Made by a program: the position numbers and the translations under genes. Of a stretch of DNA of 64,000 nucleotides, positions 1 through 64,000 are shown in pieces. How positions within the stretch are numbered: the stretch's first letter is position 1; each line of letters starts with the position of its first letter. The stretch covers positions 1,339 through 65,338 of IMG/VR virus record IMGVR_UViG_3300006092_000329, one strand, 5' to 3'. Origin of the DNA: a virus (Duplodnaviria > Caudoviricetes). Under the pieces are notes generated by a model. That model was not told the origin of the DNA, ran no database searches, and saw nothing but the letters and a program-made list of their open reading frames with translations.

Positions 1-627
1 ACGCTCCTGAATCGACGTGATGTCGGTCGTGTTGGTCGCAATCTCGTACATCGGGATGCGGCCAGCGGTGAAGCCGGTCGTGTTCGAGGAGACGGCACCA
101 GCCGCGCTACGCTCGACGTAGTTGGTCTGCGATGCGGTCAGCGCGACCGATCCATCGGCAATGGTCGTGAGCACGCCATCAACCCACACCTGACCGCCGT
201 AGTAGGCGAAGTTCAGGCCAGACGTGGAGAAGTCCTTGCGCCCGAACTCGACAGCAGGATCAGCGGCCAGCAGGCGATCCGAGGCGTCTTGCAGGAACGA
301 CTTGTCCACCCGGACCTCGACCATCATCGACGTTCCAGCGGTCCACGTGCCAGCCGTGGTGCCGTCGTAGCCACGGATCAGCGGGTACGGCCCGGAGCCG
401 AACGTGTCAGAGCCAGCGGCATGGGCCTCGCACCTGATCTTCTCGATGTTCCCTGCGGAGTCCTCCAGCGTGAGCACGAGGTACTCGATGGCGGAACCAG
501 CAGCACCCTTTCCGGTCACGGCTGGCGCATACGTGCCGGTGCCGCTCGTCACCGAGAGCGTGGTCGTCGCAGGTACGAGTGACCCGGCGAGGTTCGTTAC
601 GAAGTTGTCAGCCCATTTGCGTCCCAT
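1..627 (-). CDS. Tail/tail-fibre structural protein (3' truncated by window edge)
   Basis: Manual translation from ATG at 627 (TAATG overlap with upstream gene): MGRKWADNFVTNLAGSLVPATTTLSVTSGTG..., open to position 1; Thr/Gly/Ser-rich beta-type composition; late operon. Confidence 0.7.
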   Translation of the reverse strand, partial: MGRKWADNFVTNLAGSLVPATTTLSVTSGTGTYAPAVTGKGAAGSAIEYLVLTLEDSAGNIEKIRCEAHAAGSDTFGSGPYPLIRGYDGTTAGTWTAGTSMMVEVRVDKSFLQDASDRLLAADPAVEFGRKDFSTSGLNFAYYGGQVWVDGVLTTIADGSVALTASQTNYVERSAAGAVSSNTTGFTAGRIPMYEIATNTTDITSIQER

Positions 628-1301
628 TACCTCACCCCATGAACAGTCGAGGATCGCAGCGGGTTGCGCGTCCTTCCCTTCGCCACCAGAGCACTCGTGC
701 CACCCATCTGGCCCTCGAACTCGCTACGACGCTTCTCGGCACCCGCCTTGTCGGACCACGGGAACCCGTTCGCGGCCATGCAATAAGCCATCGCCCCTGA
801 AGCGATGGCGAGGCGGTGATACTGGTGATCCCAGAGCTTCGAGTCCACCGAGGTCGAGTTCGCCTTCGGCTTGACCGCGACGTTCATCGTCAGCCCGCCC
901 GTGTAGCTGGAGGCGGGGGTCGGGACGATCTGGATGTTGTTCTCGTCCGGGCAGTAGAAGCCGGACGCGGGGTCACTCGGAGTGGTACGCCAGCCGTAGC
1001 AGTTGTCGTCGAACCACTGCTCGTCGTGCTCGTAAATCTGCACGCCATTGACCCACACTTGCATCGGCGACACGACGAGCAAGTCGGTCGATGGATTGAA
1101 CGTGTACGTCGGTTGGTTCGCCACTATGTCCATGGCGGGGTGCGCCATCTGGAGCACCTTGGTCTTCTCGCAATACTCGATGATAGCGGCCATGATGGAG
1201 CGCAGCACGAACGGCCCCGGCCCAAGTCCGTTGACGAACGGAAGAACCTCGTCGTACCACGAGGTAATCGCCGTCCCGGAAGTGCCTACGAAAATCGTCA
1301 T
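627..1301 (-). CDS. Putative head-tail adaptor / tail tubular protein A-like
   Basis: 224-aa ORF in the morphogenesis operon after capsid and fibre genes; size and position fit a podovirus adaptor. Confidence 0.55.
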   Translation of the reverse strand: MTIFVGTSGTAITSWYDEVLPFVNGLGPGPFVLRSIMAAIIEYCEKTKVLQMAHPAMDIVANQPTYTFNPSTDLLVVSPMQVWVNGVQIYEHDEQWFDDNCYGWRTTPSDPASGFYCPDENNIQIVPTPASSYTGGLTMNVAVKPKANSTSVDSKLWDHQYHRLAIASGAMAYCMAANGFPWSDKAGAEKRRSEFEGQMGGTSALVAKGRTRNPLRSSTVHGVR

Positions 1302-1315
1302 GCTGCGCTCCGTGG

Positions 1316-1501
1316 TTACGCCGCAGGCGTCTGGTCAACCTTGATCTGCTCGCCAGTCACCGGGGGCGGCGGCGGAAGCTGCTGGTTGACCTGAGCCTGA
1401 ATCTCGGCGACAAGGTTCGCGCAGCGTTCCTGCATCTGCGCGAGGGCCAGTCCGATGAGGCGCACGTCGGACTCGTGGAGGTTGGCGAGGTTGAAGGCCA
1501 T
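1316..1501 (-). CDS. Small protein, possible tail fibre assembly factor
   Basis: 61 aa from ATG 1501 (MAFNLANLHE...), coiled-coil plus Pro run, downstream of fibre. Confidence 0.5.
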   Translation of the reverse strand: MAFNLANLHESDVRLIGLALAQMQERCANLVAEIQAQVNQQLPPPPPVTGEQIKVDQTPAA

Positions 1502-1502
1502 G

Positions 1503-1823
1503 TCAGTCGTCCACCGCATCCGCCCACATCGAGGGCACGTTGATCGGACCCACCGGACCCTGAATCTGCTTCACGATGGACTTGAGCTTGCCGTAGATTT
1601 CCGCACGGCTCGGCTCGTTGCCGGTGAACACGTAGTCCGCCCCGTCGATGACCATGACGTTCGCGCACAGCGGCGTCACGTTGTTGTTGCGGTCGGCGCG
1701 ATTCTTCCACCCGGCCACCACGACACGGATGTTCCCGTTCGTGTAGTCGATGTGGGCCTCGGTGATCTTATGGTAGTTGGCGTCCACGTTGTATGACGTG
1801 GGCACCGTCTTTGCAAATGCCAT
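1503..1823 (-). CDS. Putative tail fibre assembly/chaperone protein
   Basis: 106 aa from ATG 1823 with GAAGGAG RBS; directly follows the fibre gene. Confidence 0.55.
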   Translation of the reverse strand: MAFAKTVPTSYNVDANYHKITEAHIDYTNGNIRVVVAGWKNRADRNNNVTPLCANVMVIDGADYVFTGNEPSRAEIYGKLKSIVKQIQGPVGPINVPSMWADAVDD

Positions 1824-1845
1824 GAGAGTTACTCCTTCAGGTTGA

Positions 1846-3669
1846 TTAGGCGACGACCACTGACCGCCACGCTCCATTGTAGAAGTAGATGCGGTTATTG
1901 GTCGAGTCGTAGTGCATGGCGATCTGACCAGCAGCGTTGTTGCGAGGCACCCCGGTCGGCGCACCAGCGCACGATGGGATCATGATGTAACCGTCAGTCG
2001 CGCTCGTGGATAGGGCAACGCCGCCACCGAGCACAAGGTTGCGCACGGTGCCAGCCACGGACAGCTTCGCGTTCACGGACGAGTTGCCACCGCTCGCCGA
2101 GAGAACGCCGTCAGTCGATGCGACGTGAGTTACTTGGAATTGCTGCGCCGGAGCCGCCACGTTGGTCGTGAAGATCAGGGCACCAGAGCCTTTCGACATC
2201 ATCTGGAAGCTGATGTTCGTGTCGGTGCCCGCCATGTACATGGCTGGAGCGCCAGTCGCAATCGATCCCTGAATGACTGGGTAGTTGACCTGAGTCCCTC
2301 CACCAGCGTTGGCGACGTACAGGTTCGTGCCACCAGAGTCGGCACCTATGTTCACTTCGCCATTGAGGCTCGATCCCAACTTCAGAGCGCCGCCGCTCGT
2401 GGTGACGTAAGGCATGCCGCCAGCACCGGCTCCGCCGATGATCAAGTAGCGTGCCGCATTACCAGCAGTGGGGGCAACGGTGGCTTCGAGAGATGCGTTC
2501 CCGTTTGTGAGGAAATGGATGTTCCGATTGCCCTTCGAGTAAAACCGAAGGTTGACGTTCGTATCCACACCGCTTGCGCCGATAGAAACATCGTTCCCTG
2601 TATCGGCGGCGGCGATCGTGACGCCGTTGTAAGGGATCGCAGATGGGGTGAGCGTAAGTGATGGATTGCCGCCTGTTTTGTGCAGGAAGTAGTACGGCAT
2701 GTTGTCAACGCCGGTCCCAGTCTTCGTGCCGACGAACTCGTGCCCGATAGCAACGACGCTCTGGATCGACAGCACGTTCGCGTTCGTCGGGTCCGTGCCG
2801 CTGTAGACGACCAGACCGTTCGAGTCCACGCCAGCCTTCACCACGCCGCCACCGGGGCCGAAGTTGATGTTGCCAGCCGTGGTGCCGAGCATCGAGTCGC
2901 CAGCAATGGAGCCGGTCATCGTGAAGCCGCGAGCGGCACTCGAAAGGCCGACGAGCTTCAGGGCCGGGACGGCGACGCCATACGCCATGCCGAGTTGCAC
3001 ATCCCCGTTCTTGCTGAAGATGCCAGCGACGTGAGATGAGAACTTGATGTTGATCGGCACGAACCCGGTGTTCGATGAGCCGTCCTGAGCCGAGCCATTG
3101 ACCAGATACCGCGAGTTGATGTCGAAGCCGCTGGTATTTGCGTTGAGGACACCGTTCGTGGAACTCACGCTCTCCGGCGTGCTACTGGTGTGCAAGCTCA
3201 GGTTTGCATTGGCCCCCGATCCACTCGGGGCGACTTGCAGGATGGTCGATGAGTTCGCCGTCGAGGTCTGCACCCACGCCCCGGTGAGCGACGAGTTCTG
3301 GCTCGTGAAGTCGCCAGTGATCCTGCGTGCCGAACCGCTCAAGTTCAGATTGCCGTTCAGCGTGATCGCGGCAGCGGTCAGCGTCGAGACGTTGAATGCG
3401 TCCGCGTCAGCGGGGTCTTCCAGCAGGATGTCGCTGATCGTGATCGCGGTGAAGCCAGTCCCGCTGATCACAATCGAGTAGCGGCCATCCGCCGCGTAGA
3501 ACTCGAAGTAGCCCGCTGAATCAGTCGTGATCGGATTGGCGCGAGGAGTGACTCCGTTGTCGGAGTAGATCGTCGCAGCGCCACCGCCGAGGACGTTGAC
3601 TTGCACTGACGCCCCGGAGAGCGGGAGGCCAGTGACCTTCGAGGCGATGTTGTTGAAATACTTCTGCAT
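1846..3669 (-). CDS. Tail fibre protein
   Basis: 607 aa; N-terminal anchor-like NPITTDSAGYFEFYAADGRY; Gly/Ser/Thr/Asn-rich body; C-terminal HYDSTNNRIYFYNGAW trimerisation-type motif. Confidence 0.8.
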   Translation of the reverse strand: MQKYFNNIASKVTGLPLSGASVQVNVLGGGAATIYSDNGVTPRANPITTDSAGYFEFYAADGRYSIVISGTGFTAITISDILLEDPADADAFNVSTLTAAAITLNGNLNLSGSARRITGDFTSQNSSLTGAWVQTSTANSSTILQVAPSGSGANANLSLHTSSTPESVSSTNGVLNANTSGFDINSRYLVNGSAQDGSSNTGFVPINIKFSSHVAGIFSKNGDVQLGMAYGVAVPALKLVGLSSAARGFTMTGSIAGDSMLGTTAGNINFGPGGGVVKAGVDSNGLVVYSGTDPTNANVLSIQSVVAIGHEFVGTKTGTGVDNMPYYFLHKTGGNPSLTLTPSAIPYNGVTIAAADTGNDVSIGASGVDTNVNLRFYSKGNRNIHFLTNGNASLEATVAPTAGNAARYLIIGGAGAGGMPYVTTSGGALKLGSSLNGEVNIGADSGGTNLYVANAGGGTQVNYPVIQGSIATGAPAMYMAGTDTNISFQMMSKGSGALIFTTNVAAPAQQFQVTHVASTDGVLSASGGNSSVNAKLSVAGTVRNLVLGGGVALSTSATDGYIMIPSCAGAPTGVPRNNAAGQIAMHYDSTNNRIYFYNGAWRSVVVA

Positions 3670-3670
3670 C

Positions 3671-4018
3671 CTATCCTCCGCTCATGCGACCGTAGAACGT
3701 CGAGAACGACATGGCGCGACCGCCGTCCACGTTCTCGTCGTCCATCATCTCTGCGCGGTAGGTACACCAGTCCGCGAGGACTTGCATGTAGGACTCATCG
3801 ATTGGGAATGCGGTCGTCAACGTGTAGGACGAGAACGACGGCGGCGTGAGGAACTGCCCGATGAACAAGTCGCTCCGGTGGAGCAACAGGTCCATCAGGC
3901 CGGAGACGGCGTAGCGCAGCAGGGTGGCGTCCGGGTAGCGCCGATTGGCGTCCACCCCGTCGCCGTCGTCGTTCAGGGGCGACCGCGCAAGGTTCACCAC
4001 ATCCTGCATCGTGCTCAT
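3671..4018 (-). CDS. Putative head-to-tail adaptor (virion protein)
   Basis: 115 aa, helical (ARSPLND...RYPDATLLRY), in the usual adaptor position. Confidence 0.55.
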   Translation of the reverse strand: MSTMQDVVNLARSPLNDDGDGVDANRRYPDATLLRYAVSGLMDLLLHRSDLFIGQFLTPPSFSSYTLTTAFPIDESYMQVLADWCTYRAEMMDDENVDGGRAMSFSTFYGRMSGG

Positions 4019-4019
4019 G

Positions 4020-4490
4020 CTACATGGGCCTCGTCATGAAGCGCATGATCTCCGTGCGCATGGTCTCCACCGGCATGTTGTCGGGGAGATGCTCGTTGAA
4101 GCTCATGACCGAATACTGCTGGAGCGCCTTGGCGTCCATGGATTGCAGCGGCATGAGGACCGGCAGCTTGTCGATCTCGTCCTGCTGGAAGGTCGGCTTC
4201 CACTCGCGGGCGACGAGAGGAGCCTTCGCGGCCTCCTCGGGATCGCGGGCATCGGCCCACGTGTCGGACCACCAGACGAGTTGCTCCGCAACGGCACGCG
4301 GCAGGCTGCGGACGACGCCGTTCGTCCAGTCCAGCTTCATCACCACGTCGGTCTCCGGGTTCGCCTTGCTGGCGATGTACCGGACGGGGATCAGGTCCGC
4401 TCCCTGAATGGCAGGGGCGGCGGGCTTGACCACCCGAGGTTGTTTGGGCGTCGCCCCCTTCTTGGGTGCGGCGCGCTTCTTTGCGCTCAT
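4020..4490 (-). CDS. Hypothetical virion-associated protein
   Basis: 156 aa, basic N-terminus, GGAG RBS, tightly coupled to the next gene. Confidence 0.6.
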   Translation of the reverse strand: MSAKKRAAPKKGATPKQPRVVKPAAPAIQGADLIPVRYIASKANPETDVVMKLDWTNGVVRSLPRAVAEQLVWWSDTWADARDPEEAAKAPLVAREWKPTFQQDEIDKLPVLMPLQSMDAKALQQYSVMSFNEHLPDNMPVETMRTEIMRFMTRPM

Positions 4491-4584
4491 GTGGTGCTCC
4501 CGAATTGTGAGTCTCCAACCCCGTGAGCACGTGGCCCACGGGGTTTTGGAGGGTGCTACAAGGCTCTACGGTGGTACGGTACTT

Positions 4585-5022
4585 CTAGCGAACGCCTTCG
4601 CTGACGCCGAAGCACGTGGCGCGCACGACACCGGCAGCGCCGGTCACGACCGTGCCGAACGTGCCGAGCAGGAAGGCGTCCTGCTCGAACTTGATCTCGT
4701 TGAAACCGGCGAGCCACGTTGCCACGTTCGCGCTCGCCATGGCGAGGGCCGACGTGAAAGCCGTGGGCGCAGCGGCCAGCGAGCCTTCGTTCGTGTCCAT
4801 TGGGGTGTAACCCCAATCGCACGGTGCGGTCGCGCCCTGCGAGGCCCACGACAGCAGCAGGGCGTACATGCGGAAGCCCGCAGGGATGCGGAGGACGCGG
4901 AGCAGATCGCCGGTGACGACGTTGGCGGTGGGGGTGACTTCACCGTGCGGCAGGGTGGCATCGCCGAACTCGCCGATGTGCGAGGCGCGGCGGATGAGGT
5001 CCAGTGCGGAATAGGTTGCCAT
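4585..5022 (-). CDS. Putative capsid decoration/cement protein
   Basis: 145 aa beta-rich ORF immediately after the capsid gene; CAGGAG RBS. Confidence 0.6.
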   Translation of the reverse strand: MATYSALDLIRRASHIGEFGDATLPHGEVTPTANVVTGDLLRVLRIPAGFRMYALLLSWASQGATAPCDWGYTPMDTNEGSLAAAPTAFTSALAMASANVATWLAGFNEIKFEQDAFLLGTFGTVVTGAAGVVRATCFGVSEGVR

Positions 5023-5061
5023 TTGAGTGACTCCTGAAGGTTGTCCTGAAGGTTGGTGTGA

Positions 5062-5082
5062 TAAAAGGGGCCGAAGCCCCTC
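5062..5082 (-). terminator. Rho-independent terminator after capsid gene
   Basis: AGGGGC-TTCG-GCCCCT hairpin followed by TTT on minus strand, ~20 nt after the MCP stop. Confidence 0.75.
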
Positions 5083-5102
5083 CCATCATTGGCTCCGGTC
5101 GA

Positions 5103-6410
5103 TCAGACCTTCGCCGCCGAGTCGATCACGAACACGCCGAGATCGGTCGGCTCCGTGTTGCCGTTGCCGTCCGGCACGCCGAACCGGACCTTCGCCTTGC
5201 CGTTCATCATCTGGCCGAGCGCCTCGAAGTTGCGGTCGAAGTTGTAGGTCCGCTCGCGGTAGTCGGCGTAGAAGTCCGAACCCTGCGACTTCCCGTAGAC
5301 GTTGGCGAGAGCCTGCGCGCCCAGAAGCAGGGAGCGTTCGACGCACGACGTTGCCGCCAGACCGGCGTTGATGGCCTGATTGGACTCGGTGGCCGTGTAG
5401 CGGTTGGCGACCAGAACGACCTTCGTGTTCTCGGACGCCACCCAGCGGATCGAGCGGTTGATCTTCTTCACGAGGATGCCGTTCCACATCCCAACCTCGC
5501 CACGGAACAGCGGCGACTTGCTGCCGTACTGCGCCCGCTGCCATGCGTACTGCTGGAACGCACGCAGGTTGTTGTTGGCGGTCGCGTCGGTGATCAGCGC
5601 CGAGTACGCCGAGGGCGAAACGAGCAGCAGGTAGAGCGGCTCGTCGTTCGCGGCGGGGTCGTCCACGATCTTGATCGGCTGGAGCGGCAGGTCCATCAGG
5701 TCGATGATGCGGCGCAGTTCGTCCAGATGCGACAGCTTCAGGGTGTCCGAAGCGGTGATCGAGCCGAGTTGCAGACCGCCCTGCACGAAGCTGGAACCGG
5801 ACACGACGTAGTGGCGGTTGTAGGTCGGAGCCTGCACCGCGTTCACCATCACGTCCGAGAACTGCGTGTTCGCGGTCGTGCCGGTGTTGGTCGTGAACTG
5901 GAGTGGCACCACCCAATCCATGCCCGCCTGCGTGCCGCGACCACCGGCCAGCGCCACGAGCATCTGCTGCGTGTCGAGACGGGGGAAGTAGCCCATCAGG
6001 TTCGCCATGGCGATGCCGCGCAGTTGCGTCTTGGTGCGCTGCTGCGCCATCGCGCCGCCCGCGTCGATTGCCTTGGAAAGCAGATCGATACGTGCGTTCA
6101 TGCTGGACCACGTGAGCTTGTCGCCCTTGCCTTCGGCGTTCACGTCGCCCACCAGCGGGAAGCCGGTGATCGTGTTGAACAGGTCCATGGACACCTGATC
6201 GCCGACCGTCTTGGACAGGTCGGTGACGCGGACCACGGGGTAGTCCGGGGCGGTCTGGCCCTTCAGCTTGGATTCGACTTCGCTCTGCTGCGGCGCGGGG
6301 CCGGTGAGGTTGTTGCCGAGGGTGGCCGCACGGAGGTTGTAGGTGAACAGCGCGACCGAGAACTGCTTGACTGCAAGTACCGACCCTGCCGGTACGGAAG
6401 TGGTTGACAT
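5103..6410 (-). CDS. Major capsid protein, N4-gp56-like (DUF4043-type)
   Basis: 435 aa; DLSKTVGDQVS, EGKGDKL and LFRGEVGMWNGILV motifs; follows scaffold; AAGGAG RBS. Confidence 0.9.
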   Translation of the reverse strand: MSTTSVPAGSVLAVKQFSVALFTYNLRAATLGNNLTGPAPQQSEVESKLKGQTAPDYPVVRVTDLSKTVGDQVSMDLFNTITGFPLVGDVNAEGKGDKLTWSSMNARIDLLSKAIDAGGAMAQQRTKTQLRGIAMANLMGYFPRLDTQQMLVALAGGRGTQAGMDWVVPLQFTTNTGTTANTQFSDVMVNAVQAPTYNRHYVVSGSSFVQGGLQLGSITASDTLKLSHLDELRRIIDLMDLPLQPIKIVDDPAANDEPLYLLLVSPSAYSALITDATANNNLRAFQQYAWQRAQYGSKSPLFRGEVGMWNGILVKKINRSIRWVASENTKVVLVANRYTATESNQAINAGLAATSCVERSLLLGAQALANVYGKSQGSDFYADYRERTYNFDRNFEALGQMMNGKAKVRFGVPDGNGNTEPTDLGVFVIDSAAKV

Positions 6411-6476
6411 GGTTCAGACTCCTTGAGGTTGAAGGTTTTGCTTTTCAGCACCCAAGGGGCTGTCCAGCAGCGAAGA

Positions 6477-7634
6477 CTAGACCGATACAGGTTGATCCAG
6501 CGCGTGAACGAGGGCCATCGGATCGAGGATGCCCTTGTCCATGAGTCGATTCACGTGACGCCCGATCTCGAAGTTGCTCATGTTCTCGATACGCGCATCG
6601 CCCTGTGCCGGAGGGGCACCGCCCGGAAGGTCGGAGAGCGTCATGCTCTTAATCCCGCCCGTCTCTTTGGTTTCCCCCTTGCCGCTCGACGCGGGCTTGA
6701 GGAACTCGGCAGGAATCTCGGCTTTGCCGTACCGCTTTTCCATGCCTGCGACCACGTGCGCGAAGCGGTCGGCATAGCTCATCGCCATGTATTCCGCATT
6801 GCGCTCACCACGGAGTCGCTCGTCCTCCACCGCAGCCAGATCGAACATGGCGGGGTTCTTCTCCCGCCAATAGCGAAGGGTGGGATTTCCCTCGACGGCC
6901 TCGTTCGCCTTCGCCTGTTCGGCCTCCAGCGTGGTCGCCCGGTCCCGTTCCTCGCGCTCCTGAGCTTCTCGCTTGGCGTCCTCGGCCTGCTTGGCGGCGG
7001 CATCGCTTTCGGCCTTGATGCGGTCTTCGATGTCGCGCTTTTGGCGCTCCAGCGTCCGCATCATGGGCCGGGTGATCTCGGGGACATCCTTCTCCTCCAA
7101 CGCTTTCGCGTCGGCGATGTCCTTCTCGATCTCCGCCAGTTCGGCTTTCAGATCGTCAACGCGCTTGGACGAAGCCACTTGGGCCTGCGTGGCCCGCATC
7201 TCTGCGAGTTCGCGTTCGGCCTTCGTCGCCCTCTCCAGCGCCTCAGCGTGCGCCTTCTGCTCGTCAGCGGCCTTTTGACGGGCCTCCTCCAAGACAGAGA
7301 ACGGGATCACATTCTTCCCATCCTTCGCCAGTACACCATCGACCTTCTCGGTGGCGGGCGTCCCACCGTCCTTGACCTCCTTGGCTTCCGCTGCCGCTTT
7401 CGCGTCGGCTTCTTCCTTGGCCTTCGCGTCCGCCGCTGCCTTGGCGTCGGCGTCGGCCTTGGCTTGCGCCTCGGCTGCTGCTTTCGCATCGGCATCGCCG
7501 TCCGCGACCGTGGTCGTGGAGACATCACCCTCACCCATCATTTCCCCGAGTTTCATGGCATGAGCCATGAGCGCGTCGGGGTCAGTCGGGGTGTTCATCG
7601 GATCGAAGTTGCTGCTGGCTGCTTGCGTCGTCAT
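6477..7634 (-). CDS. Capsid scaffolding protein
   Basis: 385 aa Ala/Glu/Lys coiled-coil with (DADAKAAAE)-type repeats, directly upstream of MCP. Confidence 0.75.
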   Translation of the reverse strand: MTTQAASSNFDPMNTPTDPDALMAHAMKLGEMMGEGDVSTTTVADGDADAKAAAEAQAKADADAKAAADAKAKEEADAKAAAEAKEVKDGGTPATEKVDGVLAKDGKNVIPFSVLEEARQKAADEQKAHAEALERATKAERELAEMRATQAQVASSKRVDDLKAELAEIEKDIADAKALEEKDVPEITRPMMRTLERQKRDIEDRIKAESDAAAKQAEDAKREAQEREERDRATTLEAEQAKANEAVEGNPTLRYWREKNPAMFDLAAVEDERLRGERNAEYMAMSYADRFAHVVAGMEKRYGKAEIPAEFLKPASSGKGETKETGGIKSMTLSDLPGGAPPAQGDARIENMSNFEIGRHVNRLMDKGILDPMALVHALDQPVSV

Positions 7635-7717
7635 GTTTTCCTCTATCGCTCGGAAGTTGCGAAGTTCACCTTTACGGGAGTGTTCGGACCCTTATCGTGA
7701 GTCACTCGTTGGAACTT

Positions 7718-7746
7718 ACTCTACGCTCACGCGATCCGTCGCGCAA
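7718..7746 (-). promoter_or_regulatory. Putative late promoter for scaffold-capsid genes
   Basis: TTGCGC-N17-TAGAGT on minus strand; same pattern as 22765-22793. Confidence 0.5.
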
Positions 7747-7747
7747 G

Positions 7748-8347
7748 TCATGCTGGAAACGGATTTGCAGCAAACCACGCCGCGTAGCTCGCCATCCCGA
7801 GGGTGGCTTGAACTCTGGCCGCATCGCGCCACGCATCTTGAGCGGCCTTCTTCGCCTTGCGGGACACGTCGATGGATGGGTCTTCCGGGATCGGCGCTGC
7901 CGGATTGGCTGCGGTCTGGGGCCACCCCGCGAACGGGATGCCCGGAACCACGGGGATCGGCGTATTGACGTGCGTGATGGGGTCGATGCAATCGGTCATG
8001 ACCGCAGCGAACGGGTCATACCCCGCGCTCACGATCACGTCCACGTAGGGCGCTACGCCATCCCACCCTGCGAGGTACAGCGCATCGATAAGGCGAACCT
8101 TCCTCGGGTTGATGAACGGAACCACGGTCGCCAGTTGCGCCGGGGTCAGGTTCTTGTAGGCGTTGTTCGTCAGCTTCGTGACTCCGCCGTCGATGGAGTA
8201 CCCCTTCGTCTCCAGCAGGGTCACCGCTCCGCGCAAGCGGAATGTGCCGTTGCGCTTCACGACAACCTGCGGCGCGTTGTCGGAGTCGAACTGGTCCTCG
8301 GTGAAGACCAGTTCATCGGTTGCCGTCTTGAGGTAGTAGTGCTGCAT
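7748..8347 (-). CDS. Hypothetical protein of head-spike module
   Basis: 199 aa from ATG 8347 (TGATG coupling; MQHYYLKTATDE...). Confidence 0.6.
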   Translation of the reverse strand: MQHYYLKTATDELVFTEDQFDSDNAPQVVVKRNGTFRLRGAVTLLETKGYSIDGGVTKLTNNAYKNLTPAQLATVVPFINPRKVRLIDALYLAGWDGVAPYVDVIVSAGYDPFAAVMTDCIDPITHVNTPIPVVPGIPFAGWPQTAANPAAPIPEDPSIDVSRKAKKAAQDAWRDAARVQATLGMASYAAWFAANPFPA

Positions 8348-10857
8348 CAGGACACCGCCTTGACTGCCGCCCCCGATCCGGGGTTGCGGCTCCACAGCTT
8401 GAAGTTCGACTTCGTGCCGAAGGTGTTTCCAGCCGACCCGTTGCCACCGATCATCAGGTTGCCACCCGTCACACCGAGCGACCCATCGAACGACTGGTTC
8501 ACGCCGCCGACGCGCCCGTTCGTGACGAGTGACAGATTCGCTCCAGCACCGGAACCCCACGTCAACATTCCTCGCGTCGGCGTGTTGGCGGCAATGTTTG
8601 CGCCGCTCGCGCCAAAGAACGTCGTCGAGTCATACGCGCTGAAAGCGCCGCTGCCACCAATGAAGCTGTACAGGCCGGAGAACCCGGACTGGATAGCGAA
8701 GTACGAGTTCGGCGCGGCGATGTCCACCTGAAAATCGATGGCCGACGCCCCTTGACTCGGATCGAAGTTCGGGTGCGGAGCCGAGAGTGAGTCGAGGTTC
8801 CGAGTGGCCGTCGCCCCCGACGTTGGAATCCACGTCGATGCACCGCCAATCGTGAGCGCCTGTTCGAGTTGCGCAGGCCCGACGCGGATCGTGAAGTCCA
8901 GTGCCACAGCAGGAATGCCGCTGCAATACAGAAGCGGGGACGCAATCTGATTCGTGCCTGCTGCCGGTGTGGTGATGTTGCCGCCAATGCGGTTGTCGAT
9001 CAACCTTCCGGAGCTCGGCATTCCTCCGGAGTAGTGCTGGTTCGTGGACACGTAGGTGCCGGTGAGCGAGTTGTCGGAGTAGATCGCCCAATTGGCCCAT
9101 CCGGGGTTCACCCCGAGAACCTGCTTCGTGTACACGGACTGGTTCCAGATTTCACTGGAGCCTGCGGCGTTTTGCACCAAGTCCTGATAGATGCGAATCT
9201 CCGCCCCGGCTACCGCATTCGTGCCGTTGAAGCGGATGTCCATGTACGGCATGCCGTTCTCGACACCGAACGACAGCGTGCGAGTCACCCCCGTCATCGT
9301 GGTAGATACCTGCCACCCTGTCGGCACAGTGCCGGGAGAGCCTGCCACACCCCCGAGCATGGCGCTGTTGCGGTTGGTGTTCGTCCTCGTGCCCTCGTCC
9401 AGATACCCGGTAGCAGGGCTTTGCGGGATGGATGCGTAGGTGCCAGCGTCGGCGAAGCCCGCTGCGGTGCCGGTCGTCTTCACGTAGGCATCGGAAACGC
9501 CGAGTGACTTCGGCCTGAGCGAAGCTCCAGTGAACAGGTAGTAGCTCTTGCCGTCTCCGGTATACGCGCCGCCAGAGCCGCTTGAGCGGCAGTACACCCC
9601 CGCCCACAACTGCTGCGACTGAGGGTCGCACACGAACGTGACCGAGGTCGTGACGAGCCACCACCCATTGCCGCCCGACACCATGGTCGCGGCAGCAGAA
9701 GCGTTCGACCCCGCATGAACGACGGCAGTGCCAGCGATGAGGTCCACGTCAACGGCGAAGCCGTACCCGAGGCTGAACGAGGCATCCATGAGCGACATCT
9801 GCACCGTGGTCATGGTCCCCGCCTTCATCCACAGGGACCATGAGTAGCTCTTGGCGTCGTCCACATTCACCGTGATGGCGTTGTGGAACCACCGATGCTT
9901 CGTCGTCGTGCTGTCCTCGGTGAACTTGTACACGCTGCCAGCGGCGAAGCCGGGAGGCGGAGCCTCGTTCGGCATGTTCACCACTTCGGTCGGATTCGAG
10001 TATGGGGCGGTGTTGAAGTTCTCCGACTGGAGAATCATGTTGCACGTGTACTGCTTCACCGAACGGAGGTACTGGACCCCATCGGCATACGCCCCGTGAT
10101 AGTAGGGTCCGGACACCACTCCGTTGCTGATGTAGTCTGACGGAGCGAAGCACGCCTTGTTCGTGACCTCCTCGGTCATCGGGTGCCAGATCGATACATC
10201 GATCACCTGATCCGTGCCGAACCCTCCTGCGGTCCACAGAACGAAATGCCCCGGATTTGATGTGGTCTTGCTGCGGTTCGTGGTCCACACCCTGCGCCAC
10301 TGTGGTGTGGCAACGATGTTCGTTGTGCCGCCCGCCCAATTGTCGATGGCAAGGTTTTGATTCGCCCCGGTGTTGCTCTTGATCCAGACAGAGTTCATCT
10401 GCCTCGACCCGAGCGGGCGAGTGAAGATGCCAGCGTTGATGACGCCGGAGTAGTCTGAGCCGGTATTGCCAGCACCCTTGTTGAGTTGGATGCGGCATGC
10501 CGTGTTCGTGCCGTCCGGTGCCGTGGTGTAGTTCGGGGTCTTCACCATGGCGCTGCCGGTGCCGGAAGCGGTTGAGGCCCAATTCGCCGAGGCGAAGTTC
10601 TCCGTCCGCGTGCAGAAGTTCTGGATGCGGTTCTGCCCACGGAACCGCATCTCGTTACTGAGCGGATACACGATCCGCCCCTCGAAGTCAGTCACCGTGG
10701 CGGCGGACCCGCGATTGAAGGACGGGGCCATGTCCGTGTACTTGGGGTACGACGGGAAGATGCTTTCCTTCAGGGGCCAATCGACGATCAGCCCCGGATA
10801 CGGCCCGTCGCTCATGTGCGGGATCGCGGGCTGACCCACTCCAACGCGCAGGGCCAT
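8347..10857 (-). CDS. Head spike/head fibre-like protein with repeated carbohydrate-binding-like domains
   Basis: 836 aa; SFNRGSAATVTDFEG start motif; repeated N-x-x-x-x-S/TEN-F domain starts; GYLDEGTRTN; LamG-like C-terminus. Confidence 0.65.
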   Translation of the reverse strand: MALRVGVGQPAIPHMSDGPYPGLIVDWPLKESIFPSYPKYTDMAPSFNRGSAATVTDFEGRIVYPLSNEMRFRGQNRIQNFCTRTENFASANWASTASGTGSAMVKTPNYTTAPDGTNTACRIQLNKGAGNTGSDYSGVINAGIFTRPLGSRQMNSVWIKSNTGANQNLAIDNWAGGTTNIVATPQWRRVWTTNRSKTTSNPGHFVLWTAGGFGTDQVIDVSIWHPMTEEVTNKACFAPSDYISNGVVSGPYYHGAYADGVQYLRSVKQYTCNMILQSENFNTAPYSNPTEVVNMPNEAPPPGFAAGSVYKFTEDSTTTKHRWFHNAITVNVDDAKSYSWSLWMKAGTMTTVQMSLMDASFSLGYGFAVDVDLIAGTAVVHAGSNASAAATMVSGGNGWWLVTTSVTFVCDPQSQQLWAGVYCRSSGSGGAYTGDGKSYYLFTGASLRPKSLGVSDAYVKTTGTAAGFADAGTYASIPQSPATGYLDEGTRTNTNRNSAMLGGVAGSPGTVPTGWQVSTTMTGVTRTLSFGVENGMPYMDIRFNGTNAVAGAEIRIYQDLVQNAAGSSEIWNQSVYTKQVLGVNPGWANWAIYSDNSLTGTYVSTNQHYSGGMPSSGRLIDNRIGGNITTPAAGTNQIASPLLYCSGIPAVALDFTIRVGPAQLEQALTIGGASTWIPTSGATATRNLDSLSAPHPNFDPSQGASAIDFQVDIAAPNSYFAIQSGFSGLYSFIGGSGAFSAYDSTTFFGASGANIAANTPTRGMLTWGSGAGANLSLVTNGRVGGVNQSFDGSLGVTGGNLMIGGNGSAGNTFGTKSNFKLWSRNPGSGAAVKAVS

Positions 10858-10859
10858 GC

Positions 10860-11204
10860 TTACATCCCCTCGCCAAGCACGAGGCGGCAGGTTCCGGATG
10901 CCGACTGGCCGATGACCGAGATGCCGGTCGCCCCCTGCGGCACACGGAACGAGTGGACCGAGTTCGCCGGGACTGGCAGGCCATTCGAGTAGGTGAGGGC
11001 CGGGACGTTCGCCGTGCTGAAGCAGAACGCCAGACCGGAGCCGCCATCAGCGAACACGTACACCGTGCTGCCGGGACCGGCCAGCATGCCCGATGGGAAG
11101 GCGAGGTACTGCGGCGATGCCGTCAGGCCGATGCTCGCCTGAAAGTCCGGGGTCGCGGCGGGTGCCACAAAGCCCCGATTCGGGGCGAACGCTTCGGTGC
11201 TCAT
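10860..11204 (-). CDS. Small beta-rich virion protein, possible spike base
   Basis: 114 aa ending LVLGEGM, between portal and spike genes; AAGGAG RBS. Confidence 0.5.
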   Translation of the reverse strand: MSTEAFAPNRGFVAPAATPDFQASIGLTASPQYLAFPSGMLAGPGSTVYVFADGGSGLAFCFSTANVPALTYSNGLPVPANSVHSFRVPQGATGISVIGQSASGTCRLVLGEGM

Positions 11205-11207
11205 GGG

Positions 11208-13592
11208 TTACTCCTTGGCTGACTTCTTCGATTGTTGAACCTGCTTGGTGAGGGCTTCGAGCTTCTTCTCGACCGTCGCCATCATCTTCTGCGCCGTCTC
11301 GTTGCGGTCCTTCTCCAGTTGCGCGACCTTCACGTCACGCGCCGCCTCGATCTCGGCGATCTCCTTCTGGATCATGGCGACCTCCCGCTCCGTGTCCGCC
11401 TTCGTGAGCACGGTGTCCGCCTGCTGGCGCACCTTCGCCATCTGCTCGCGGAGTTGCTGCTCACGCAGGGCGGAGGAGTTGCGCAGGGTCATGATCTCGA
11501 CGGTCATGCTGTCGATCTGCTCCTTCGCCTCCTCGCGTGCGTCGGCGATGGCCTTCTGCGCCTCGGCTTGATGGCCTGCCAGATCGGGGTTGCTCGCGGC
11601 CTCCGCCCTGATCTTCTCCGCCTCGGCGTTGATCTTGTTGACCTCCGCCTGCCGCTTCTGGAGTTCGGCGATTGCCATGGCCTTGTTGTACTGCTTCAAC
11701 TCCTCCTGCTCTTGCATGGCCTGCTGCATGGCCTGCGCCTCCTCGGGGGAGGAGGGTTCGACCTGTTGCCCGAGCGCCTTGCGGATCGCGTTCGCCATCT
11801 GCTTGCGCTGCTGCAAGTCGGACGCCTCCATCCAGTACGGGGCGATGGCGGCTTGCAGTTGCGGCGGCATGCCCTTCATGACCTCGGACAGCATGGTGAA
11901 CTGCTGCGCCCTGTAGGACGGCGAGGACGGCACATCCTCCAGAGCGACTCGCACCTTCGTGGATGCCACGTCGTTGACGATGATCTGCTGCCCGGTGGAG
12001 GGGTCGCGCATGACCGTGTTCAGGCTGATGGTCTTGCGCGTGCCGCTCATGTCCGTCTGGACCGTGACTTGCTGGCCGATCAAGTCCTGCCTGATCAGGG
12101 CCATGAGCTTCTCGCCGACTGCCCTACGGGCAAAGCGATAGTTGTCGTTGATCTCCGCCAGAGCGGCGGTGCCCTGCTCCACCAGAGACGCGATGGCCTG
12201 CCCGGACTGCCCGGACTTGCCCTCCCCGAGCATGGCTTGGAACACGCCCACGACCTCCTGAATGGAGTGCTTCGCCTCCATCAAGACCTCGAACTGCTCC
12301 TTCGCCATGCCGATGTTGTCATCGATCTGGAACCCGTCCTTGTTCTGGCGGGCCTTGTTCAGCATGATCGCCGCGTCCGGGCGACCGATCTCCTGCATGA
12401 CTGTGGCCCAATCGTTCAGTTGCAGATCGATGGCGTCACTGTCGGCAATCAGGCGTTTCGCCCCGAGGAGCCACATCATCTTCTGGCGGCGGGCGTTGAC
12501 CTCATCCTGCGGGCTGATCATCGAGCGGATCAGACCGTAGGGCACCCCGGTGCGGTCCTCGCGGTATCCCCAGAAGGGGACGTAGGGCGTGCCATCGTCG
12601 GAGCAGGCGCAGTCGTGAACCTTGTGCGGGCCTGCCCAGATGCTCATGCGCATCTTGGCGTACACGGCTTCGCTGACGCGGGCCGTGCCCATGGACAGGG
12701 CTTGCATGTGCAGGGGGTTGCGCGGGTTCAGTTCCGCCACATCGCCATTGATGAACGAGATGACGTTGCCCCGCTGCCAGCGGCGATACCAGACCTCGTA
12801 GAAGCAAATGCGCCTGCGGTCCATCTGACGCCACTGCTCGAAGTCCTCGATGTCCAAGCCCCGCTCGAACTCGAAGGACTGGTTCAGGGTCGTGCCCATC
12901 ACGGAGCGGCGCAGGGCGTAGCGGTACGGATCACCCACGGCATCGCGCAGGATGTCTTGATGATCGGGGAAGTATGCCGCGCCTTGATCCACGTCATACC
13001 ACCGCTTGCGCAGGAGGAAGCGCGACTTCTTCAGGTCGGGGGACTGATCGCGCCAGTCCCAATAGACCTCGCGGCGATGGATCGACTCGACACGGTACGG
13101 GTACTCGAAGGGGTTCGCGCTCCGGCTGACCTCGACCCATCCCATCCCGGCCTTGATCTGCCCCGCGTAGCCGTCCGCGCACGCCCTGTCCGCACGCGAC
13201 TGCCGCTCCGTCTCGATCATCTTCGCCGAGAGTGCCTCCGCGACCGGCTGATTCTGCTGGTCGTCGGCAGTCACGCGCCAGTCCGTGCGAGTCTTGGCCT
13301 CCATCCCGAGGACCACATTGATGACCGGGGCGATCACATTGTTGATCAGCGGCCCCATGCCCTTGTTCTCCAGCAGGGCGAGGGTCTCGGCGTCAAGCTG
13401 ATTGCCGTCGTAGTAATCGACGGCCTTGTCCGCCTCATTGCGCCATGAGGGTTGCCAGCGAAGCTCGCTCAGGTAGTTGTGGAACTCCTGCGGCTGGAGA
13501 GTGAGAGGGTCTCCGTAGAGTCCCTGTGTCTGACGCTGAATGCGCGAGATCGCCGAGTCGTCATACACCATGAAGTCTTGCGGGCTACCCAT
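11208..13592 (-). CDS. Portal protein (P22/Bcep22-like)
   Basis: 794 aa; DYYDGNQL, NVVLGMEAKTRTDWRV, QDEVNARRQK motifs; long C-terminal coiled-coil barrel. Confidence 0.9.
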   Translation of the reverse strand: MGSPQDFMVYDDSAISRIQRQTQGLYGDPLTLQPQEFHNYLSELRWQPSWRNEADKAVDYYDGNQLDAETLALLENKGMGPLINNVIAPVINVVLGMEAKTRTDWRVTADDQQNQPVAEALSAKMIETERQSRADRACADGYAGQIKAGMGWVEVSRSANPFEYPYRVESIHRREVYWDWRDQSPDLKKSRFLLRKRWYDVDQGAAYFPDHQDILRDAVGDPYRYALRRSVMGTTLNQSFEFERGLDIEDFEQWRQMDRRRICFYEVWYRRWQRGNVISFINGDVAELNPRNPLHMQALSMGTARVSEAVYAKMRMSIWAGPHKVHDCACSDDGTPYVPFWGYREDRTGVPYGLIRSMISPQDEVNARRQKMMWLLGAKRLIADSDAIDLQLNDWATVMQEIGRPDAAIMLNKARQNKDGFQIDDNIGMAKEQFEVLMEAKHSIQEVVGVFQAMLGEGKSGQSGQAIASLVEQGTAALAEINDNYRFARRAVGEKLMALIRQDLIGQQVTVQTDMSGTRKTISLNTVMRDPSTGQQIIVNDVASTKVRVALEDVPSSPSYRAQQFTMLSEVMKGMPPQLQAAIAPYWMEASDLQQRKQMANAIRKALGQQVEPSSPEEAQAMQQAMQEQEELKQYNKAMAIAELQKRQAEVNKINAEAEKIRAEAASNPDLAGHQAEAQKAIADAREEAKEQIDSMTVEIMTLRNSSALREQQLREQMAKVRQQADTVLTKADTEREVAMIQKEIAEIEAARDVKVAQLEKDRNETAQKMMATVEKKLEALTKQVQQSKKSAKE

Positions 13593-13628
13593 GGGCGCGG
13601 TCTTCCTGCTCGGTGAAGGGTTTCGCCA

Positions 13629-13657
13629 ACTCTACGCCCATGCGCCCGCAAAAGCCA
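13629..13657 (-). promoter_or_regulatory. Possible late promoter upstream of portal
   Basis: GCGTAGAGT -10-like element shared with two other sites; -35 poor (TGGCTT). Confidence 0.3.
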
Positions 13658-13788
13658 GCATGCTCAGAATTGCTCATCAGCACCGGAACCGCCGAAGTCG
13701 CCGCCGCCGCCCGAAACCATGGGCGAAGGATCACGCGGGGTTTCCACGGGGCGCTCGTCATCCGCTCTGGCTGACATGGCAGCGCCCA

Positions 13789-14037
13789 TCAGGCCGATGC
13801 CGACCACCCCGGCAGCGATGCCGAAAGCGGCATGCCAGCGCCAAGGGGCATGGCCGCGAGGCTTGCCGCCATGCGGCGATTCTTCTCGTCCTGCGACTCC
13901 CCGTCCTCCGGCTCAAGGTTGCAGGAGTCGCACCGGCTCTCGTGCCCGTTTGCCCACCCGAAGGCATAGGCGCAGATCAGCGCCAGCACGGCGCACACGA
14001 GAAGGGTCAATGCCTCGGGATTGGTGAGCGTAATCAT
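13789..14037 (-). CDS. Small membrane protein
   Basis: 82 aa, N-terminal hydrophobic helix, GAGGAG RBS. Confidence 0.6.
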   Translation of the reverse strand: MITLTNPEALTLLVCAVLALICAYAFGWANGHESRCDSCNLEPEDGESQDEKNRRMAASLAAMPLGAGMPLSASLPGWSASA

Positions 14038-14041
14038 GGGG

Positions 14042-14305
14042 TTACTCCTCTCTGGGGAATGGGAAGGATGGCTTCTGCGTGCGGTCCAGAGGATCGGGCT
14101 GCTTCCAGAACGTCCGGGGTCCGCCCATCAGTCCAGCATGGCACGAGATGATCGAGGCTGCGGGCACGGTGCGACAGGCGATCTCCAGAGCGAGCGGCAT
14201 GGTCTCCGCGTACACGGTCAAGTCCTCCGCGATCCCTTCCGGCAGGACGGCATGCGTCACGTTGACGGGGCGCAGGACCGTGATCCGATACTCGGTGAGC
14301 CTCAT
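14042..14305 (-). CDS. Hypothetical protein
   Basis: 87 aa, AAGGAG RBS upstream. Confidence 0.55.
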   Translation of the reverse strand: MRLTEYRITVLRPVNVTHAVLPEGIAEDLTVYAETMPLALEIACRTVPAASIISCHAGLMGGPRTFWKQPDPLDRTQKPSFPFPREE

Positions 14306-14440
14306 TGGTACATCTCCTTGCTGAACAGGTTGGGGTGGCGCTTGACCGTCTCTCCAGCGATGGTGGCTCCAGCCTTGCGCAGCCCGTCGATCCGATGAAT
14401 TCGTCGCCAGTGTCGGGCGGATCGCCTGTGTGCCATTCGA

Positions 14441-14821
14441 TCACGCTCCCTCCTTGCGGGCGGCGTCGCCATCCATAACTTTGACGATGTTAGTCATGCC
14501 CGGATACTTCGCCTCTGCAAACATGCGGCGCATCTCTTTCCACTTTGCGACCCATTCATCCCGCTCCGCCGTCACGCGGGCGAGGTCGGCTTCGAGGGCG
14601 GCGATGCGTTGCAGGTCAAGCGCACGCAATGCGCCGAGTTCCGACAATTGTTTGCGAAGTTCCTCGACAAGCGATTCGTTTGGCTGCCCGACAATGAGCG
14701 TTTGCTCTGCTCGCTTGGGAATGGACTCGAAAAACGCTTTTCGCTCTGCTTCGTACTTTTCCCGTTTCGCACGTTGCTCGGCGGTTTCAAACATGCTGTT
14801 CATGCTGTTGATTGAGGCCAT
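14441..14821 (-). CDS. Hypothetical coiled-coil protein
   Basis: 126 aa from ATG 14821 (GGGGAG RBS); visibly more AT-rich than flanks. Confidence 0.5.
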   Translation of the reverse strand: MASINSMNSMFETAEQRAKREKYEAERKAFFESIPKRAEQTLIVGQPNESLVEELRKQLSELGALRALDLQRIAALEADLARVTAERDEWVAKWKEMRRMFAEAKYPGMTNIVKVMDGDAARKEGA

Positions 14822-14999
14822 CACTCCCCCTCCGCCAGAGCGGCGCAGAGCCATTCCTGCGTGCGCTCCGGGTGCGCCGAGAGCCAAGCCAGATGATGCG
14901 ACTGAAGGGATGATTTGTTGCGCTGCATCACAAAATGTCACATTTCTCTGGTCTCAGCACCGTGTTTTTCGATACCGTTTGCTGCGTTGCACCACAGAA

Positions 15000-16487
15000 T
15001 CAGGCCGCTCGCCATGAGGCGCGGGTGCGGCCACGGATGGCGGCTACCTGATTCGAGGGTGCCAGAGCGGCGAAGCGGCGCATCATCCAGCCGTAGCGCG
15101 AGGAGTCGAGGTAGTCGTCCATCTCCTTGACGATGATCCCGTCCTTGCGGTGATACAGGCGGAACTCCTCGATCCATGGGCCACAGGTCGAGAAGACCTT
15201 GAAAGTCCCTCCGATCATCGAGGCGAGCATCTGACCCACTGAGCCTTCGAGACTCACGCGGCTGGTGGGCGTGTTCTCCGCCTTGCCTCCGGGGTTCTCC
15301 GGCAGCGTGGCGTGCTCCGCCAGCATGTTGATGCCTTCGTCCCGGTATTGCTTCGCCAGAGCAGGGCCAGCGGCGGTCTCGTTGTTGCCATCCTTGGGCC
15401 ATGCGACGGGAATCCAGTCGCCCTTCGCCCTGATCGCGCTCGCGTGTACGGCGACTGGTTGCCGCTTCGCTCCGTGAGTCGCATAGAGGTACGTGGTGTC
15501 GGTGTCTCTGTCGAGAGCCAACCACGAGACGGCGGTCGGGTGATCGAATCCGAAGTCGATTCCAGCCAGTCGCGGCCAGTGCGCGGGCAACTCGAACGGC
15601 TGGACTGCGATCTGCTGCTCCGGAATGGGAAACACAGCACCAGAGCCAAGCACCGGAATCCCTCTCGCCTTCGCGTCCCTCAAGTGCTCCGGATAGCTCT
15701 CCTCGATCTCCTTCCTGCGCTCCTCCGAGTAGTGCTCCGCGTCCTCAAGCGTCATCGAGACGATGATGGTTCCGACCTTCTTGTCCACCATGAACCGCTT
15801 GACCACAAGGCTCATGCCTTGGAGCGGGGTGAACGTCATCAGCATGATGGCGTCTTCCTTGGCCTGAAGACGGGTCAGGAACTCGATGTACACATCCTCG
15901 GGCGGCTCCTCGTCGCACCAGCCGAAGTCGAGGGTTTCGCCTTGGAACTTCTCCCGGCCTTGGTTGTAGTTCTTGAACTGGAGGATCGACTCTCCGCTCT
16001 GGATGTCTCCTCCTCCGCCATGGCGCACGATCAGCGTGTCCACTCCATCGGCGACGGAGCGGTTCAGGGTCGGTTGCTCGGCGAAGGCATTCTTCGGGAT
16101 CATCCCGGTGCCCCAAGCGTTCGGACGCCCCAAAAGGATGCGCTGAGGGTTGTCCCGAGTCGCTTCCGCAGTCACGCCAGCGGCCCATCCGGCTACAGGA
16201 CGGTCGAAGACCCTGCCCTTCCACCAGTTCGGGTAGCGCCCGGTCAGGTGCATGGCTACCTCAGCGCCCGCAGCCACGGTCTTCCCGACCTGATTCGCGG
16301 CCATGAGCAGGCGCTCACGGTACTCTGTTCCGAGGCGATGGAACTCGATCTGCTTCCGGTAGGGCTGATAGGTCGCCAGCCCGGATTCCCTGAGCCGCTT
16401 CTCGAAGCCAGCCCGAAGGGCTTTCAACTCATCCCGGTTGAGCTTTTCGAGGTACTCTCGGGCGGCGGATAGGTCGATGACACTCAT
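15000..16487 (-). CDS. terL: Terminase large subunit
   Basis: Walker A AANQVGKT, Walker B WCDEEP, RNase H-like nuclease GIDFGFDHPTA and DDYLDSSRY. Confidence 0.95.
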   Translation of the reverse strand: MSVIDLSAAREYLEKLNRDELKALRAGFEKRLRESGLATYQPYRKQIEFHRLGTEYRERLLMAANQVGKTVAAGAEVAMHLTGRYPNWWKGRVFDRPVAGWAAGVTAEATRDNPQRILLGRPNAWGTGMIPKNAFAEQPTLNRSVADGVDTLIVRHGGGGDIQSGESILQFKNYNQGREKFQGETLDFGWCDEEPPEDVYIEFLTRLQAKEDAIMLMTFTPLQGMSLVVKRFMVDKKVGTIIVSMTLEDAEHYSEERRKEIEESYPEHLRDAKARGIPVLGSGAVFPIPEQQIAVQPFELPAHWPRLAGIDFGFDHPTAVSWLALDRDTDTTYLYATHGAKRQPVAVHASAIRAKGDWIPVAWPKDGNNETAAGPALAKQYRDEGINMLAEHATLPENPGGKAENTPTSRVSLEGSVGQMLASMIGGTFKVFSTCGPWIEEFRLYHRKDGIIVKEMDDYLDSSRYGWMMRRFAALAPSNQVAAIRGRTRASWRAA

Positions 16488-16810
16488 TCGTCACCACGAA
16501 GGGCGGTGTACCAGACATTCTCGGGGTGAATGACCATGGCATATGCGCCATCATCATCGATCCAGCAGGGCGATACCTCGTGGCCTTTCACGGCATCCCG
16601 GCAGCGATCCAGCATGGCAAGGGTCATGACGCCTTCCGGGCCGTCTCCGTTGCCCCGGTGAATCCTGATCCCTTCCCAGACTCCCAACTCCCCACGCAGC
16701 AGGCCATCCGGGGCGCTGGCAGGGCTTGGCGGGGCCGGGAATACAGGCAGGGGCAGCTTCGCCGCGACCGCAGCCGCCAGCCCGCGCAGGAAAGCCCTGC
16801 GGTCCATCAT
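16484..16810 (-). CDS. Twin-arginine signal protein carrying capsid-like motifs
   Basis: 108 aa from ATG 16810 (ATGA overlap): MMDRRAFLRGLAAAVAA Tat motif; LLRGELGVWEGI resembles MCP LFRGEVGMWNGI. Confidence 0.65.
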   Translation of the reverse strand: MMDRRAFLRGLAAAVAAKLPLPVFPAPPSPASAPDGLLRGELGVWEGIRIHRGNGDGPEGVMTLAMLDRCRDAVKGHEVSPCWIDDDGAYAMVIHPENVWYTALRGDE

Positions 16811-17028
16811 TCGACCCTCCGGAACCATCCGGCATCCAGCCAGCGTTTGCCGACCAGAAACAGGTGCCCGGTCTGGCACTTCTCGTGCCTGATGCCCTCG
16901 ACCACGGCTACCTTGGGCATCCGGTTCACCGGGCGCTCGGTCTGATTCCAGAGCGGATCAGGGATCACCGTCTCGCCGACCTTGACGGTGGCGGCGGTCT
17001 CTCGGGTGAAATTGGCAGGGTTCTTCAC
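16807..17028 (-). CDS. Hypothetical protein
   Basis: 73 aa, translationally coupled on both sides. Confidence 0.6.
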   Translation of the reverse strand: MKNPANFTRETAATVKVGETVIPDPLWNQTERPVNRMPKVAVVEGIRHEKCQTGHLFLVGKRWLDAGWFRRVE

Positions 17029-17237
17029 GACTTCTCCAGCCTCTTTTTCAGTGCGGAAACCTCGAAATCGAACCGTTCGGCACGGTCCATTGCCGCCAGA
17101 ATGATCTGGTCTGCTTGATACACGGCGCTATCAGCACGACCCCTCGGGGCCGTTGACTTGCCGATTCGCACCACTTCAGCGGCGACAATCCGCGAGGCAA
17201 CCTCAATCCTGAGCCTCAGCAACTCGTCATCGGTCAT
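17025..17237 (-). CDS. Hypothetical helical protein
   Basis: 70 aa, 4-bp overlaps on both sides. Confidence 0.6.
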   Translation of the reverse strand: MTDDELLRLRIEVASRIVAAEVVRIGKSTAPRGRADSAVYQADQIILAAMDRAERFDFEVSALKKRLEKS

Positions 17238-17437
17238 TTTTCGATCCCCAGAACCACCCGCGTATGCTCCAGTTTTCGGAACAGGTCGGATTCCACCTTG
17301 CGCGCCAAGCCGTCCAGCACGAGGAAATAGGCGACTTCCCCGATGGTGTTGCCGTACAAGCCGGACTCGGCAAGGGCTTTCAGCAGGGCAAGCTGATGCC
17401 CCGTCATCTCGAACGAGATGCGCTTCGACTCACTCAC
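17234..17437 (-). CDS. Possible ribbon-helix-helix DNA-binding protein
   Basis: 67 aa; KRISFEM strand followed by two amphipathic helices. Confidence 0.45.
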   Translation of the reverse strand: MSESKRISFEMTGHQLALLKALAESGLYGNTIGEVAYFLVLDGLARKVESDLFRKLEHTRVVLGIEK

Positions 17438-17684
17438 GATTTTCCCTCAAGGGAGAAGTGAGCTTCTCCCTGATCAAGTAGGAAGTTGCCTCGAATGCCA
17501 AGGCGCTGTCAGGGTTGGTGCGCCTGATCTCCCGGCAGAGCCGTCCCACGAGTGCGGTCAGGTCTCTCTCGTGCGCCTCCAGCAAAGTCAACTGCTGGAG
17601 GATCGCGTCAGAGACCTTCAGGCGGCTGGCCCGGATGTCCGTGGCAACCATCCGGTTCAGCAGGGAGCGGATGTCATCGCTCAC
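17430..17684 (-). CDS. Hypothetical protein
   Basis: 84 aa from GTG 17684 (GTGA overlap). Confidence 0.5.
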   Translation of the reverse strand: MSDDIRSLLNRMVATDIRASRLKVSDAILQQLTLLEAHERDLTALVGRLCREIRRTNPDSALAFEATSYLIREKLTSPLRENRE

Positions 17685-17920
17685 AGGGAATGCCTCAGCC
17701 GGATGCCGTCGATGTCGGCGGCGACGTTGGGGTATCTGCGGACCAATTCGGCGAGCAAATCCTCGTGGCGATTCACCCTTGCCTGCCACTTCATCGCCTC
17801 TCGGAACATCTCCGTGCGCTGAATCCGGGCCGTGCCCAAGTCCACCGCCTCCTTCACGGCTTCGAGGTAAGCCTTTCCGAGCGGCGTAGCCACCCATTCG
17901 GTCTCAGCCGTTGAGGACAT
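17681..17920 (-). CDS. Hypothetical protein
   Basis: 79 aa from ATG 17920. Confidence 0.5.
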   Translation of the reverse strand: MSSTAETEWVATPLGKAYLEAVKEAVDLGTARIQRTEMFREAMKWQARVNRHEDLLAELVRRYPNVAADIDGIRLRHSL

Positions 17921-18494
17921 GATCCAGAATCGCTTTCGTTTCCTCGGCGGTGAAAAGATTCGTGCCCACAGGCCAGTCTCGAAGACCTCCAGCGGTAAGA
18001 AGCTGGAACGAGATGGCACCGTCAGGGGAAAAGGTGCGCGGCAGCGGCATGCAGAGAAAGCGGCTCACCATCTGGTCCGTGACCTCGATCCTCGGGCGCA
18101 CCAGCCCCGGCCTTGGGGCGACCGCATTGGCTTCAGCCTCGGCGATCAGGTCACGCAGCGGGGCCGGGAGCGGCTTGACCTCGACATCGCTCCCCATGAC
18201 CTCATCCGTGCCGTCCCACACGAATTCATTCAGGGGGTAATGGGTCTTGCAACCACAGCAGAAGGTTCCCGAGTAGAACTTCGGGTTCCGGGCATAGGTC
18301 TCGGCAATGTCCTGAGCCATCGTCGTCAGAGTGCCGCAAGGCTTGTGGATGTAGGAGCGGCGCACCGGACGCACGAAGCCTTTGGCTCGCTCCTCCGGCG
18401 AGAGCACCACGTATGCCTTCTGCTGCCCCGTCGCCGGGTTGATGTCGAGATAATCATCGGGGAGCGGGCCTCCCCCAGAGCGTTCAATGGTCAC
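17904..18494 (-). CDS. Two-domain protein with N-terminal Zn-binding domain
   Basis: 196 aa from GTG 18494; H-x2-C...C-x2-C (HKPC, FCCGC) domain, Pro linker, second small domain. Confidence 0.6.
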   Translation of the reverse strand: MTIERSGGGPLPDDYLDINPATGQQKAYVVLSPEERAKGFVRPVRRSYIHKPCGTLTTMAQDIAETYARNPKFYSGTFCCGCKTHYPLNEFVWDGTDEVMGSDVEVKPLPAPLRDLIAEAEANAVAPRPGLVRPRIEVTDQMVSRFLCMPLPRTFSPDGAISFQLLTAGGLRDWPVGTNLFTAEETKAILDHVLNG

Positions 18495-18727
18495 TTCTTC
18501 CTCGCCTTGAAGATCGGGCAGAGCGTGCCCTCGCTGCCTTCCATGCGCCGCCTCGGAGAGACCGAGATGGCCTTGTAGGCGTAGTGCTCCGAGATGCAAT
18601 CCGGGACCACCGGATTCGGCGGCAGCGGAGCGAGGCAGGGATACGTGTAGTCCTTCCGGACCACGCGCTTCCCGGCGGCGTTCGGCAAGACCTCCAGATA
18701 CTCGCAGTTCTTGCAGCACGCCTTCAC
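18491..18727 (-). CDS. Small Cys-rich protein
   Basis: 78 aa, CCKNC plus further Cys; coupled to terS. Confidence 0.55.
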   Translation of the reverse strand: MKACCKNCEYLEVLPNAAGKRVVRKDYTYPCLAPLPPNPVVPDCISEHYAYKAISVSPRRRMEGSEGTLCPIFKARKK

Positions 18728-19371
18728 TTCGCCTTCTCCTCTGCCTCTTGCTTCGCAATGGCCTGATTGATGATGTCGAGGACATCCTTCACCTTGTCCT
18801 CCGGCACGACATCGAGCGGATCGTCGATGATCCGTTTCGTCTCGATAAACATGCCGTGCTCACGCCCGAGTAACTCGACCATCTTAGAGGCAGTCGGCCC
18901 GTCCCTCTCGTAGACCTCGACATCCTTCAGGATGATCACGGTGTCGTCAACGAGGATGGGCTGGAGACCTCCGATCTTGGTGCGCTTGCATTCGGTGTAG
19001 GGGCCGAACTCCCCTTCCACGACCTTGTTCACCTTGACCAAAATGGTGCGACCGCGCTTGGCTTTCACCGTGCGCCGCGTAAGCGCCATTTCGAGGTTCT
19101 CGACGGCAGCACGGAGCACGTCCTGCTTGGTGAACTTCAGTTCAGCCAGAGCGGCCTTGCTGGCTTGGACATCGTTGTCAGCCTTGCGCCGGAGAATCTC
19201 CGTCACCCGCTCCATGACCTCGGGATGGTTCCGGATCAGAGCGGTAGAGGCGTCGCGGCAGGTGGATCGCTTGGCCTTCTGGTACGCCTTGGCGTAGGCA
19301 TCGGTCTGGGTCGCCCCCTTGGCGATCTCCTGCGCCACGATCTCCCAACGAGGGTTCTTGAGCACGCCCAT
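18724..19371 (-). CDS. terS: Terminase small subunit
   Basis: LKNPRWEIVAQEIAKGATQTDAY HTH start; ELLGREHGMF C-terminal motif; upstream of terL. Confidence 0.8.
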   Translation of the reverse strand: MGVLKNPRWEIVAQEIAKGATQTDAYAKAYQKAKRSTCRDASTALIRNHPEVMERVTEILRRKADNDVQASKAALAELKFTKQDVLRAAVENLEMALTRRTVKAKRGRTILVKVNKVVEGEFGPYTECKRTKIGGLQPILVDDTVIILKDVEVYERDGPTASKMVELLGREHGMFIETKRIIDDPLDVVPEDKVKDVLDIINQAIAKQEAEEKAK

Positions 19372-19372
19372 T

Positions 19373-19540
19373 TCAGCCTCCCTTGAAAGAGCGGCGACGC
19401 TGCATCGCCACCAGAGCAGGATGCTCCGCCTCGAACTTCATGCGGTTGTACATGCCCATCATGAGACGCTGATCGATCTGGTTCTGACCATACGCCAGCC
19501 AAAGGCAGTGCGGGATGGTCTTGATGAGGAAGCCCTTCAT
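19373..19540 (-). CDS. Hypothetical protein (not in ORF track)
   Basis: 55 aa MKGFLIKTIPHCLW...; ATGA overlap; ends 1 nt before terS start. Confidence 0.5.
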   Translation of the reverse strand: MKGFLIKTIPHCLWLAYGQNQIDQRLMMGMYNRMKFEAEHPALVAMQRRRSFKGG

Positions 19541-19950
19541 CGATTCAACAGCAGGCGGAGAGCCTGAGCCTCGGTGATCATGTTGCCGTAGACGGCGGAT
19601 GCCAGTCGATTCGCCATGAATCGAGCGGCGACGATGCGCTGATTGCGGTCCTTCACCACGTTCTTGAACGTCCCGAGTTCAGCACGGTGCGCGGGCAACT
19701 CCTCAGCCAGACGGAACTCCCGGTCATAGAGGTAGCGGTCCCACCACTTCCGGATCGAGGCATCGCTGCGGTCGCCTTGGCGCTCCCTGTGGACGCACTC
19801 GTGAGCCATCAGCCACGCAGGCACCGGGACATCCTCCGGGTTGTAGAGGATGTCACCCCATGCGTACACCACCGGCTTCCCCTTGACCTTGAAGATCGCA
19901 TCGATCTCGTCGATGATCGGAGGGACTCCACGGATGATCTGCATGCTCAT
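19537..19950 (-). CDS. Putative zincin-like metalloprotein (HExxH)
   Basis: 137 aa; LMAHECVH followed by RLAEEL third-ligand candidate. Confidence 0.55.
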   Translation of the reverse strand: MSMQIIRGVPPIIDEIDAIFKVKGKPVVYAWGDILYNPEDVPVPAWLMAHECVHRERQGDRSDASIRKWWDRYLYDREFRLAEELPAHRAELGTFKNVVKDRNQRIVAARFMANRLASAVYGNMITEAQALRLLLNR

Positions 19951-20014
19951 GCTGTGGCTCCAGAAACGCGAAAGCCCGCGAAGGCGGGCTGGTGGATGTG
20001 GGACTGCTCGCGGT

Positions 20015-20362
20015 CTACGACCCCGCGCTGTCCGGTGATCTTGGGCATGTTCGATCCTCCATCGAATCGTTCGGTCTCTGGATGCCAGTCCAGATGTAGC
20101 GACCAAACTTGGTGTAGCAGAGGAACCGATAATAGTGCCTCACCATGAAGATGGCAACCCCCACGAGGAGCCACGTTACCTCTGGCGGCATGCCGTACCT
20201 ATCCCCGGCAATCTCGGAGAACACCACGGAGATCGACATCAAGGCGACGATGCCGAGCGCCGCTCGCCCGACCACTCCGTCCTCGTAGTGGTGCTCGAAC
20301 ACGAGAATGAAGGCGATGATTCCGATCACGGCCACCGACAGGACGAACAAGGCGTCGTTCAT
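20015..20362 (-). CDS. Membrane protein (possible holin regulator)
   Basis: 115 aa with three hydrophobic segments, coupled to holin by ATGA overlap. Confidence 0.55.
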   Translation of the reverse strand: MNDALFVLSVAVIGIIAFILVFEHHYEDGVVGRAALGIVALMSISVVFSEIAGDRYGMPPEVTWLLVGVAIFMVRHYYRFLCYTKFGRYIWTGIQRPNDSMEDRTCPRSPDSAGS

Positions 20363-20676
20363 TTTGAGCCTCCGCGAGAGAGCCATCCCTCGATGATCTT
20401 CTTCCACTCCACGGAGCGGATGGCATCCAGCATGAACATGCCCCAGAACCCCAGAGCGAAGCCCAGAGCGCCGATCATCGAGGGGTCTTCCGGGAGCTTG
20501 AACCAGTGAACGATGGCCGGGGCACCCCATAGAGCGACGCAGAAGCCTACAAGGAAATAGGCGACCGTCTCGATCTTGTTGAGCTTTGCGCGGAAGGCCG
20601 CGAGCGCAGAGCCGAGAAACCCGGTGAGCACCGAGACCTTGGAAAGCCCGAAGGCTGCGAGCAAGTCTTCCATCAT
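20359..20676 (-). CDS. Holin
   Basis: 105 aa, three transmembrane segments, basic C-terminus, inside lysis cassette. Confidence 0.75.
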   Translation of the reverse strand: MMEDLLAAFGLSKVSVLTGFLGSALAAFRAKLNKIETVAYFLVGFCVALWGAPAIVHWFKLPEDPSMIGALGFALGFWGMFMLDAIRSVEWKKIIEGWLSRGGSK

Positions 20677-21257
20677 TCCCCCCTTATGAATCCGCGTTTC
20701 TTGGCCCAGAGTTGCCACCCTGCGAGCCTTGCCCGGTCGGCAGCACAGGCTTCCGCGTTGGCCCTGACGTTCCCGAGGATGTCCTTGGGTAGAGCAAAAC
20801 CGGCGCTGAAGGCGGGGTCATCAGTTCGGGATCGACAAGCGGCAGAGGCATTGCCTTCACAGAGGGCGTCGTTCCACAACCCGACAAACTCAAGAGTAAG
20901 AGCAACGCGATCACCGTCAGGAGATGCGGCAGCAGTGCCGCCGCCCTGCGGCTGATCAGTGCAAACGGCGAGGCTTTGAGGCTTTGCATCACGCACCTTC
21001 CTTTCCCATACGAGTCCATCCCTGCGCCTAGCTTCTTGCTCATCGACAAGAAGCTCGTGTACGGCCATGAGTCCCTCTTGATCGTCGGCCCGTTGCTTCA
21101 CCAGACTGTCGATCACGGCGCTCCGCTCCTTGGCATCGAGTCGCGCCTGCTTGCCGAGTTCCCATTCGACGCCAACATAGAGGCCAGAGCCGAAAACCGC
21201 AATGACGCTGATCAACAGGATCAGCAACTTAAACGTGAGCGACGGCATCGGCAGCAT
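20673..21257 (-). CDS. Rz: i-spanin (Rz-like)
   Basis: N-terminal TM, coiled-coil, Cys in C-terminal part; hosts an embedded lipoprotein ORF. Confidence 0.75.
   Translation of the reverse strand: MLPMPSLTFKLLILLISVIAVFGSGLYVGVEWELGKQARLDAKERSAVIDSLVKQRADDQEGLMAVHELLVDEQEARRRDGLVWERKVRDAKPQSLAVCTDQPQGGGTAAASPDGDRVALTLEFVGLWNDALCEGNASAACRSRTDDPAFSAGFALPKDILGNVRANAEACAADRARLAGWQLWAKKRGFIRGE
20684..20989 (-). CDS. Rz1: o-spanin lipoprotein (Rz1-like), embedded in Rz
   Basis: Signal peptide with LSGC lipobox and Pro-rich mature part, in another frame inside Rz. Confidence 0.75.
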   Translation of the reverse strand: MQSLKASPFALISRRAAALLPHLLTVIALLLLLSLSGCGTTPSVKAMPLPLVDPELMTPPSAPVLLYPRTSSGTSGPTRKPVLPTGQGSQGGNSGPRNADS

Positions 21258-21264
21258 GATGCTT

Positions 21265-21561
21265 CTACCTGTGGCAAGCCTTGCAGACCCACTCCACCAG
21301 CAAAGGCTTCGTGTAGTCGGGATGATGCTTCTCGACATCGGTAGAGCCGCAGGCGCACGGCTGAGGGATCAACTTGCCTCGGCGCTGGTACACCTTGGCA
21401 TAAGCCCTTGCGCTCGCCTTCAGGCGTGCCAAAGGCCGAAGTTCGGAGTGCTTCGGCCTGTGTGCTCGCATGTAGGCAGCGTGGCAGGCGCAGCAGTAGG
21501 CGGCGAAGCGTTTCCCCGCTTTCCTGCTGTGCCAATTACCGCATTTGCCACACTTTTTCAT
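21265..21561 (-). CDS. Small HNH-like/Zn-finger protein
   Basis: CxxC...CxxC N-terminus and C-x-C...HHPDYTKPLLVEWVCKACH motif. Confidence 0.65.
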   Translation of the reverse strand: MKKCGKCGNWHSRKAGKRFAAYCCACHAAYMRAHRPKHSELRPLARLKASARAYAKVYQRRGKLIPQPCACGSTDVEKHHPDYTKPLLVEWVCKACHR

Positions 21562-21603
21562 TGATGGATCAATGGGTTGTGAAAAGCCTTCACGTGAAAC
21601 CTT

Positions 21604-22038
21604 TCACCCGTGGATATTCCGGTCGATGGTGATCCAGACCTCATCGCCCGCACTGATCGCCGCCTCGATCTTCTCGAACAGCGCCTCGAATGCGTCCCTG
21701 CTGTGATTCACGCAGTCTTCCCCGGCTGAAAGACCGGGGAGCAGGCATCCGTCCGTGTCGGCAGCGGTGTTCCCCGGATGGATACGGATACCTTCGTACC
21801 CTTCCACACCTTCGAGGAGCGGCAGGATGCGGCCAAAGCGGGCCGATTGGGTCAGGACCACCCGATAGCGCCCCGAGGGGATTGCCGTCTCGCCATGGAC
21901 CTTCCATGACGCGACCGGCTCCCCCGGAACCTCTCGAACGGCGTCCTCCAGCACGTAGCACTGAGGCGTGCCATCGACCTCCAGCTTCGAGATCGTGGAG
22001 GCGGCTGTACGCCTCCATGCCTTCAGGAGCAGTTCCAC
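21604..22038 (-). CDS. DUF5675-like putative endolysin (L,D-transpeptidase-like His/Cys motif)
   Basis: TAIPSGRY, GIRIHPGNTAADTDGCLLPG; sits with holin and spanins. Confidence 0.75.
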   Translation of the reverse strand: MELLLKAWRRTAASTISKLEVDGTPQCYVLEDAVREVPGEPVASWKVHGETAIPSGRYRVVLTQSARFGRILPLLEGVEGYEGIRIHPGNTAADTDGCLLPGLSAGEDCVNHSRDAFEALFEKIEAAISAGDEVWITIDRNIHG

Positions 22039-22040
22039 GG

Positions 22041-22544
22041 CTAGGCGGGAGCCTGATCGCCAGCCGGGGCGTCAGCGGGCGCTTGCGCCGACTGCGCGTC
22101 AGCCGAAGGCTCGCCTGCGGTCGGAGCCGGGGCGGGAGCGTCGGCGGGGCCGGGGCCGGGGCCGTTCGTGCCCTCGGGCACGCTGTCGGTCTTGGGCGCA
22201 GGCTCGGCGGGCGTCTGGAGGAGCTTCAGGGACTCCTCCAGTGCGGCCACGCGGGCGGTGAGAGCGCCGGTCACGTCCTCCGTCTTCGCGGCCTGCCCCT
22301 GCTGGTAGGGCATCCACTGCGCGTAGCCGACCTCGGGCGGCGTCTGCGCCTCGGGATCGCCGTGATAGAGCATCACGTTCTGGACCCCGTAGGGGAACCC
22401 GTTGGCATCGAATGCCGTCAGGTTGATGGTGTTCTCGTCCAGCACGGCGGCGATCACGGCGGCACAGGGCTGACCGGGCATGCGTGCCGTGTTGGTCTGG
22501 GGGATGTAGTGGACCATGCGGCCCACAGTCGGGATGATCTTCAT
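22041..22544 (-). CDS. Hypothetical protein, first gene of late operon
   Basis: 167 aa; PTVGRMVHY...AAVIAAV beta domain, short coiled coil, Pro/Ala tail; GAAGGA RBS. Confidence 0.7.
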   Translation of the reverse strand: MKIIPTVGRMVHYIPQTNTARMPGQPCAAVIAAVLDENTINLTAFDANGFPYGVQNVMLYHGDPEAQTPPEVGYAQWMPYQQGQAAKTEDVTGALTARVAALEESLKLLQTPAEPAPKTDSVPEGTNGPGPGPADAPAPAPTAGEPSADAQSAQAPADAPAGDQAPA

Positions 22545-22764
22545 GGCGATTCCTTCACAGATTGGCTCGCCGCCACTCAGGACCGGCGCTCTGGCAAGCG
22601 CGTGCCGCACATGGCTGAAGGAGGGCCATGGAAGGGTTGCGGCGCGGTCCCGAGGGCAGCGAGAGAGTAATGCCCCGGACCCTCTCCGGAGCAGAGACGC
22701 ACGAGCGTGCGATTCTTGATGCCGACCTGATCATGATTCGGCAGGATGAAGTGTGGACACGGGG

Positions 22765-22793
22765 ATTCTACGCAGCACGCGCCGCGCACGCAA
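22765..22793 (-). promoter_or_regulatory. Putative main late promoter
   Basis: TTGCGT-N17-TAGAAT on minus strand, ~220 nt before first late gene. Confidence 0.55.
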
Positions 22794-22912
22794 CCGCGCC
22801 GTGCTCACGCGCTCGCGCCGCGCCCGCCGCAGCCGCGTGATCTCGTGTGCGCCCTTCGTAGCGCGCGTTGAAAATTTTTTTACTCCGTAGGAGTAACTCG
22901 AAAGGGGGGGGG

Positions 22913-22941
22913 TTGACAAAGTATTCACCGATGGATAAAGT
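22913..22941 (+). promoter_or_regulatory. Strong sigma70-type early promoter
   Basis: TTGACA-N17-TAAAGT with upstream A/T tract. Confidence 0.75.
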
Positions 22942-23138
22942 GGAGGCCAATTTGCAGCACCGAACCACCGGAATCCGGCCAATGCCAAACCCGGTGGACA
23001 CTGCAAAGCGGCGCGACGAGACAGCGCCCTACAAGAGAGTCTGGCGGTCGGACGTTAGTCGATCCCCATGAAGCTGGAGGCATCCAGTGTCGGGAGAGAG
23101 CCGCAAGCTGCGCTGGCAAAAGAGCCAGTCCGCTACCG

Positions 23139-23157
23139 AAAGCCCCTTGGGGCTACG
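23139..23157 (+). repeat. AGCCCC-N2-GGGGCT hairpin motif, copy 1
   Basis: AAAGCCCCTTGGGGCTACG. Confidence 0.8.
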
Positions 23158-23505
23158 GCAAGCGATCACTGTGAAGGTGCGAAGGCAAGGGTGGAGCGTG
23201 AGGCTCCAACGAACCTCGGGGCAAGACCTGCTCGAAACTGCGACTGGCAATCGTGGCGGAGAGCGCAAGGGCGACGGCAGATGCCGCATCCGAGTAAAAG
23301 CCAGTCCGGAGCACCACAATCGATCCGCCTCAAGGTACAGCAGGGACACGGTGCCCTGTCGAACCCATGTACGAATTGGCGGATGTCTTGAGGGCGCTGC
23401 CTCGGCCCGACTGAGCGAACACACGAGTCGCTCTAGGGTGCCGCACACTGAGGCGGCGCAGCGTCCTCAAGCGGTGCAGCAGGCGACCGTGACTGCCTGC
23501 AACTG

Positions 23506-23530
23506 AAAGCCCCGAGGGGCTACGAAAGGA
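23506..23530 (+). repeat. Hairpin motif copy 2 abutting RBS
   Basis: AAAGCCCCGAGGGGCTACGAAAGGA. Confidence 0.8.
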
Positions 23531-23536
23531 AACACC

Positions 23537-23854
23537 ATGTCCAAGAAGACCGCCAAGACCATCCTGTCCGCTGCCGTGGACGCCGCCATCGCCAAGGGTG
23601 CCGAGACCATCGTCGAAATCGACGCCACGATGGCCCGCTTCATCAAGGAAGTGCGCGAACTCGCCGCCAACCCCGGCGTGTTCTGGGGCTGCGAACTCGT
23701 TGCCGAGATGGACGACAACGATCTGGCGAAGATGATCACCGGGGCGCTCACGACGAAGACGGCGATCAAGAAGGTGAAGCGTGCCCTGTATCGCCAGATC
23801 GACCCGTATGGCCGGGTCGCTGAGATCAAGGCCCGCAACGCCGCTGCCGCCTAA
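23537..23854 (+). CDS. Early hypothetical protein
   Basis: 105 aa, AAAGGA RBS, phage-like codon usage. Confidence 0.75.
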   Translation: MSKKTAKTILSAAVDAAIAKGAETIVEIDATMARFIKEVRELAANPGVFWGCELVAEMDDNDLAKMITGALTTKTAIKKVKRALYRQIDPYGRVAEIKARNAAAA

Positions 23855-23938
23855 TCGGCAGATCGCTCAGGACGAACCCCACGGATTGCGCCCTGCGGGG
23901 CGCTCTCCGGGCGGCTTGCCCGGTTCAAGGAGCGTACC

Positions 23939-24235
23939 ATGCCTGACTCGTACCAAGAAGCACAAACCGCAGTGGGGGCCATCTCGGACTTTGCGAATCG
24001 CTGGTCCGGCGCGACTGCCCGCCATTGCTTCGCCACCCGGATGTGCCACGGCACGCACCGGACTCTCCAGCAAGGGTCATTTGCCCTGATGCTGGCCTGC
24101 ATCGATCAGTGGGCGAAAGACGCCGACGCTGGCAACTTCGACCTCCGCAATGAGGAGACGGTCAAGATGGCGAAGCAGATCGTCGAGAGCTTCGGCGAGG
24201 AGTGGAAGTACAAGGTCAACCTGCCGGTCATCTGA
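23939..24235 (+). CDS. Early hypothetical protein
   Basis: 98 aa, AAGGAG RBS. Confidence 0.75.
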   Translation: MPDSYQEAQTAVGAISDFANRWSGATARHCFATRMCHGTHRTLQQGSFALMLACIDQWAKDADAGNFDLRNEETVKMAKQIVESFGEEWKYKVNLPVI

Positions 24236-24245
24236 GGAGGGACTC

Positions 24246-24464
24246 ATGGCTACGTGGCACCAGCAGCAAGCGCAGCGGCGCAACCCTACGCCGCTCTGGG
24301 ACAAGGTTCGCTGGAACCTCGTCACCGATCCTCCGAACGAGATGACGACGATCATGTCGTTCGAGACCAAGGAAGCCGCAGAAGACACGCTCGCCAAGTG
24401 GAAGGCGAACGGTCGCGGCGATCACAGCTACATCCTGCCGCCGTCCGGGAAGTGGCAAGCCTGA
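24246..24464 (+). CDS. Early hypothetical protein
   Basis: 72 aa from ATG 24246, GAGGAG RBS. Confidence 0.65.
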   Translation: MATWHQQQAQRRNPTPLWDKVRWNLVTDPPNEMTTIMSFETKEAAEDTLAKWKANGRGDHSYILPPSGKWQA

Positions 24465-24532
24465 GCGCCGCCCGATGCCCTGCTTGCAGGGTATCGAGAG
24501 TCGCTCCGACTCGAACCTTGAAGGAGGTCAAA

Positions 24533-25225
24533 ATGATCATCGAACGAGAGTTCGTGTACACCGAAAGCGATGAGGACTACGGCGGTGCCGGTTGGGTTCC
24601 TCGCGGGATGGAAAAGGCGAATGCCTTCGAGGCCACCATGGTCGGCCACGATGTCATGGAGCACATCGGCGGCGAATCTGATCGCTACGTCGATGAGTTG
24701 CTCGCTCTCGGCGCTTCCGTCTACGTCCGCACCGAGAACGGCTGGTACTCGATGGGCCGCATGGCCCAGAACATCAACGATACGTGGCAGCATCTCGGCT
24801 CCTCGCTCCTCATGGACGTGTTCCGTGACGCTTGGTACGAGGGCAGGGACATCCGCCACCCCGGACGAACCCGTCCGCTGGACGCCATGCAAGAGTCGGA
24901 GTTCGAGAGGGCAATCGACTATTGCATCAACCTTGCGAAGTCCGAACTCGACTCCGAGGAGCACGAGGAGGGAATGCGCAAGCTCCGCTCCTGCCGCTAC
25001 ACCATGCTCGGCTGGCTCCGCAAGGGCTACCGTAGGGCGGTGAGGCTGTACGGCAGGCACCGTCAGCACAAGGCGCTGGATGCCTTCATCGAAATGGGCG
25101 AGAAGCTCCAGAGGGAGACTCGGGACGAATTCGACCGCTACGAAGGCTATCGCGTCAAGGTGCGCCTCGACACGAAGACCATGAAGACCACCATCATCAC
25201 CGAGGAGGATGAGCATGAAGACTGA
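24533..25225 (+). CDS. Acidic early protein with HDxxEH putative metal site
   Basis: 230 aa from ATG 24533 (AAGGAGG RBS); GHDVMEH...DELLALG. Confidence 0.7.
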   Translation: MIIEREFVYTESDEDYGGAGWVPRGMEKANAFEATMVGHDVMEHIGGESDRYVDELLALGASVYVRTENGWYSMGRMAQNINDTWQHLGSSLLMDVFRDAWYEGRDIRHPGRTRPLDAMQESEFERAIDYCINLAKSELDSEEHEEGMRKLRSCRYTMLGWLRKGYRRAVRLYGRHRQHKALDAFIEMGEKLQRETRDEFDRYEGYRVKVRLDTKTMKTTIITEEDEHED

Positions 25226-25580
25226 CGAACTGAGCGCCTTCACCAAGGGCTACATCGAGTGCCTGCTCTGGTCCGAATGCACCGTCGATAACGGGCTGGA
25301 GGATATGGACATCTCCGACCTGTCCGACGAGACGCTCAAGGCAATCGAGGAGGACTGCAAGTCCTTCGAGGGCGACAACGCCGAAATCTGGCGGGCCGAA
25401 GGCCGCTGGACCGACGAGCAGGCGGGGCACGACTTCCTGCTCACCCGTAACCGTCACGGCGCTGGCTTCTGGGACCGTGGTCACGGCCCCGTGGGCAGGG
25501 CGCTCACCGAGTCGGCGCACCCCTATGGGACGTTCGGCCTGTACCTCGGCGACGACGGCAAACTCTACCACCACAACTAG
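25209..25580 (+). CDS. Conserved-looking early hypothetical protein
   Basis: 123 aa acidic; QAGHDFLLTRNRHGAGFWDRG. Confidence 0.7.
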   Translation: MSMKTDELSAFTKGYIECLLWSECTVDNGLEDMDISDLSDETLKAIEEDCKSFEGDNAEIWRAEGRWTDEQAGHDFLLTRNRHGAGFWDRGHGPVGRALTESAHPYGTFGLYLGDDGKLYHHN

Positions 25581-25589
25581 GAGTCACTC

Positions 25590-25880
25590 ATGGCACGCAA
25601 AGCGAAAGCGAAGCCCGTCACCAAGGAACACAAGGACCGCATCTGGATCGAACTCGAAAGGCCGAAGGGTCTTCCCGAGAAGGATCGGATCGAGTTCTGC
25701 GAGCGGCAGGCGGAACTCGCAACCAAGCTGCTCCACCGTCTCGGCGTCAACAAGGATCAGCGGTTCTACTGGAGCGAGCGCGACCTGTACTACTGCCTCG
25801 GCGGGCCGATGGGCTACCTCGTCCTGACCGACAACGGGCACTGGTTCAACCTGAAGTACCTCGCCACCGGCGAAGCCTGA
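25590..25880 (+). CDS. Early hypothetical protein
   Basis: 96 aa, TAGGAG RBS. Confidence 0.7.
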   Translation: MARKAKAKPVTKEHKDRIWIELERPKGLPEKDRIEFCERQAELATKLLHRLGVNKDQRFYWSERDLYYCLGGPMGYLVLTDNGHWFNLKYLATGEA

Positions 25881-25910
25881 AGACCGCGCCGGACGGATTC
25901 CGGCACATCG

Positions 25911-25933
25911 AAAGCCCCTCGGGGCTACGAAGG
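25911..25933 (+). repeat. Hairpin motif copy 3 abutting RBS
   Basis: AAAGCCCCTCGGGGCTACGAAGG. Confidence 0.8.
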
Positions 25934-25940
25934 AGCAAGC

Positions 25941-26603
25941 ATGAAACCTGAACAACTCCCGTCCTATGGACAGTATTTCGACGGCGGAGAGCGCATTGAC
26001 CTCGGTCACGGCTACTGCGCCAAGGTCGAACTCTGGTACGACGAATGCATGCGTGAGCCGTGGAAGGAGATGGACGGCTGCGTTGTCGGCATCCGCACCG
26101 CCAGCACCAACTACACGGGGCACATCAGCAAGTCGCCGAACGAGCGCATCTTGCACAAGGGCGACCGCAACCAGTGGGATTACGTGTACGACTTCAACGC
26201 CTCTCTCGCCGTCGCACTGAAGGACGGATGGGGATGCCGCGCCGACTTGGAGGGCATGACCAAGAAACAGCGGGCCGTGAAGGCGGTCGAGGAGAACGCC
26301 GACTGGCTCCGCCGCTGGCTCAACAACGAGTGGCACTGGATCGGTTGCACCGTCACCCTGTACCGCACCATCAAGGGCGACGGTCACTTCCGCGTCTTCG
26401 ACAAGGAGCACGAGGTCATGACCGAATCGTGCGGCGGCTTCGAGGATGAGGGCGACTACTGGAAGGAGATGGCCTGCGAACTCATCGGCGATGCCGTCGA
26501 GAACGACATGGAGGAGCGCCGTCAGGCATGGCGGCAAGCTCTTGCCGAAGCCCGCGAGGAGCGGTACTGGAACCAGCGTGACGTGATCACGGAAGGAGTC
26601 TGA
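25941..26603 (+). CDS. Early hypothetical protein
   Basis: 220 aa, Trp/acidic-rich, AAGGAG RBS. Confidence 0.75.
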   Translation: MKPEQLPSYGQYFDGGERIDLGHGYCAKVELWYDECMREPWKEMDGCVVGIRTASTNYTGHISKSPNERILHKGDRNQWDYVYDFNASLAVALKDGWGCRADLEGMTKKQRAVKAVEENADWLRRWLNNEWHWIGCTVTLYRTIKGDGHFRVFDKEHEVMTESCGGFEDEGDYWKEMACELIGDAVENDMEERRQAWRQALAEAREERYWNQRDVITEGV

Positions 26604-26604
26604 C

Positions 26605-27012
26605 ATGCGAATCTCAATCAGCAAGGAGCACGGTCTCAACCCGACGCTTGGCGTCTGCCTCTGGTGCGGCGAGGAGGACGGCACCATCGGCCTCCTCGGG
26701 GCGAACGGCGGCAGGGAAGCGCCGCGTCACTCGATCATCTCTGCGGAGCCGTGCCCGAAGTGCAAAGCCGGGATGGCGCAGGGCATCACGTTGATCGAGG
26801 CGTCGCCCACCTACAAGGAGGGCTACACCAACATCGGCGGGGCGTACATCTCTCGCCGCTGGTTCGTCATCAAGCGTGAGGCGGCTGAACGCATCCTCAC
26901 GGCAGGCCCGGTGCGCGATTCGGTTCTGCGTGTCGGCAAGGGGTATCTCGATACCGAGACGTTCGAGTACCTCCTCAACCAGTTCAAGCAAGCGGAGGAA
27001 GACCATGGCTGA
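26605..27012 (+). CDS. Early Zn-binding hypothetical protein
   Basis: 135 aa; CLWC and CPKC pairs. Confidence 0.7.
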   Translation: MRISISKEHGLNPTLGVCLWCGEEDGTIGLLGANGGREAPRHSIISAEPCPKCKAGMAQGITLIEASPTYKEGYTNIGGAYISRRWFVIKREAAERILTAGPVRDSVLRVGKGYLDTETFEYLLNQFKQAEEDHG

Positions 27013-27202
27013 AACAAAGCTCCCGACTGTCGGCGGGACGTTCAAGCTGAAATCACCCTCACCCGTGTTTCCGCGAGACATCGCGGCACGGTGGGTGTGC
27101 GACGAACGCTCCGGCACCATGGTCCACGGCAAAGGCGTCGAGGACGAGCACGGCACCCCGATCACCGGATGGTTCCGCATCAACGAAGTCACGTTCATCT
27201 AG
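27005..27202 (+). CDS. Early hypothetical protein (SH3-like size)
   Basis: 65 aa from ATG 27005, GGAGGA RBS. Confidence 0.6.
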   Translation: MAETKLPTVGGTFKLKSPSPVFPRDIAARWVCDERSGTMVHGKGVEDEHGTPITGWFRINEVTFI

Positions 27203-27210
27203 GAGGCCAC

Positions 27211-27510
27211 ATGAAAGCACGATTCTTCAACGAACCCGAGGACTGCGACTGGCTTCGCCACGTCCTGCCGTCCACGAAGGACGTTTCCTTCAAGTCGTTC
27301 ATGCTCTATGGCAACGAGGACTGCCCGATTGCGGCGGACCTGTTCGAGAGCGACGACCCGCTGTTCTACGACGACTTCACCCGAGTGGCGGGTGAGGCAT
27401 TCAACCTCGGCGACTCCGGCTACTTCGACCGCAACCACCGCTGGCAGGACGACATGGCGATGTGCGCTCGTGAGTGGTACGGAATGCCGAAACTTCAGGA
27501 GGAATTCTGA
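27211..27510 (+). CDS. Early acidic hypothetical protein
   Basis: 99 aa from ATG 27211, AGGAGG RBS. Confidence 0.65.
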   Translation: MKARFFNEPEDCDWLRHVLPSTKDVSFKSFMLYGNEDCPIAADLFESDDPLFYDDFTRVAGEAFNLGDSGYFDRNHRWQDDMAMCAREWYGMPKLQEEF

Positions 27511-27947
27511 TGAAGCTCTACCGCGAACTCGCAACCTTGGTGGACGCCTTCCACCGTGTCAACGCCGGTCTCCAAGACGGCTCGTTCCTCGGCGACCCTG
27601 ACTGGCTCCGCCGCCACAAGGCCCGCGCCGAACTGCTCACGAAGAACTTCATGCCGAGCGGCTCCGGCGTGGACTGCGGCACCAAGATCGATGTCGAGGC
27701 CAGCACTGGCGACCGTCTCGTGTTCCAGATGGACTTTCACCACATGGACTCGCAAGGCGGGTACGACGGCTGGACCGAGCACCGTGTCTCCGTCAAGGCT
27801 TCCATGGTCCACGAGATTGACATCCGGATCACGGGGCGCGACCGCAACAAGATCAAGGAGTACCTCCACGACCTCGCTCACGGCTGTCTGGTCGAGGAAC
27901 TCGACATCAAGACCATCCACTCCCTCTACCACAAGGAGGACATTTGA
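27510..27947 (+). CDS. Early hypothetical protein
   Basis: 145 aa from ATG 27510 (TGATG), AGGAGG RBS. Confidence 0.7.
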   Translation: MKLYRELATLVDAFHRVNAGLQDGSFLGDPDWLRRHKARAELLTKNFMPSGSGVDCGTKIDVEASTGDRLVFQMDFHHMDSQGGYDGWTEHRVSVKASMVHEIDIRITGRDRNKIKEYLHDLAHGCLVEELDIKTIHSLYHKEDI

Positions 27948-28123
27948 ACACCAAGCTCCACCCGAAGTCCTGCTCCTGTGCTCAGTGCAAGCGCGGCAAG
28001 GGCACCAAGGCAGGCAAGCAGGCAATGAAGCGGGACGAACGGGCGTTCCGCCACAAGGCGAATCTCGCCACCAAGCAGGGCACTGAAGTCCCCGTCGTGC
28101 CCATCGGCAAATACTACGACTGA
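27944..28123 (+). CDS. Small basic CxCxxC protein (not in ORF track)
   Basis: TTG start after AGGAGG; MNTKLHPKSCSCAQCKRGKG..., 59 aa. Confidence 0.6.
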   Translation: MNTKLHPKSCSCAQCKRGKGTKAGKQAMKRDERAFRHKANLATKQGTEVPVVPIGKYYD

Positions 28124-28136
28124 AGGGAGGTCAAGC

Positions 28137-28325
28137 ATGGCAATCACCCACATCACCGTGCGCCGCGAGAAGAACTACGGCATCGAAGTCTTCTACCCGG
28201 AGGACGAAGCCGCCAAGTTGTTCGCCAACGTGGCGCAGACCAGCACGCTGACGCGCCGGACGCTGGACGCCATCAAGCGTTTCGGCATCCAGATCAACGT
28301 GGTTCATCCCACGGTGACGCTGTGA
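28137..28325 (+). CDS. Early hypothetical protein
   Basis: 62 aa, GGAGG RBS. Confidence 0.65.
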   Translation: MAITHITVRREKNYGIEVFYPEDEAAKLFANVAQTSTLTRRTLDAIKRFGIQINVVHPTVTL

Positions 28326-28588
28326 AGCTGAAGCTCTCGCGTCTTCACAAGGACAAGCGGGACGCTTTGAAAGCCCTGTGGTTGGGGCATCAGATTCACT
28401 CCTTCCCCCACGGCACAGGGCAAAACCTGCGGCGGCGTGCCCGCTCCAATGCGGTCGCCGTTGTGTCCAAGCACTCGGATGGTCGGTACGGTCACTCGAT
28501 CTACCACGTCCTTGATCCTCACCCGTACATCAACCATCGACGAAAGCGCGTTCGCTTCATCCCCGTCGAGGTCGATGTCAAATACTGA
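28322..28588 (+). CDS. Basic His/Arg-rich hypothetical protein
   Basis: 88 aa, GTGA overlap. Confidence 0.45.
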   Translation: MKLKLSRLHKDKRDALKALWLGHQIHSFPHGTGQNLRRRARSNAVAVVSKHSDGRYGHSIYHVLDPHPYINHRRKRVRFIPVEVDVKY

Positions 28589-28597
28589 AAGGCATCT

Positions 28598-29527
28598 ATG
28601 AAACTGATTGATCGCTTTACCGGCAGCATCATGGGCCTCGCCATCGGCGACGCCCTTGGCGCTCCCGTCGAGTTCAAGGAGGCTGGCACGTTCACGAAGG
28701 TCAAGTCCTTCCGAGACGGCGGGCCGTTCAACCTGAAGGCTGGCGAGTGGACGGATGACACGTCCATGGCGCTCGCCATGGCGGACAGCATCGTCATCAC
28801 GAAGACCATCGATCCAACGGATCAACTCTTGCGGTACTGGAGTTGGTATCAGTACGGTCGCTACTCATCGAACGGGCGATGCTTCGACATCGGACTCACC
28901 ACGAAGGCCGCTCTCGAACGCTGGCACAGGACCAAGGTGCCGTACCCCGGACGAGGCAAGTTCGATTCCGGCAACGGCTCACTGATGCGTCTTGCCCCTG
29001 CCGTGCTGGCATTCAGCGAGTCACGGGAGAAGGCGCTGTGCGCTGCGGTCGCTTCATCATCCACGACGCACGCCTCCCCCATCGTTCTCGACTGCGTGGA
29101 AATCATGGCCTCGGTCCTGATGGATGCGCTGGACGGACGGATCGAGATGATGTCCGGCCCGCTCTCGTACCGCACCCCGGAGGGCGCTGACGTGGGCCTG
29201 TGCGGCATAGGCACCATGCGCATTCCGCAGATGCGCCCATCCGGCTACGCTCCCGAGTCCCTGTGGTGCGCACTCGAATGCCTTCGCACCACGAAGACGT
29301 TCAAGACCGCAGTGCTCAAGGCGGTGAACCTTGGCGGCGACGCCGACACCATTGGCGCTATCACCGGGCAGATTGCCGGGGCGCTGTACGGTATCGAGGG
29401 AATCCCGGACGAGTGGCGCAGGAACGTCGCGCTTCCGAAGACGCTCATGAAGGTGGGGCGTGCGCTGTACGAGGGTCGAAAGGACTTCCATTTCACCACG
29501 GTACTTCGTACCGAAAAAAGTTCTTGA
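28598..29527 (+). CDS. ADP-ribosylglycohydrolase (ARH/DraG family)
   Basis: GDALGAPVEF, WTDDTSM, GNGSLMR, THAS, GGDADT signature motifs all intact. Confidence 0.92.
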   Translation: MKLIDRFTGSIMGLAIGDALGAPVEFKEAGTFTKVKSFRDGGPFNLKAGEWTDDTSMALAMADSIVITKTIDPTDQLLRYWSWYQYGRYSSNGRCFDIGLTTKAALERWHRTKVPYPGRGKFDSGNGSLMRLAPAVLAFSESREKALCAAVASSSTTHASPIVLDCVEIMASVLMDALDGRIEMMSGPLSYRTPEGADVGLCGIGTMRIPQMRPSGYAPESLWCALECLRTTKTFKTAVLKAVNLGGDADTIGAITGQIAGALYGIEGIPDEWRRNVALPKTLMKVGRALYEGRKDFHFTTVLRTEKSS

Positions 29528-29553
29528 CAAGGATATTCACCGACGAATAAACT
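29524..29553 (+). promoter_or_regulatory. sigma70-type promoter for AAA-vWA triad
   Basis: TTGACA-N18-TAAACT; spacer shares TATTCACCGA with the 22913 promoter. Confidence 0.7.
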
Positions 29554-29582
29554 GTTTGCCGCTTCACCGTTGTCCAACTCAC

Positions 29583-29605
29583 AAGCCCTCCGGGGCTATG
29601 AAAGG
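29583..29605 (+). repeat. Hairpin motif copy 4 abutting RBS
   Basis: AAGCCCTCCGGGGCTATGAAAGG. Confidence 0.75.
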
Positions 29606-29612
29606 AAACACC

Positions 29613-30686
29613 ATGTCTCTGATCGCCGCCAATTCGGTGAGTCACTCCGACCTCACCGTCATCCTCAAGCTGTACGTCATGGGAAACAAGCCGGTCCTTG
29701 TGACCGGCGCTCCCGGAATCGGCAAGACCGATTGCATCATCGCTGCCTGCAAGCTGCTCGGCTTCGACTACCTGATCCTCCACCCCGTCACGTCGGAACC
29801 CATCGACTACAAGGGTCTGCCTGCCATCGTCAACGGCGAGGCTCGCTTCCTCCCGTATGGTGAGTTGCTCGCCATGCTCAAGGCGAAGAAGCCGCTGGTC
29901 ATCTTCTTCGATGACCTCGGTCAAGCTGCCGAGGCGGTGCAGAAGCCGCTCATGCAACTGCTGCTGGCCCGCGAAATCAACGGCGTGAAGATCAGCGACG
30001 AGGTTCGCTTCGTCGCCGCGACCAACCGCCGCAAGGACAGGGCTGGCGTCTCCGGGATTCTGGAGCCGGTCAAGTCCCGCTTCGCCACCATCGTTGAACT
30101 CGTTCCGTCCGTCCCTGTGTGGATGGATTGGGCGCAGGACAACGGGATGCCGGACGTTCTGGTCGGCTACATCAACTCCCATCCGGACGCTCTGTTCGAG
30201 CCGAATCCCACGCAGGACTTGGTGAACAGCCCTTCCCCCCGGTCGTGGTCTCACGTCGCCTTCGCTGTCACGTCTGGAATCCCGGAGCATCTGCGCCGGA
30301 CGGTCGTCGGCGGCGCTGTCGGCATGCAACGCGGCACCGAGTTCGTCAACTTCTGGACGATCAACGAGAAGGTGATCCCGCCTCTCGATGTCCTCGCCAA
30401 TCCCGAGGGCTGCGATCTGCCCGACGATCACTCGATGCTGTACGCCCTGTGCCGTGGCGTCAACGTCGCAGTGACTCCGAAGTTGATGGCGAACTACGGC
30501 AAGCTCCTCTCCCGTTTGCTCATGATGCAGAAGGGTGAGATGGCAAGCATGATGTACCACCAGATGTCCTCGTTCGACGGCACCGATGGCAAGCGTGACA
30601 AGACCGGGTGCCACGCAACGAAGGCATGGATCGATCTGACCACTGGCCCGGTCGGAAAGATGATCACCAAGGCCAGCCGCATCTAA
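29613..30686 (+). CDS. AAA+ ATPase (MoxR/dynein-like clade)
   Basis: 357 aa from ATG 29613; GAPGIGKT Walker A, IFFDDL Walker B, AATN sensor I, SRF, SPRSW. Confidence 0.88.
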   Translation: MSLIAANSVSHSDLTVILKLYVMGNKPVLVTGAPGIGKTDCIIAACKLLGFDYLILHPVTSEPIDYKGLPAIVNGEARFLPYGELLAMLKAKKPLVIFFDDLGQAAEAVQKPLMQLLLAREINGVKISDEVRFVAATNRRKDRAGVSGILEPVKSRFATIVELVPSVPVWMDWAQDNGMPDVLVGYINSHPDALFEPNPTQDLVNSPSPRSWSHVAFAVTSGIPEHLRRTVVGGAVGMQRGTEFVNFWTINEKVIPPLDVLANPEGCDLPDDHSMLYALCRGVNVAVTPKLMANYGKLLSRLLMMQKGEMASMMYHQMSSFDGTDGKRDKTGCHATKAWIDLTTGPVGKMITKASRI

Positions 30687-30698
30687 CCCTCCCATCAC

Positions 30699-30721
30699 AA
30701 GCCCCAAGGGGCTATGAAAGG
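30699..30721 (+). repeat. Hairpin motif copy 5 abutting RBS
   Basis: AAGCCCCAAGGGGCTATGAAAGG. Confidence 0.8.
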
Positions 30722-30730
30722 CAACGACAA

Positions 30731-31603
30731 ATGAACACCTTCAAGACTGACGTGAACCTGACGACCTCCTGCCTGCTGGTCTCCCTCGTCTCGACCGCAT
30801 GGAGCGCCCGTCATCTCGACCGCACCCTGACCTCCGAAGTCCACAAGCGCCACGGCATCAGCGAAAAGTCCGGTCGCTACAACAAGTGCGTGGTGGACGT
30901 GGACGATCCCGACTTCGCCAACAACGCCAAGTTCCGGGCCGCTGCCCGCTCCTTCCTGTACCAGAAGACCTTGCCGTGGGCGACTGACGGGAGCCGCATC
31001 CTGCTGGCGTCTTCGTTCACCAACTTCCAGACCGACATGGGCCAGCATGAGCGTGCCGTCAAGGCTGCGGACGAGGTTCTGTTCGCCGCTTACCCGAGGC
31101 TCAAGGCGAAGGCGAAGATCGACCTGAACGGCGCGTACAACGAGAACGACTACCCGTCGCAGGCCGAACTCGAATCGAAGTTCCGCTTCGTGGTGAAGTA
31201 CCTCCCGGTCCCGAGCGTCAACGACTTCCGGGTGGACCTCGGCAAGAAGACCATCGCCGCTCTGGAGCAGCAACTCCGGGACGAGATGGAGAGCGTCGCC
31301 GAGCAGGCCATGCGTGATGTCTGGGAGCGTCTGCTCAAGCCGGTCAAGAACATGGCCGTGCAACTCTCGAAGCCGAACGGCAAGGTCCACGACTCCATCG
31401 TCGGCAACATCATCGACATCTGCAAGATCATCCCGGACCTGAACATCGCGGACGACCCGAAGCTGGAGGAACTCCGCAAGGAGATCATGAAGACGCTCAC
31501 CCGTCCGACCACCATCATCCGCAACGACCCGGCAGCGAAGGCCGACCTCGCCAAGAAGGCCAAGGCGATCAGCGCCAAGATGTCGGCCCTCATGGGAGAG
31601 TGA
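30731..31603 (+). CDS. Helical/coiled-coil partner of AAA-vWA module (DUF3150-like)
   Basis: 290 aa from ATG 30731, between AAA and vWA genes; family label tentative. Confidence 0.65.
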   Translation: MNTFKTDVNLTTSCLLVSLVSTAWSARHLDRTLTSEVHKRHGISEKSGRYNKCVVDVDDPDFANNAKFRAAARSFLYQKTLPWATDGSRILLASSFTNFQTDMGQHERAVKAADEVLFAAYPRLKAKAKIDLNGAYNENDYPSQAELESKFRFVVKYLPVPSVNDFRVDLGKKTIAALEQQLRDEMESVAEQAMRDVWERLLKPVKNMAVQLSKPNGKVHDSIVGNIIDICKIIPDLNIADDPKLEELRKEIMKTLTRPTTIIRNDPAAKADLAKKAKAISAKMSALMGE

Positions 31604-31604
31604 C

Positions 31605-32723
31605 ATGCACCCGCTACTCAATCGCATCAGTGTTTGCGCCACCGTGCTGCTCATGCGGTGGGCGTTCTACGGGGCGCTGTGCTTCAAGCTGCAACCCGTG
31701 GTGGACGAGTCCATCGGGACCGCTGGTACGGATGGGACGCGGGTGTGGTTCGCCCCGTCCTACTGCGACAAGCTGACCGAACGTCAACTCGTGGGCCTGA
31801 TCGCTCACGAGATTCTCCACTGCGCCCTGCTTCACATGCTGCGCCTCAATGGGCGTGATCCGGAACTGTGGAACCTCGCTTGCGACTACGTGATCGACCA
31901 GATTCTCGTGGACGCAGGGTTCGAGGTTCCGGATGCCACGGTCAACCCTGCGTGGCGCGGCTGGACTGCGGAGATGATCTACGAGGAACTCCTCAAGCAG
32001 CAGAAGCAGACCGGCAAGAAGCCGAGCGGCGGCAAGGGCGACAAGCTCATCGCCCCGAAGGACGACGCCGAGGCGAAGACCCTGCAATCCGGGTGGGAGG
32101 AAGCCGTGCAGGCTGCGGTCATGCTCACCAAGGGCAAGGGCGATCTTCCTGCGGGGCTGGACATGGCGATCAAGCAGATCACCGAGGCCCGTGTCGATTG
32201 GCGCTCCGAGATGCGTCGCTTCACGCAGCAGACCGCGAAGAACGATTACTCGTGGTCTAGGCCCAACCGCCGCTGGCTTGGTGCGGGGTTCGTGCTTCCG
32301 TCCATGTACTCGGAGCGCCTTCCTCCTGTCGTGTTCGTGAGGGATACCTCCGGGTCACTCTGGAGTCCGGCGTGCCAGTCGATCTTCAACAAGGAGTGCG
32401 ACTCCCTGATCGCCGAGTGCAACCCGGAGGCAACGCATGTCCTGCAAGTGGACGCCCGCCTTCAAGACGCACGTACCTTCGAGAGCGGCGATGAGATCGA
32501 CCTCGGCAGCATCAAGGGCGGGGGCGGCACCAGCTTCGTCCCGGCGTTCGATTGGGTCGAGGAGCAGGGCATCGAGCCTGCCTGCCTGATCTACCTCACC
32601 GACATGGACGGCACGTTCCCGAAGCAAGCCCCGTCCTACCCTGTGCTGTGGGCATCCACGGTGAAGGGGAAGAAGGCTCCGTTCGGGGAAGTGTTGTACA
32701 TCGACATGGAGCAGAGACCATGA
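31605..32723 (+). CDS. Metallopeptidase-vWA fusion (DUF2201-like)
   Basis: TAGTDG, AHEILH...WNLACDYVID zincin domain; DTSGS MIDAS, GGGTSF, LTD vWA motifs. Confidence 0.88.
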   Translation: MHPLLNRISVCATVLLMRWAFYGALCFKLQPVVDESIGTAGTDGTRVWFAPSYCDKLTERQLVGLIAHEILHCALLHMLRLNGRDPELWNLACDYVIDQILVDAGFEVPDATVNPAWRGWTAEMIYEELLKQQKQTGKKPSGGKGDKLIAPKDDAEAKTLQSGWEEAVQAAVMLTKGKGDLPAGLDMAIKQITEARVDWRSEMRRFTQQTAKNDYSWSRPNRRWLGAGFVLPSMYSERLPPVVFVRDTSGSLWSPACQSIFNKECDSLIAECNPEATHVLQVDARLQDARTFESGDEIDLGSIKGGGGTSFVPAFDWVEEQGIEPACLIYLTDMDGTFPKQAPSYPVLWASTVKGKKAPFGEVLYIDMEQRP

Positions 32724-33100
32724 CACGCCGCAAAGACCTGTACTTCGGGTCTGAACTCGAACACCGCTACGCCGAAAGGCGTAGCACCCAGAACCCGAGC
32801 GCCATCATCAACCTGCTGGCTGCTCGATACGAGACCATGATCACGGACGCACTGACGGACTTCTCGCAAGACGAGATCGAGTTGGTCGTGGCCGTGCTCA
32901 CGGACTCGGGCTTGACGAATCTTCCCGCAGGGTTGATCGGCAAGCTGCCTGACTTCGTGGCCGAGTACGTGACTCGCAATCCGTACAGGGCCGACGAAGC
33001 GAAGCAACTCCTCGCTGATCTGGAGGGGAACTACGCGGACTGCCTCGCCCTCGTGGAAGGGGCGGAACGCATCATCTATCAACGCATGAAGGAGCAGTGA
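32720..33100 (+). CDS. Hypothetical protein
   Basis: 126 aa from ATG 32720 (ATGA overlap). Confidence 0.6.
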   Translation: MTRRKDLYFGSELEHRYAERRSTQNPSAIINLLAARYETMITDALTDFSQDEIELVVAVLTDSGLTNLPAGLIGKLPDFVAEYVTRNPYRADEAKQLLADLEGNYADCLALVEGAERIIYQRMKEQ

Positions 33101-33450
33101 ACATGATCGAACTCAAGGGAGGCCGTGGCCTCGCAAGCCTGCTGCAAGCTCTGGCCGGACAAGACGGGCCGTCCGAGGCGGAAATGGAACCCGTCGATGG
33201 CAAGGAGTGCATCGTCTGGGTGAGCAAGCGCGTCGAGGTCAGCCTCAAGATCAACGTCCCCGAGGGGGTCACGATCCTGAAGAAGAAGGGCGGCGACAAG
33301 GGCGACTTCTACATCAAGGCCAAGCACAACTGCGGCGACCCGGCCTGTCCGCTGGAGGGCCGGGACCAGATCATCCCCGTGTCCGCCTGCCTGAACGAGA
33401 ACGGCGAGGGTGACTTCGGCATCAAGTACGAGGAGATCACCCTCAGTTAG
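33097..33450 (+). CDS. Hypothetical protein
   Basis: 117 aa, last gene of the early operon, converging with VRR-NUC gene. Confidence 0.6.
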   Translation: MNMIELKGGRGLASLLQALAGQDGPSEAEMEPVDGKECIVWVSKRVEVSLKINVPEGVTILKKKGGDKGDFYIKAKHNCGDPACPLEGRDQIIPVSACLNENGEGDFGIKYEEITLS

Positions 33451-33892
33451 CGGTTCGCTCCGCACCGAAGGCACCAAGGTAGTCGAGTATGGCTCCCTTG
33501 GCGTCTTCCCAATCGTAGGCGACGATGCTCATGTGCCCGAGGCCCATCATCATGTCGCCCCACGCCTGCTGCTCGGGAGACAGCTTGTCCTTCCCGTACT
33601 TGATCTCGATGATCAGGCCAGAGCGTATCGCGCCTTGAAAGACGCGAGCGATTGGCAAGACGTAATCCCATACACCGGGCACCATGCCCTCCGCTTTCAT
33701 GCGAGCAGCAGCCTGCGGTGTACGTTTCCCCTCATTCGGAACATGGATGAGAGCGCCAAGCTCTCGGATGTTGTTCATCTGCAAGGTCCGCCAATCCCAG
33801 AGCGCCTTGCAGTGCGCGTGGTGCCCGTCTACCCTCGGCGCTTTGACCTGTTGAAGCCTTGCGGCGCTCGCTTTTTTCGGCACTCCTCGCAT
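33443..33892 (-). CDS. VRR-NUC domain nuclease
   Basis: PNEGKR...AEGMVPGVWD...IEIKYGKDKLSPEQQAW; start uncertain (33892 or 33949). Confidence 0.8.
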   Translation of the reverse strand: MRGVPKKASAARLQQVKAPRVDGHHAHCKALWDWRTLQMNNIRELGALIHVPNEGKRTPQAAARMKAEGMVPGVWDYVLPIARVFQGAIRSGLIIEIKYGKDKLSPEQQAWGDMMMGLGHMSIVAYDWEDAKGAILDYLGAFGAERTAN

Positions 33893-33990
33893 AGATACCT
33901 GACCATTCCTTTCGGGCTGACGAACTTGTAGGTGCCATTTCCACGGCACCCGAGATTTGCGCAGGCTCTTGAGGGCGGCTCGTCCAAGAG

Positions 33991-34305
33991 TTACTCCGAG
34001 ACGATCACCAACTTGGCGTCGATCAACTGGTTCAGCGAGCGAGCCTTGCCTTCGTAGAAGGCGAGGTCAACGTCCTGCCAAGTCATGCCTTCTGGCGGAT
34101 TCGATTTGCCGTTCCTGTCAACGAATTCGTGGCATGCGCTGCACCCGATGGCACCATGGATGTCGCGCACCTTCATGCCCAGACCCTTGCCTTCCGCCAT
34201 GCTGCGCCCGTGGCACCAGACGGAGGTCTCCGGGTTGAAGTTGCACACACCGGGCAGGCGGATCGTGCAGTCCCGCCCTCTGGCGAACTTCGTGATCTTC
34301 GACAT
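33991..34305 (-). CDS. DUF1364/YbcO-like putative nuclease
   Basis: ARGRDCTIRLPGVCNFNPETSVWCH...GCSACH. Confidence 0.8.
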   Translation of the reverse strand: MSKITKFARGRDCTIRLPGVCNFNPETSVWCHGRSMAEGKGLGMKVRDIHGAIGCSACHEFVDRNGKSNPPEGMTWQDVDLAFYEGKARSLNQLIDAKLVIVSE

Positions 34306-34649
34306 CAGTGGATCAGGCCGTCGTTGGCGGGCAGCACAAGCCCGCCTTCAGTGGTCTCGTCCACGCTCACGGAGCCAGAGCGGTTGACCTCCGTGGTCGG
34401 GTCGCCGATTGCCATCTTCACGTGCGCCCACGCCTCGTTGGCAAGCTCGCCAGCCGCCGTCTGGTCCCCTCCGCAGATGCTCAAGGCCACGTTGTTCACG
34501 GCCAAGCACAGGCCCAGAAGCGCCTGATAGGGCGGCATCTTGCCGTTGAGCGCCGCCTCGATCACGGTCGCCGCCAGCCCGCCAGCGAACGCCTGAACCT
34601 GCGCGTGCTCGTCGTCGTCCGACTGGACGGGTTGAGTATCGTCACTCAT
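34305..34649 (-). CDS. Hypothetical protein
   Basis: 114 aa, coupled in operon. Confidence 0.6.
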   Translation of the reverse strand: MSDDTQPVQSDDDEHAQVQAFAGGLAATVIEAALNGKMPPYQALLGLCLAVNNVALSICGGDQTAAGELANEAWAHVKMAIGDPTTEVNRSGSVSVDETTEGGLVLPANDGLIH

Positions 34650-35256
34650 CTTCCATTCCCTCCTTCAGTTTCGTCGCCGTCGCACCGAGGTAGTCGGAGA
34701 TCACTTCGGACGGGTCACGGTTTTCCTTGAACTCAAGGATCGGAACCCCGGCGAGCGATTGATATACGGCGGTGAGTAAGCCCAAGGATACTCGAAGCTC
34801 GATGTTTGCGAAAGGGCGCACGATGTCCGCTGGCATCTGGAAGTTCCCGGTCACTCGACCGAAGTCCTGCCCTCCGCCAACGTACACCATCGTCCCGGTC
34901 TGCAAGCTGGCGATGTACTTGCGCTGGTTCTCGGACTGATCTTCGAGGTTGTTGAGCAGCTTCGCCACCGCCTCCAGAGCAGACCGCATGTGCGACAACT
35001 GCTTGTGCGTCGGAGCGTTCGGGTTGACCCCGCCGCCGATGCGCTCGTCGGCGGCAATGGCCTGCGGGATACTGTTGAATCCTTGCGTCGCGTGCTTTGC
35101 GGCATCCGCAACATCAAAGACGGACTTCGACATGCGATCAACTTCCCCTGCCGCAGCCTTCAGCGCGTAGTCATCGACAAGCCCTGACTGCCTGAGTTCG
35201 GCAAGAACTTTGAACGCCGCGTCCATTTTCATTTCTACTTCGTTGGCTGTTGCCAT
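34642..35256 (-). CDS. Hypothetical protein
   Basis: 204 aa, TAATG coupling. Confidence 0.6.
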   Translation of the reverse strand: MATANEVEMKMDAAFKVLAELRQSGLVDDYALKAAAGEVDRMSKSVFDVADAAKHATQGFNSIPQAIAADERIGGGVNPNAPTHKQLSHMRSALEAVAKLLNNLEDQSENQRKYIASLQTGTMVYVGGGQDFGRVTGNFQMPADIVRPFANIELRVSLGLLTAVYQSLAGVPILEFKENRDPSEVISDYLGATATKLKEGMEDE

Positions 35257-35726
35257 TATGCAAACTCCATGATCTCGTTGACCGCAGCACGCAGCGTCCG
35301 CTCGTTGTACCCGGCGTTCGGAAGGATGCGGTGAATGATTACGTCGATGGTCTTGGAATAGAGTCCCTCGAACTCATCCTCCTCCATGCTATCGAAGGAG
35401 ATCGACTTCGCCTCCAGACGGACCTCGCCCTTGATGTTGTAGGTCGCGTCGTAGTACCCGGCCAAGATGATCAAGTCCTTGCGGAAGCGATCCTTGTTCG
35501 GCATCACGTGAAGGCCGCGATACTCTTGCGGCTGGAGTCGCTCCGTCCACATATCGTAGGCAAGACCGACAAGCGCCCACCACTTGCGGAAGAACTGAGG
35601 GTTGCGCATCTTCTTGAAGTCGCCACGAAGGACGGCTCCAGCCTTGATGCGCTGGATGCGCTCCGCCGTCTCGTCGTCGGCGGCGACCAATTGACCGCCA
35701 CTGAGGCGGCGGAGCAGCATGTCCAT
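35256..35726 (-). CDS. DUF1367 family (NinB-like) protein
   Basis: RNPQFFRKWWAL, EAKSISFDSMEEDEFEGLY. Confidence 0.75.
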   Translation of the reverse strand: MDMLLRRLSGGQLVAADDETAERIQRIKAGAVLRGDFKKMRNPQFFRKWWALVGLAYDMWTERLQPQEYRGLHVMPNKDRFRKDLIILAGYYDATYNIKGEVRLEAKSISFDSMEEDEFEGLYSKTIDVIIHRILPNAGYNERTLRAAVNEIMEFA

Positions 35727-35728
35727 GA

Positions 35729-36199
35729 CTAGAACTTCTTGCCGTGCTTCGGAGGACGGGTCGCGTTGAACTGGTGCTTCAGCGCGATGGCACGACCGAG
35801 GTCGATGCCGCGACCGCCGCAGTAGTCGAAGATGCGGATCACGGTGTCGGCCATCTCGGCAGCGATGCTCGTGAGTTCAGGCACGTGGTCATCCATCAGC
35901 GGCAGGCCATCGACCGTCTTCTTGCGCAGCCCTTCGAGCGCCTCGGACAGTTCGGAGTGCATGAGAGCCAGCATCTCGCCGTCGTTGCGGTTCGGCTCCT
36001 CGACCAGCACGCGCAGCGCGTCCGAAAGCTCGGTGGACATATGCTGCTTCGGGTCTTCGAGACAGCGGGCGATGGTCTTGATGTGGTCCGGCAAGTCCCA
36101 GAACCCCTTCGCCTTGGTGAGCGAGTGGATTGCCGTGACTGCGGCGTTGATCTGTTCACGCATCTGCTGCGTGACGGGAATGTAGTTCGTCGTGGTCAT
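35729..36199 (-). CDS. MazG-like NTP pyrophosphohydrolase
   Basis: LALMHSELSEALE...AEMADTVIRIFD, KHQFNATRP. Confidence 0.8.
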   Translation of the reverse strand: MTTTNYIPVTQQMREQINAAVTAIHSLTKAKGFWDLPDHIKTIARCLEDPKQHMSTELSDALRVLVEEPNRNDGEMLALMHSELSEALEGLRKKTVDGLPLMDDHVPELTSIAAEMADTVIRIFDYCGGRGIDLGRAIALKHQFNATRPPKHGKKF

Positions 36200-37614
36200 T
36201 CTGGTGATCCCTTCATGTGAGAACGCTTGTCCTTCAGGTCATCGAAGCTGGACGTTTCGCCAACCCCGAGTTGCAATGGTTGCCAGTTCCTATCCATGTC
36301 ACTGAATCGTGTGAACCTCCCTTCAAACGCAGTGTAAAGAGTGCCGCTCGGGCCATCTCGATTCTTCCCGATGATGACCTCCGCGACTCCGGTGTTCGGT
36401 GTATCCGGGTTGTAGAACTCCTCCCGGTACAGGAACAAAACGATGTCGGCATCCTCCTCGACGGACCCCGATTCCTTCAGGTCGGCCATGACAGGGCGCT
36501 TGTTCATCTGCCTGTCAACGGCGCGATTGATCTGGCACAGGGCGATGACGGGGATGTTCAACTCCTTCGCCATCGCCTTCAGACCCTTGGTGATCGAGCC
36601 GATCTGCTCGTGGCGCTTCTCCCCCATGCCGGTCGCAAGGCCGATGTGATCGACCACTGCGTACCCGAGGCTACCAGCCTGACGCTTGGCCCTGCGCGCA
36701 ATCGCCCGCATCTGAGCAACCGTCAGCGCGGGACGCTCCTCGATGTACAGGTCTGCGTCCATGAGGCGTGACTCAGCTTCCTGCCAACGCTTCAGTGCGT
36801 ACTGGTCCAGAGTGCCTCTGCGAATGTCCATCATGTCGATCTCTGCGCGGTTGGCGATCATGCGCGAGGTCAACTGCTTGGCCGTCATCTCCATCTCGAA
36901 CACGACGCCGACCTCACCTTCCATGGTGGAGGCGTGCTCCGCGATCTGTAATGCGAGGGCAGTCTTGCCCATGGACGGGCGACCGGCGATGATGATCAAT
37001 TGTCCGGGGAAGAACCCGAGGGTCTTCAGATCAAGCTCTCGCAGGCCAGTGCGCATGCCCCACGCAGGACCGCCGCGCTCCATCCGATCTTGGATGTCAG
37101 CCTTCAGGGACGGGATGATCTCTGCCACCTTGGGAAGCTCGGCATCCACGTGGATCGCCCGCTCGGTGACGTGGAAGACCTTCTCCTCGTACTGCGCTGC
37201 GATCTGGGCGGCGGTCATGCCGGACGTTTGCGATGCCAGCGCGTGAGCCTCATCCGCCAGCGTCATGAGCGTGCGCCGCATGGCGCGGTCCTTCACGATC
37301 TGTGCGTAGCTACGGATGCCAGCGGCGGACGGCGTGTTCTGCGCCAGCCCATTCAGGTACGCCAGACCGCCAGCCTCGTCCTCGTTGCGCTCTGCTTGCA
37401 GCAACTCGAAGACGGTGATCACGTCAGCCCTGTGCCCCTTGGTGATCAGGCGAAGGATGGCGTTCCAGATGATGCGATGGTCGCGGCGATAGAAGTCCTG
37501 CTCCGCGATACGACCGGCCACCTTATCGAACGAATCGTTGTCCAGCAGCAGGCCACCAAGGACGGACTGCTCCGCTTCGACTGAGTGCGGAACGAACTCG
37601 CGCTCGCCGCTCAC
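36196..37614 (-). CDS. dnaB: Replicative DNA helicase DnaB
   Basis: PHSVEAEQSVLG, AGRPSMGKT, EMT, VDHI, LCQINR, DLKESGSVEEDAD, KNRDG. Confidence 0.97.
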   Translation of the reverse strand: MSGEREFVPHSVEAEQSVLGGLLLDNDSFDKVAGRIAEQDFYRRDHRIIWNAILRLITKGHRADVITVFELLQAERNEDEAGGLAYLNGLAQNTPSAAGIRSYAQIVKDRAMRRTLMTLADEAHALASQTSGMTAAQIAAQYEEKVFHVTERAIHVDAELPKVAEIIPSLKADIQDRMERGGPAWGMRTGLRELDLKTLGFFPGQLIIIAGRPSMGKTALALQIAEHASTMEGEVGVVFEMEMTAKQLTSRMIANRAEIDMMDIRRGTLDQYALKRWQEAESRLMDADLYIEERPALTVAQMRAIARRAKRQAGSLGYAVVDHIGLATGMGEKRHEQIGSITKGLKAMAKELNIPVIALCQINRAVDRQMNKRPVMADLKESGSVEEDADIVLFLYREEFYNPDTPNTGVAEVIIGKNRDGPSGTLYTAFEGRFTRFSDMDRNWQPLQLGVGETSSFDDLKDKRSHMKGSPE

Positions 37615-38468
37615 TTGCGCACCCCGCTGTACTTGTCTTCGAGAATCTTCACGAAGTTGGTGGGGTTCATGATCCAGTCGAGGTCAACGCGGAATGTCTC
37701 GTGCCCCTCGGAGCGAGGGACTTGGTTCGTCAGAAACTTCGAGCGCCCGCACACCTTGAAGAACAACCCCCAAGCCTCCAGCCCCTTGGTCCTCGGCTCC
37801 GGACCCTTGGCGAACTTGTCAAAGGGCTGGCAGTCCAGCAATCCGGAGTCCATCCATCGCGCTTGGATGTGCTTCTTGCGTGAGTCACTCATCGCCTTCA
37901 CCTTCGGGTTGTTCGGCATGTGCTGGTGATACAGGGCCACCAGTTCCGCGAAGGGTGTAGGTGTTATTGCTTCTGCTTCTGCTTCTGTATAGGTCGGAGA
38001 TGTCGGAGATGGGTCGGAACGTGTCGGAAATGTATCGGATTCGCCGCTAAGTCCTTGATTCGTATTGACACCGCCTGATCCGTAGTGAGACGAGATGCTG
38101 CGGTTCGAGCGGTCCCAATCCCGCTTGTAGGTGCGCCGGTCGTCCTCGTTCCGGATCGCCCGGTACTTGGCATAGTTCACGATCTGCCACCCAAAGGGGC
38201 GCGGCTCACCGTCCTCGTTGAGCAACGGCACGAGCCTGCGCCCGTCGTTGTCTGGCGTGCGACTGTACTTGTCCGGGGCCATCAACTGCTCGATGCCCTT
38301 GGTGACGAAGGCAAGATCACACCCGAGGCTCGCGGCCAGCTTCCCCGGAACGACATCCACGACACCCTTGTGATCCGCCAGCGCAAGCATGGACATGAAC
38401 ACGGTGAGTGCCTCGAACTGCCCGTACAGGGAGCCATCGAAGATCGAGCGAAACAGCTTGGTGTACAT
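37611..38468 (-). CDS. Phage replication initiation protein (lambda O-like position)
   Basis: 285 aa directly upstream of dnaB; N-terminal HTH-like region; C-terminal DLDWIMNPTNFVKILEDKY. Confidence 0.75.
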   Translation of the reverse strand: MYTKLFRSIFDGSLYGQFEALTVFMSMLALADHKGVVDVVPGKLAASLGCDLAFVTKGIEQLMAPDKYSRTPDNDGRRLVPLLNEDGEPRPFGWQIVNYAKYRAIRNEDDRRTYKRDWDRSNRSISSHYGSGGVNTNQGLSGESDTFPTRSDPSPTSPTYTEAEAEAITPTPFAELVALYHQHMPNNPKVKAMSDSRKKHIQARWMDSGLLDCQPFDKFAKGPEPRTKGLEAWGLFFKVCGRSKFLTNQVPRSEGHETFRVDLDWIMNPTNFVKILEDKYSGVRK

Positions 38469-38639
38469 CAGGTGATCTCCTCATTCGAGAACCCGAGGGA
38501 TCGAGCCAAGCAGTACCCGGCCACGAAGTCATCGACCGCCCGCTCGGTCTTGAACGGGTTCTCCGGGTACTGAGGGAGCCAAGGCCACGGCTGAGGCTTG
38601 TCGTAGTAGGCGCTCATGCCGACGATGAAGGCGGCGCGG

Positions 38640-38918
38640 CTACCACTTTCGACCGGCAAACTTACCCTCGGCAACAAGTCTTGCAACCGCACCTTGAAGC
38701 TCTCTTTGTACTCGTTGCGCGGCCTCGTCACCGTGGCGCTTGCGGACTCGCCTGACGATGGCGATTCCGGGTTCGTAGTTGTTGGCATTTCTTGCGGCGA
38801 AGACTGCATCGCAGAACTCCTTGAAATAAAGTCGAGGAGAACACGCTTGGTATGGCGCGTCCACATTGTCCCAATCAACGACATTGGGATCAGGTGGCTC
38901 GCTTGGTGCGCCTGCCAC
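38640..38918 (-). CDS. Hypothetical protein
   Basis: 92 aa between Cro-like gene and replication gene; competing frame present. Confidence 0.35.
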   Translation of the reverse strand: MAGAPSEPPDPNVVDWDNVDAPYQACSPRLYFKEFCDAVFAARNANNYEPGIAIVRRVRKRHGDEAAQRVQRELQGAVARLVAEGKFAGRKW

Positions 38919-39099
38919 GTACTACGCTTTCATGGAGTTGCGAAAGGGCAATGGCGTACTGGCCGTCACCCACCTTGCCGCCATTCTGGTAACGCGAGAT
39001 GTTCGGTTGCGGAATGCCTGTGCGCTCGCTGATCTTTTCTTGAGTCCAGCCTTTGCCGATCAAGTCCTTGATCATCTGCGCGAAGTTTGCGGTCTTCAT
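38890..39099 (-). CDS. Cro-like XRE helix-turn-helix regulator
   Basis: 69 aa from ATG 39099; GWTQEKISERTGIPQPNISRYQNG HTH. Confidence 0.85.
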   Translation of the reverse strand: MKTANFAQMIKDLIGKGWTQEKISERTGIPQPNISRYQNGGKVGDGQYAIALSQLHESVVRGRRTKRAT

Positions 39100-39126
39100 C
39101 CGTGCTCCCCGGTTTGGAAGGTCCGG

Positions 39127-39156
39127 AAGATAACCGACCTTGTATACAGCGGTCAA
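39127..39156 (-). promoter_or_regulatory. Leftward promoter (Cro/replication operon)
   Basis: TTGACC-N17/18-TTATCT/TATCTT. Confidence 0.55.
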
Positions 39157-39178
39157 TATCCTCTGGAAAATAAAGTGC

Positions 39179-39207
39179 TTGACAAACGATATTCGTTGCT
39201 GCATATT
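39179..39207 (+). promoter_or_regulatory. Rightward promoter (recombination operon)
   Basis: TTGACA-N17-CATATT, back-to-back with leftward promoter. Confidence 0.6.
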
Positions 39208-39237
39208 AGAGGCCGTCGCAACAATTCCATCCACCAA

Positions 39238-39510
39238 ATGAATTTCAGAGAAGTCACTCCGGTAGTAATCGGGATGCTGTTCGGGGCCATGCTCTACGCC
39301 AGCATCGAGAAGAACCGGAGTAACACAGATCACCAGCCGCAGCTTCCTTCACCGGACGCTAGTGGCGAAGTGAACCGGGCTTGGACCGAAGGCGTCCAGC
39401 ACGGAGCAAGACAGGTCGCAGCAAGGTGCGGCGATCTGAAGATGCAATTCAACCCAACCATTAACGTGAAGGAACTGAACTATGAACACCCCTCAAGCCA
39501 AAACCGCTGA
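39238..39510 (+). CDS. Hypothetical protein with hydrophobic N-terminus
   Basis: 90 aa from ATG 39238; no clear RBS. Confidence 0.3.
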   Translation: MNFREVTPVVIGMLFGAMLYASIEKNRSNTDHQPQLPSPDASGEVNRAWTEGVQHGARQVAARCGDLKMQFNPTINVKELNYEHPSSQNR

Positions 39511-40384
39511 CGCCTCCGACGTGCTGAACGCACTCAACTCCTCGGCGTCGTTCGACCACAACTTCATCTCCGGTGCCGTCAAGGAGGCGATGAAGGACGC
39601 CAAGGCCGGGTCCGGCGATCTGTGGAAGGTGCCGGTCAACGAGTTCCACATCCTGCCGGGGTTCAACCCGCGTCAGGAGTCGCCGGAGTACCTCGAACAC
39701 ATCGAGCAGATCGCCGCCTCGATCCTGTCGGAAGGCTTCTACCCCCACAAGCCCATCGCCGGGTACGTGGAGCGCGTCGATGGCAAGAACGTGATCGTCG
39801 TGACGGACGGCCACACCCGTCTCCGTGCCGCCAAGCTCGCCATGGAGCGCGGTGCCCAGATCGCCTCGCTGCCCACGGTCATCACCGCCAAGGGCACGAA
39901 CCGCGAAGACCTCACCATCGCTCTGGTGAAGTCCAATCAGGGCCGTCCGCTGACGATGCTGGAGACCGCCATCGTCTGCAAGCGCCTCATCTCCTACGGC
40001 ATGGAGGTCAAGGACATCGCTACCCGCCTGAACTACACGGCGGCGTATGTGAACCAACTCCTCTCCCTGCTGGAGTCGCCCAAGGAAATCCGCGACATGA
40101 TCGTCAAGGGCGAGATCAGCGCCACGACCGTCGCCGAGACGATCAAGAAGCACGGGCAGGAGGAGGCGGCGGCTCGCATCACCGCCGCCGCTGGCGACGC
40201 CAAGAAGAACGGCAAGAAGGTCACGGCCAAGAACCTGAAGGACAAGCCGAAGACCCAACCGTCCGGCCCGACCCCGAAGGCGCTGCTCGCCGAGATGGTG
40301 CGCTACGTCGAGGCGAACCCGAAGGCTGTCAGCGATGACATCCTGCGCGGCTGGTTCGAGGAAGCCAAGGCGCTCGTGGCGTGA
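39482..40384 (+). CDS. ParB/Srx-like domain protein
   Basis: ILPGFNPR, VTDGHTRLRA, N-x-GRPL, downstream HTH region. Confidence 0.8.
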   Translation: MNTPQAKTADASDVLNALNSSASFDHNFISGAVKEAMKDAKAGSGDLWKVPVNEFHILPGFNPRQESPEYLEHIEQIAASILSEGFYPHKPIAGYVERVDGKNVIVVTDGHTRLRAAKLAMERGAQIASLPTVITAKGTNREDLTIALVKSNQGRPLTMLETAIVCKRLISYGMEVKDIATRLNYTAAYVNQLLSLLESPKEIRDMIVKGEISATTVAETIKKHGQEEAAARITAAAGDAKKNGKKVTAKNLKDKPKTQPSGPTPKALLAEMVRYVEANPKAVSDDILRGWFEEAKALVA

Positions 40385-41148
40385 CCCGGCCCGCCCCATG
40401 GGGCGGTCTGAGCAAGTCCAACCTGAAGAAGTTCGAGGGCTGGCTGGTTGAACGTGGAGCGGAGTTACTCAAGCCAACGAATCGGTACGAGTTGCTCCGC
40501 TTCATAGCCAAGGGTGAAACGTGCGTCTTCTACACCAATGCGCAAGGTCGTATCACAGGCGTCCCGCCTGAGCCGTGCCGCGAAGCCTACGATGCGTTCC
40601 GCACGGGGGCTTCGTGGTCCGGCAACAGCGGGATCGCGCCGAAGCGCAAGGCCATGGGGAAGCACGTCAGCACCCTGCTCGAACGCGATGGGCAGCTTTG
40701 CTTCCTGTGCGGAGAACCTCTAGGTGACTCGACCACGGTCGATCATCTGGTGCGACGAGGCTCAGGCGGTCCCAATCACATTCACAACTTCGTGCTCATG
40801 CACCGGCTCTGCAACCAGCGGGCTGACGCAATGAGCGCCATGGAAAAAATCGCGGAGCACGTCGGCTGGCGTCTCCGCAAGTTCAAGGAGTGGCTCAAAC
40901 ATGGAACAGAATCAACTGGCCCCGTCCGCCTCGGCGTTTCAGGTGCCGTCCCTCTTGCTCCCGCAGGAGGAGATCATCAAGGCGATGCTGTCGAGCGTCT
41001 ATCCGGGAGCGTCCCCGGAGTCGGCGATGATGGTGCTGGCGTGGTGCAAGGCGCAGAACAAAGACCCGCTGAAGAAGCCGGTCCACATCGTCCCGATGAC
41101 GGTCAAGGAGAAGGACGCCAAGGGGAAGGTGCGCAACGTCAAGCGTGA
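40381..41148 (+). CDS. HNH endonuclease
   Basis: CFLCGEPL...TVDHLVRRGSGGPNHIHNFVLMHRLCN; 3' end overlaps bet by 248 nt. Confidence 0.75.
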   Translation: MTRPAPWGGLSKSNLKKFEGWLVERGAELLKPTNRYELLRFIAKGETCVFYTNAQGRITGVPPEPCREAYDAFRTGASWSGNSGIAPKRKAMGKHVSTLLERDGQLCFLCGEPLGDSTTVDHLVRRGSGGPNHIHNFVLMHRLCNQRADAMSAMEKIAEHVGWRLRKFKEWLKHGTESTGPVRLGVSGAVPLAPAGGDHQGDAVERLSGSVPGVGDDGAGVVQGAEQRPAEEAGPHRPDDGQGEGRQGEGAQRQA

Positions 41149-41932
41149 TGTCGTCATGCAGGGCATCGGCGATCTGCGCACCGACGCCGCCCGCACCGGG
41201 CAGTTCGCCGGTCTGGACGAAGCGCAGTGGGGTCCGGATGTCGAACTGACCCTCGGCGGCGAAGACAAGGAGGAGTGGGACGACAACGCTGGCGGCTACG
41301 TGAAGCGCGGCAAGTGGCCCACGGAAGTCATCCGCGTCCCGGAGTGGTGCTCGATCACCGTCTACCGCCTCGTCAACGGCGTGCGCTGCCCCTTCCCGTC
41401 TGGCCGGGTGTATTGGGAGGAGACCTATGCCACCGCTGGCGGCAAGACCTCCCTGCCGAACGAGATGTGGCGGAAGCGCCGTCGCGGCCAGCTTGAGAAG
41501 TGCGCCGAGGCTCTGGCCCTGCGCCGTGCTTTCCCGGAGTGCGGGGCTGGTCAGGTGCGCGAGGAGATGGAGGGCCGCATCCTCGACCTGTCTGGCGAGC
41601 AGTTCTCCGTGGTCAGCGAGCCGTTGGTGCCCATGCCGCAGGCTGCGGCGACCGCCAGCGCACCGCTGCCCGCCGCCGAACCCTCCGCCCCCGCCGCTCC
41701 GCCCGAGCCTGCTGGCGAGCCTGCCGCCCCTCCTCCTGCCGCCCCTCCGCCCAACGAAACGGCGAAGGCCGCTGAAGGCGAGGAGCGGAAGGCGTCAGCC
41801 GGTGAGATCGCCAACGTGAAGAAGCGCCTCGGCGACAAGCTCCCGGATTGCATGAAGGCTCTCGGGATCACGTGCTCCGTGGACGAGATCACGCTGTCGC
41901 AGTTCAAGGCCATGCGCGGCTGGAAGCCATGA
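40901..41932 (+). CDS. bet: Phage recombinase Bet/RecT family
   Basis: DPLKKPVHIVPM, RTDAARTGQFAG, W-x5-QLEKCAEALALRRAFPE; Pro/Ala linker. Confidence 0.88.
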   Translation: MEQNQLAPSASAFQVPSLLLPQEEIIKAMLSSVYPGASPESAMMVLAWCKAQNKDPLKKPVHIVPMTVKEKDAKGKVRNVKRDVVMQGIGDLRTDAARTGQFAGLDEAQWGPDVELTLGGEDKEEWDDNAGGYVKRGKWPTEVIRVPEWCSITVYRLVNGVRCPFPSGRVYWEETYATAGGKTSLPNEMWRKRRRGQLEKCAEALALRRAFPECGAGQVREEMEGRILDLSGEQFSVVSEPLVPMPQAAATASAPLPAAEPSAPAAPPEPAGEPAAPPPAAPPPNETAKAAEGEERKASAGEIANVKKRLGDKLPDCMKALGITCSVDEITLSQFKAMRGWKP

Positions 41933-42525
41933 GCCTCGCCTTCAACGACGAGCGGCACGAGTACCGCTACTCCGGGACCGTTGTTCCCGGAGTGACTTCC
42001 CTGATCGAGCGGGCATATGACTTCTCGAACGTGCCCGACTCGATCATGGAATACAAGTCCGCTCTCGGGAAGGCGGTCCACAAGGCGTGCGAACTCGAAG
42101 ACCTCGGCACGCTCGATGAGTCCACGGTCGCAACCGTGGTCCTCCCGTACCTCAGTGCCTATCGCAAGTTCAAGGCGGAGGCCGGATACATCGAGTGGCA
42201 CGGCATCGAGGAGCGCGTGTATCACCCGGTCCACCGCTATGCGGGGACTCTGGACCGGCGCGGGTGGATCGGTGGCGACTACGGCATCGCCGATCTGAAG
42301 ACCTCATCCACCGTCCACAAGGCGTGTGGCCTGCAACTCGCCGGGTACAAGGAGGCACACAAGGGCGACCCGGACCTGCACGTGAAGAAGCCCGACTGGA
42401 AGCGGTGGGTCATCCACCTGAAGCCGGACGGGAAGTACCAACTGGTTCCCTTCAACGATCCTATGGACTGGCCGACGTTCGTGTCGTGCCTGACGTGGGC
42501 AAACTGGAAAGCGAAAAATGGCTGA
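41929..42525 (+). CDS. PD-(D/E)xK exonuclease-like protein
   Basis: 198 aa; VPGVTS, GKAVH, YAGTLD, IADLKTS, QLAGY. Confidence 0.8.
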   Translation: MSLAFNDERHEYRYSGTVVPGVTSLIERAYDFSNVPDSIMEYKSALGKAVHKACELEDLGTLDESTVATVVLPYLSAYRKFKAEAGYIEWHGIEERVYHPVHRYAGTLDRRGWIGGDYGIADLKTSSTVHKACGLQLAGYKEAHKGDPDLHVKKPDWKRWVIHLKPDGKYQLVPFNDPMDWPTFVSCLTWANWKAKNG

Positions 42526-43369
42526 AACCATCACCATCGATTCCGCCCCTGCGGTGGCAATCGGAATGGAAGTAACCCGCCTCACTTCTGGCGGGGCAAT
42601 GGTCATCGATACGGATGATCTGCGGGAAATCGCTGTGGCTGACATCGCGTCCGCTCAGGCGATGATCAAGCGCAGCGAGGAGACTCGGACCTCCATCGTC
42701 CGCCCGCTCAACGAGACCGTGGCCCGGATCAATGCCCTGTTCAAACCGGGCGTCGAGTCTCTGGAGCGGTTCATCAGGGAGCAGAAGGCTTTCATCCTGA
42801 CCTACGATCAGGACAAGCAACGCAAGGCCGAGGCGGAGCGCCGCGCCCGTGAAGCCGCTCTGGCTCAGGAGCGCGCTCGCATGGAAGCCGAAGCCAAGGC
42901 CAAGGCCGACGAGGCTGCGCGCCGGGAGCGCGAGGAGCAGGAGGCCGCGCAGCGAGCGGAGCAACTCAGGGTCAGCGCCGAGATCGCCGCAGCGCAAGGC
43001 GACGGCAAAGCCGCTGAGACCGCCACCCAAGCCGCCATCGAGGAGGAGCGCAAGGCCGCTGAGGCTCGTGCTTCCCGCGAACTAGCGGAGGCTCAGGCCG
43101 CGTCCACGGCTGCTGCCGCCGCTATGGCGACAGCCCCGGTCCCCGCTGGATTGGCCCGCGCCAAGGGGACCACGAAGCGGTGGAAGTGGGAGGTCACGGA
43201 CAAGCTGGCCGCGATCAAGTTCATCGCCGCCAACCCTGCCTACCTCCACGTGGTAGAGATCGATTCCAAGGTGATGAACCAGATGGCGACCGCCATGAAG
43301 GACACCTTCCCGGTGGACGGCATCCGCGTCTACGCCGAGGCTGGACTCACTGTGCGGGGTGCGGCATGA
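42518..43369 (+). CDS. Coiled-coil protein of recombination module
   Basis: 283 aa with long Ala/Glu/Arg helix and small C-terminal domain. Confidence 0.7.
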   Translation: MAETITIDSAPAVAIGMEVTRLTSGGAMVIDTDDLREIAVADIASAQAMIKRSEETRTSIVRPLNETVARINALFKPGVESLERFIREQKAFILTYDQDKQRKAEAERRAREAALAQERARMEAEAKAKADEAARREREEQEAAQRAEQLRVSAEIAAAQGDGKAAETATQAAIEEERKAAEARASRELAEAQAASTAAAAAMATAPVPAGLARAKGTTKRWKWEVTDKLAAIKFIAANPAYLHVVEIDSKVMNQMATAMKDTFPVDGIRVYAEAGLTVRGAA

Positions 43370-43974
43370 AGAACTTCAAGTTCGGAACCTGCACCACGCC
43401 GGTCGGCAAGGCGGGCGGCTGGAAGATCGACGAGTTCGAGATCAGCGAGGAGGATGCTCGCCAGTTCAACATCGGGCTGATCATGAGTTTCTCCCACCAC
43501 ATGATGCGCGTCTCGGCGGGGAAGTACAAACGCCTGACGTTCATCGACGCCAAGGACGGGAAGCGTAAGGTCATGATGTCGAACACCCCGATGGAGGTCT
43601 TGACCAACCGCGAGGCTTACAACGCGGCAACCGGGGATGTCCTGATCAACGGCCTCGGCATGGGCATGCTGCTCGAAGCGATCCTCCACAAGCCGGATGT
43701 GCGCAGCGTCCGGGTGATCGAACGCGAGCAGGAGGTCATCGATCTGGTCGGCCCGCACTTCACTGATCCCCGCGTTCAGATCATCAAGGCAGACGCCATG
43801 GAGTACCACCCCAACAAGGGCGAGCACTTCAACTACGCATGGCACGACATCTGGCCCCGTATCACGGACGAAAACCTGCCCGAGATGGCGATCCTCGGCA
43901 GGCGCTACAACAAGCGCGTCGCCGATGCGCAGGGCCACTGGTGCCGGAACTTCATCCGGTCCTACTACCGCTGA
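43366..43974 (+). CDS. Class I SAM-binding protein (spermidine synthase-like fold)
   Basis: 202 aa; VLINGLGMG motif I, VIERE, IIKADA, WHDIWP. Confidence 0.75.
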   Translation: MKNFKFGTCTTPVGKAGGWKIDEFEISEEDARQFNIGLIMSFSHHMMRVSAGKYKRLTFIDAKDGKRKVMMSNTPMEVLTNREAYNAATGDVLINGLGMGMLLEAILHKPDVRSVRVIEREQEVIDLVGPHFTDPRVQIIKADAMEYHPNKGEHFNYAWHDIWPRITDENLPEMAILGRRYNKRVADAQGHWCRNFIRSYYR

Positions 43975-43987
43975 AAGGAGTCACTCG

Positions 43988-44473
43988 ATGTTCCAACAAC
44001 TGACCGTCTTGGGGTATTTGGGCAAAGACCCCGAGGTTCGCTACATGCCCAACGGAGACCCTGTGTGCTCGTTCTCCGTCGCCACCAGCCGCTCGTGGAA
44101 GGACAGGAACGGCGAGAAGCAGGAGGAGACCGAGTGGTTCATGGCTACCGTCTTCGGCAAGCTCGCCGACATCTGCGGCGAATACCTGAAGAAAGGCTCG
44201 CTCGCGCTGTTCACCGGGCGCATCAAGACCGAGAAGTGGGGGGACCGCGACGGCAACACGCGCTACACGCCCAAGTTCATCGTGGAGAACATGAAGATGG
44301 TCAGCACGAAGAACGACCGTGATGGTGGCGAGCGCCCCTCTCGCCAGCGAGACGAGGCTCCTGAGCGCAGGCAGGCTCCGGCACAGGGATCGTTCGACGA
44401 CGGCGGCGGCAAGCCGAAGTCTCCGCCTACGGGCGGCGGGTTCGATGACATGGACGACGACATCCCGTTCTAG
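43988..44473 (+). CDS. ssb: Single-stranded DNA-binding protein
   Basis: LGYLGKDPEVRYMPNG, ETEW, C-terminal DDMDDDIPF. Confidence 0.97.
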   Translation: MFQQLTVLGYLGKDPEVRYMPNGDPVCSFSVATSRSWKDRNGEKQEETEWFMATVFGKLADICGEYLKKGSLALFTGRIKTEKWGDRDGNTRYTPKFIVENMKMVSTKNDRDGGERPSRQRDEAPERRQAPAQGSFDDGGGKPKSPPTGGGFDDMDDDIPF

Positions 44474-44475
44474 CC

Positions 44476-44970
44476 ATGGGTCTCGACGTTCGATCCGAGC
44501 GCGGCCTCCTCAGCGTGAAGGACGAGGAGGAGGCTGTGCGCATCATCAGTGCGTACATGGGGGCGGACTACGTTCACACCCCGAAGAACGAGCCAGCGGA
44601 CATCGACGCCGTGCTCGTCGCCGGGTTCAAGGTGATAGCGGTCGCAGAAACGAAGTGTCGGTACGACATGGACTTGCAAATGTTCCAGAGGGTCAGGAAG
44701 TCGGAGTGGCTCATCAGCGCCGACAAGCTGACCAAGGGCTGCGAGATAGCGAAGCGCATCCGCGTTCCGTTTCTCGGGTTCCTGTACCTCGTGCAAGACC
44801 GCAAGGTGCTGGCGGTTCGCATCTCCGACCGCAACGGCGACTTGCTCCCACCGATTCGGATCGAACGAACAGAGACCGACGCAACAATTAACCAGCGAAA
44901 GCGGATCGTCAGGACGAACGCTTTCATCGACATGAGAGGTTGCAAGATATTCGAGGGAGGGCAACTATGA
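44476..44970 (+). CDS. PD-(D/E)xK endonuclease-like protein
   Basis: PADID...AVAETKCR catalytic pattern. Confidence 0.6.
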   Translation: MGLDVRSERGLLSVKDEEEAVRIISAYMGADYVHTPKNEPADIDAVLVAGFKVIAVAETKCRYDMDLQMFQRVRKSEWLISADKLTKGCEIAKRIRVPFLGFLYLVQDRKVLAVRISDRNGDLLPPIRIERTETDATINQRKRIVRTNAFIDMRGCKIFEGGQL

Positions 44971-45449
44971 ACGCAGCACGAGCAGCCTTGCTTGAGAACG
45001 GCCTCACCGCCGTCGCCAAGAAGGTGTATGCGTGCGTCCCAATCAGCGAGCCGTGGGACAGCGCGATGATTCACGCGGAGTTGACGCGCACCACGTCGCA
45101 TCGAGACTTCCGCGTCACCGAGGGGTGCCTGTATTCGCTGATCGAGACCGGCCTTGTTCGCCGCGTCGGAGAGAAGCCGTATGGGTACATCCGCGCATTC
45201 AAGCCATCAGCCACCAAAACGAAAGCCGAGGTTATCCACATGGTCCAGTCCGTCAAAGCGCCGGAGCCTTCCAAAAAGGACTCGCTCGCCGAACTCGCTG
45301 AAGTCCCGCAAAGCCTTCGCACCATGAGCAAGTTGCTCGCCGAACTCGCCGACGACATCGAGGTCTTGACGGGGGAACTGTCCGAGAAGCTGAAGGTCGT
45401 GGACAAGAGCGCGCAGACCATCGAGGCGCTCAAGGCGTTGCTGAAGTGA
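44967..45449 (+). CDS. Winged-helix plus coiled-coil protein
   Basis: 160 aa; GCLYSLIETGLVRRV wing pattern; GGAGG RBS. Confidence 0.6.
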   Translation: MNAARAALLENGLTAVAKKVYACVPISEPWDSAMIHAELTRTTSHRDFRVTEGCLYSLIETGLVRRVGEKPYGYIRAFKPSATKTKAEVIHMVQSVKAPEPSKKDSLAELAEVPQSLRTMSKLLAELADDIEVLTGELSEKLKVVDKSAQTIEALKALLK

Positions 45450-45586
45450 GCGCCATCGTCCAGTGGTTCGAGACCGTCTGCTACTTCTGGTGCGTGCTGT
45501 TCGTTCAGGAGTACCAGACGGACCCGCTCTACATGGAGATGATGCGGACGGACCAGTTCGTTGATCGGAAGTACAAACACGGATAG
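45446..45586 (+). CDS. Small hypothetical protein (not in ORF track)
   Basis: 46 aa, GTGA overlap, fills the gap before thyX. Confidence 0.35.
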   Translation: MSAIVQWFETVCYFWCVLFVQEYQTDPLYMEMMRTDQFVDRKYKHG

Positions 45587-45597
45587 AAAGGAAGGCT

Positions 45598-46317
45598 ATG
45601 TCAATCAAGGTGTTGGACCACGGGTACGTCAGGCTCGTGGAGTATTGGGGCATGGGTGACTCCGATGAGCCGGAAGCGGCGATCATCGAAGCCGCCCGCA
45701 TGTCCACCGGCAAGGGGTTCAACGGGTGGGACAGCGATGCGAAGCTGCTCGCCTACCTGTACGAGCACAAGCACATGACCCCGTTCGAGATGTGCGGCAT
45801 GGTGATCGAGGTCAAGGCTCCGATCTTCGTGTTCCGCGAGTGGCACCGCCACCGCACGCAGTCGTACAACGAGATGTCGGCTCGCTACATCCCGATCCCG
45901 GACGAGCACTACGAGCCGGACTTCAAGCTGTTGATGGCCCGCGCCTCGGCGGCGGTCAAGTCCACCAATCGCCAAGCCCAATCCGTCCCGCTGACCGGGA
46001 TCGATGAGCACAACATCGGGCTTTGGCTGCGCTGTCTGGAGCGCCACTACAAGGAGTCGCAGAACTTGTACCAGATGGGCCTCGAAGTCGGCGTCCCGAA
46101 GGAACTCGCTCGCCTCCCCATGGCGGTCGGTCGCTACTCGGCAATGCGGGCGTCCGCCAACCTGCGCAACTGGCTCCAATTCCTCACGCTGCGCATGGCG
46201 AACAACGCGCAGTGGGAGATCAGGCAGTACGCCAAGGCGGTCGGCCAGATCATCGCGGAGACGTTCCCCCGCACGTGGTCGCTGTTCGCCAAGGAGATCG
46301 CAAATGGCGGCGAATGA
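45598..46317 (+). CDS. thyX: Flavin-dependent thymidylate synthase
   Basis: HMTPFE, REWHRHRTQSYNEMSARY (RHR-x7-S), NLRNWLQFLTLR, AQWEIR. Confidence 0.95.
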   Translation: MSIKVLDHGYVRLVEYWGMGDSDEPEAAIIEAARMSTGKGFNGWDSDAKLLAYLYEHKHMTPFEMCGMVIEVKAPIFVFREWHRHRTQSYNEMSARYIPIPDEHYEPDFKLLMARASAAVKSTNRQAQSVPLTGIDEHNIGLWLRCLERHYKESQNLYQMGLEVGVPKELARLPMAVGRYSAMRASANLRNWLQFLTLRMANNAQWEIRQYAKAVGQIIAETFPRTWSLFAKEIANGGE

Positions 46318-46723
46318 TCGTCAGGTGGACGGCGACCACTACAAGCGCCTCGGGAAGTTCCAGCCGTGGGACGTGCTGGCCGCATGGCTCACGCCGGAGG
46401 AGTATCGCGGCTGGCAGAAGGGCGTCGCCATCGTGTACCTCGCACGCGAGCGCCAGAAGGCGGGGAACACGGACATCGAGAAGGCGGGCCACCACATCGA
46501 GAAGTTGGTGGAGTGGCTCAAGGATGCTCCGCCTATCGCCCCTCCGCCATCGACGCCGCCCGCCCCCGGCGAGCCATCACTGGACACGCGGCTGCTGTAC
46601 ACGTACCGCACCCTCGCCAATCGGATCGCTGGCTATCTCGAAGGCAGGGTCATGAAGAACCAAGTCGAGGCGTGCCTTCAGGCGTGCGACGAGTTGGAGA
46701 AGTCCATCAACCAAGGAGAGTGA
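46304..46723 (+). CDS. DUF3310 family protein (T7 gp1.7-like)
   Basis: QVDGDHY...KG-x3-YLAR...K...DIEKA-x2-H. Confidence 0.75.
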   Translation: MAANDRQVDGDHYKRLGKFQPWDVLAAWLTPEEYRGWQKGVAIVYLARERQKAGNTDIEKAGHHIEKLVEWLKDAPPIAPPPSTPPAPGEPSLDTRLLYTYRTLANRIAGYLEGRVMKNQVEACLQACDELEKSINQGE

Positions 46724-46726
46724 CTC

Positions 46727-47170
46727 ATGGAATTCAGCACGGTATACAAGGGCATCACCATCGTTGGAAACGATACCGGGACATTCTCCGCAACCATCAA
46801 GGGGGTCAAGGTCACAAAGGCTTCCGTCCAGTCGATCAAGAACGCCATCGACAAGTCCGACGCCTTCCCGGTGTTCGAGGGCTTCGTCAACGGGGATTGG
46901 GGGACCGACAAACCCAGAAAGGTGAAGATCGTCGGCCACTACCTGAAGCGCAAGAAGTGGGGTAGCGACGAGGAATACTGGATCATGGAGAACAGCGGCA
47001 AGCCGCGCACTGTCTACACGCTCGACTCCGAGAAGGCGCTGCTCGAACTCAGGGAGGCGAAGCAACAGTACGCCAAGGAGATCGATGCGCTGAAGAAGAA
47101 GCATGCCGACGCCTTGGCGAAAATCCAGAACCGCATCAAGTTCATCCCGTTCCCGAGGGACAAGAAGTAG
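46727..47170 (+). CDS. Hypothetical protein
   Basis: 147 aa Lys-rich, AAGGAG RBS. Confidence 0.7.
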   Translation: MEFSTVYKGITIVGNDTGTFSATIKGVKVTKASVQSIKNAIDKSDAFPVFEGFVNGDWGTDKPRKVKIVGHYLKRKKWGSDEEYWIMENSGKPRTVYTLDSEKALLELREAKQQYAKEIDALKKKHADALAKIQNRIKFIPFPRDKK

Positions 47171-47315
47171 CGCACGAGGAGCGCGGCCTGAGCCGTGGCA
47201 GGCATAGCCCACGGACGGTAGCCACACCGAGCGTCGCCGGATTGCAAGGCGGCAGCGTGAACAGGCAGTAGGCTTGACCGGGGCTTCCCTGTGACATACG
47301 GGCAGGAAGGAACGG

Positions 47316-47404
47316 CAGGGTGAATGCGAGAGGCGATGCCACGCAGTACGTCTCAAAGCAAGCTGGCGGGCCAATGGCCCCGTGGTTCGACTCCACCACC
47401 CGAC
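47316..47404 (+). ncRNA. Degenerate class II tRNA-like element
   Basis: GGGTG/CACCC partial acceptor, TGCG/CGCA D-stem, GGGCC-AAT-GGCCC variable arm, GTGG-TTCGACT-CCAC T-arm; anticodon stem unpaired, no CCA. Confidence 0.3.
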
Positions 47405-47433
47405 TATACCCAACCACTTGAAGGAGTAACTCC

Positions 47434-47652
47434 ATGGCATTCCAGATGCAACCCGTGAAGTCCAGCCAGATCGAATCGGTCGGCTACGACGCCGCTGCCA
47501 AGAAGATGGCGATCGTGTTCAAGCGCGGCGGTGCGCTCTACCACTACGACGGCGTTCCGCAGGAGGTCTTCGATGGCCTGATGAGCGCCGAGTCGAAAGG
47601 CTCCCACTTCGGCAAGCACATCCGCCACCAGTTCAAGGGTGTCAAGCAGTAG
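47434..47652 (+). CDS. KTSC domain protein
   Basis: PVKSSQIESVGYD...IVFKRGG-x-YHYDGVP...L-x2-AESKGSHF-x2-HIR. Confidence 0.92.
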   Translation: MAFQMQPVKSSQIESVGYDAAAKKMAIVFKRGGALYHYDGVPQEVFDGLMSAESKGSHFGKHIRHQFKGVKQ

Positions 47653-47654
47653 CC

Positions 47655-48077
47655 GTGGAAGACGCCTGCTATTGCGACTTCGAGCCTTGGGATGCTGGTG
47701 ACACCACCAGCCGCAAGGCTCGCCTCACGCACAGGTGCAACGAGTGCGGAGGCACCATCTTGCCGGGGGAGGTCTACGAGTACACGTGGTCGGTGTACGA
47801 CGGTGACTTCAACACGCACAAGATGTGCCCGCGCTGCGTTGCCCTGCGCAATTGGGTTCAGGCCCACGTCCCGTGCTTCTGCTGGTACTTCGAGTACATG
47901 CTGGAGAACGCCACCGAGACCGTGCGCGAGTACGCATGGCAGGTTCCCGGCATGGGGATGGAGTTCGGCAGGATGCTGGTAGCAATCAAACGCCACAAGG
48001 AGAAACACCCATGGATTCCAAGAACATCATCGATCTCGAAGCCGAGAACCCCATCCTCGCCGCTCAAAACGTCCTGA
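47655..48077 (+). CDS. Cys-rich Zn-binding hypothetical protein
   Basis: CYCD, HRCNEC, HKMCPRC. Confidence 0.65.
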   Translation: MEDACYCDFEPWDAGDTTSRKARLTHRCNECGGTILPGEVYEYTWSVYDGDFNTHKMCPRCVALRNWVQAHVPCFCWYFEYMLENATETVREYAWQVPGMGMEFGRMLVAIKRHKEKHPWIPRTSSISKPRTPSSPLKTS

Positions 48078-48640
48078 GCGACACGAGCGTCCTGTACTCC
48101 CCGGACGCACTCCGCGACATCATCAAGCGCCTGCTCGACCACATCGAGATCGACTGCGGCAACGCGATCACGAAGGTGGCGGAGCAACTCGCAAGGCACT
48201 CCGAGGTAATGGACGCCATCGCCCCGCTGATCGGCGACGATGCCTACGTCAAGCGCGATGGCGAGGTCACTGACATTGTGGCTCTGGACAAGGTTTTCGC
48301 CGGGGTGACGAACATCTGGGCGGAGAACAGCAACCTGCGCATGGGGCTGAAGTTCTACGCCGACCGGCAACACATGGACGGGTTCGATAGCACGGCCCTC
48401 GGCTTCCACAGCGCGGAGGGCATGCCTGAAAACTGGATGGCCCCAACCTTCGATGTGGTCCGCCTTCACCCGACATCAGCGCATCAGGAGGTCATCGACG
48501 CATCAAGCAACCTTCTCATCGAGAACGGCGGCATCGCTCGCGGCGTCCTCGAAGGGTCGATCATCATCAACAACGGGGACGGCGTTCTTGTCGGAGACTC
48601 GAACGCCGCCCTTATTGCGCCGAGGCAGGTTCCGGGCTGA
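48011..48640 (+). CDS. Hypothetical protein
   Basis: 209 aa from ATG 48011 (AAGGAG RBS); converges on giant gene. Confidence 0.6.
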   Translation: MDSKNIIDLEAENPILAAQNVLSDTSVLYSPDALRDIIKRLLDHIEIDCGNAITKVAEQLARHSEVMDAIAPLIGDDAYVKRDGEVTDIVALDKVFAGVTNIWAENSNLRMGLKFYADRQHMDGFDSTALGFHSAEGMPENWMAPTFDVVRLHPTSAHQEVIDASSNLLIENGGIARGVLEGSIIINNGDGVLVGDSNAALIAPRQVPG

Positions 48641-51600
48641 CGGCTTTCTGGAACTCCCCCGAGATACGTTCCTGCTTGCGCTCGATGTTCTTCATCATCG
48701 CCTCGAACTTCTCGGAGGAGATTCCCTTGCGATCCAGCATCCGCTTCAGCGAAGCCTTCTGCTCGTTGAGTTCTCGCGCCTGCTTGTCGTGCTCGTACTT
48801 GAGGCGCTGCTCCGCCGCGTCCGCAGGCTGCGACGTTTCCTTCACGCCCACGGAACCGAGAATCGCCTGACGGAGATTGCGCTCGCGCCCAAAGGCGTCG
48901 GTCTCGCCGCTACCAGCCGACTGAATCGACTTCCACGAGTAGGTCTGGAAAAGACCGATCTGGTCGAAGGCGGAGTCAGCCCACCACCCCACCGGATTCG
49001 GGACAGGGAGGTTCGGAGCAAGGAACTTGAACAGGTGATCGAAGACCTTGACAGCCTTCTCGGAATCGGTGTCGGTTTCAAGGGTGATCGGCTTTCCGGT
49101 GAACGATGACTTGTTGAGGAAGAACTCGGCGAAGTAGGAGACCGGCCCGCCGATACTGAGCCACTGCGGGATCGGCAATGAGGAGTGACTCCCCATGAGG
49201 TCCATGATGTCGCCGCCCGGAATCCAGCGGCGCACGTCGAGGAACACGGGGCTGTTGTGCTCGTCGTTCCACGGCATGCGGATCATGCGTGGGAACACGC
49301 CGAGCGCCCTGCCAGACTTCTCCTTCGCCATCATGCGGCGCTCCTGATCCTCGTCAGCGCCAGCGCCGAGCATGGCGTAGGCGATGGCGTTGAGCAGATG
49401 GCCGACCGCCGCGTACTTGAGAACCTTGTGCGGCTGGTGGACGACTGCGCTTGCGATGATCGGGATGGCCCGGTAGCTGAAGGCGACGAACGGCAGCGGC
49501 CCGCGACGGATCATCTGAATCCACGGGGCATTGATGTTGTAGTCGAGGAACGCGGCACGCGCCAGCTTGCCAGCATCCTTGTCGGTCTTCCCGGCGTTCG
49601 TCTCCATGATGAACTTGGCGAGACGGAACACCGCATCCTCGTTGCGATACAGGTCGATCATGGCCCTGAACGGCACGCCAAGTGCGCGTACCGGAGCCTT
49701 GCTGCCGAGCACGGCCTTGGCCTCGGAGAACTTCCCGTGAGCCGCCAGCGAGATGCCTTGGAACAGGGAGAGTTGCGCGAGCGTCGAGTTCTGCTGGCCT
49801 TGGAGTTCCTTCAGCAACGGCTCGATGACCTCCTGACGAAGCTCGATCTGAGCCATGGAGCCAAGCTCCGACCCGGAGTCGTAGAACCGCTCCATCAGCA
49901 CCTTGGCGTTCGCGTTGCCAGCCTTGGCGTCGAAGATCACGCGGAGCGCACGGCGCACGTCATCAACCCCAAGCCCCGCCAGATCGGCGAGGATGAAGTT
50001 CGACATGACGTTGTTCGTGTGGACCGCAGGCGACAGTGCCGTCTTGCTGATCTTCCACATCTTGAGCAGGGAGTCGTACAGCTTCCAGACCTCGGAGTTC
50101 GACTCCAGATTCATGACGGTGCGGATGTCGTTCCAGATGTGGCCGGGGATGTGATACCCGGCAGCGCCGCCGTACTTCTTGATCCCGGTCCCCTTGATCT
50201 CGGTCATCGGGACTTGGACCCATTCGTTCAGGGCGTAGGTCTCCATCGTGATCTTGGAGTCGCTCGCGTCTTTGATCACCCCTCCCATGGCAAGCACGTC
50301 CGTGCCGCTCTTGCCATAAGTCGAGCCGACCCAATCGAGGAATCGGGCCGTCTCGATGTCACGCACGGTGGCGATCATGGTCCGCGCAAATGCGTAGCGG
50401 ACCTCATCGATCTCGCCAAGCCTGCCGCGCTCCTGTGCGGTCAGGTCGCGCCACATCCCCATCTCGCCATGCTTTTGCATGCGGTCATCGAAGCGGTACT
50501 CCCACACACCATCCGTGGTCCAGCCAGCGTACTTCGCCGGGGCGGGCTGGCCCTGCTTCACGTAGGCGAAGTTTTGCAACACGCCAGCCGCGTTGCGCTT
50601 CTCCAGCCGCACGAACTTGTCCCCCTTCTGGGCGTTCGGATACCCGGCAGCGGCCACGTTGTCGCGCAGGCCGCGCAGCTTGTACGCATCCGCCCGGATC
50701 GCCTTGGCCTGAGTGGCTCGGGCCACAGCATCCGGATTGTCGAGTTCGTGCTTCTGGTAGGTCCGGTGGAGGTACGCCATTTTGTTCCGGGCGTAGCTCT
50801 CCGGGGACAGCAGGCCAAGGCGCACAGCCTCCTGACCAAGACGGTCGATCTCTAGCTTCATGTCGTTCAGCGCCGCCACGGAGTCAGGATCGAGCAGCGC
50901 CATGAGCGCCTGCTCCTCGATGGAGTTCGGCTTCTCTTGCATCCACAGGTACGCCACACGGGCCTCAGCCCTGTCTAGGCTGGCAATGCGGTCGATCAGA
51001 GCCTTCGACTTGCGGAGCGTCTTGTTGATCTCGATCTCGCGGTCGTTGCGAGCATCGATGTACGGCTCCGGCAGGCCATAGTCGGACGACAGGCCGTGCG
51101 CGATGCGCTGGCGGCGAGGGCCAGCAGCCATGAAGTTCGACCCCCATTGCACCAGACGATCAGATACCGGGGCCAGCGTGCGATCACCGATGATCTTGAA
51201 CGGGTAGAGGATCGTGTTCGCCGCCTTGTTGGTGAACTGCATCGCCTTCGTTACCGGGGCCGGTACGGCGGCTGCGGCAGAGACCGTGCCATAGAGTCGC
51301 TCTTTCAACGAGCGTGACGGGCGAGCATTAGCGGTCGCCATGACCATCCCCGGACGGTCGCTCTCCACCGACATCGTGATGTCGTCGTCCTGCCTGCTCC
51401 ACGCGCCGCTATTGTGGGTAGCCGACTTCATCTGATTCTTGGAGTAAACGGCGACGTTCTTCGCGCCCTCCTTGGTGTGGAACGAGTCGAACCCCATCGA
51501 GCGGATCGCCTTCTGGACCCCTACCCCCTCGATGGTGGTCCAAGACCCCGCAGACACGGCGTTGATCAGGCCGGAGATGTCGGTCTTGATGTTCTTGGAG

Positions 51601-54600
51601 GCGTTGTACTCTGTGATCTTTGCCCTGAGCATCTCCAGATGCTCCTTGTTCTCGAAGTCGAACGGGTTCTCGGCCCTGATGAATACCGGGTAGAGATTGT
51701 TCTTCTTCGGGATTGGGACATGGTTGGAAGAAAAGTCCGGCAACGACTTGATGTCGAACCCGTTTGCGCTCTTTCCTCCGAAACCCGCCGCAACCCCCGG
51801 AGACGGGCTGGAAAAGATCACGACATCTCCGGGCTTCGTGATCCCGTACCCGCCAGAGTGAAACACCTTGACGTTTGCAGAGTCACCCCGGAAATAGACC
51901 ATCGGCAAGCCCTTGAGGTATCCGCTCTTGTAGCGCAGCACGGAGTTGCCGAACCACTCCTTGAACTCCTTGGTGCTCGTGACCGCAGTGAGCCACTGCT
52001 TCACCTTCTTCATCTCTGCGGATGCGTCATCGCCAAGAGCGAGCACGCCAGCGGACGGCTGGAAGCCAAGGAGGTCGGCCTCTCCATACAACCCCTTCGG
52101 GTTCTGGAGACCCCACGCCTTGAGGATGGACGTGACGGAGGTCTGTTTGTACTGCGAAAGGAACATCACCGCTTCTTGCACGATGGGCGCGAGCGAATTG
52201 AAGTCGTGCATATTCGCCAGCTTTGCCCCCGTTTTCTTCGGGGCCACAGGCTCAGTGCTTGCAACGACGTTGAGGTACTCCGGATTCTGGTCAAGGAATT
52301 GCTCCACAGAATCCTGATCAACGACAGGCCCGGTCGATCCGAGAGTCGAGTCGGTATGCGTCGAGAGGTACACGGACTTCGCCACGTCAGCGGCCATGCC
52401 GACCGACGCCTCATCCGTCGCGTACAGCTTGCCCCCGATGGACGCGGAATAGTACGTCGCCTCGCCGATCTGCTGCGGTTCGATCTTCATGCCGGACGGC
52501 TTGTGGAAAAGGAACTGCTTGTTCGGCATTCCACCCGGCTGCTTCTGCTTCATGTGCTGGTACGTCCAGCCGCCAAACTGAAACCCGCCCACCAGAACTG
52601 CTGGAGCGAGCTTCTTCCCTGCCTTCGACGTGGAGCCGGGGATGAGGTAGGTCTCATCGAGTTGCTTCGCCGCCTTGATGAAGCCATCAGCGGACGCAAC
52701 GTCACCGCTCGGCGTGACAACTTGCACGCCGCCAGAGTCCTTCACGATCACGAGGCCGCTGCCGGGTTCGAGCCAGTACGTCAGCTTCTTGCCGCCGACC
52801 GTCTTCTTGAACTTCTCCCACTTGACGCCATTGACCACATCCTCACTGAACTTCTCGCCACCATAGAACTGCTTGGTGCCGCCCATCTTCGTGAGGTCGA
52901 TCTCGTAATTGTTCTTCAGGTCAACGACTTTCCCGTTGTCGTCAGCGTCGTTAGCTGCCTGCGCCTCAGCGGCAGCATCGAGGTCCATGATCTCGTTGTT
53001 GGCGTGGTGCATCGCGGCGGCGCTGTCCTCGTAGACCGCGACCGCCGTCCCATCCTTGTAGAAGACGTATTTGCCGTACTCCTTCATGACCTTCAGGTCA
53101 TGGCCTTTGTACGGCATGCCCCAGAAGTGCTCTGGGGATTGAGATTTGTCAGCAGTCGAATTTTCCGCGTAGGTTTCCCCCGCCTCCTGAGCGGAATCGA
53201 GGTTCCCGAAATTACCCTTGTGAAACCCATCTTCCCACAGCGAGTAACTCGAGCCACTGATGCCAGCACTCTGCGAGATGGTGAACCCGGTCTGCACCCC
53301 ATCCTTGGTGTACGTCCACCCTCCACTGCCGTCCGCCTCCCAAAACGAATCCGGGTGCGGCATCTCGTTGTCTTGGGTTGGCTTGTTCAGCCCCTCGATC
53401 TCCTCGACGGCGGCGGAGAACGACGGCAGCGCATCCGGCGCAGCCTCCCCGGTCGCATCGATCTTCCAGTCGTAGAGTCCCTCCGGCTTGTGATAGATCA
53501 CCGTAGCGAAGTGCGGCCCCACCTTTGCGATCCACTCCTTCTGGTACGAGTCCTCGCCGCCTTTCTCCCATGCGTACTTCTGCATGTCCTCGGCATTGGG
53601 GCCGTTGCTGACGAGATTGTGCTCGTCCTCGAACAACTTCTTCGTGGTATCCGAGGTCTGGCCGTAGGCGTCGATGTACGCCCAGATCGCCGCCATGTAT
53701 GAGCCGACCTTCTCCTTCAGTTTGTCCAGCCCCTTGTACAGAGCGAAGTGCTGCTGACCGTGGCTTTCGCTGACCGGCTGAATCGTGTACTTCTTTCCGC
53801 CGAGGACTTGGCTGAACCCCTTACCTTTCGTCCAAGGCCACTTGATCCCCTTCGCCATCATGGGCGGGTGGAAGTCGTCGTCCATCTTGTAGACGACGCC
53901 CTGCGATGCGCCTTGACCTTGAGCCTCCATCTGGTCGAGAAGGTCGCTGGAATCCGCTCCACGATTGAGTTCGTCCAGCATCCAGCGGGTGATCAGGAAC
54001 TTGCGGATCGTGGTCTCGCCAGCGCCAACAAGGCGGGCATCGCCGCGACCGGCCTCAGCACGAGCGAGCATCTCGTTGCTGACGGTTTTCTTCACGCCAT
54101 TCGCATTCGTGCGAACGATAGAGTCAGTCTTCGGCTCGTAGCTGTACGCCTTCAGTCGATCACCGATGAAGTGATTCACGTTGTCGTAGGACGTGAGGAT
54201 CAGATTGGCGAGGTTCTCCATGTCACGCTCGTAGTTCATCTTGCGCGTGTTCTTGGAGGATAGTGGCTTGACTGGATTCTCGATCCAGCCATTGAGGCGC
54301 TGATCGTTCGTGGTGTTCGGGAACCCCATCATCTTCGTGGTGCCCATGCGAAGCGCAGCGGAGAGCATCAACTCCGTGCGGCGGAACGAGTTGATCGACG
54401 TGAGCATCACCGGGTCTTGAATGATCTTCACGCCGTTGTTCGCCGCCCAATTGAAGACGATCTGGTAGAACTGGCGACCGAGGTTCCCCTCGCCGATCTG
54501 CGTGGTGTTCAGGTACGCAACGGGACGCCCGAGGGTGTCGTTGTTGCCACGGAAGATGATGTCGCCATACACCTTCTTGCCGTCAGCCCCCGGCATCTGG

Positions 54601-57600
54601 AGCGTGATCCGGATTGACTCCGAATCCCGAAACTGGCGGGCCTTGACCTTCTCCATGTCGCCGTCGAATGGCGACATCTGCCACTCGTTGCCCTCATCTC
54701 CCTTGGTGAAGATGCGCTTGTAGATGTCCACGATGCGCGGGCGATCCGTGTTCGACGGGTTCATCCCGAAGTCCTTGGCGATTCCCTCGAAGGTCTTGGC
54801 CTTCGACATCTTCCCGTATCGCTTCACCCCCTTGGTGGCGGCAAGCTCCGCCCACGTCTCCGCGATCTGCTCGCGCACGTACTGGCGATAGCGTTGCTTC
54901 ACGCCACCGCCACTGAACTTCAATTCGTTGGCGTAGTTCTCATCCTTGGTCGGCGGAACCTTCGCCGTGCCGAGCACGCGCTCGCGGTACGTCGGCTCGA
55001 CCACAATGTCGGTCGATGGCTGTTCGCTGGTGCCTTCCCCCTCCATGGAGCCGACAAACTCCGCAGCGGACAGGAGGGACGGCCAGTCCCCGAGGTCGGC
55101 ACCATCGCCCTCCAAGTGATATGCGCCTTCGCTGGTCAGCCTGATCGTGTATCCGCCAGTGGTCCAGCGATGACCGAGGGCGTGAAAGGTCCAGTTCAAG
55201 CCGTCCGACTTGAAATCCTCGTCCTCGGATACGGTGGCGTTGTCGTAGTTGATGTGCTCGATGTGCGAGTTCAGATCATCGAGTTCATCCTGAATCGCCC
55301 GCATCTCCTCCTCGGACATCTTGCCGGGGCGATCTTCCTCCGACGACATGACGGTCGTGTCAGCCGCACGCTCCTGAAGGTTCGCATCCTTGAGCCACTC
55401 GCGGAATACGTCAACGCTATCGAACGAACGAATGCCGCCAATGCGGCTCTCCCATCCCTTCGTGTAGTTGCTCAGGTAGGCGTTGCGTGCGGTGCGTTCA
55501 CGCGGGAAGCCGAGCATGACCTTGTGCTCATCGAGCGAGCCGTCGGCGTTGTTCTGGTCGATCACGAACACCGGGCCGTTGTATCCGGCCTCGGTGCCCG
55601 GATTCACGAACACGTCGAGATGGTCCTTGTCCTTGCCGACCGTGCCCTTGATGTAGCCGTAGTGGTGCTTCATCGTCGGCCACGCGGGGTTGCGCTTCGA
55701 CCCCTGCGGGTTCTCGATGGCGATGTCCAGACCGCCGACGTTGATGTGACCCTTCTTGTAGTTCCCGTTGGCGATCTGAGCCTCGGTGGGCGGGGCAAGC
55801 TCGTTCTTCGTGGAGGTCGCGGCCTCGTGCGCCAGATCATCGATGCTCTGGTTCTTCGCCGCAGCTTCGTTCACGAAGATGTTGAACGCCTCCTCCAACG
55901 CATCGCGGGCCTGCTGGATCGCCTCGGTGGCAGGGGAAAGGAAGTGCCCGGTGTTGAAGCCCTTCTGCGACACGGACGCCAGCTTGAGTTGGAAGTCGGT
56001 GATCGCCCGGATGATCGCGTTGCGAATGCGATCCACCCACCCACGGTCCTGACCACGGAAGGCGTTCTTCCAGAAGCCGGTCTCGACCATGAACTCGCCC
56101 ATGAAGTCGGCGATCATCTCCTCGGTGACGTGCGCCTCGAACTTGGAGCGATCCCACCCGCGAGTGCGAGGATCGGTGCGCAGCACGAACGCCTTGTACT
56201 CCGGCACGTTCCACATCAGCGACTTCAGGCGGTTGACCAGCGATGCGTACAGCATCGGGTTCGACGTGGCGAGCGAGTGGAGCAACTCGTGGCCGAAGAC
56301 CTTCAGGATGTTGTAGCGAGAGGAGGCATTCAAGTACAGGGTGTTGCGGTCCCCGCCCTCCCCGGTATACCCGGCCCTGTTGTCGTCGCTGTTGTACCAG
56401 ACCACCTTGCGCCCGGTCAGGTGCGCGAGCGCGGTCGCAACGCGGGCAGACGCCATGTGGCCGTTCTGGCGCAATGCATGGATCACATCCATCGGGGCGT
56501 CAATGCCGCGAGCGATCACCGAGGTCAGGGCATTGATACCCGCGCTGCGGCGGGCCGGGGCGACGGTGCGGAGTGACCCGAAGGCGGGAGACTCTGCGCG
56601 ACTCACAGGACCGGAATCCGCGGGCGCTTCCTCCTGATTCGTTTTGGAGACATCGGCCGGCTTCCCGGCGCGCACGATGCTCAGGGCGTCCGCCACCCGC
56701 CCACCGGCCAGCGCCGCCGATGCCTCAGCCTGCTGCTGATCGGTGATCTTCCCGGCCTTCCATGCTTGGCTGATCTTCCGGGACACGTAGTCCGGGTTCG
56801 AGGTCAGGCCGGACAGCAGTTGCGCAGCCGGGGCAGGGTTTCCCCCAAGGAGTTCTGCGGAGGCGGCGGCGTAGTCGTCCTTGCTGATCAGCTTGGCCTT
56901 GACCGCATCGGCCAGTTCGTCGTGGACCGTCAAGGCATCAGGGGCTTGCGAGGCGGGCGCTGGCTGCGCGTTCGGCTCCTCGGCAATGGTCTCGGCAGGG
57001 GCGGCGGCTTTCCCGGCCTTCTTGGCGGGCTTTTCCAGCGCCTCAGCTTCGGCTTTGGCGGCGTCGAGGGTCGCCATGATCGCCGGACGGGCGGTCGCCG
57101 CAGCCATGATGGCCTTGGGGTCTCCCTCCATCTGGGCGATCCGGGCCTCCAGATCGTTCGCCGCCGCCTTGTGCTCCGCCTCAGCCAGCTTGGCGGCTGC
57201 GGTCGCCTCCTTCTGGGCGGTCTCCTCCGCCTTCCCGGCAGCAAGACCTTCCTTCAAAGTAGTTTTGAAGATGGCGTCAACGTCTGGCTGGAGTTCGTCC
57301 AGCGCCGCCTTCTGCTGGCGGAGTTCCTCCGCGTCAGCCGCCTCCCTCGCCTTGGCGATAGTCTTCATGATCGGCGCGGTATCCGGGACCGGCGATCCGG
57401 GAGGGGTGGCACCAGCGCCAGCCGTACCACTGGCATCCGTGCCAGCCGTCTCCGCTTGAGCGGCCCCGAGAACGTCCGAGGCGGCAAGGGGCTGATCCCC
57501 GCCACCGGGAGGGGGTGCCACACCACCGGGCCTGCCGGTGACGGGGCCGACCTCACCCGGCGCTCCGGTGGCTGCGAGCCGTTCCAGCAGGCTGCGACGG

Positions 57601-59084
57601 CCAGTGCCGGGGTCTCCGGCGATCAGGTTGCCGGTAGCCTTCGACGCCTTGTCGATCCCGAGCATGCCGCCGTACATCATCCCTGACTGAAGCACGGTCT
57701 GCACCAGCGTCTCGCCAGCCTGAGCCAGATAGTCGGCAAGGTTGGCGTTCGGCGTCTTGCCTGCGGTGAATCCCTTGTCCGCGAGGAACTGAATCAGCGT
57801 CGTGAGTTGCTCGCCCGGAATCTCGTGGATGATGTGGTCAGCGGCTTGCGCGGCGATCTGCGCGACGGGCTGGCCGAGCATGCTTTTGCCAAGCAACTTG
57901 CTGAACGACTTCATGCCAAACCGCTCGCCAACAACTTCCGCCAAGCCGTTCACGGATGCGTAGATGCCAGCATCGGTCGGAGAGTACCCCCTCGCTTTCG
58001 CGTCTCCATAGCTGCTGCCAAACGTCTGCGTGTACATCATCGCAAACGGCAGCGCCGATCCGCCAGTCAGAATTCCAGCAACGAGGGCTGGTGCGTTTTG
58101 TATCACCGAGGAGGCGGCGTTCTCCAGCATCCCGAGCGCACCATCACGTGAACCCATGGCTCGTTCGCGGATGTTGCTGCGTGCGGTAGCCTTCGCAAGC
58201 GAGGCCGTCACATTGTCAGTGCCGAGAAAATCAGAGTAAGCCTCCGCAGCACCGTACAGACTTTGCTTTGCCCCCTCCAGAGCTTTCGCCCCGGCGCGAC
58301 GAATGAACCCCGCCTTGCCGTACTCCTTTGCCGCCTCGAACGATGCCGCGAGTTCTTCATCGGTCCCGGTCTGCTGAACAGGATTCTCGACGCCGTTCGT
58401 GGCGTCCATGATCGCCCTGCCTTGGGCAGACGGAACATCGAGACCTTGATTGATGCCGCGAGCGATGCGGCCTTCCATGGTCTGAGCCAGCAACGGAGCG
58501 GACTTGTTCTCCGCCTCGATCCGTTGCAGCGCACCGTAGTCGCGCTCCAGAGGGTTGACCTTGGAGAGAGGGCGGCGAATACCCGGCTGATCACGCAACG
58601 CCTGCTCACGCGCTGCGGCACGGCGATCACCAGCGGCCTCGGCTTCGATCTGCTCTGCGGGCTTTGTGTTCGCAGGGCGGTTCATCTCGCTCACCGGGAA
58701 ATGACCCGGCCCGCCATTGTTGGCGTCCTGCATCACCCCGCCGCTGCTGTACTTGCGCTGGCGGAACTCGTCGCGCACACGCTCCACATCCTGCGGACCC
58801 TTCGCGTTCTGAGCGACGTACTTGTCCTCGTCAGGGTCAGAGATGACGCCGAGACGCTGGCCCGCCCTGCGGATACCAGCGCCGATGTCGCTTGCCACGT
58901 TGCCGAGGCCGCGACCAACCTCCTTCGCTACGTCGGTTGCCTTGTCGGTAATGGACGGCTCGTACTTCGGGAGCTTGTCCATGTTGTCGGCGACGTATTC
59001 GATAGCGTCCTTTTCACCAGCACCATCAGGTACGGTGACGCGATACTTCGACCCATTGGGGGCCGAGACCTCGAACAGAGGCAT
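48612..59084 (-). CDS. Giant polyvalent internal virion protein (zincin, iPPase-like, GNAT-like, ART-PolyVal domains)
   Basis: 3490 aa; HELLH; YKKGHINVGGLDIAIENPQGSKR...YGYIKGTVGKDKDHLDVFV; FKEWFGNS...YFRG...YPVFIRAENP...NQMKSATHNSG; TAGGAG RBS. Confidence 0.85.
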   Translation of the reverse strand: MPLFEVSAPNGSKYRVTVPDGAGEKDAIEYVADNMDKLPKYEPSITDKATDVAKEVGRGLGNVASDIGAGIRRAGQRLGVISDPDEDKYVAQNAKGPQDVERVRDEFRQRKYSSGGVMQDANNGGPGHFPVSEMNRPANTKPAEQIEAEAAGDRRAAAREQALRDQPGIRRPLSKVNPLERDYGALQRIEAENKSAPLLAQTMEGRIARGINQGLDVPSAQGRAIMDATNGVENPVQQTGTDEELAASFEAAKEYGKAGFIRRAGAKALEGAKQSLYGAAEAYSDFLGTDNVTASLAKATARSNIRERAMGSRDGALGMLENAASSVIQNAPALVAGILTGGSALPFAMMYTQTFGSSYGDAKARGYSPTDAGIYASVNGLAEVVGERFGMKSFSKLLGKSMLGQPVAQIAAQAADHIIHEIPGEQLTTLIQFLADKGFTAGKTPNANLADYLAQAGETLVQTVLQSGMMYGGMLGIDKASKATGNLIAGDPGTGRRSLLERLAATGAPGEVGPVTGRPGGVAPPPGGGDQPLAASDVLGAAQAETAGTDASGTAGAGATPPGSPVPDTAPIMKTIAKAREAADAEELRQQKAALDELQPDVDAIFKTTLKEGLAAGKAEETAQKEATAAAKLAEAEHKAAANDLEARIAQMEGDPKAIMAAATARPAIMATLDAAKAEAEALEKPAKKAGKAAAPAETIAEEPNAQPAPASQAPDALTVHDELADAVKAKLISKDDYAAASAELLGGNPAPAAQLLSGLTSNPDYVSRKISQAWKAGKITDQQQAEASAALAGGRVADALSIVRAGKPADVSKTNQEEAPADSGPVSRAESPAFGSLRTVAPARRSAGINALTSVIARGIDAPMDVIHALRQNGHMASARVATALAHLTGRKVVWYNSDDNRAGYTGEGGDRNTLYLNASSRYNILKVFGHELLHSLATSNPMLYASLVNRLKSLMWNVPEYKAFVLRTDPRTRGWDRSKFEAHVTEEMIADFMGEFMVETGFWKNAFRGQDRGWVDRIRNAIIRAITDFQLKLASVSQKGFNTGHFLSPATEAIQQARDALEEAFNIFVNEAAAKNQSIDDLAHEAATSTKNELAPPTEAQIANGNYKKGHINVGGLDIAIENPQGSKRNPAWPTMKHHYGYIKGTVGKDKDHLDVFVNPGTEAGYNGPVFVIDQNNADGSLDEHKVMLGFPRERTARNAYLSNYTKGWESRIGGIRSFDSVDVFREWLKDANLQERAADTTVMSSEEDRPGKMSEEEMRAIQDELDDLNSHIEHINYDNATVSEDEDFKSDGLNWTFHALGHRWTTGGYTIRLTSEGAYHLEGDGADLGDWPSLLSAAEFVGSMEGEGTSEQPSTDIVVEPTYRERVLGTAKVPPTKDENYANELKFSGGGVKQRYRQYVREQIAETWAELAATKGVKRYGKMSKAKTFEGIAKDFGMNPSNTDRPRIVDIYKRIFTKGDEGNEWQMSPFDGDMEKVKARQFRDSESIRITLQMPGADGKKVYGDIIFRGNNDTLGRPVAYLNTTQIGEGNLGRQFYQIVFNWAANNGVKIIQDPVMLTSINSFRRTELMLSAALRMGTTKMMGFPNTTNDQRLNGWIENPVKPLSSKNTRKMNYERDMENLANLILTSYDNVNHFIGDRLKAYSYEPKTDSIVRTNANGVKKTVSNEMLARAEAGRGDARLVGAGETTIRKFLITRWMLDELNRGADSSDLLDQMEAQGQGASQGVVYKMDDDFHPPMMAKGIKWPWTKGKGFSQVLGGKKYTIQPVSESHGQQHFALYKGLDKLKEKVGSYMAAIWAYIDAYGQTSDTTKKLFEDEHNLVSNGPNAEDMQKYAWEKGGEDSYQKEWIAKVGPHFATVIYHKPEGLYDWKIDATGEAAPDALPSFSAAVEEIEGLNKPTQDNEMPHPDSFWEADGSGGWTYTKDGVQTGFTISQSAGISGSSYSLWEDGFHKGNFGNLDSAQEAGETYAENSTADKSQSPEHFWGMPYKGHDLKVMKEYGKYVFYKDGTAVAVYEDSAAAMHHANNEIMDLDAAAEAQAANDADDNGKVVDLKNNYEIDLTKMGGTKQFYGGEKFSEDVVNGVKWEKFKKTVGGKKLTYWLEPGSGLVIVKDSGGVQVVTPSGDVASADGFIKAAKQLDETYLIPGSTSKAGKKLAPAVLVGGFQFGGWTYQHMKQKQPGGMPNKQFLFHKPSGMKIEPQQIGEATYYSASIGGKLYATDEASVGMAADVAKSVYLSTHTDSTLGSTGPVVDQDSVEQFLDQNPEYLNVVASTEPVAPKKTGAKLANMHDFNSLAPIVQEAVMFLSQYKQTSVTSILKAWGLQNPKGLYGEADLLGFQPSAGVLALGDDASAEMKKVKQWLTAVTSTKEFKEWFGNSVLRYKSGYLKGLPMVYFRGDSANVKVFHSGGYGITKPGDVVIFSSPSPGVAAGFGGKSANGFDIKSLPDFSSNHVPIPKKNNLYPVFIRAENPFDFENKEHLEMLRAKITEYNASKNIKTDISGLINAVSAGSWTTIEGVGVQKAIRSMGFDSFHTKEGAKNVAVYSKNQMKSATHNSGAWSRQDDDITMSVESDRPGMVMATANARPSRSLKERLYGTVSAAAAVPAPVTKAMQFTNKAANTILYPFKIIGDRTLAPVSDRLVQWGSNFMAAGPRRQRIAHGLSSDYGLPEPYIDARNDREIEINKTLRKSKALIDRIASLDRAEARVAYLWMQEKPNSIEEQALMALLDPDSVAALNDMKLEIDRLGQEAVRLGLLSPESYARNKMAYLHRTYQKHELDNPDAVARATQAKAIRADAYKLRGLRDNVAAAGYPNAQKGDKFVRLEKRNAAGVLQNFAYVKQGQPAPAKYAGWTTDGVWEYRFDDRMQKHGEMGMWRDLTAQERGRLGEIDEVRYAFARTMIATVRDIETARFLDWVGSTYGKSGTDVLAMGGVIKDASDSKITMETYALNEWVQVPMTEIKGTGIKKYGGAAGYHIPGHIWNDIRTVMNLESNSEVWKLYDSLLKMWKISKTALSPAVHTNNVMSNFILADLAGLGVDDVRRALRVIFDAKAGNANAKVLMERFYDSGSELGSMAQIELRQEVIEPLLKELQGQQNSTLAQLSLFQGISLAAHGKFSEAKAVLGSKAPVRALGVPFRAMIDLYRNEDAVFRLAKFIMETNAGKTDKDAGKLARAAFLDYNINAPWIQMIRRGPLPFVAFSYRAIPIIASAVVHQPHKVLKYAAVGHLLNAIAYAMLGAGADEDQERRMMAKEKSGRALGVFPRMIRMPWNDEHNSPVFLDVRRWIPGGDIMDLMGSHSSLPIPQWLSIGGPVSYFAEFFLNKSSFTGKPITLETDTDSEKAVKVFDHLFKFLAPNLPVPNPVGWWADSAFDQIGLFQTYSWKSIQSAGSGETDAFGRERNLRQAILGSVGVKETSQPADAAEQRLKYEHDKQARELNEQKASLKRMLDRKGISSEKFEAMMKNIERKQERISGEFQKAVSPEPASAQ

Positions 59085-59093
59085 GAGTCACTC

Positions 59094-60353
59094 CTACGGG
59101 CGAATCGGGGTGGCAGAAAATCCGCTGTAGTCACGCGGCACGACAGGCTCATCGGCGTCAGTCGTCCTGCGGATTCCGCCGTTGGTCTTGACGGATCGGT
59201 CGTAGGCGTCCGTCGCCTCCTTCTCGGTCTTGTACCTCGGTCGCCCGAGGTTGTCCTTCAGCGCCATCAGCGCCCTGATCCCACGAGCGCGATCCGCCGC
59301 AGCCTTCGTGTCCTTGCCGCGAGTCACGTGCCTGTAGGCGTCATCGAAGTTGTCGAAGACACCTTCTTCGACAAGACGGTCAGCCTCTCGCGTTGCCGCA
59401 GTACCGTTCGCCGCAGTACCTCGACCGGCAGGCCCGCGCTCCGCACGAATCAGCGCAGCCTCGGCGCGGGTGCCAGCGTGTTGCGCCTGCGTTGCGGCAG
59501 CGTCCGCCTTCCTTGACTCCGCGTCCGCCCGCTTCTCTCCGGCAGCGGTGGTCCGCTCCTTGAGGCCGATGTCGCGCAGCTTGTACGCCTTCTCGAACGC
59601 AGCGTTCGCGGCGGCGGTGTCGTAGGCCATCATGTCCGACGAGGCAAAGCGACCGGCCATGTGACGGAACTCGTCGGCGGTGTACTCGTGCCGAGTGACT
59701 TTCCCATCCTTCTCCACGTCGGCGTAGAACCGCTGCTTGCCGTCAGCGCCGGTCGTGCTGCCGTGCTGCTTGACCGTCCCGCCGTCATCGATCATGCCGT
59801 ACATCTCGGCGAGCTTGTTGTGAGCGTTTTCCATGTCGCCACGGGTCACGGCATCGTAGATGTGGCTCGCCAGATCGGTGCGGTACATATGCCTCATCTC
59901 GGCGTGACGCTTCGCGGCCTCCTGATACAGCTTCGAGTTGCCGTTCTTCAGGAGCACGTCCATCCCCGCCTGATTGGCGTCGATCATGTCCTTCTTCACG
60001 GCCCACGGATCACGGGCTGGTGCCTTCGCTCGCTGCGCTGCCGCCTGCGCGCTCGGGGTCATCTGGTCCGGCGACATCGGCGTGTCGGTGTCATCGAGGT
60101 ACGGCGTATCCGGGATGGTCTTGTCGAGTTGAGGATTGCGATCCATGAAATACTTCTGGGCCGCGACACGCGCCTCCTCCTCGTCGGCGGCGTTCCGCCT
60201 CGCCTCCTCGTCGCGGCGCTGCTGATCTGCGATCTGGAGATCGAGGAGCTTGTTCTGCTTGGCGCTTCGCTCCTCCTCCATTTGGAGGCGCTGCTGGTTC
60301 TCATACCCGCGAGCAATGCCCCCTCCGAGGGAGCCGAGTCCGATCATGCTCAT
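59094..60353 (-). CDS. Internal virion / ejection protein
   Basis: 419 aa from ATG 60353; LGSLGGGIARGYENQQR start, charged helical body. Confidence 0.7.
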   Translation of the reverse strand: MSMIGLGSLGGGIARGYENQQRLQMEEERSAKQNKLLDLQIADQQRRDEEARRNAADEEEARVAAQKYFMDRNPQLDKTIPDTPYLDDTDTPMSPDQMTPSAQAAAQRAKAPARDPWAVKKDMIDANQAGMDVLLKNGNSKLYQEAAKRHAEMRHMYRTDLASHIYDAVTRGDMENAHNKLAEMYGMIDDGGTVKQHGSTTGADGKQRFYADVEKDGKVTRHEYTADEFRHMAGRFASSDMMAYDTAAANAAFEKAYKLRDIGLKERTTAAGEKRADAESRKADAAATQAQHAGTRAEAALIRAERGPAGRGTAANGTAATREADRLVEEGVFDNFDDAYRHVTRGKDTKAAADRARGIRALMALKDNLGRPRYKTEKEATDAYDRSVKTNGGIRRTTDADEPVVPRDYSGFSATPIRP

Positions 60354-61597
60354 TTGCGACCTCCTGCGCGGCGAATGCCGCCCGAACGATCCTCGACCCG
60401 CTCCTTCTTCTCCAGAGCGTCCACCTTCTTCGCAAGCGCCTGAATGCCAGCGACCAGAGCGCCGGACATCGATGCCGCGTCGATGTACATCCCGCCCGGA
60501 GCGACGGCCTCGCCGAGATGCTTCTTCACATCCTCGGCATACGGGCCGATGTGATCCGGCTCGGGCGGAGCCTTGACCGGCTTGGCCGGCATCATCGCCA
60601 TGGGCTTGTACTTCCACTTCTCGACCTTCAGCGCCTTGATGCCAGCGAGAATCTTCTCCTCGCTGACGGGGCGCATCTTCTCCTTGAGCTTCTTCGAGGA
60701 GAACCACCCGGCCTTCTGCGCAATGGAAAGGCCGGTGCCAAGAAGTTGCCCGAATCCAGCCATGCCGGTCGCGTTCGCCTGCTGCTGCTGACCCCACGCA
60801 TTCATCTGCGCGTTGTAGCTCGCCATGTTGGCGGAGTTATTCGCGTTGGCGACGCCGATGCCGGTGTTCGCGGCAGCGCCCCATCCTGCAAGGCCAGCAT
60901 TGCCAGCAGCGATGCCAGCAGCGTTCGCGCCCATGAGCGTACCGGCACCGCTGTTCGCCCCGGAGAGAGCGACCTGATCGGCGGCAATGCCGGTACTCGG
61001 CATGTTGCGCCCGAACTTCACGGCGTTCTCGACACGCGACGCCCCGGTGTCCTCGACGGTCTTGCGTGCGCCAGTCATGGCACCGGCCATCATCCCCGCT
61101 TTGGCGAGACTGGCGGCGCGTGTTCCATTCAGGATGTCAGCGTTGGGGTTGACGATGCCAGCGCGGGCGAGGCTGCGGATCGCGTCCTCGTTGCTCGCGC
61201 CGAGGCTCGCCTGCACGTCTGCCGCAGCACTCTGAGCAGCAGCTTCACGGCGAGCCGGGGTGTCATACCCCATGGCATCCGTGACGTACTTGCGCTCGGC
61301 TGGCCTGAACAACTCCTCGTAGTCCGACCACTGCGCCTTCGACCGCTTCTGGTTGTCGGACCCGATGTCAAGCTGCTGCTGCGCCGCCGCTTTCAGGAGT
61401 GGGTCGTACTCCTTCATTCGGGCCTCAGCTTCGCGTGAGACCCGATCACCCGTATCCGACTGCTTCAGCATGGCCTGACCGACAAGCGGGTCAACCTGCT
61501 GAACGGCGGGCGCGGGAGGAGGGGATGAGTCACCCCCGAAAATGAAGTCCTGAAAACGACCGAACCCCATGGGGTCGCCATGGGGTTCCATCGACAT
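60350..61597 (-). CDS. Ejection-type protein with C-terminal peptidase S74-like chaperone domain
   Basis: Gly/Ala/Gln/Asn-rich helical region, then SSKKLKE...WKYK...HIGPYAEDV; start approximate. Confidence 0.7.
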   Translation of the reverse strand: MSMEPHGDPMGFGRFQDFIFGGDSSPPPAPAVQQVDPLVGQAMLKQSDTGDRVSREAEARMKEYDPLLKAAAQQQLDIGSDNQKRSKAQWSDYEELFRPAERKYVTDAMGYDTPARREAAAQSAAADVQASLGASNEDAIRSLARAGIVNPNADILNGTRAASLAKAGMMAGAMTGARKTVEDTGASRVENAVKFGRNMPSTGIAADQVALSGANSGAGTLMGANAAGIAAGNAGLAGWGAAANTGIGVANANNSANMASYNAQMNAWGQQQQANATGMAGFGQLLGTGLSIAQKAGWFSSKKLKEKMRPVSEEKILAGIKALKVEKWKYKPMAMMPAKPVKAPPEPDHIGPYAEDVKKHLGEAVAPGGMYIDAASMSGALVAGIQALAKKVDALEKKERVEDRSGGIRRAGGRK

Positions 61598-61607
61598 CTT
61601 CCACTGG

Positions 61608-61997
61608 CTACGGCTGAGACGATAGGACATAGCGAGTACCTCTTTCGGTCATCTCGACGGGAGCGAAGCCGGTGCCTTCCACCAGTCGTGCGCCAGCTTG
61701 ATTGCCAGTCATCACGCCCGTCGTAACAGGGCCGGATTCGCCAGCCCACCTGAGTATTCTACGGATGAATGATCGAGTTGCCCATCTCCCCCTCCATTCA
61801 GGGAGAACGCCGATGTGCAACTCACCCTGCCTGCGGATTGCAGCGCCCACGACGAGGCCGTTTACCTTCAGGTAGGCCAAGTCCCACCCGAGCGCCATCT
61901 TCACGAACTGCGCGAAGTCTCCGGCCACTCGATCACGGTAGCAGTTGAACAGGACGCGGATCGCGTCGCCGTCGTCTGGAGTGACTTCACGAGTCAA
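61608..61997 (-). CDS. GNAT-fold acetyltransferase-like virion gene
   Basis: LHIGVLPEWRGRW motif A; NQAGARLVEGTGF motif B. Confidence 0.7.
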   Translation of the reverse strand: MTREVTPDDGDAIRVLFNCYRDRVAGDFAQFVKMALGWDLAYLKVNGLVVGAAIRRQGELHIGVLPEWRGRWATRSFIRRILRWAGESGPVTTGVMTGNQAGARLVEGTGFAPVEMTERGTRYVLSSQP

Positions 61998-62223
61998 GGC
62001 GGTTGATGACTTGCGTCAGCAGTTGGAACACGGCGTTCAACTTCGCTTCGAGCGCGTTGCACTCAGCCTGCGTCGGCGGAGACGAGAACGTGAGGGTGCT
62101 CAGGGTTGGGATCGTGATCCTGTTGTTGCGACGGCCAGTGAGGATTTCGAGGTTGTCCTGAACCGCCTTGAACCACGTGCGGTCAGGCGGGTAGCGATCT
62201 GGGATCGACGGCTTGCCCATCAC
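61987..62223 (-). CDS. Small virion-associated protein
   Basis: 78 aa, coupled to tail tube gene. Confidence 0.6.
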   Translation of the reverse strand: MMGKPSIPDRYPPDRTWFKAVQDNLEILTGRRNNRITIPTLSTLTFSSPPTQAECNALEAKLNAVFQLLTQVINRLDS

Positions 62224-64000
62224 GCAGTCCTCAAGGAGTCCATCGACTGACCGGCGATGATCCGCTTTACGGTCATGTTCCCCTGAAGGCGCACCGAAAA
62301 CCGATCCGCCTTGTACCCACCAAGGAGGCGGAATGCCTTCCCCGATGTCACGTTCTTCGTGAACTTGGGCTGGCCGTTCACGTACAGGATGAAGGTCAGC
62401 GTGTTCCAGTTGGCGGGCGGAACGATGGCAAGGCCGGACGCATTCACCGCCCGCTTGTTCACGGCGAATCCGTTCACGCGCCCACGTGCGCTGGCGGTGC
62501 GGTTCCCCACGAAGCTAGGAGTCGTTCCGGGCGTGGTGCTCGCAACGGTCCTTGCCGCGTTCGCCGCGATCACGGCGTTCCTCGAAGCCTGAGCGGCAGC
62601 TACTTCAGCGGCAGTCATGCTGAAGTCCACGTCGATCTTGCAGGCTGCGAGATTGATCGGCTTCGGGAAGACGAACTCCTTCGACCACCAGTCGTAGTTC
62701 AGCTTCAGGCCGCTCGATGCGTCGAACTCGTACACGCCGCCACTGACACCGAGGTACAGCTTGCCGTTCGTCTCGTCGCCGTACAGGACGGGGGAACTCA
62801 GGCCGACCGTCTTGACCTGATTGTTGTCGCTCGGGTCGATGACCAGCATGGTGTACACGCCGTTGACGAGGTAGCTCGCCACGTACCGCTGGCCGTAGTG
62901 CGCACCGTAAAAGGTGCTCGGGTTGAGCAGCTTCCAGTCTTCCTGCCTGTACGTTCCGTCCGTGATCAGAGACGCGCCTTCAGGGCCAAACCTGACCAGC
63001 CCTTGAGGCGCTGCGTACTGGACGCCATACGGCATCTTGACCATGCTGCGCTTCGACATGCAGGGCCACGGCTGATCGATGGCCTCTCGGCTGATTGAGG
63101 CCGGGTCCGATCCCGTCATCGCATACGGCTTCCCGCTGGTGCCGATGAAGATCGAGTTGCCGAAAGCCTTCACCGCAACGACAGGGTGGGCCACACCCTT
63201 GCGGTACTTCGACGGCCACGCATACGGATACCCCGGCTCGCTGAAGCAAATCTCATTGGCCCTGAATCCGACATTGAAGCCGTTGGGGTGCTCGCACAGG
63301 CCGATCATGTCGGTCGGCGGCATCTCCCAATCGGTCGTCAGGATCGCCGATCCGGGCGTGAAGGTTCCCGCCACCGAGGTCGTGGTGTTCGCAACCGGGA
63401 TGTTGTCCTTCGCCAGATAGAAGTAGGTTCCGCTCGCCGACGTGATCGTCACGTACAGGCGCTTGAACATGCCGGTCGTGTTGTGCGGAGCCACTCGCGT
63501 CATCGTGCCGCCAGCGACGAACGCTCCGGGGTTGGCGGCGCATGCGTAGCTGACGGTCGTGCCGGTCACTGCGGTGAGCACAGCCTTCGTGGCGTTGTAC
63601 CCGGACGGGTTCATGCCAGCCACGTTAACGTACTCGCCGACACGCATGCCGAACGTCGAGGCCATGTTGACCGTGGCGATCCCGCCAGCCCACGATGCGC
63701 CAGTGATCGTGAACGTGTTCAGCGGAGCCACGTCCATCCCGGTGATATTGATCGTGTCGTCGGTCTTCATCGAGACGACGGCAGATGCCGGGGATGGCTG
63801 TGACTCCTCACCCCATGGGGTGACGAATGTGTAGCAGGCGGAACGCGACACCACGGTCGCGGACACACCGCCAGAGCCACTCAGTCCCGGAGCGGTTGCT
63901 GGAGGGTAGACACCGAGGACGAAGAAGGCATTCGGGTATGGAGTGCCTCCAGTAGCCAGCGAGAAGTTCGTGACCCTCGGCTCACCGTCCCCGGTGTAAT
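62220..64000 (-). CDS. Tail tubular protein B / stabilisation protein (5' truncated)
   Basis: Frame stays open from 63866 to window end (YTGDGEPRVTNFSL...); CYTFVTPWGEESQPSP, FSEPGYPYAWP and beta-propeller-like repeats. Confidence 0.8.
   Translation of the reverse strand, partial: YTGDGEPRVTNFSLATGGTPYPNAFFVLGVYPPATAPGLSGSGGVSATVVSRSACYTFVTPWGEESQPSPASAVVSMKTDDTINITGMDVAPLNTFTITGASWAGGIATVNMASTFGMRVGEYVNVAGMNPSGYNATKAVLTAVTGTTVSYACAANPGAFVAGGTMTRVAPHNTTGMFKRLYVTITSASGTYFYLAKDNIPVANTTTSVAGTFTPGSAILTTDWEMPPTDMIGLCEHPNGFNVGFRANEICFSEPGYPYAWPSKYRKGVAHPVVAVKAFGNSIFIGTSGKPYAMTGSDPASISREAIDQPWPCMSKRSMVKMPYGVQYAAPQGLVRFGPEGASLITDGTYRQEDWKLLNPSTFYGAHYGQRYVASYLVNGVYTMLVIDPSDNNQVKTVGLSSPVLYGDETNGKLYLGVSGGVYEFDASSGLKLNYDWWSKEFVFPKPINLAACKIDVDFSMTAAEVAAAQASRNAVIAANAARTVASTTPGTTPSFVGNRTASARGRVNGFAVNKRAVNASGLAIVPPANWNTLTFILYVNGQPKFTKNVTSGKAFRLLGGYKADRFSVRLQGNMTVKRIIAGQSMDSLRTA

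Follow-up and report, generated by a model that had tools for sequence, protein, structure and literature searches.

Small accessory proteins that interfere with capsids or virions are known from satellites and prophages, among them SaPI CpmB, PICI Ccm, P4 Sid and the tail-assembly blocker Tab, and one of them, Ccm, is itself capsid-derived. To our knowledge, no account of these four mentions an export leader or derives them from a shuffled piece of the capsid A-domain; nor do we know of a phage in which parts of its own head-shell protein follow an export signal of bacterial type. As for such signals, the Tat route transports folded proteins, and the antiholin RI of phage T4 is assumed to take the Sec route. 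RI, a small protein of that phage, has a periplasmic domain of ~70 residues and, instead of a SAR domain, a signal peptide that can be cleaved (PMC8385771). In the 64,000-nucleotide stretch of viral DNA analysed here (hereafter the window), we describe a small gene in which a Tat-type leader is joined to what look like re-ordered capsid pieces. We met this gene design in no paper or family library searched, and the literature searches gave no description of Tat-leader capsid fragments. Like CpmB, Ccm, Sid and Tab, to which no sequence relation was found, its product (the mini-protein) could, by analogy, act on the virion assembly of another element. It also recalls RI, in that coupling to a holin gene is seen in one relative, but it has no sequence similarity to RI and most members of its family do not lie beside holins.

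The open reading frame singled out by the sequence-only reading was found at positions 16484-16810 of the minus strand, as that reading had it; it encodes 108 residues with the N-terminus MMDRRAFLRG and has ~20 homologues. An uncultured, podovirus-like phage of ~65 kb from wastewater carries it as a genuine accessory late gene; the identical stretch recurs in a contig of an independent study of wastewater. Its immediate surroundings are the following.

15000..16487, minus strand: terL (Terminase_6N/6C), with its start overlapping the stop of the mini-gene (ATGA)
16484..16810, minus strand: mini-protein gene P0001, stop codon included (translation and ~20 homologues)
16807..17028, minus strand: upstream ORF of 73 aa, whose stop overlaps the mini-gene start (ATGA-type)
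16815..16820, minus strand: Shine-Dalgarno sequence GGAGGG, 4 nt from the first ATG and 7 nt from the second (direct reading)

The second ATG may be the start used, since family members begin with M-x-RR. Just upstream and in the same orientation lie the holins, the spanin and terS of the late block, with two holins and an Rz-like spanin ~3 kb upstream of the mini-gene in the window's phage type. Related capsid proteins are carried by prophages of the Gram-negative Betaproteobacteria (Nitrosospira and relatives), and the hosts are likely Betaproteobacteria in wastewater. The phage itself encodes neither TatA nor TatC. No RNA data set is listed as containing the stretch, and the one run labelled metatranscriptomic gave no coverage of ORF 16484-16810.

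The protein begins with the leader and a linker.

16760..16810, minus strand: residues 1-17, twin-arginine n-region (RRAFLR) and short Ala-rich h-region (matches to TIGR01409, Pfam TAT_signal and PDB profiles)
16709..16759, minus strand: residues 18-34, Lys followed by a Pro/Ala-rich linker to ASA (direct reading and heuristic family comparison)

Residues 3-9 read D-R-R-A-F-L-R against a consensus of (S/T)-R-R-x-F-L-K. TIGR01409 scores 17.9 bits on the window protein (cut-off 16.7) and Pfam TAT_signal (PF10518) 15 bits, below its gathering cut-off of 22.7; PF10518 matches 14 of 18 family members at E<=1, and the best PDB matches of the family profile are the Tat leaders of PsbU, PsbQ and NapA. 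A leader of Tat type, as proposed from the letters, is predicted across the family. In known Tat signals (TIGR01409, PF10518; NapA, SufI, thylakoid PsbQ/PsbU), RR-x-F-L likewise precedes an Ala-rich h-region of low hydrophobicity and a small-x-small site. What sets the mini-protein apart from known Tat substrates is its carrier, a phage late gene, and its passenger, a capsid-protein fragment rather than a cofactor enzyme. The h-regions of the members are uncharged, 12-31 residues long (most 16-31) and of moderate hydrophobicity, whereas in the window copy the h-region is broken, with 8 uncharged residues, a Lys and then 16 Pro-rich residues up to ASA, which has Pro at +1. In a Tat signal, ~12 or more uncharged residues are expected at this place. 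ASA is a possible signal-peptidase site. Export of this copy is a prediction only, and because its h-region runs for 8 residues before the Lys and a Pro follows ASA, efficient export and cleavage are uncertain.

Behind the linker stands a short motif with a counterpart in the major capsid protein (MCP) of the same phage.

16658..16708, minus strand: residues 35-51, conserved strand motif (block 1), apparent copy of a capsid A-domain strand (BLASTP, HMM, hhalign)
5103-6410, minus strand: MCP (Pfam PF13252)
5451..5519, minus strand: block 1 counterpart, MCP residues 298-320 (hhalign), with the motif LFRGEVGMWNGI at 5475-5510

Block 1 is identical to the MCP motif at 8/12 positions (pairwise BLASTP E 3e-4), and hhalign aligns it with MCP 298-320 at a probability of 90.6% (E 1.3e-6). 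An HMM built from distant members only matches, among 1125 six-frame ORFs of the window, the ORF itself (4e-10) and MCP (2.6e-5), with all others at E>1. In a set of 80 loci, the motif matches all capsid proteins, always at one and the same position, and nothing else. The likeness of block 1 to the capsid protein, first noticed by eye, is on these scores beyond chance. TIGR04387, a curated N4-type capsid model whose sole match in the whole phage genome is the capsid gene, matches 8 of 18 family members (best E 3.6e-7), and Pfam Phage_capsid_3 matches 7 of the 18. These matches cover short stretches only, with no full-length capsid match, and the best member reaches 29.8 bits against a TIGR04387 cut-off of 60; P0001 itself gave no Pfam capsid match at E<=0.1. 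At the level of sequence, the comparisons identify block 1 as a capsid-derived strand, copied long ago from an HK97-fold A-domain of N4/PF13252 type. The mini-protein motif has conserved residues of its own (G-I-R-I/F versus G-I-L-V), and no co-variation with the cognate capsid protein was seen in the three phages for which both are known.

The second capsid-like element lies further downstream in the mini-protein, behind a loop, and its counterpart precedes block 1 in MCP.

16625..16657, minus strand: residues 52-62, Gly/Asp/Pro-rich loop (composition)
16496..16624, minus strand: residues 63-105, block 2, helix, two strands and helix, resembling alpha5-beta-alpha6 of the capsid A-domain (AlphaFold2 secondary structure, hhalign)
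5586..5753, minus strand: block 2 counterpart, MCP residues 220-275 (hhalign), with motifs at 5613-5741, upstream of block 1 in MCP

Against the phage's own MCP, the block 2 resemblance reported by the sequence-only reading is weak: the best and sole hhalign alignment falls at MCP 220-275 with P 0.055. It gains strength through homologues, since residues 69-106 of P0013 match positions 177-211 of TIGR04387 (E 2.1e-6) and P0004, the ortholog of the window protein, matches the P0013 block (E 5e-8). The sole PDB match of P0013 is a capsid protein (8h89_A); a block-2 profile of 7 sequences, run against the PDB, matched no capsid protein there. Block 2 of this copy is a candidate homologue of the capsid unit. 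In the capsid model, the motif occupies positions 212-231, directly after the P0013 match; sequence therefore supports a swapped order, in agreement with the MCP coordinates (5475-5510 and 5613-5741), and both the opposite block order and its retention in a homologue, which the earlier reading had suggested looking for, were recovered.

The A-domain is inserted into the HK97 fold with its points of entry and exit near each other, which makes a circular permutation plausible. The passenger resembles the core of this domain after circular permutation, with the loop at residues 52-62 as the candidate new join. Of the permuted mini A-domain first proposed, what stands is the pair of capsid-like blocks in swapped order, family-wide, whereas structure prediction lends the fold no support. 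AlphaFold2 gave a pLDDT of 41.7 with 3 sequences and 56.1 with 19, too poor for testing the fold, and for a 78-aa construct H34-44, E52-54, E59-61 and H69-73 at pLDDT 60-70; Foldseek found no match at E<=0.001 in PDB and BFVD, to which a low-confidence model gives little weight. In common with HK97-fold MCP A-domains (N4 gp56/PF13252, TIGR04387, PDB 8h89), the mini-protein has the signature strand P-L-F-x-G-E-x-G-x-W-x-G-I and, with less certainty, the helix-strand-helix unit preceding it. It differs from them in having only ~70 capsid-like residues, without N-arm, E-loop or P-domain, in its swapped blocks and in scores far under family cut-offs; it is a derived capsid fragment and not a capsid protein.

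Comparison with a sister phage shows that part of the gene is exchanged as a unit.

16502..16658, minus strand: residues 52-103, swappable body cassette (sister-phage replacement, dN/dS)

In a groundwater contig of 2204 bp that is 97-98% identical elsewhere, 157 nt of the body are swapped for 142 unrelated nt; the encoded protein, P0005, is identical to P0001 over residues 1-51, and its replaced body retains the reading frame and the helix-strand pattern. The body, residues 52-103, has undergone cassette replacement. In another member, P0015, a portal fragment stands behind the same handle. Selection follows this division: against L001, dN/dS is 0.24 in the N-terminal half and 1.22 in the C-terminal half (0.81 overall), compared with 0.10 for terL, and the value near 1 in the body could reflect relaxed constraint.

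The family is rare, with ~20 small phage proteins that share one plan: an RR leader, an Ala-rich h-region, a Pro/Ala linker, the conserved strand motif and then a variable body. R-R-x-F-(L/I) is invariant in 19/19 members, which start with M-x-RR, and leader and motif are kept among members that are only 25-45% identical and come from unrelated phage backbones. The relatives occupy at least five contexts, namely beside a holin, upstream of terS, in the terL-portal interval, beside a Tad2-like gene and alone in a prophage, and no neighbour gene conserved across all of them was found. In L002, the mini-gene overlaps the start of a Phage_holin_3_3 gene within the lysis cassette, linkage to holins being confined to L002-L004; another relative overlaps the Tad2-like anti-defence gene, and a gene of ~140 aa follows the mini-gene in the terL-portal context only. 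Such a gene was present in only 1/80 related viral loci and 0/41 related prophage loci. Its varied contexts and its rarity among phages with a related capsid protein mark the mini-gene as accessory.

Further searches widened the family little. In GenBank phages, tblastn (E<=1) found no homologue of the mini-protein, tblastn with P0013 returned chance matches only, and an IMG/VR pattern scan from the family alignment gave no confirmed relative. Longer or fused forms of the family were not found either, which is weak evidence, and neither the window nor the 138 loci examined contained a further leader-bearing gene. Neither the mini-protein nor the small genes next to it fell into a PHROGs family, and the ESM Atlas matches are only Tat-leader look-alikes and unnamed viral clusters.

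The distribution also bears on the translational coupling to terL and the assembly-tether role suggested at first. The ATGA overlap is present, but a special link to terL does not follow: the overlap is incidental, because the gene occurs in at least five genomic contexts, and a terL-specific partner role was rejected, as the position of the gene varies among relatives. Its presence in 1/80 viral and 0/41 prophage loci likewise makes an essential role as an assembly tether unlikely.

The explanation that we favour, with about equal weight for and against it, is that of an accessory conflict gene made of a constant Tat-type export handle and a swappable capsid-derived body. The mini-gene would be translated along with the lysis and packaging genes, and its leader recognised by the host Tat system. 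The handle would comprise residues 1-51 (Tat-type leader, Pro/Ala linker and capsid A-domain strand) and the body residues 52-103, which appear similar to the helix-strand-helix unit preceding that strand in the capsid protein. A folded passenger of ~75 residues would reach the periplasm or stay tethered at the inner membrane, where it may act in conflict, excluding other phages or handling a host factor rather than serving the phage's own head assembly, with a specificity set by the variable body. Actual export and any function are read from sequence and stay predictions, and it speaks against this explanation that the phage brings no Tat component of its own and that the copied element is a buried capsid core strand with no obvious periplasmic target. 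Alternatively, the target would be cytoplasmic capsid protein, with capsid-derived strands that bind or co-fold with a competitor's subunits, or with the phage's own to occupy a capsid-sensing defence, while the RR leader only docks at the membrane or Tat receptor or drags a hitchhiking partner, so that the passenger alone is not the exported entity. In favour of this alternative, what was copied is the best conserved part of the capsid core, P0015 carries a conserved portal piece, a swappable body is expected of a specificity module and one relative overlaps the Tad2-like gene. We nevertheless consider a capsid target unlikely, though worth serious attention: most members have what looks like a full Tat signal that can be cleaved, late co-production with the phage's own capsid protein risks poisoning its own assembly, and the motif keeps its own residues without tracking the cognate capsid protein in three phages. 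Rather doubtful is a modular anti-virion device, whose Tat handle would dock at the membrane or Tat receptor while shuffled capsid or portal core pieces capture or misfold the matching subunits of competitor phages, or occupy a host capsid sensor, cassette swaps retuning the target.

In a periplasmic regulator of lysis timing, the capsid likeness would be ancestry only: an antiholin-like exported domain would bind the periplasmic part of a holin or spanin. The overlap with the holin start in L002, the two holins and Rz-like spanin upstream in the same late block and the precedent of T4 RI as a small signal-peptide-bearing periplasmic antiholin (PMC8385771) fit such a role. It is very improbable all the same, as the gene is holin-adjacent in only one of at least six contexts, family-profile and PHROGs searches revealed no sequence relation to known antiholins, and the holin families differ among phages with the mini-gene. 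An overall dN/dS of 0.81 (~1.2 in the C-terminal half), a sporadic distribution and poor structure predictions would suit a remnant of a rearranged capsid gene, neutral or in decay, with a retained ORF, a real capsid likeness and no present function. Against such a leftover, which we judge improbable, stand the conservation of leader and motif at 25-45% identity in unrelated backbones, the dN/dS of 0.24 in the N-terminal half, an intact and identical ORF in a different study and a replaced sister body that keeps frame and helix-strand pattern.

If the mini-protein is exported, as the conflict-gene explanation has it, a structural domain of the cytoplasm would be re-used outside it, by a route suited to folded cargo; if it is not, it would be a module of a new kind, serving as a decoy or in interference directed at capsids. 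An anti-virion device would be the head-assembly counterpart of tail-assembly blockers, with the virus's own structural genes as its source. Exported or not, the constant handle and swappable body form a compact, testable system, and a permuted A-domain core would exemplify a sub-domain of the HK97 fold standing alone in nature. Finally, the 73-aa ORF upstream of the mini-gene, which matched no family in family-profile and PHROGs searches, is conserved in L001 with a dN/dS of 0.18.

The window covers almost the entire 65,338-bp IMG/VR virus record (CheckV grade, complete), and its late genes run on the minus strand from the lysis cassette through terS, seven small overlapping genes, terL and a P22-like portal gene to a major capsid protein (MCP) gene of the PF13252 type. 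The lysis cassette consists of a DUF5675 protein, an Rz-like spanin and two holins, as assigned via the 96%-identical locus L001. The mini-protein is encoded by the last of the seven small genes.

The mini-gene and its surroundings
16484-16810, minus strand: mini-protein gene, 108 residues by translation
16815-16820, minus strand: ribosome-binding site GGAGGG of the mini-gene, read from the sequence
16807-17028, minus strand: 73-aa ORF upstream, four-base overlap with the mini-gene
15000-16487, minus strand: terL (Terminase_6N/6C) downstream, four-base overlap with the mini-gene
5103-6410, minus strand: MCP gene (PF13252)

About 20 relatives of 75-144 residues emerged from one exhaustive HMMER search plus two word-indexed ones. 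All of them start with M-x-RR-x-F-(L/I), followed by an Ala-rich uncharged stretch, a Pro/Ala-rich linker, a conserved motif (approximately N-P-L-F-R-G-E-L-G-R-W-E-G-I-R-I) and a variable C-terminal part. The full-length mini-protein is covered by no PHROG, Pfam or NCBIfam family, tblastn against GenBank phages (E≤1) yielded no homologue in cultured phages, and we found no published description of a Tat-type leader joined to a capsid fragment. Members P0013, P0014 and P0015, from different sources, all end with a W-A dipeptide, which may be coincidental or a C-terminal feature that they share.

The start of these proteins resembles a Tat leader. TIGR01409 scores 17.9 bits (cut-off 16.7) for the window protein as well as for its two close relatives. 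At E≤1, 14 of the 18 members match Pfam TAT_signal, the window protein remaining under the gathering score of that model. In addition, the top matches of the family profile among all PDB sequences are Tat leaders, with PsbU precursors first (E 0.0045) and PsbQ and the NapA signal peptide next. The h-regions comprise 12-31 uncharged residues of moderate hydrophobicity, with a small-x-small site behind them in most members. The window copy is somewhat atypical, having eight h-region residues, then Lys and a Pro-rich stretch ending in ASA with Pro next. The phage encodes neither TatA nor TatC.

The motif behind the leader (block 1, residues 35-51) is capsid-derived. Its 8/12 identity to the MCP, noted in the sequence-only reading, is correct (BLASTP pair E 3e-4). 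To avoid circularity, an HMM built from the mature part of distant members only was run against every stop-to-stop ORF in the window (1125 in total); it retrieved the mini-ORF (4e-10) and the MCP (2.6e-5), all others having E>1. A similar profile matches the MCP in 80/80 related viral loci, always at the same position, and, among their 16,568 six-frame ORFs, nothing beyond MCPs and family members. Profile-profile comparison places family positions 1-23 on MCP 298-320 (probability 90.6%, E 1.3e-6), and two independently curated models, the N4 gp56-type capsid model TIGR04387 and Pfam Phage_capsid_3, agree with this, matching eight (best E 3.6e-7) and seven of 18 members, respectively. The family carries an R after G-I that the MCP lacks, and no tracking of the cognate MCP was seen in the three phages for which the two can be compared. 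Since it shows such distinctive residues and does not follow its cognate MCP, block 1 is an old capsid copy that is constrained in its own right and did not arise by recent gene conversion.

The second capsid-like block (residues 63-105) was proposed to stand in swapped order. Against the phage's own capsid clade, its best and only alignment falls on the proposed region, MCP 220-275, but with a P of just 0.055, and a PDB search with a seven-sequence block-2 profile returned no capsid protein. The family member P0013 provides a stronger, though indirect, sequence route to capsid likeness. It matches TIGR04387 (E 2.1e-6), best with residues 69-106 on model positions 177-211, whereas the motif of other members falls on positions 212-231; this homologue holds both blocks as proposed, motif first and 177-211 piece second, while in the capsid they are contiguous in the reverse order. 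In the PDB it matches a single chain at E≤10, that of the capsid protein 8h89_A, with 48 residues aligned; the window MCP matches this chain too. P0004, the window's ortholog, aligns with P0013 (E 6e-14 overall, 5e-8 for block 2 alone); the window copy, diverged at exactly that spot, does not align directly with P0013. A possible colinear alternative, in which the motif would replace the strand before alpha5, is hinted at by a weak second BLAST segment and is without statistical support. Another member, P0019, is colinear with TIGR04387 positions 202-245 (E 3.6e-7) and continues, by eye, into a helix-strand-helix unit. The A-domain of the HK97 fold is inserted into the P-domain, which brings its points of entry and exit near one another, as circular permutation requires. 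For a permuted A-domain, we infer that the Gly/Asp/Pro-rich loop at residues 52-62 is the site of the new join. The AlphaFold2 model (pLDDT just 56) shows block 2 as a helix, two short strands and a helix, and fold searches with this low-confidence model returned nothing usable.

Leader and motif (residues 1-51) behave differently from the body (residues 52-103). Relative to L001, residues 1-54 have a dN/dS of 0.24 and residues 55-108 one of 1.22 (small counts), compared with 0.10 for terL and 0.18 for the upstream ORF. Moreover, in a 2204-bp groundwater contig otherwise 97-98% identical, window 16502-16658 (residues 52-103) is swapped for 142 unrelated bases while leader and motif are retained, as are the final five codons; the encoded P0005 has the same first 51 residues as the window protein. 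In P0015 (L133:1077-1388), the same handle precedes an N-terminal portal fragment instead of a capsid piece (E 2e-11 to the L134 portal, 5.3e-7 to Pfam P22_portal). As the body is replaced in one case and portal-derived in the other, the design is that of a constant handle with exchangeable bodies from virion proteins. The true portal gene of L133 would lie further downstream, past a 137-aa gene. Besides, the dS of the mini-gene (0.08; 16484-16810 versus L001:10001-10327) lies two- to threefold below that of flanking genes (0.20-0.27), which may reflect recent exchange between the two phages or DNA-level constraint.

Genomic contexts of family members
Window, L001, P0005 contig: before terL
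L002-L004: overlapping the holin start within the lysis cassette
L005: upstream of terS
L008-L010, L133, L134: between terL and portal, then a conserved ~140-aa gene
L136: overlapping a Tad2-like gene, nin-like region
L135: lone member in a prophage, 1.2-Mb contig

Members accompany a related MCP in one of 80 viral loci (L014) and in none of 41 bacterial-genome loci. The four-base overlap behind the suggested translational coupling to terL is present; however, since relatives occupy varied positions and rarely accompany a related MCP, this coupling is a local feature. In L136 (9597-10372), P0012 overlaps the stop of the Tad2-like gene (PF11195, Thoeris anti-defence), the pair following RusA and YbcO. 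The gene of about 140 aa always found after the mini-gene in the terL-portal context (L008:7468-7896, L133:1379-1789, L134:10426-10875) is conserved among these phages (pairwise E 1e-24 to 1e-38) and belongs to no known family.

On the reading with the most support, which we consider an even call, the mini-protein is an accessory late protein which the host Tat system would export or tether; its passenger would be a re-ordered capsid-derived mini-domain, and it would serve some conflict role. The main rival, possible yet distinctly less probable, is that the real target is the cytoplasmic capsid protein, the leader being a docking handle only. That the gene is a functionless remnant would agree with the high dN/dS of the body but is at odds with a handle and reading frame kept across unrelated phages, and seems improbable; a role in lysis timing, for which a single context speaks, is slightly more doubtful still. 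A Gram-negative host is likely, because MCPs related to that of the window are frequent in betaproteobacterial prophages, those of Nitrosospira among them.

Prophages with the PF13252 capsid clade of this phage abound in the ammonia oxidisers Nitrosospira and Nitrosovibrio (bacterial contigs L092-L131), and some genomes contain two copies, e.g. Nsp11 and Nv4 with two loci apiece. The mini-gene stretch itself is present in metagenomes of activated sludge and wastewater from two studies, the second-study contig being identical to the window across 15900-17500. Upstream, the long ORF 17904-18785 (293 aa) is probably spurious, going by the L001 gene calls for 17437-18727, a 78-aa gene with many Cys pairs (18491-18727) plus 147- and 84-aa genes, all three without known family save a weak phrog_660 match. 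Finally, a 70-aa ORF (17025-17237) is cleanly missing from the near-identical groundwater contig; this 209-nt skip (17025-17233) is a small moron-like indel within the run of seven overlapping mini-genes that separates terS from terL.

Follow-up and report, generated by a model that had tools for sequence, protein, structure and literature searches.

What occupies the roughly 600 nucleotides that lie between an early promoter and the first credible early gene of this phage: a discrete non-coding RNA, the front end of an ordinary messenger, or DNA whose role has nothing to do with RNA? The window analyzed here is a stretch of 64,000 nucleotides (GC content 62%) corresponding to bases 1339-65338 of a 65,338 bp phage record, which is uncultivated, rated complete and classed as linear without end repeats, the ends of the record falling within the structural operon. 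The nearest cultured relative is Achromobacter phage CF418P1, with just 45% identity in the portal, and the head genes are of the F116/933W-like podophage lineage and not T7-like. The principal features of the window are as follows.

5103-6407, minus strand: major capsid protein gene
11208-13589, minus strand: portal gene
15000-16484, minus strand: large terminase gene
22542-22912, no strand assigned: divergent control spacer upstream of the early promoter
22913-22941, plus strand: sigma-70-type early promoter, TTGACA-17-TAAAGT (10 of 12 consensus positions matched)
22948-23536, plus strand: proposed untranslated leader of the early operon, 589 nt
23526-23530, plus strand: ribosome-binding site AAGGA
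23537-23854, plus strand: first early gene, 105 aa

The leader sits where the late (minus strand) and early (plus strand) operons diverge, and non-coding DNA spans about 1 kb (~22542-23536) exactly at this junction. The plus strand early and middle genes begin at 23537 and include a MoxR-type ATPase with a vWA partner, RecT, ThyX and a ParB-like protein, with a DnaB helicase encoded in an intervening minus-strand block. There is no RNA polymerase among the ~30 predicted proteins scanned, and the host polymerase is therefore the likely transcriber. An N4-like reading, with a giant virion RNA polymerase and hairpin promoters, was prompted by a gene for a 3490-aa protein and dropped, as the product is a polyvalent protein with InPase, LPD37 and ART domains.

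Strains of the same phage are available for comparison as seven contigs that are 100% identical across the leader (L107-L113), a 55-kb contig with 20 leader substitutions (L114), and contigs from four further runs, of which X9 and X10 are of the L114 type and X7 represents a third haplotype. Within the control spacer there is a GC-rich stretch (about 70%) with an imperfect 36-nt tandem repeat (22775-22846), which holds most of the differences between the window and L107-L113, followed by an A4T7 tract (22872-82), a palindrome TTACTCC-GT-AGGAGTAA (22881-97) containing a GAGTAACTC site (22891-99), and, just before the -35 element, a run of G residues (22903-11) that counts nine (G9) in the window but seven (G7) in every other strain. 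The palindrome GAGTNACTC is present in 17 copies in the window, compared with about one expected, a number reached in none of 100 shuffles. One copy (22891-22899) is 14 nt upstream of the early -35 within the larger TTACTCC-GT-AGGAGTAA palindrome, and further copies lie between ribosome-binding sites and start codons (e.g. at 25581); a regulator may bind it, or it may be a site of modification.

An earlier reading made from the sequence alone (the sequence-only reading) placed a TTGACA/TAAAGT promoter directly upstream of the non-coding stretch, and a host-type, conserved promoter is indeed present at 22913-41. It heads the plus strand operon, and we infer that transcription starts near 22948. 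In L114 the -35 TTGACA is retained, about half of the spacer is altered, and the -10 is AATAAT at 16 nt; that the spacer is rewritten and yet TTGACA is kept and AATAAT formed supports a working promoter. Near-consensus promoters are also carried at the equivalent divergent junctions of two related genomes, G001 (11 of 12 positions) and G003 (12 of 12). The further suggestion that this is the strongest early promoter is not demonstrated; three other sites in the window score an equal 10 of 12. The segment from 22920 to 22945 is a hotspot of substitution in L114, X9 and X10, with ~13 changes plus indels in 26 nt, and the promoter allele reassorts independently of the allele of a hairpin at 23230-64 described below, X7 having a mixed combination.

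The absence of a credible gene before 23537 is well supported. Codon-position GC is flat along the leader (0.55-0.70), compared with a GC3 of 0.8-0.9 and a GC2 of about 0.4 for genes here, and two open reading frames require consideration.

23087-23506: ORF139, the longest open reading frame (139 codons), with a GTG start 6 nt after GGAGG
23068-23391: ORF107

It is very improbable that either encodes an unannotated protein. ORF139 stays open in L114 and has the ribosome-binding-like GGAGG ahead of its GTG, but that GGAGG is inside a hairpin stem, the GC3 of 0.67 and GC2 of 0.59 are not those of the real genes, there are no homologues among 1.84 billion protein representatives, and 16 of the 19 codons of this frame that change between strains do so non-synonymously. 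Whichever of the six frames is considered, most of the codon changes between strains are non-synonymous. ORF107 has no homologue in phage genomes. The leader is composed of 24.6% A, 29.9% C, 32.6% G and 12.9% U, and with so little T in the DNA stop codons are rare and long open frames are expected by chance. For purposes of annotation, ORF139 and ORF107 should not be called genes.

The fraction of U is at the 5.6th percentile of sense-strand coding windows, the C/G ratio is 1 or less along most of the leader, and the sole UUU is at +4. A consensus scan of the plus strand detects neither a terminator-like site nor a U-tract in the interval from the promoter to the ATG at 23537, and no intrinsic-terminator-like site from 22948 to 27000. 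The transcript would thus continue into the early genes, and the RNA is a 5′ leader rather than the discrete ~600-nt species that had been envisaged. We favor, with a probability of about 0.5, the interpretation that the host polymerase transcribes this stretch as a long 5′ untranslated leader, rich in hairpins, for the early operon. The 105-aa product of the gene that it precedes falls in a single cluster with no family and no homologue beyond this phage species.

The leader had been described as densely structured, and how far this is so depends on what it is compared with. The 589-nt sense RNA has a minimum free energy of -256.4 kcal/mol, a value that none of 100 dinucleotide shuffles attains (z -4.2), and the antisense strand is at z -2.2 by the same measure. 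Against 320 native 589-nt windows of the same genome, regressed on GC, the leader is modest, being 1.0 SD low and at the 15th percentile. All seven 150-nt windows of the leader are negative (-0.6 to -3.6, mean z -1.59), compared with a mean z of -0.44 (SD 1.25) for 86 windows of the early-operon background (Mann-Whitney p 0.006, with overlapping windows), and 6% of consecutive seven-window background runs fold as low as the leader. Among the leader windows only 23325-23474 stands out (z -3.6). Mostly coding stretches at 24225-24600 and 28275-28424 (a short intergenic spacer included) have z of -3.0 to -3.7, matching the leader's best. The leader is therefore better folded than shuffles and is structured moderately, not exceptionally.

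All of the helices listed in the sequence-only reading are present at the positions it gave, and together with the larger domains and one hairpin absent from that list they are arranged along the plus strand as follows.

22951-23007: 57-nt compound hairpin at the 5′ end, starting at about +4
23074-87: hairpin CTGGA-GGCA-TCCAG
23113-28: hairpin CTGGC/GCCAG
23112-23157: module M1, the variable hairpin CTGGC/GCCAG and then copy 1 of a repeated hairpin
23230-23264: hypervariable hairpin, found by RNAalifold on two alleles, unguided
23242-48/23300-06: helix GACTGGC/GCCAGTC
23322-23471: best-folding part of the leader (150-nt window z -3.6)
23479-500: hairpin GCAGGC/GCCTGC
23479-23524: module M2, the variable hairpin GCAGGC/GCCTGC and then copy 2 of the repeated hairpin (23506-23523)

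The compound hairpin has an outer helix of 7 bp (TTTGCAG 22951-57 with CTGCAAA 23001-07) around a second helix of 7 bp (CCACCGG 22965-71 with CCGGTGG 22991-97), with a small GGC/GCC hairpin inside; the L114 change of G to A at 22971 opens the innermost pair. The best-folding part consists of a hairpin domain (23322-84) and then a 14-bp stem (23387-400/23458-71) that includes one G-U pair, encloses two small hairpins and is the longest duplex of the leader. A second possible partner for the CTTGAGG at 23387-93 is the CCTCAAG at 23328-34, and both CCTCAAG copies as well as CTTGAGG are invariant among strains. The pseudoknot or conformational switch suggested by the sequence-only reading would rest on this competition.

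The repeated hairpin has the form AAAGCCCC-NN-GGGGCTAC, and the two copies that had been noted in the leader are exact (at 23139 and 23506). There are five copies in all, each on the plus strand and each with a different loop (TT, GA, TC, CC or AA) within CCCC..GGGG. Four of the five (23506, 25911, 29582 and 30698) are a few nucleotides before a ribosome-binding site, and other early intergenic spacers likewise carry two hairpins ahead of the ribosome-binding site. M1 and M2 are 72% identical over 46 nt, and there is no ribosome-binding site after M1. The third copy (window 25881-25940) is missing in L114 (5990-6086) exactly where the downstream gene is swapped for an unrelated one, with the cassette breakpoint just after GAAGACCGCGCCG. 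Loss of this copy where the gene is replaced indicates that the repeated hairpin travels with gene cassettes, and it seems to belong to their 5′ boundary. Elsewhere in the early operon, the region of a 230-aa early gene (PHROG 7111; 24400-25250) is only 46-61% identical to L114, with flanks that are 92-100% identical, and L114 has an extra gene of ~550 nt in this region, a cassette-like mosaicism.

The leader does not correspond to a known RNA family. None of the 4227 models of Rfam 15 matches anywhere in the window at gathering thresholds, and with E values up to 10 the segment 22500-23700 yields just chance-level matches to mir-2290 (E 2.5) and to PhotoRC-I on the minus strand (E 2.9). The Rfam families of CRISPR direct repeats, of interest because RNA anti-CRISPRs consist of solitary repeat-like units, likewise find nothing, either in the window or at E up to 10 in the same segment. 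A collection of homologues from which covariation might be measured had been proposed, and nothing was recovered outside three near-identical strains. The leader DNA has no blastn similarity in 50,697 phage records, a scan of IMG/VR with leader motifs gives no homologue, comparison with five related genomes of 64-66 kb (capsid identity 52-66%) gives none by DNA or protein search, and a motif scan of JGI metagenome contigs gives 68 single matches, all unrelated. Nor do the flanking proteins have relatives that bring a homologous leader with them: a 231-aa protein leads only to a non-syntenic contig, the close relatives of a 166-aa protein are the same strains only, and the relatives of p189 in IMG/VR are not syntenic. 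None of the early proteins matches any Pfam family.

Comparison of strains gives no covariation in support of the whole-leader fold, and lack of covariation is one of the outcomes that the sequence-only reading had named as counting against it; for most of the fold this outcome holds. In the minimum free energy structure, 11 of the 20 L114 substitutions fall in paired bases; eight break the pair, three are one-sided changes that keep it, and none is compensatory. Most of the predicted fold is thus unsupported. Several of the listed helices are broken in L114. The helix at 23242-48/23300-06 takes two breaks, a CAGGG/CCCTG hairpin has a mid-stem break at 23343, and two other helices lose an end pair.

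One hairpin behaves differently. Thirteen of the 20 L114 substitutions are packed into 41 nt (23229-23269), where the 23230-64 hairpin has an outer stem (23230-33/23261-64), an inner stem (23238-43/23251-56), a 4x4 purine-rich internal loop between them and a 7-nt terminal loop. All 10 of its pairs are kept through the 13 substitutions; when 13 matched substitutions are placed at random, an equally good score is reached in only 3.45% of 2000 trials. X7 has the promoter allele of the window, the L114-type allele at 23235-62 and its own changes at 23231-33 (its allele was rebuilt from a table that hides some single-run differences), and with this rebuilt haplotype included 30 of 30 cells are paired across three haplotypes, compared with 27-60% for slid controls. 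Two pairs are altered at both bases, one going from C-G to U-A and the other, through U-G among the three haplotypes, from U-A to C-G. In the internal loop, opposed A.G is also exchanged for G.A. The local folding energy is ordinary (z about 0), and the hairpin competes with the 23242-48/23300-06 helix. It is the only hairpin of the leader with comparative support, and the three haplotypes are suggestive, though not conclusive, that this hairpin at least is under structural constraint. Away from the two hotspots, identity of the leader to L114 is 98-100%, compared with 84-97% for the flanking genes; 23800-24300 is as identical to L114 as the leader is, and the high identity may reflect a recently shared recombination block.

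Compared by sequence, the two relatives show that the layout of promoter plus leader recurs in this group and that it is not universal. G001, with a capsid 66% identical, has the same arrangement, with a promoter followed by an 833-nt ORF-poor leader and a 109-aa first gene, within a junction containing about 1.4 kb of non-coding DNA. Its leader has 11.5% U, is weakly better folded than shuffles (z -1.95), has a hairpin at +1, and ends in the same ACGAAAGGAA context as that before the first gene of the window. The two leaders share no sequence similarity and the two first proteins are not detectably related. At the G001 junction a pair of near-consensus sigma-70 promoters is set back to back with some 100 bp between them (contig coordinates L117:15884-16451, equivalent to G001:35884-36451), and a tRNA-Gly(TCC) gene (L117:16280-16354) lies in the 400-nt leader on the late-operon side. 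G003 has a perfect TTGACA-16-TATAAT promoter with a leader of only about 310 nt before a small ORF, which the GC3 filter had missed; this ORF (in the region G003:15100-15714, minus strand) has a good ribosome-binding site and a signal-peptide-like N-terminus. With the G001 leader weakly folded and that of G003 only ~310 nt, a long structured leader is not universal in the group.

How might such a leader work? In the leader interpretation, host RNA polymerase would start at the 22913-41 promoter and transcribe 589 non-coding nucleotides before running directly on into the first early gene. The RNA would be a string of local stem-loops, with the compound hairpin at its 5′ end, the two modules, a fast-evolving hairpin, and a 150-nt domain before M2. 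Stabilizing and anti-Rho roles can be proposed from established mRNA decay and Rho biology, and it is most likely that the structure and the U-poor composition with G at least equal to C would allow a long RNA free of ribosomes to persist: the 5′ hairpin could protect against decay that depends on the 5′ end, the scarcity of single-stranded A/U sites could limit cleavage by RNase E, and the lack of a C-rich unstructured tract could limit the loading of Rho. M2, beside the start codon, probably either fixes the 5′ end of a processed mRNA or keeps the ribosome-binding site accessible. Neither the presence of M1 without a gene nor the hypervariability of one hairpin is explained by these roles.

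There are alternative interpretations. The leader, or a piece cut from it, could be a functional structured RNA, acting in cis as a processive antiterminator or switch. It could also act in trans on a phage or host RNA-binding factor, as its decoy or specificity determinant, and the hypervariable hairpin would then be the recognition element. M1 and M2 could then be processing sites that release an RNA of ~350 nt, either CCTCAAG copy can pair with the single CTTGAGG as a switch might, and the pairing at 23230-64 survives 13 changes in alleles that reassort independently of those of the promoter; better folding of the sense than the antisense strand and greater conservation than that of the flanking genes are also in keeping with this. 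We nonetheless consider it unlikely, as neither Rfam (to E 10) nor the 50,697 phage records, IMG/VR, the five related genomes and the JGI metagenomes provide a family or a homologue, a covariance model of the 23230-64 hairpin finds no further match in the window or in three related genomes, there is no plus strand terminator-like site as far as 27000 for an antiterminator to override, and most of the predicted helices are not kept in L114, where the high identity is perhaps just that of a shared block extending through 23800-24300. More doubtful is the specific proposal of a new lineage-specific RNA, either processed to ~350 nt between the modules or using the 23230-64 hairpin for recognition, that would be a cis regulator or a decoy or specificity determinant and whose alleles would define functionally distinct strains.

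Alternatively, the block could be a mostly neutral relic of early gene cassettes that were lost apart from their boundary modules (hairpin plus ribosome-binding site), and it would then serve only to join promoter to gene. In favor of this, M1 is a copy of a module normally found ahead of a gene and yet has no gene after it, and the repeated hairpin moves with cassettes. The modest excess of structure over background and the mostly pair-breaking stem substitutions are also compatible with this view. It is harder to reconcile with the lack of leftover codon periodicity or protein similarity, with a leader better conserved in L114 than the neighboring genes, with compensatory change in the 23230-64 hairpin, and with an extreme depletion of U that is common to the unrelated G001 leader and looks selected, and we judge it improbable. 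Slightly more improbable is a DNA-level element with incidental hairpins, either the region of the physical genome ends or packaging site (early promoters being carried at the leading genome end in some phages) or a replication origin. This would account for about 1 kb of non-coding DNA exactly where the operons diverge, for the about 1.4 kb at the same junction in G001, and for strain differences in the G-run and the GC-rich tandem repeat just upstream. Within 22948-23536, however, there are no iterons and no AT-rich unwinding element, the only turn of cumulative GC skew there is the one that accompanies the switch of gene strand, and strand-specific features point to RNA (a U-poor sense strand that folds better than its complement, and hairpin copies in one orientation).

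If the stretch is only a stabilized 5′ UTR then it is ordinary, though unusually long and depleted in U; if the leader or its hypervariable hairpin is a regulatory RNA it would matter more. Long early leaders with unrelated sequences recur in this group of uncultured wastewater phages. To our knowledge, fast sequence change with pairing kept has rarely been documented in phage non-coding RNA, and patches of this kind could mark a specificity determinant in immunity, antitermination or evasion of defence.

Several known systems invite comparison. In lambdoid nut sites and in HK022, leader RNA hairpins are found immediately downstream of an early promoter, as is the compound hairpin here; in HK022 the put RNAs (putL and putR) place a pair of neighboring stem-loops, about 70 nt in all, directly behind the promoter. 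The 57-nt compound hairpin from +4, set against put by description, has no Rfam match. The repeated hairpin differs from both nut and put in occurring five times, mostly right before ribosome-binding sites, and its variable loop of 2-4 nt is unlike the GNRA-like pentaloop of lambda boxB. A candidate boxA (CGCTCTTA-like), CGCTCTA at 23430-36, matches at 7 of 8 positions inside the 14-bp-stem domain, with a chance rate roughly estimated at a few percent. Lambda boxB is recognized by an arginine-rich N protein, and a lambda-type nut site is not supported here: the loops of the repeated hairpin are TT, GA, TC, CC and AA, there is no Rfam match, no N-like protein is found among the early proteins scanned, and the first gene product has no Arg-rich N-terminus. 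The put-like antitermination RNA suggested by the sequence-only reading gains no support, there being no downstream intrinsic terminator (plus strand to 27000) to override. Its other candidate, a decoy that sponges a protein, fares no better. The leader has 11 GGA motifs with about 15 expected (a rough count), no enrichment, and a CsrA/RsmA sponge was rejected.

Long-read transcriptomics of Pseudomonas phages such as LUZ7 has found non-coding transcripts of less than 250 nt whose function is not known, some of which are perhaps processed from longer precursors; these were seen experimentally, and in LUZ7 they are late and intergenic (PMC9163698). RNAs of the LUZ7 type are observed as transcripts, whereas the leader here is known from its sequence.

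Other parallels are found among messenger leaders. Bacterial mRNAs can be stabilized by stem-loops at the 5′ end, as in the ompA leader (about 130 nt). The likeness lies in a hairpin a few nucleotides from the 5′ end and a second hairpin close upstream of the ribosome-binding site, although the present leader is far longer at 589 nt, has many more hairpins, and is of an unusual, U-poor composition. The early leader of coliphage T7, which runs from promoters A1-A3 to gene 0.3 with the RNase III site R0.3, offers a parallel of layout and not of sequence. In both phages several hundred nucleotides that are not translated separate the first early gene from a host-type promoter, structure is found shortly before the first ribosome-binding site, and the early intercistronic spacers contain hairpins. 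They differ in that the early operon here diverges from the late genes, that the longest stem here measures 14 bp, with no evident long duplex of the RNase III type, and that the T7 leader is at the leading end of a linear genome with terminal repeats, whereas this one is known from the divergent junction of the record. The leader described here is a new example, without a family, of a known kind of feature, the long leader of an early mRNA.

Follow-up and report, generated by a model that had tools for sequence, protein, structure and literature searches.

A repeated two-helix hairpin ahead of early-gene starts in an uncultured wastewater phage: a lineage-specific regulatory module with precedents in other phages

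In an uncultured wastewater phage, the same small folded RNA element is found just 5' of several early-gene ribosome-binding sites, which raises the question of what such a repeated hairpin does and at which level, RNA or DNA, it is read. In the 64,000-nucleotide stretch of DNA analyzed here (the window), the 14-nt palindrome AGCCCC-NN-GGGGCT is represented by four exact copies (starting at 23141, 23508, 25913 and 30700) and one copy with a single mismatch (at 29584), which falls in the loop and leaves the 5-bp stem intact. None would be expected, and no match was seen in any of 100 dinucleotide shuffles. All five copies are on the plus strand in the early region. In four of them the fold ends 5-6 nt 5' of the Shine-Dalgarno sequence (SD) and is followed by A(C/T)GAA(A)GG and, 15-19 nt past the stem, by an ATG (23537, 25941, 29613 and 30731); the fold is at approximately -34 to -12 relative to the start codon. 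The fifth copy, at 23141, lies in an untranslated leader of ~590 nt and has no SD. The original prediction of a five-copy hairpin, with four copies ahead of SDs (including those of the AAA ATPase and its partner) and one inside a large RNA, is therefore borne out.

The predicted extent of the element, 14 nt plus three flanking bases, was too small: the hairpin is real but the conserved unit, with its outer helix, comprises ~42 nt. A covariance model of this unit found exactly these five copies in the window, on the plus strand only, with scores of 41-48 bits; the runner-up matches scored 12-14 bits, leaving a gap of 27 bits below the five copies. The degenerate versions that had been proposed ahead of the major capsid gene and at 40391 are present as sequence, but both are rejected by the covariance model (Table 1).

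Table 1. Positions of the hairpin copies, early promoters, leader and other hairpins in the window
Feature	Position	Strand	Description
Early promoter P1	22913..22941	+	TTGACA-17-TAAAGT, A/T-rich stretch upstream
Untranslated leader of P1 transcript	22950..23536	+	Contains copy 1, ends in copy 2
Copy 1	23127..23168	+	Core 23141-23154, loop CUUG; in untranslated leader, no SD or ORF behind; 47.6 bits; extra third helix
Copy 2	23494..23535	+	Core 23508-23521, loop CGAG; directly 5' of SD of first early gene (ATG 23537); 46.4 bits
Copy 3	25899..25940	+	Core 25913-25926, loop CUCG; 5' of SD of gene 25941-26603; 43.2 bits; unrelated GC hairpin ahead at 25888-25904
Early promoter P2	29524..29553	+	TTGACA-18-TAAACT; spacer like that of P1
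Copy 4	29570..29611	+	Core 29584-29597, loop UCCG; 5' of SD of MoxR-like AAA ATPase gene (29613-30686); 41.3 bits
Copy 5	30686..30727	+	Core 30700-30713, loop CAAG; between ATPase stop and SD of 290-aa partner gene (30731-31603); 47.8 bits
Two unrelated GC-rich hairpins	23888..23923	+	Directly 5' of SD of gene 23939-24235; position of the motif, different sequence
Intergenic island with two hairpins	24461..24515	+	5' of SD of gene 24533-25225; 100% identical in relative L009, flanking genes differ
Look-alike	6447..6461	-	One-base bulge; 36 nt upstream of major capsid gene start; absent from covariance-model matches
GC palindrome	40391..40406		After stop of ParB-like gene; covariance model 8.5 bits, E 4.7 (at 40393)

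From the outside in, the element consists of a 3-bp outer helix, a conserved A-rich 2x1 internal loop, an invariant 5-bp AGCCC/GGGCU stem and a variable tetraloop, and independent minimum free energy (MFE) folds gave the same two-helix shape in six of eight copies. The outer helix covaries (G-C/A-U and C-G/U-A/U.G); for example, copy 4 has A-U in place of the G-C of copies 1-3, and copy 2 has one U.G pair. Among the aligned cells 93% were paired, compared with 25-47% after sliding of the partners, double changes were seen at three pairs, and the level of covariation was matched in one of 500 shuffles, all in a sample of nine copies from about four genomes, two of them near-identical, which represents few independent events. 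All nine aligned copies have the same GCCC/GGGC in the inner stem and the same A's flanking it, which suggests that sequence, and not only structure, is constrained. The known stable tetraloops, from which an RNA element had been argued, make a weak argument: of all parts the loop shows the lowest conservation, and it differs in all five copies. Nevertheless, an RNA-level element is supported by the covariation of the outer helix, the tolerated G.U pairs (two of them, which would be A.C mismatches if read on the other strand), the asymmetric internal loop with 2 nt on one side and 1 nt on the other, the changes in loop length among relatives that retain the hairpin, and the promoters upstream; the first three of these features indicate that the element works on the sense RNA and not as a DNA dyad. 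A possible third helix, pairing the GG of the SD with an upstream CC, was set aside: it appears in some MFE folds only, at inconsistent positions, and is expected by chance in GC-rich RNA. Rfam gave no match at the gathering score in the whole window and nothing at E<=1 in the leader stretch with copies 1 and 2 (22800-23700), and a search for tRNA and tmRNA found none.

Promoters P1 and P2 are near-consensus sigma-70 promoters located upstream of copies 1 and 2 and of copy 4, respectively, which supports a placement of the motif inside transcripts of the host polymerase; no phage RNA polymerase was found. P1 lies 190 nt upstream of copy 1, copy 4 lies ~25 nt into the P2 transcript, and no promoter-like sites precede copies 2, 3 and 5. 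The leader is ~97% identical to that of the near-identical phage L009, where no gene is called in it, and an ORF within this stretch fails the GC3 test. Although the leader folds better than its shuffles (z = -4.1), its raw energy does not fall outside the range seen for coding segments as long as the leader, and it was rejected as an exceptional structure. Its suggested role as a titrating sponge is not supported either: it contains only one SD-less copy and no complementary partner, and the relative G001 has no long leader. Duplex energies between the leader and SD segments were no better than those for other segments, which also disposes of the leader as an antisense partner, and no anti-SD word was found. 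Among public sequencing runs, no RNA run with the phage is listed, and one run labeled metatranscriptomic consists of six short contigs without transcript ends.

The hairpin had also been predicted to gate the ribosome-binding sites. Partition-function folding of the region from -90 to +40 does not support such occlusion, as SD accessibility was equal for the wild type, the hairpin deletion and the arm mutants; nor were the SDs of the hairpin genes special in this respect among the plus-strand genes of 23-49 kb. As for the dedicated RNA-binding protein or nuclease that was to bind all copies, no candidate was found in the phage (neither CsrA nor an RNA-binding domain known to Pfam or PHROG). 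The supposed KTSC protein at 27944 is a 59-aa ORF with no match to KTSC or any other Pfam or PHROG family, and the small early ORFs had no informative Pfam or PHROG matches. A phage-borne csrA is known in F116- and Bcep22-like phages (PMC7366521), and targets of the CsrA/Rsm type require a csrA gene and a GGA presented in the loop. Here, PF02599 had no match even at E<=10, with control genomes positive, and the GGA is located outside the hairpin.

Conservation in relatives, on which the original prediction had been made to depend, was found. Three related uncultured phages keep the motif before non-homologous genes, and the hairpin is retained with loops of 4, 6 and 13 nt. G001, whose portal protein is 56% and ATPase 41% identical to those of the window (the latter 39% by tblastn) and which has three early genes in common with it, carries the motif before the ATPase gene and also before a non-homologous gene, ~50 nt behind an early promoter (TTGACA-17-TATACT). 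The ATPase/partner junction of G001 is without the motif, so that no single site can be indispensable; in L010, a shifted hairpin is found at this junction, the one occupied by copy 5 in the window. Breakpoints between the window and L009 are at 24443/24461, 24515, 25891, 27209 and 27947, and X8 adds 25884 and 29523; all are at intergenic cassette edges. Copy 3 belongs to a segment (25892-27208) that is absent from L009. Pattern scans of IMG/VR for the motif returned G001 only, and IMG/VR searches with the ATPase and portal added nothing closer. Among metagenome loci that contain the partner gene (<=38% identity), none of 56 had the motif by regular expression, nor did any of the 43 of these examined with the covariance model, and it is absent from the contigs of ATPase homologues P0013 and P0015 and from Achromobacter phage CF418P1. 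A scan of bacterial genome contigs gave 20 single matches in unrelated taxa, close to the ~30 estimated by chance, and the motif was accordingly rejected as a host-genome element.

The repeated hairpin is a real regulatory module, specific to its lineage but similar in kind to elements known from other phages. Our preferred interpretation, which we put forward tentatively and on the basis of sequence comparison, is that the five copies represent a structured RNA module that serves as a putative recognition site for a common trans-acting factor. The module, positioned in 5' UTRs and intercistronic gaps of early operons transcribed by the host polymerase, would be recognized by one such factor, of phage or host origin, which would control the downstream cistron through its translation initiation and/or its stability and thereby create a small early 'regulon'. 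Recognition in trans is suggested by the conservation of the sequence of the inner helix and internal loop, both among paralogues and in deeply diverged relatives, while covariation is confined to the outer helix and the loop has drifted. The hairpin probably has a role of its own, as copy 1 has no SD behind it, and the module behaves as a portable unit, since it stays at early-gene junctions while the neighboring genes turn over.

Among the systems described so far, this element most resembles the start-associated sequences with extended inverted repeats (SAS/ESAS) of Cluster K mycobacteriophages (Pope et al. 2011, PMC3203893) and the promoter-early stem-loop (PeSL) cassettes of T4-type phages (Arbiol et al. 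2010, PMC2839356; Comeau et al. 2014, PMC4122927). SAS is a short SD-containing repeat a few bases before start codons, confined to one orientation and to the non-structural genome half, often with an inverted repeat with variable spacer ahead of it; it is kept across subclusters before genes of different families, is absent from host genomes and is suspected of a role in translation initiation (PMC3203893). The present element likewise has a single orientation, adjoins start codons, is limited to non-structural genes and is not found in bacterial genomes. It differs in its unrelated sequence (the 13-bp consensus that defines SAS is absent, and the conserved 3' segment is A(C/U)GAAAGG), in the type of host and of phage, in copy number (five as opposed to more than 10) and in the length of the inverted repeat (5-6 bp plus 3 bp, as opposed to 17 bp in ESAS). 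Whereas the RNA hairpin is supported by covariation here, little support for mRNA hairpins was found for ESAS (PMC3203893).

With PeSL the element shares reiterated intergenic cassettes in a plastic early region, a stem-loop with G/C runs, an SD and start codon at the end, and gain, loss and replacement of genes between close relatives at the cassette edges. In contrast to PeSL, where every cassette has a strong sigma-70-like early promoter, only one of the five copies (and one of the two in G001) has a promoter, the stem-loop is downstream of this promoter and inside the transcript, the lack of a U-tract makes a terminator role unlikely, and exchange between two motif copies was not seen. A third likeness is to the 5' UTR hairpins of acr-aca operons, which are bound by Aca2 and Aca1, so that a protein-read hairpin controls translation or the fate of the RNA (PMC13551039 and work cited there). 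They, too, are small conserved hairpins near the ribosome-binding site in a phage early 5' UTR, where palindromic DNA corresponds to an RNA hairpin; however, the search here found neither an HTH gene of the aca type nor an inverted repeat in a promoter that would match, and the copies are several and dispersed rather than confined to one operon leader.

A real, though lesser, possibility is a generic PeSL-like connector of hairpin plus SD, for which any stable GC hairpin would serve and no specific factor would be needed. The hairpin would be a 5' barrier to RNase after processing, or a cistron boundary, the five copies would be one duplicated variant, and the conserved sequence would mainly provide short homology for swaps of early genes by a RecT-type recombinase. 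A generic structural role could suffice given that unrelated GC hairpins occupy the same position in other operon gaps: each early-operon gap of >40 nt has one or two just 5' of the SD, mostly of unrelated sequence, and the 55-nt island in Table 1 connects non-homologous genes. Identity over 26-42 nt despite protein identity of 40-56% is nonetheless hard to explain without selection on sequence. While PeSL cassettes act in this way (PMC2839356), the phage has genes for an exonuclease and a RecT-like annealing protein, breakpoints 25891, 27209 and 29523 are at cassette edges and unrelated genes follow the motif in G001, no rearrangement joining two AGCCC copies was observed, and the 25892-27208 indel has a copy at one end only. 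Furthermore, the predicted folds show no insulating effect on the SD, and primary transcripts do not begin with the hairpin.

It appears rather unlikely that the two-helix hairpin is the operator of a new RNA-binding regulator with sequence specificity, be it a host factor or an early protein of the phage, that switches early cistrons together. The targets of such an operator would include the module of MoxR ATPase, partner and VWA-peptidase, as well as the first early gene. At the T4 gp43 hairpin operator, RegA targets and the coat-protein operators of RNA phages, the bound protein blocks initiation, and the hairpin, as here, falls inside the 30S footprint, either overlapping the SD or directly 5' of it; in those operators, however, the loop sequence is the main determinant, whereas here it is the least conserved part. 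Lambda-type nut sites have a conserved boxB loop with an adjacent boxA and one site per early operon; here, all loops differ, no boxA-like sequence was seen next to them and three of the copies lie at a long distance from promoters.

Other phages are known to have stoperators and dispersed centromere sites, and the 14-bp palindrome could be read at the DNA level as an operator, as a 'stoperator'-like roadblock or as a centromere-like site for a dimer such as the ParB-like protein encoded at 39482-40384. We consider this improbable, even though dimer sites typically take the form of a perfect dyad with a variable center, here 6+2+6, the copies are clustered and intergenic and the ParB-like gene is present. 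Dyad operators and parS-type sites have fixed half-site spacing and symmetric flanks, whereas this spacing varies among relatives (2, 5 and 12 nt, plus a shifted stem) and the conserved flanks are asymmetric; the fixed 2-nt versus 1-nt offset of the outer helix and the G.U pairs make sense only in RNA, and the tight distance to the SD has no DNA-level explanation. Stoperators are also mentioned in the description of SAS (PMC3203893).

A weak terminator or attenuator of sense or antisense transcription is more improbable still. PeSL stem-loops do terminate transcription (PMC2839356), the stem is GC-rich, its 5' A-run is a U-run on the other strand, and on the minus strand three copies read as a hairpin followed by UUUC. 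Intrinsic terminators, however, consist of a GC hairpin and a U-tract, and no U-tract follows the hairpin on the plus strand; a terminator scan listed none of the five copies, and on the minus strand there are at most three U's, and two copies have UUG instead. Moreover, the 5-bp stem is short, one copy is right behind its own promoter, and the flank covariation would pair the supposed U-tract. Finally, an N4-like DNA-hairpin promoter for a virion-delivered RNA polymerase, suggested by the giant minus-strand ORF (48612-59084) for a virion protein of 3490 aa and by a start that would fall just before the SD if placed ~11 nt past the loop center, was rejected as hardly credible, because N4-type promoters require a phage-encoded virion RNA polymerase and none was found (the giant protein is a DarB-like polyvalent protein with InPase, LPD37 and ART domains for which comparison with Pfam, PHROGs and PDB sequences showed no likeness to the virion polymerases of the N4 or crAss-like type, nor was there a match to PF00940 in a search with a weak control), strong sigma-70 promoters are present, and the loop is 4 nt long instead of 3.

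That phages may carry repeated motifs next to start codons has been known for more than ten years, yet we know of no SAS/ESAS-type motif with a demonstrated mechanism. With the phage uncultured and the lineage rare, the immediate impact of the present example is limited. Its advantages are its small size of 42 nt and its clear definition: the fold is distinct, the inner helix invariant, the outer helix covaries, the loop is free and one copy is gene-less. If the hairpin were indeed the operator of a new regulator, it would represent a phage post-transcriptional regulon and a new mode of RNA-protein recognition that reads a stem and an A-rich internal loop, not the hairpin loop. For high-GC hosts, the element is also a candidate building block, and a compact one, of portable expression cassettes, and its clear fold, pattern of conservation and gene-less copy make it a convenient test case for distinguishing a hairpin read by a factor from a structural connector.

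Five copies of the 14-nt AGCCCC-NN-GGGGCT palindrome were recovered in the window, four exact and one (copy 4) with a single mismatch, and none of 100 dinucleotide shuffles contained a match; both the number and the positions agree with the original prediction. The mismatch falls within the loop, leaving the 5-bp stem intact and UCCG as the loop. Four copies were correctly described as lying immediately 5′ of a Shine-Dalgarno (SD) sequence, the GG of which follows 5–6 nt downstream, then an ATG. Copy 1 is indeed inside the large leader RNA, in the untranslated stretch between the early promoter P1 and the first gene, and has no gene behind it. A covariance model, R1, built from the nine-copy alignment A3, found exactly these five copies in the window (41–48 bits, all on the plus strand), and its next-best matches (12–14 bits) were the palindromic cores alone, on the minus strand. 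Two sites previously counted as degenerate copies do not belong to the set: one scored 8.5 bits (E 4.7) and the other was not listed by R1.

The virus record is a single contig of 65,338 bp with ~62% GC, of which the window covers 64,000 bases (1339–65338); activated sludge and wastewater are the sources of the public runs that contain it. Variant genomes occur in runs X3–X8, with 86–92% of words shared in X3–X6, 54% in X7 and 39% in X8. The genome is of the podovirus type, with portal (best match, 45% identity), major head protein, terminase and internal virion protein distantly related to those of the F116, 933W and Achromobacter CF418P1 types. Replication and recombination genes encode an O-like initiator, DnaB, a ParB-like protein, RecT with an exonuclease, and ThyX. 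The major capsid gene is followed by a textbook intrinsic terminator (GC stem, UUCG-type loop, then UUUU), an example of a genuine terminator in this genome. The giant virion-type protein carries InPase, LPD37 and ART-PolyVal domains, the last an ADP-ribosyltransferase domain, and the early operon encodes an ADP-ribosylglycohydrolase directly upstream of the second early promoter, P2.

Coordinates of the features discussed (window positions unless a contig is named)
Feature	Position	Strand	ATG	Remarks
Intrinsic terminator	5066–5085	−		after major capsid gene
Look-alike not listed by R1	6447–6461	−		bulged; 36 nt upstream of capsid gene
Structural and lysis genes	to ~22545	−
Palindrome GGAGTAACTC	22887–22899			overlaps SD
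Promoter P1	22913–22941	+		sigma-70 type
Early region	~22950 to ~33450	+
Copy 1	23141	+		in leader
Leader hairpin	~23238–23262			substitution cluster
Copy 2	23508	+	23537	105-aa protein without family
Hairpin island	24461–24515			4497–4551 in L009
Copy 3	25913	+	25941	phrog_11104 protein
Small ORF	27944			proposed KTSC protein
ADP-ribosylglycohydrolase	28598–29527	+
Promoter P2	29524–29553	+		sigma-70 type
Copy 4	29584	+	29613	MoxR-like AAA ATPase
ATPase/partner/DUF2201 trio	29613–32723	+
Copy 5	30700	+	30731	290-aa partner
Look-alike at 8.5 bits	40393
DarB-like polyvalent protein	48612–59084	−		3490 aa
GGAGTAACTC in contig L094	1020–1032			just before ATG
OrfB_IS605 gene in contig L093	3883–4953			TnpB/Cas12f-like

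When the copies were folded with their flanks, the AGCCC/GGGCU helix proved to be enclosed by an outer 3-bp helix; between the two, a pair of bases (AA or CA) is left unpaired on the 5′ side and a single A on the 3′ side. The stem is as originally described, but the unit is larger. Likewise, the A(C/T)G variation of the 3′ flank is present but reflects a compensatory change of which it is only one side, ..G-A-A before the stem going with A-C-G after it and ..A-C-A with A-U-G. A3 combines the five window copies with two from G001 and one each from L009 and L010, all three being related uncultured phage sequences. In this alignment 93% of cells are paired, as opposed to 25–47% when the 3′ partners are shifted by 1–3 columns. 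Each of the three outer pairs has changes in both partners (U-A/C-G; C-G/U-A/U.G; G-C/A-U). One of 500 column shuffles reached the observed covariation score, and separate minimum free energy folds gave the two-helix shape in six of eight copies. With a small sample and two near-identical genomes, this covariation is supportive rather than conclusive evidence for the outer helix. The core of the inner helix and its flanking A's are invariant in A3, and conservation is lowest in the loop.

A search of relatives found the motif in all three of these sequences. L009, a 55-kb Logan contig with ~95% identity in shared blocks, keeps four of the five copies, its copy 1 differing solely in the loop. 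G001, a complete 66-kb IMG/VR genome (portal 56% and ATPase 41% identical), has exactly two. The first, lengthened by a 3-bp extension, lies ~50 nt downstream of a TTGACA-17-TATACT promoter, ahead of a gene unrelated to the first gene of the window; the second, whose 5′ arm carries one inserted base and whose loop is longer, precedes the ATPase gene. No hairpin was found at the ATPase/partner junction of G001. In L010, a 3-kb ENA contig (partner protein 54% identical), the hairpin at that junction is shifted and equally GC-rich, with the same flanks. The motif was absent from 56 metagenome loci (43 of them also searched with the covariance model), from two further ATPase-bearing contigs and from Achromobacter phage CF418P1; it had no match in Rfam, and bacterial genomes gave 20 single matches in unrelated taxa, with ~30 expected by chance on our estimate. 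The ATPase, its partner and the DUF2201 peptidase/VWA gene that comes next are the only early-region genes common to G001 and the window. Numerous unrelated phage contigs also carry this trio (>3000 ATPase homologues at E<=1e-40; 56 partner loci); one unrelated phage-like contig with an ATPase homologue, L093, also encodes a TnpB/Cas12f-like protein.

The inner-helix sequence and internal-loop A's are kept across the five paralogues and across genomes whose proteins are only 40–56% identical. Together with covariation confined to the outer helix and a copy without a gene, this is the pattern that a sequence-specific reader would be expected to leave. Our tentative preference is that the hairpin is a putative recognition site for one trans-acting factor, which would control translation or stability. 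That it is instead a generic hairpin connector seems somewhat unlikely, given that conservation. Nevertheless, in every intergenic gap of >40 nt in the early operon the SD is directly preceded by one or two GC hairpins, for the most part unrelated in sequence, and it is at these gaps that genes have been replaced between the window and L009. A 55-nt island containing two GC hairpins is 100% identical in the two sequences although the genes on either side of it are non-homologous, while the shared blocks around it are only ~95% identical; to its left 565 nt are inserted, and to its right 727 nt are replaced by 826 nt. These junction hairpins look like the "connectors" of T4-type phages, the PeSL stem-loops (PMC2839356). 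Our ranking of explanations derives from these opposed facts, generic junction hairpins versus conserved AGCCC sequence, and the remaining probability goes to something else.

As originally predicted, the feature lies at the RNA level, and several points favour the sense strand. Two near-consensus sigma-70-type promoters (10/12 matches) were identified on the plus strand and no phage RNA polymerase was found in the genome, by a search with a weak control, so all copies should lie within host-polymerase transcripts. The copies keep a constant distance to the SD, every one has an asymmetric internal loop (2 nt vs 1 nt), and there are U.G pairs, which the other strand would read as C.A. Arm spacing among relatives changes (2, 5 or 12 nt between the 6-nt arms) with the hairpin retained, and a DNA-level site is improbable because a dimeric DNA-binding protein, including the ParB-like one, needs fixed half-site spacing and symmetric flanks. 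An attenuator is more doubtful still; the copies are not intrinsic terminators, as no U-tract follows them and a terminator scan lists none of them. N4-type promoters can practically be dismissed, since the 3490-aa protein is DarB-like and shows no virion RNA polymerase similarity.

P1 and P2 share TTGACA and most of the spacer (…TATTCACCGA…ATAAA.T), which suggests that an operator within the promoter may be common to both; in L009, P2 is almost unchanged (one C-to-T in its spacer), whereas the spacer of P1 has diverged. The palindrome GGAGTAACTC recurs in the related contig L094 between ARH-like and ATPase genes, a site corresponding to that of P2 and copy 4. In the leader, substitutions between the window and L009 or a variant genome (X8) cluster in a small hairpin; among them, one C-G to U-A double change and one G.U to G-C change preserve its pairing, giving some support to a structured RNA. 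The leader as a whole folds with an energy that coding segments also reach, and a long leader is lacking in G001.

The original prediction had the hairpin gating ribosome-binding sites. Predicted SD accessibility, computed in silico, is unchanged by it, arguing against both occlusion and insulation. Nor does the leader show complementarity to SD segments above background, and the titrating-sponge idea, like gating, gains no support; the supposed KTSC protein matches no family. The small early ORFs belong to no informative family, and neither CsrA nor any other candidate trans-acting factor was found in the phage genome, although F116- and Bcep22-like phages commonly carry csrA (PMC7366521). 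The proposed regulon is possible but unproven.

The T4 gp43 operator is one precedent for the reading of such a hairpin. Another is the binding of 5′-UTR hairpins by Aca2 and Aca1 (PMC13551039). PeSL cassettes are similar in their cassette and mosaic-junction behaviour but need a promoter per cassette, which is not seen here, and a terminator-type stem-loop, which the present hairpins, with no U-tract, probably are not. The closest described phenomenon is the SAS/ESAS repeats of Cluster K mycobacteriophages, in which an SD-containing repeat, all copies in one orientation, lies beside the start codons of genes that are non-structural; in many cases an inverted repeat whose spacer varies stands before it (ESAS), and it is kept before unrelated genes and absent from hosts (PMC3203893). 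The present motif is unrelated to these in sequence, and its hairpin formation, unlike that of ESAS, is backed by covariation. It is restricted to a rare lineage of uncultured podophages from wastewater and is a new sequence/structure variant among phage start-associated repeats, a kind already known.
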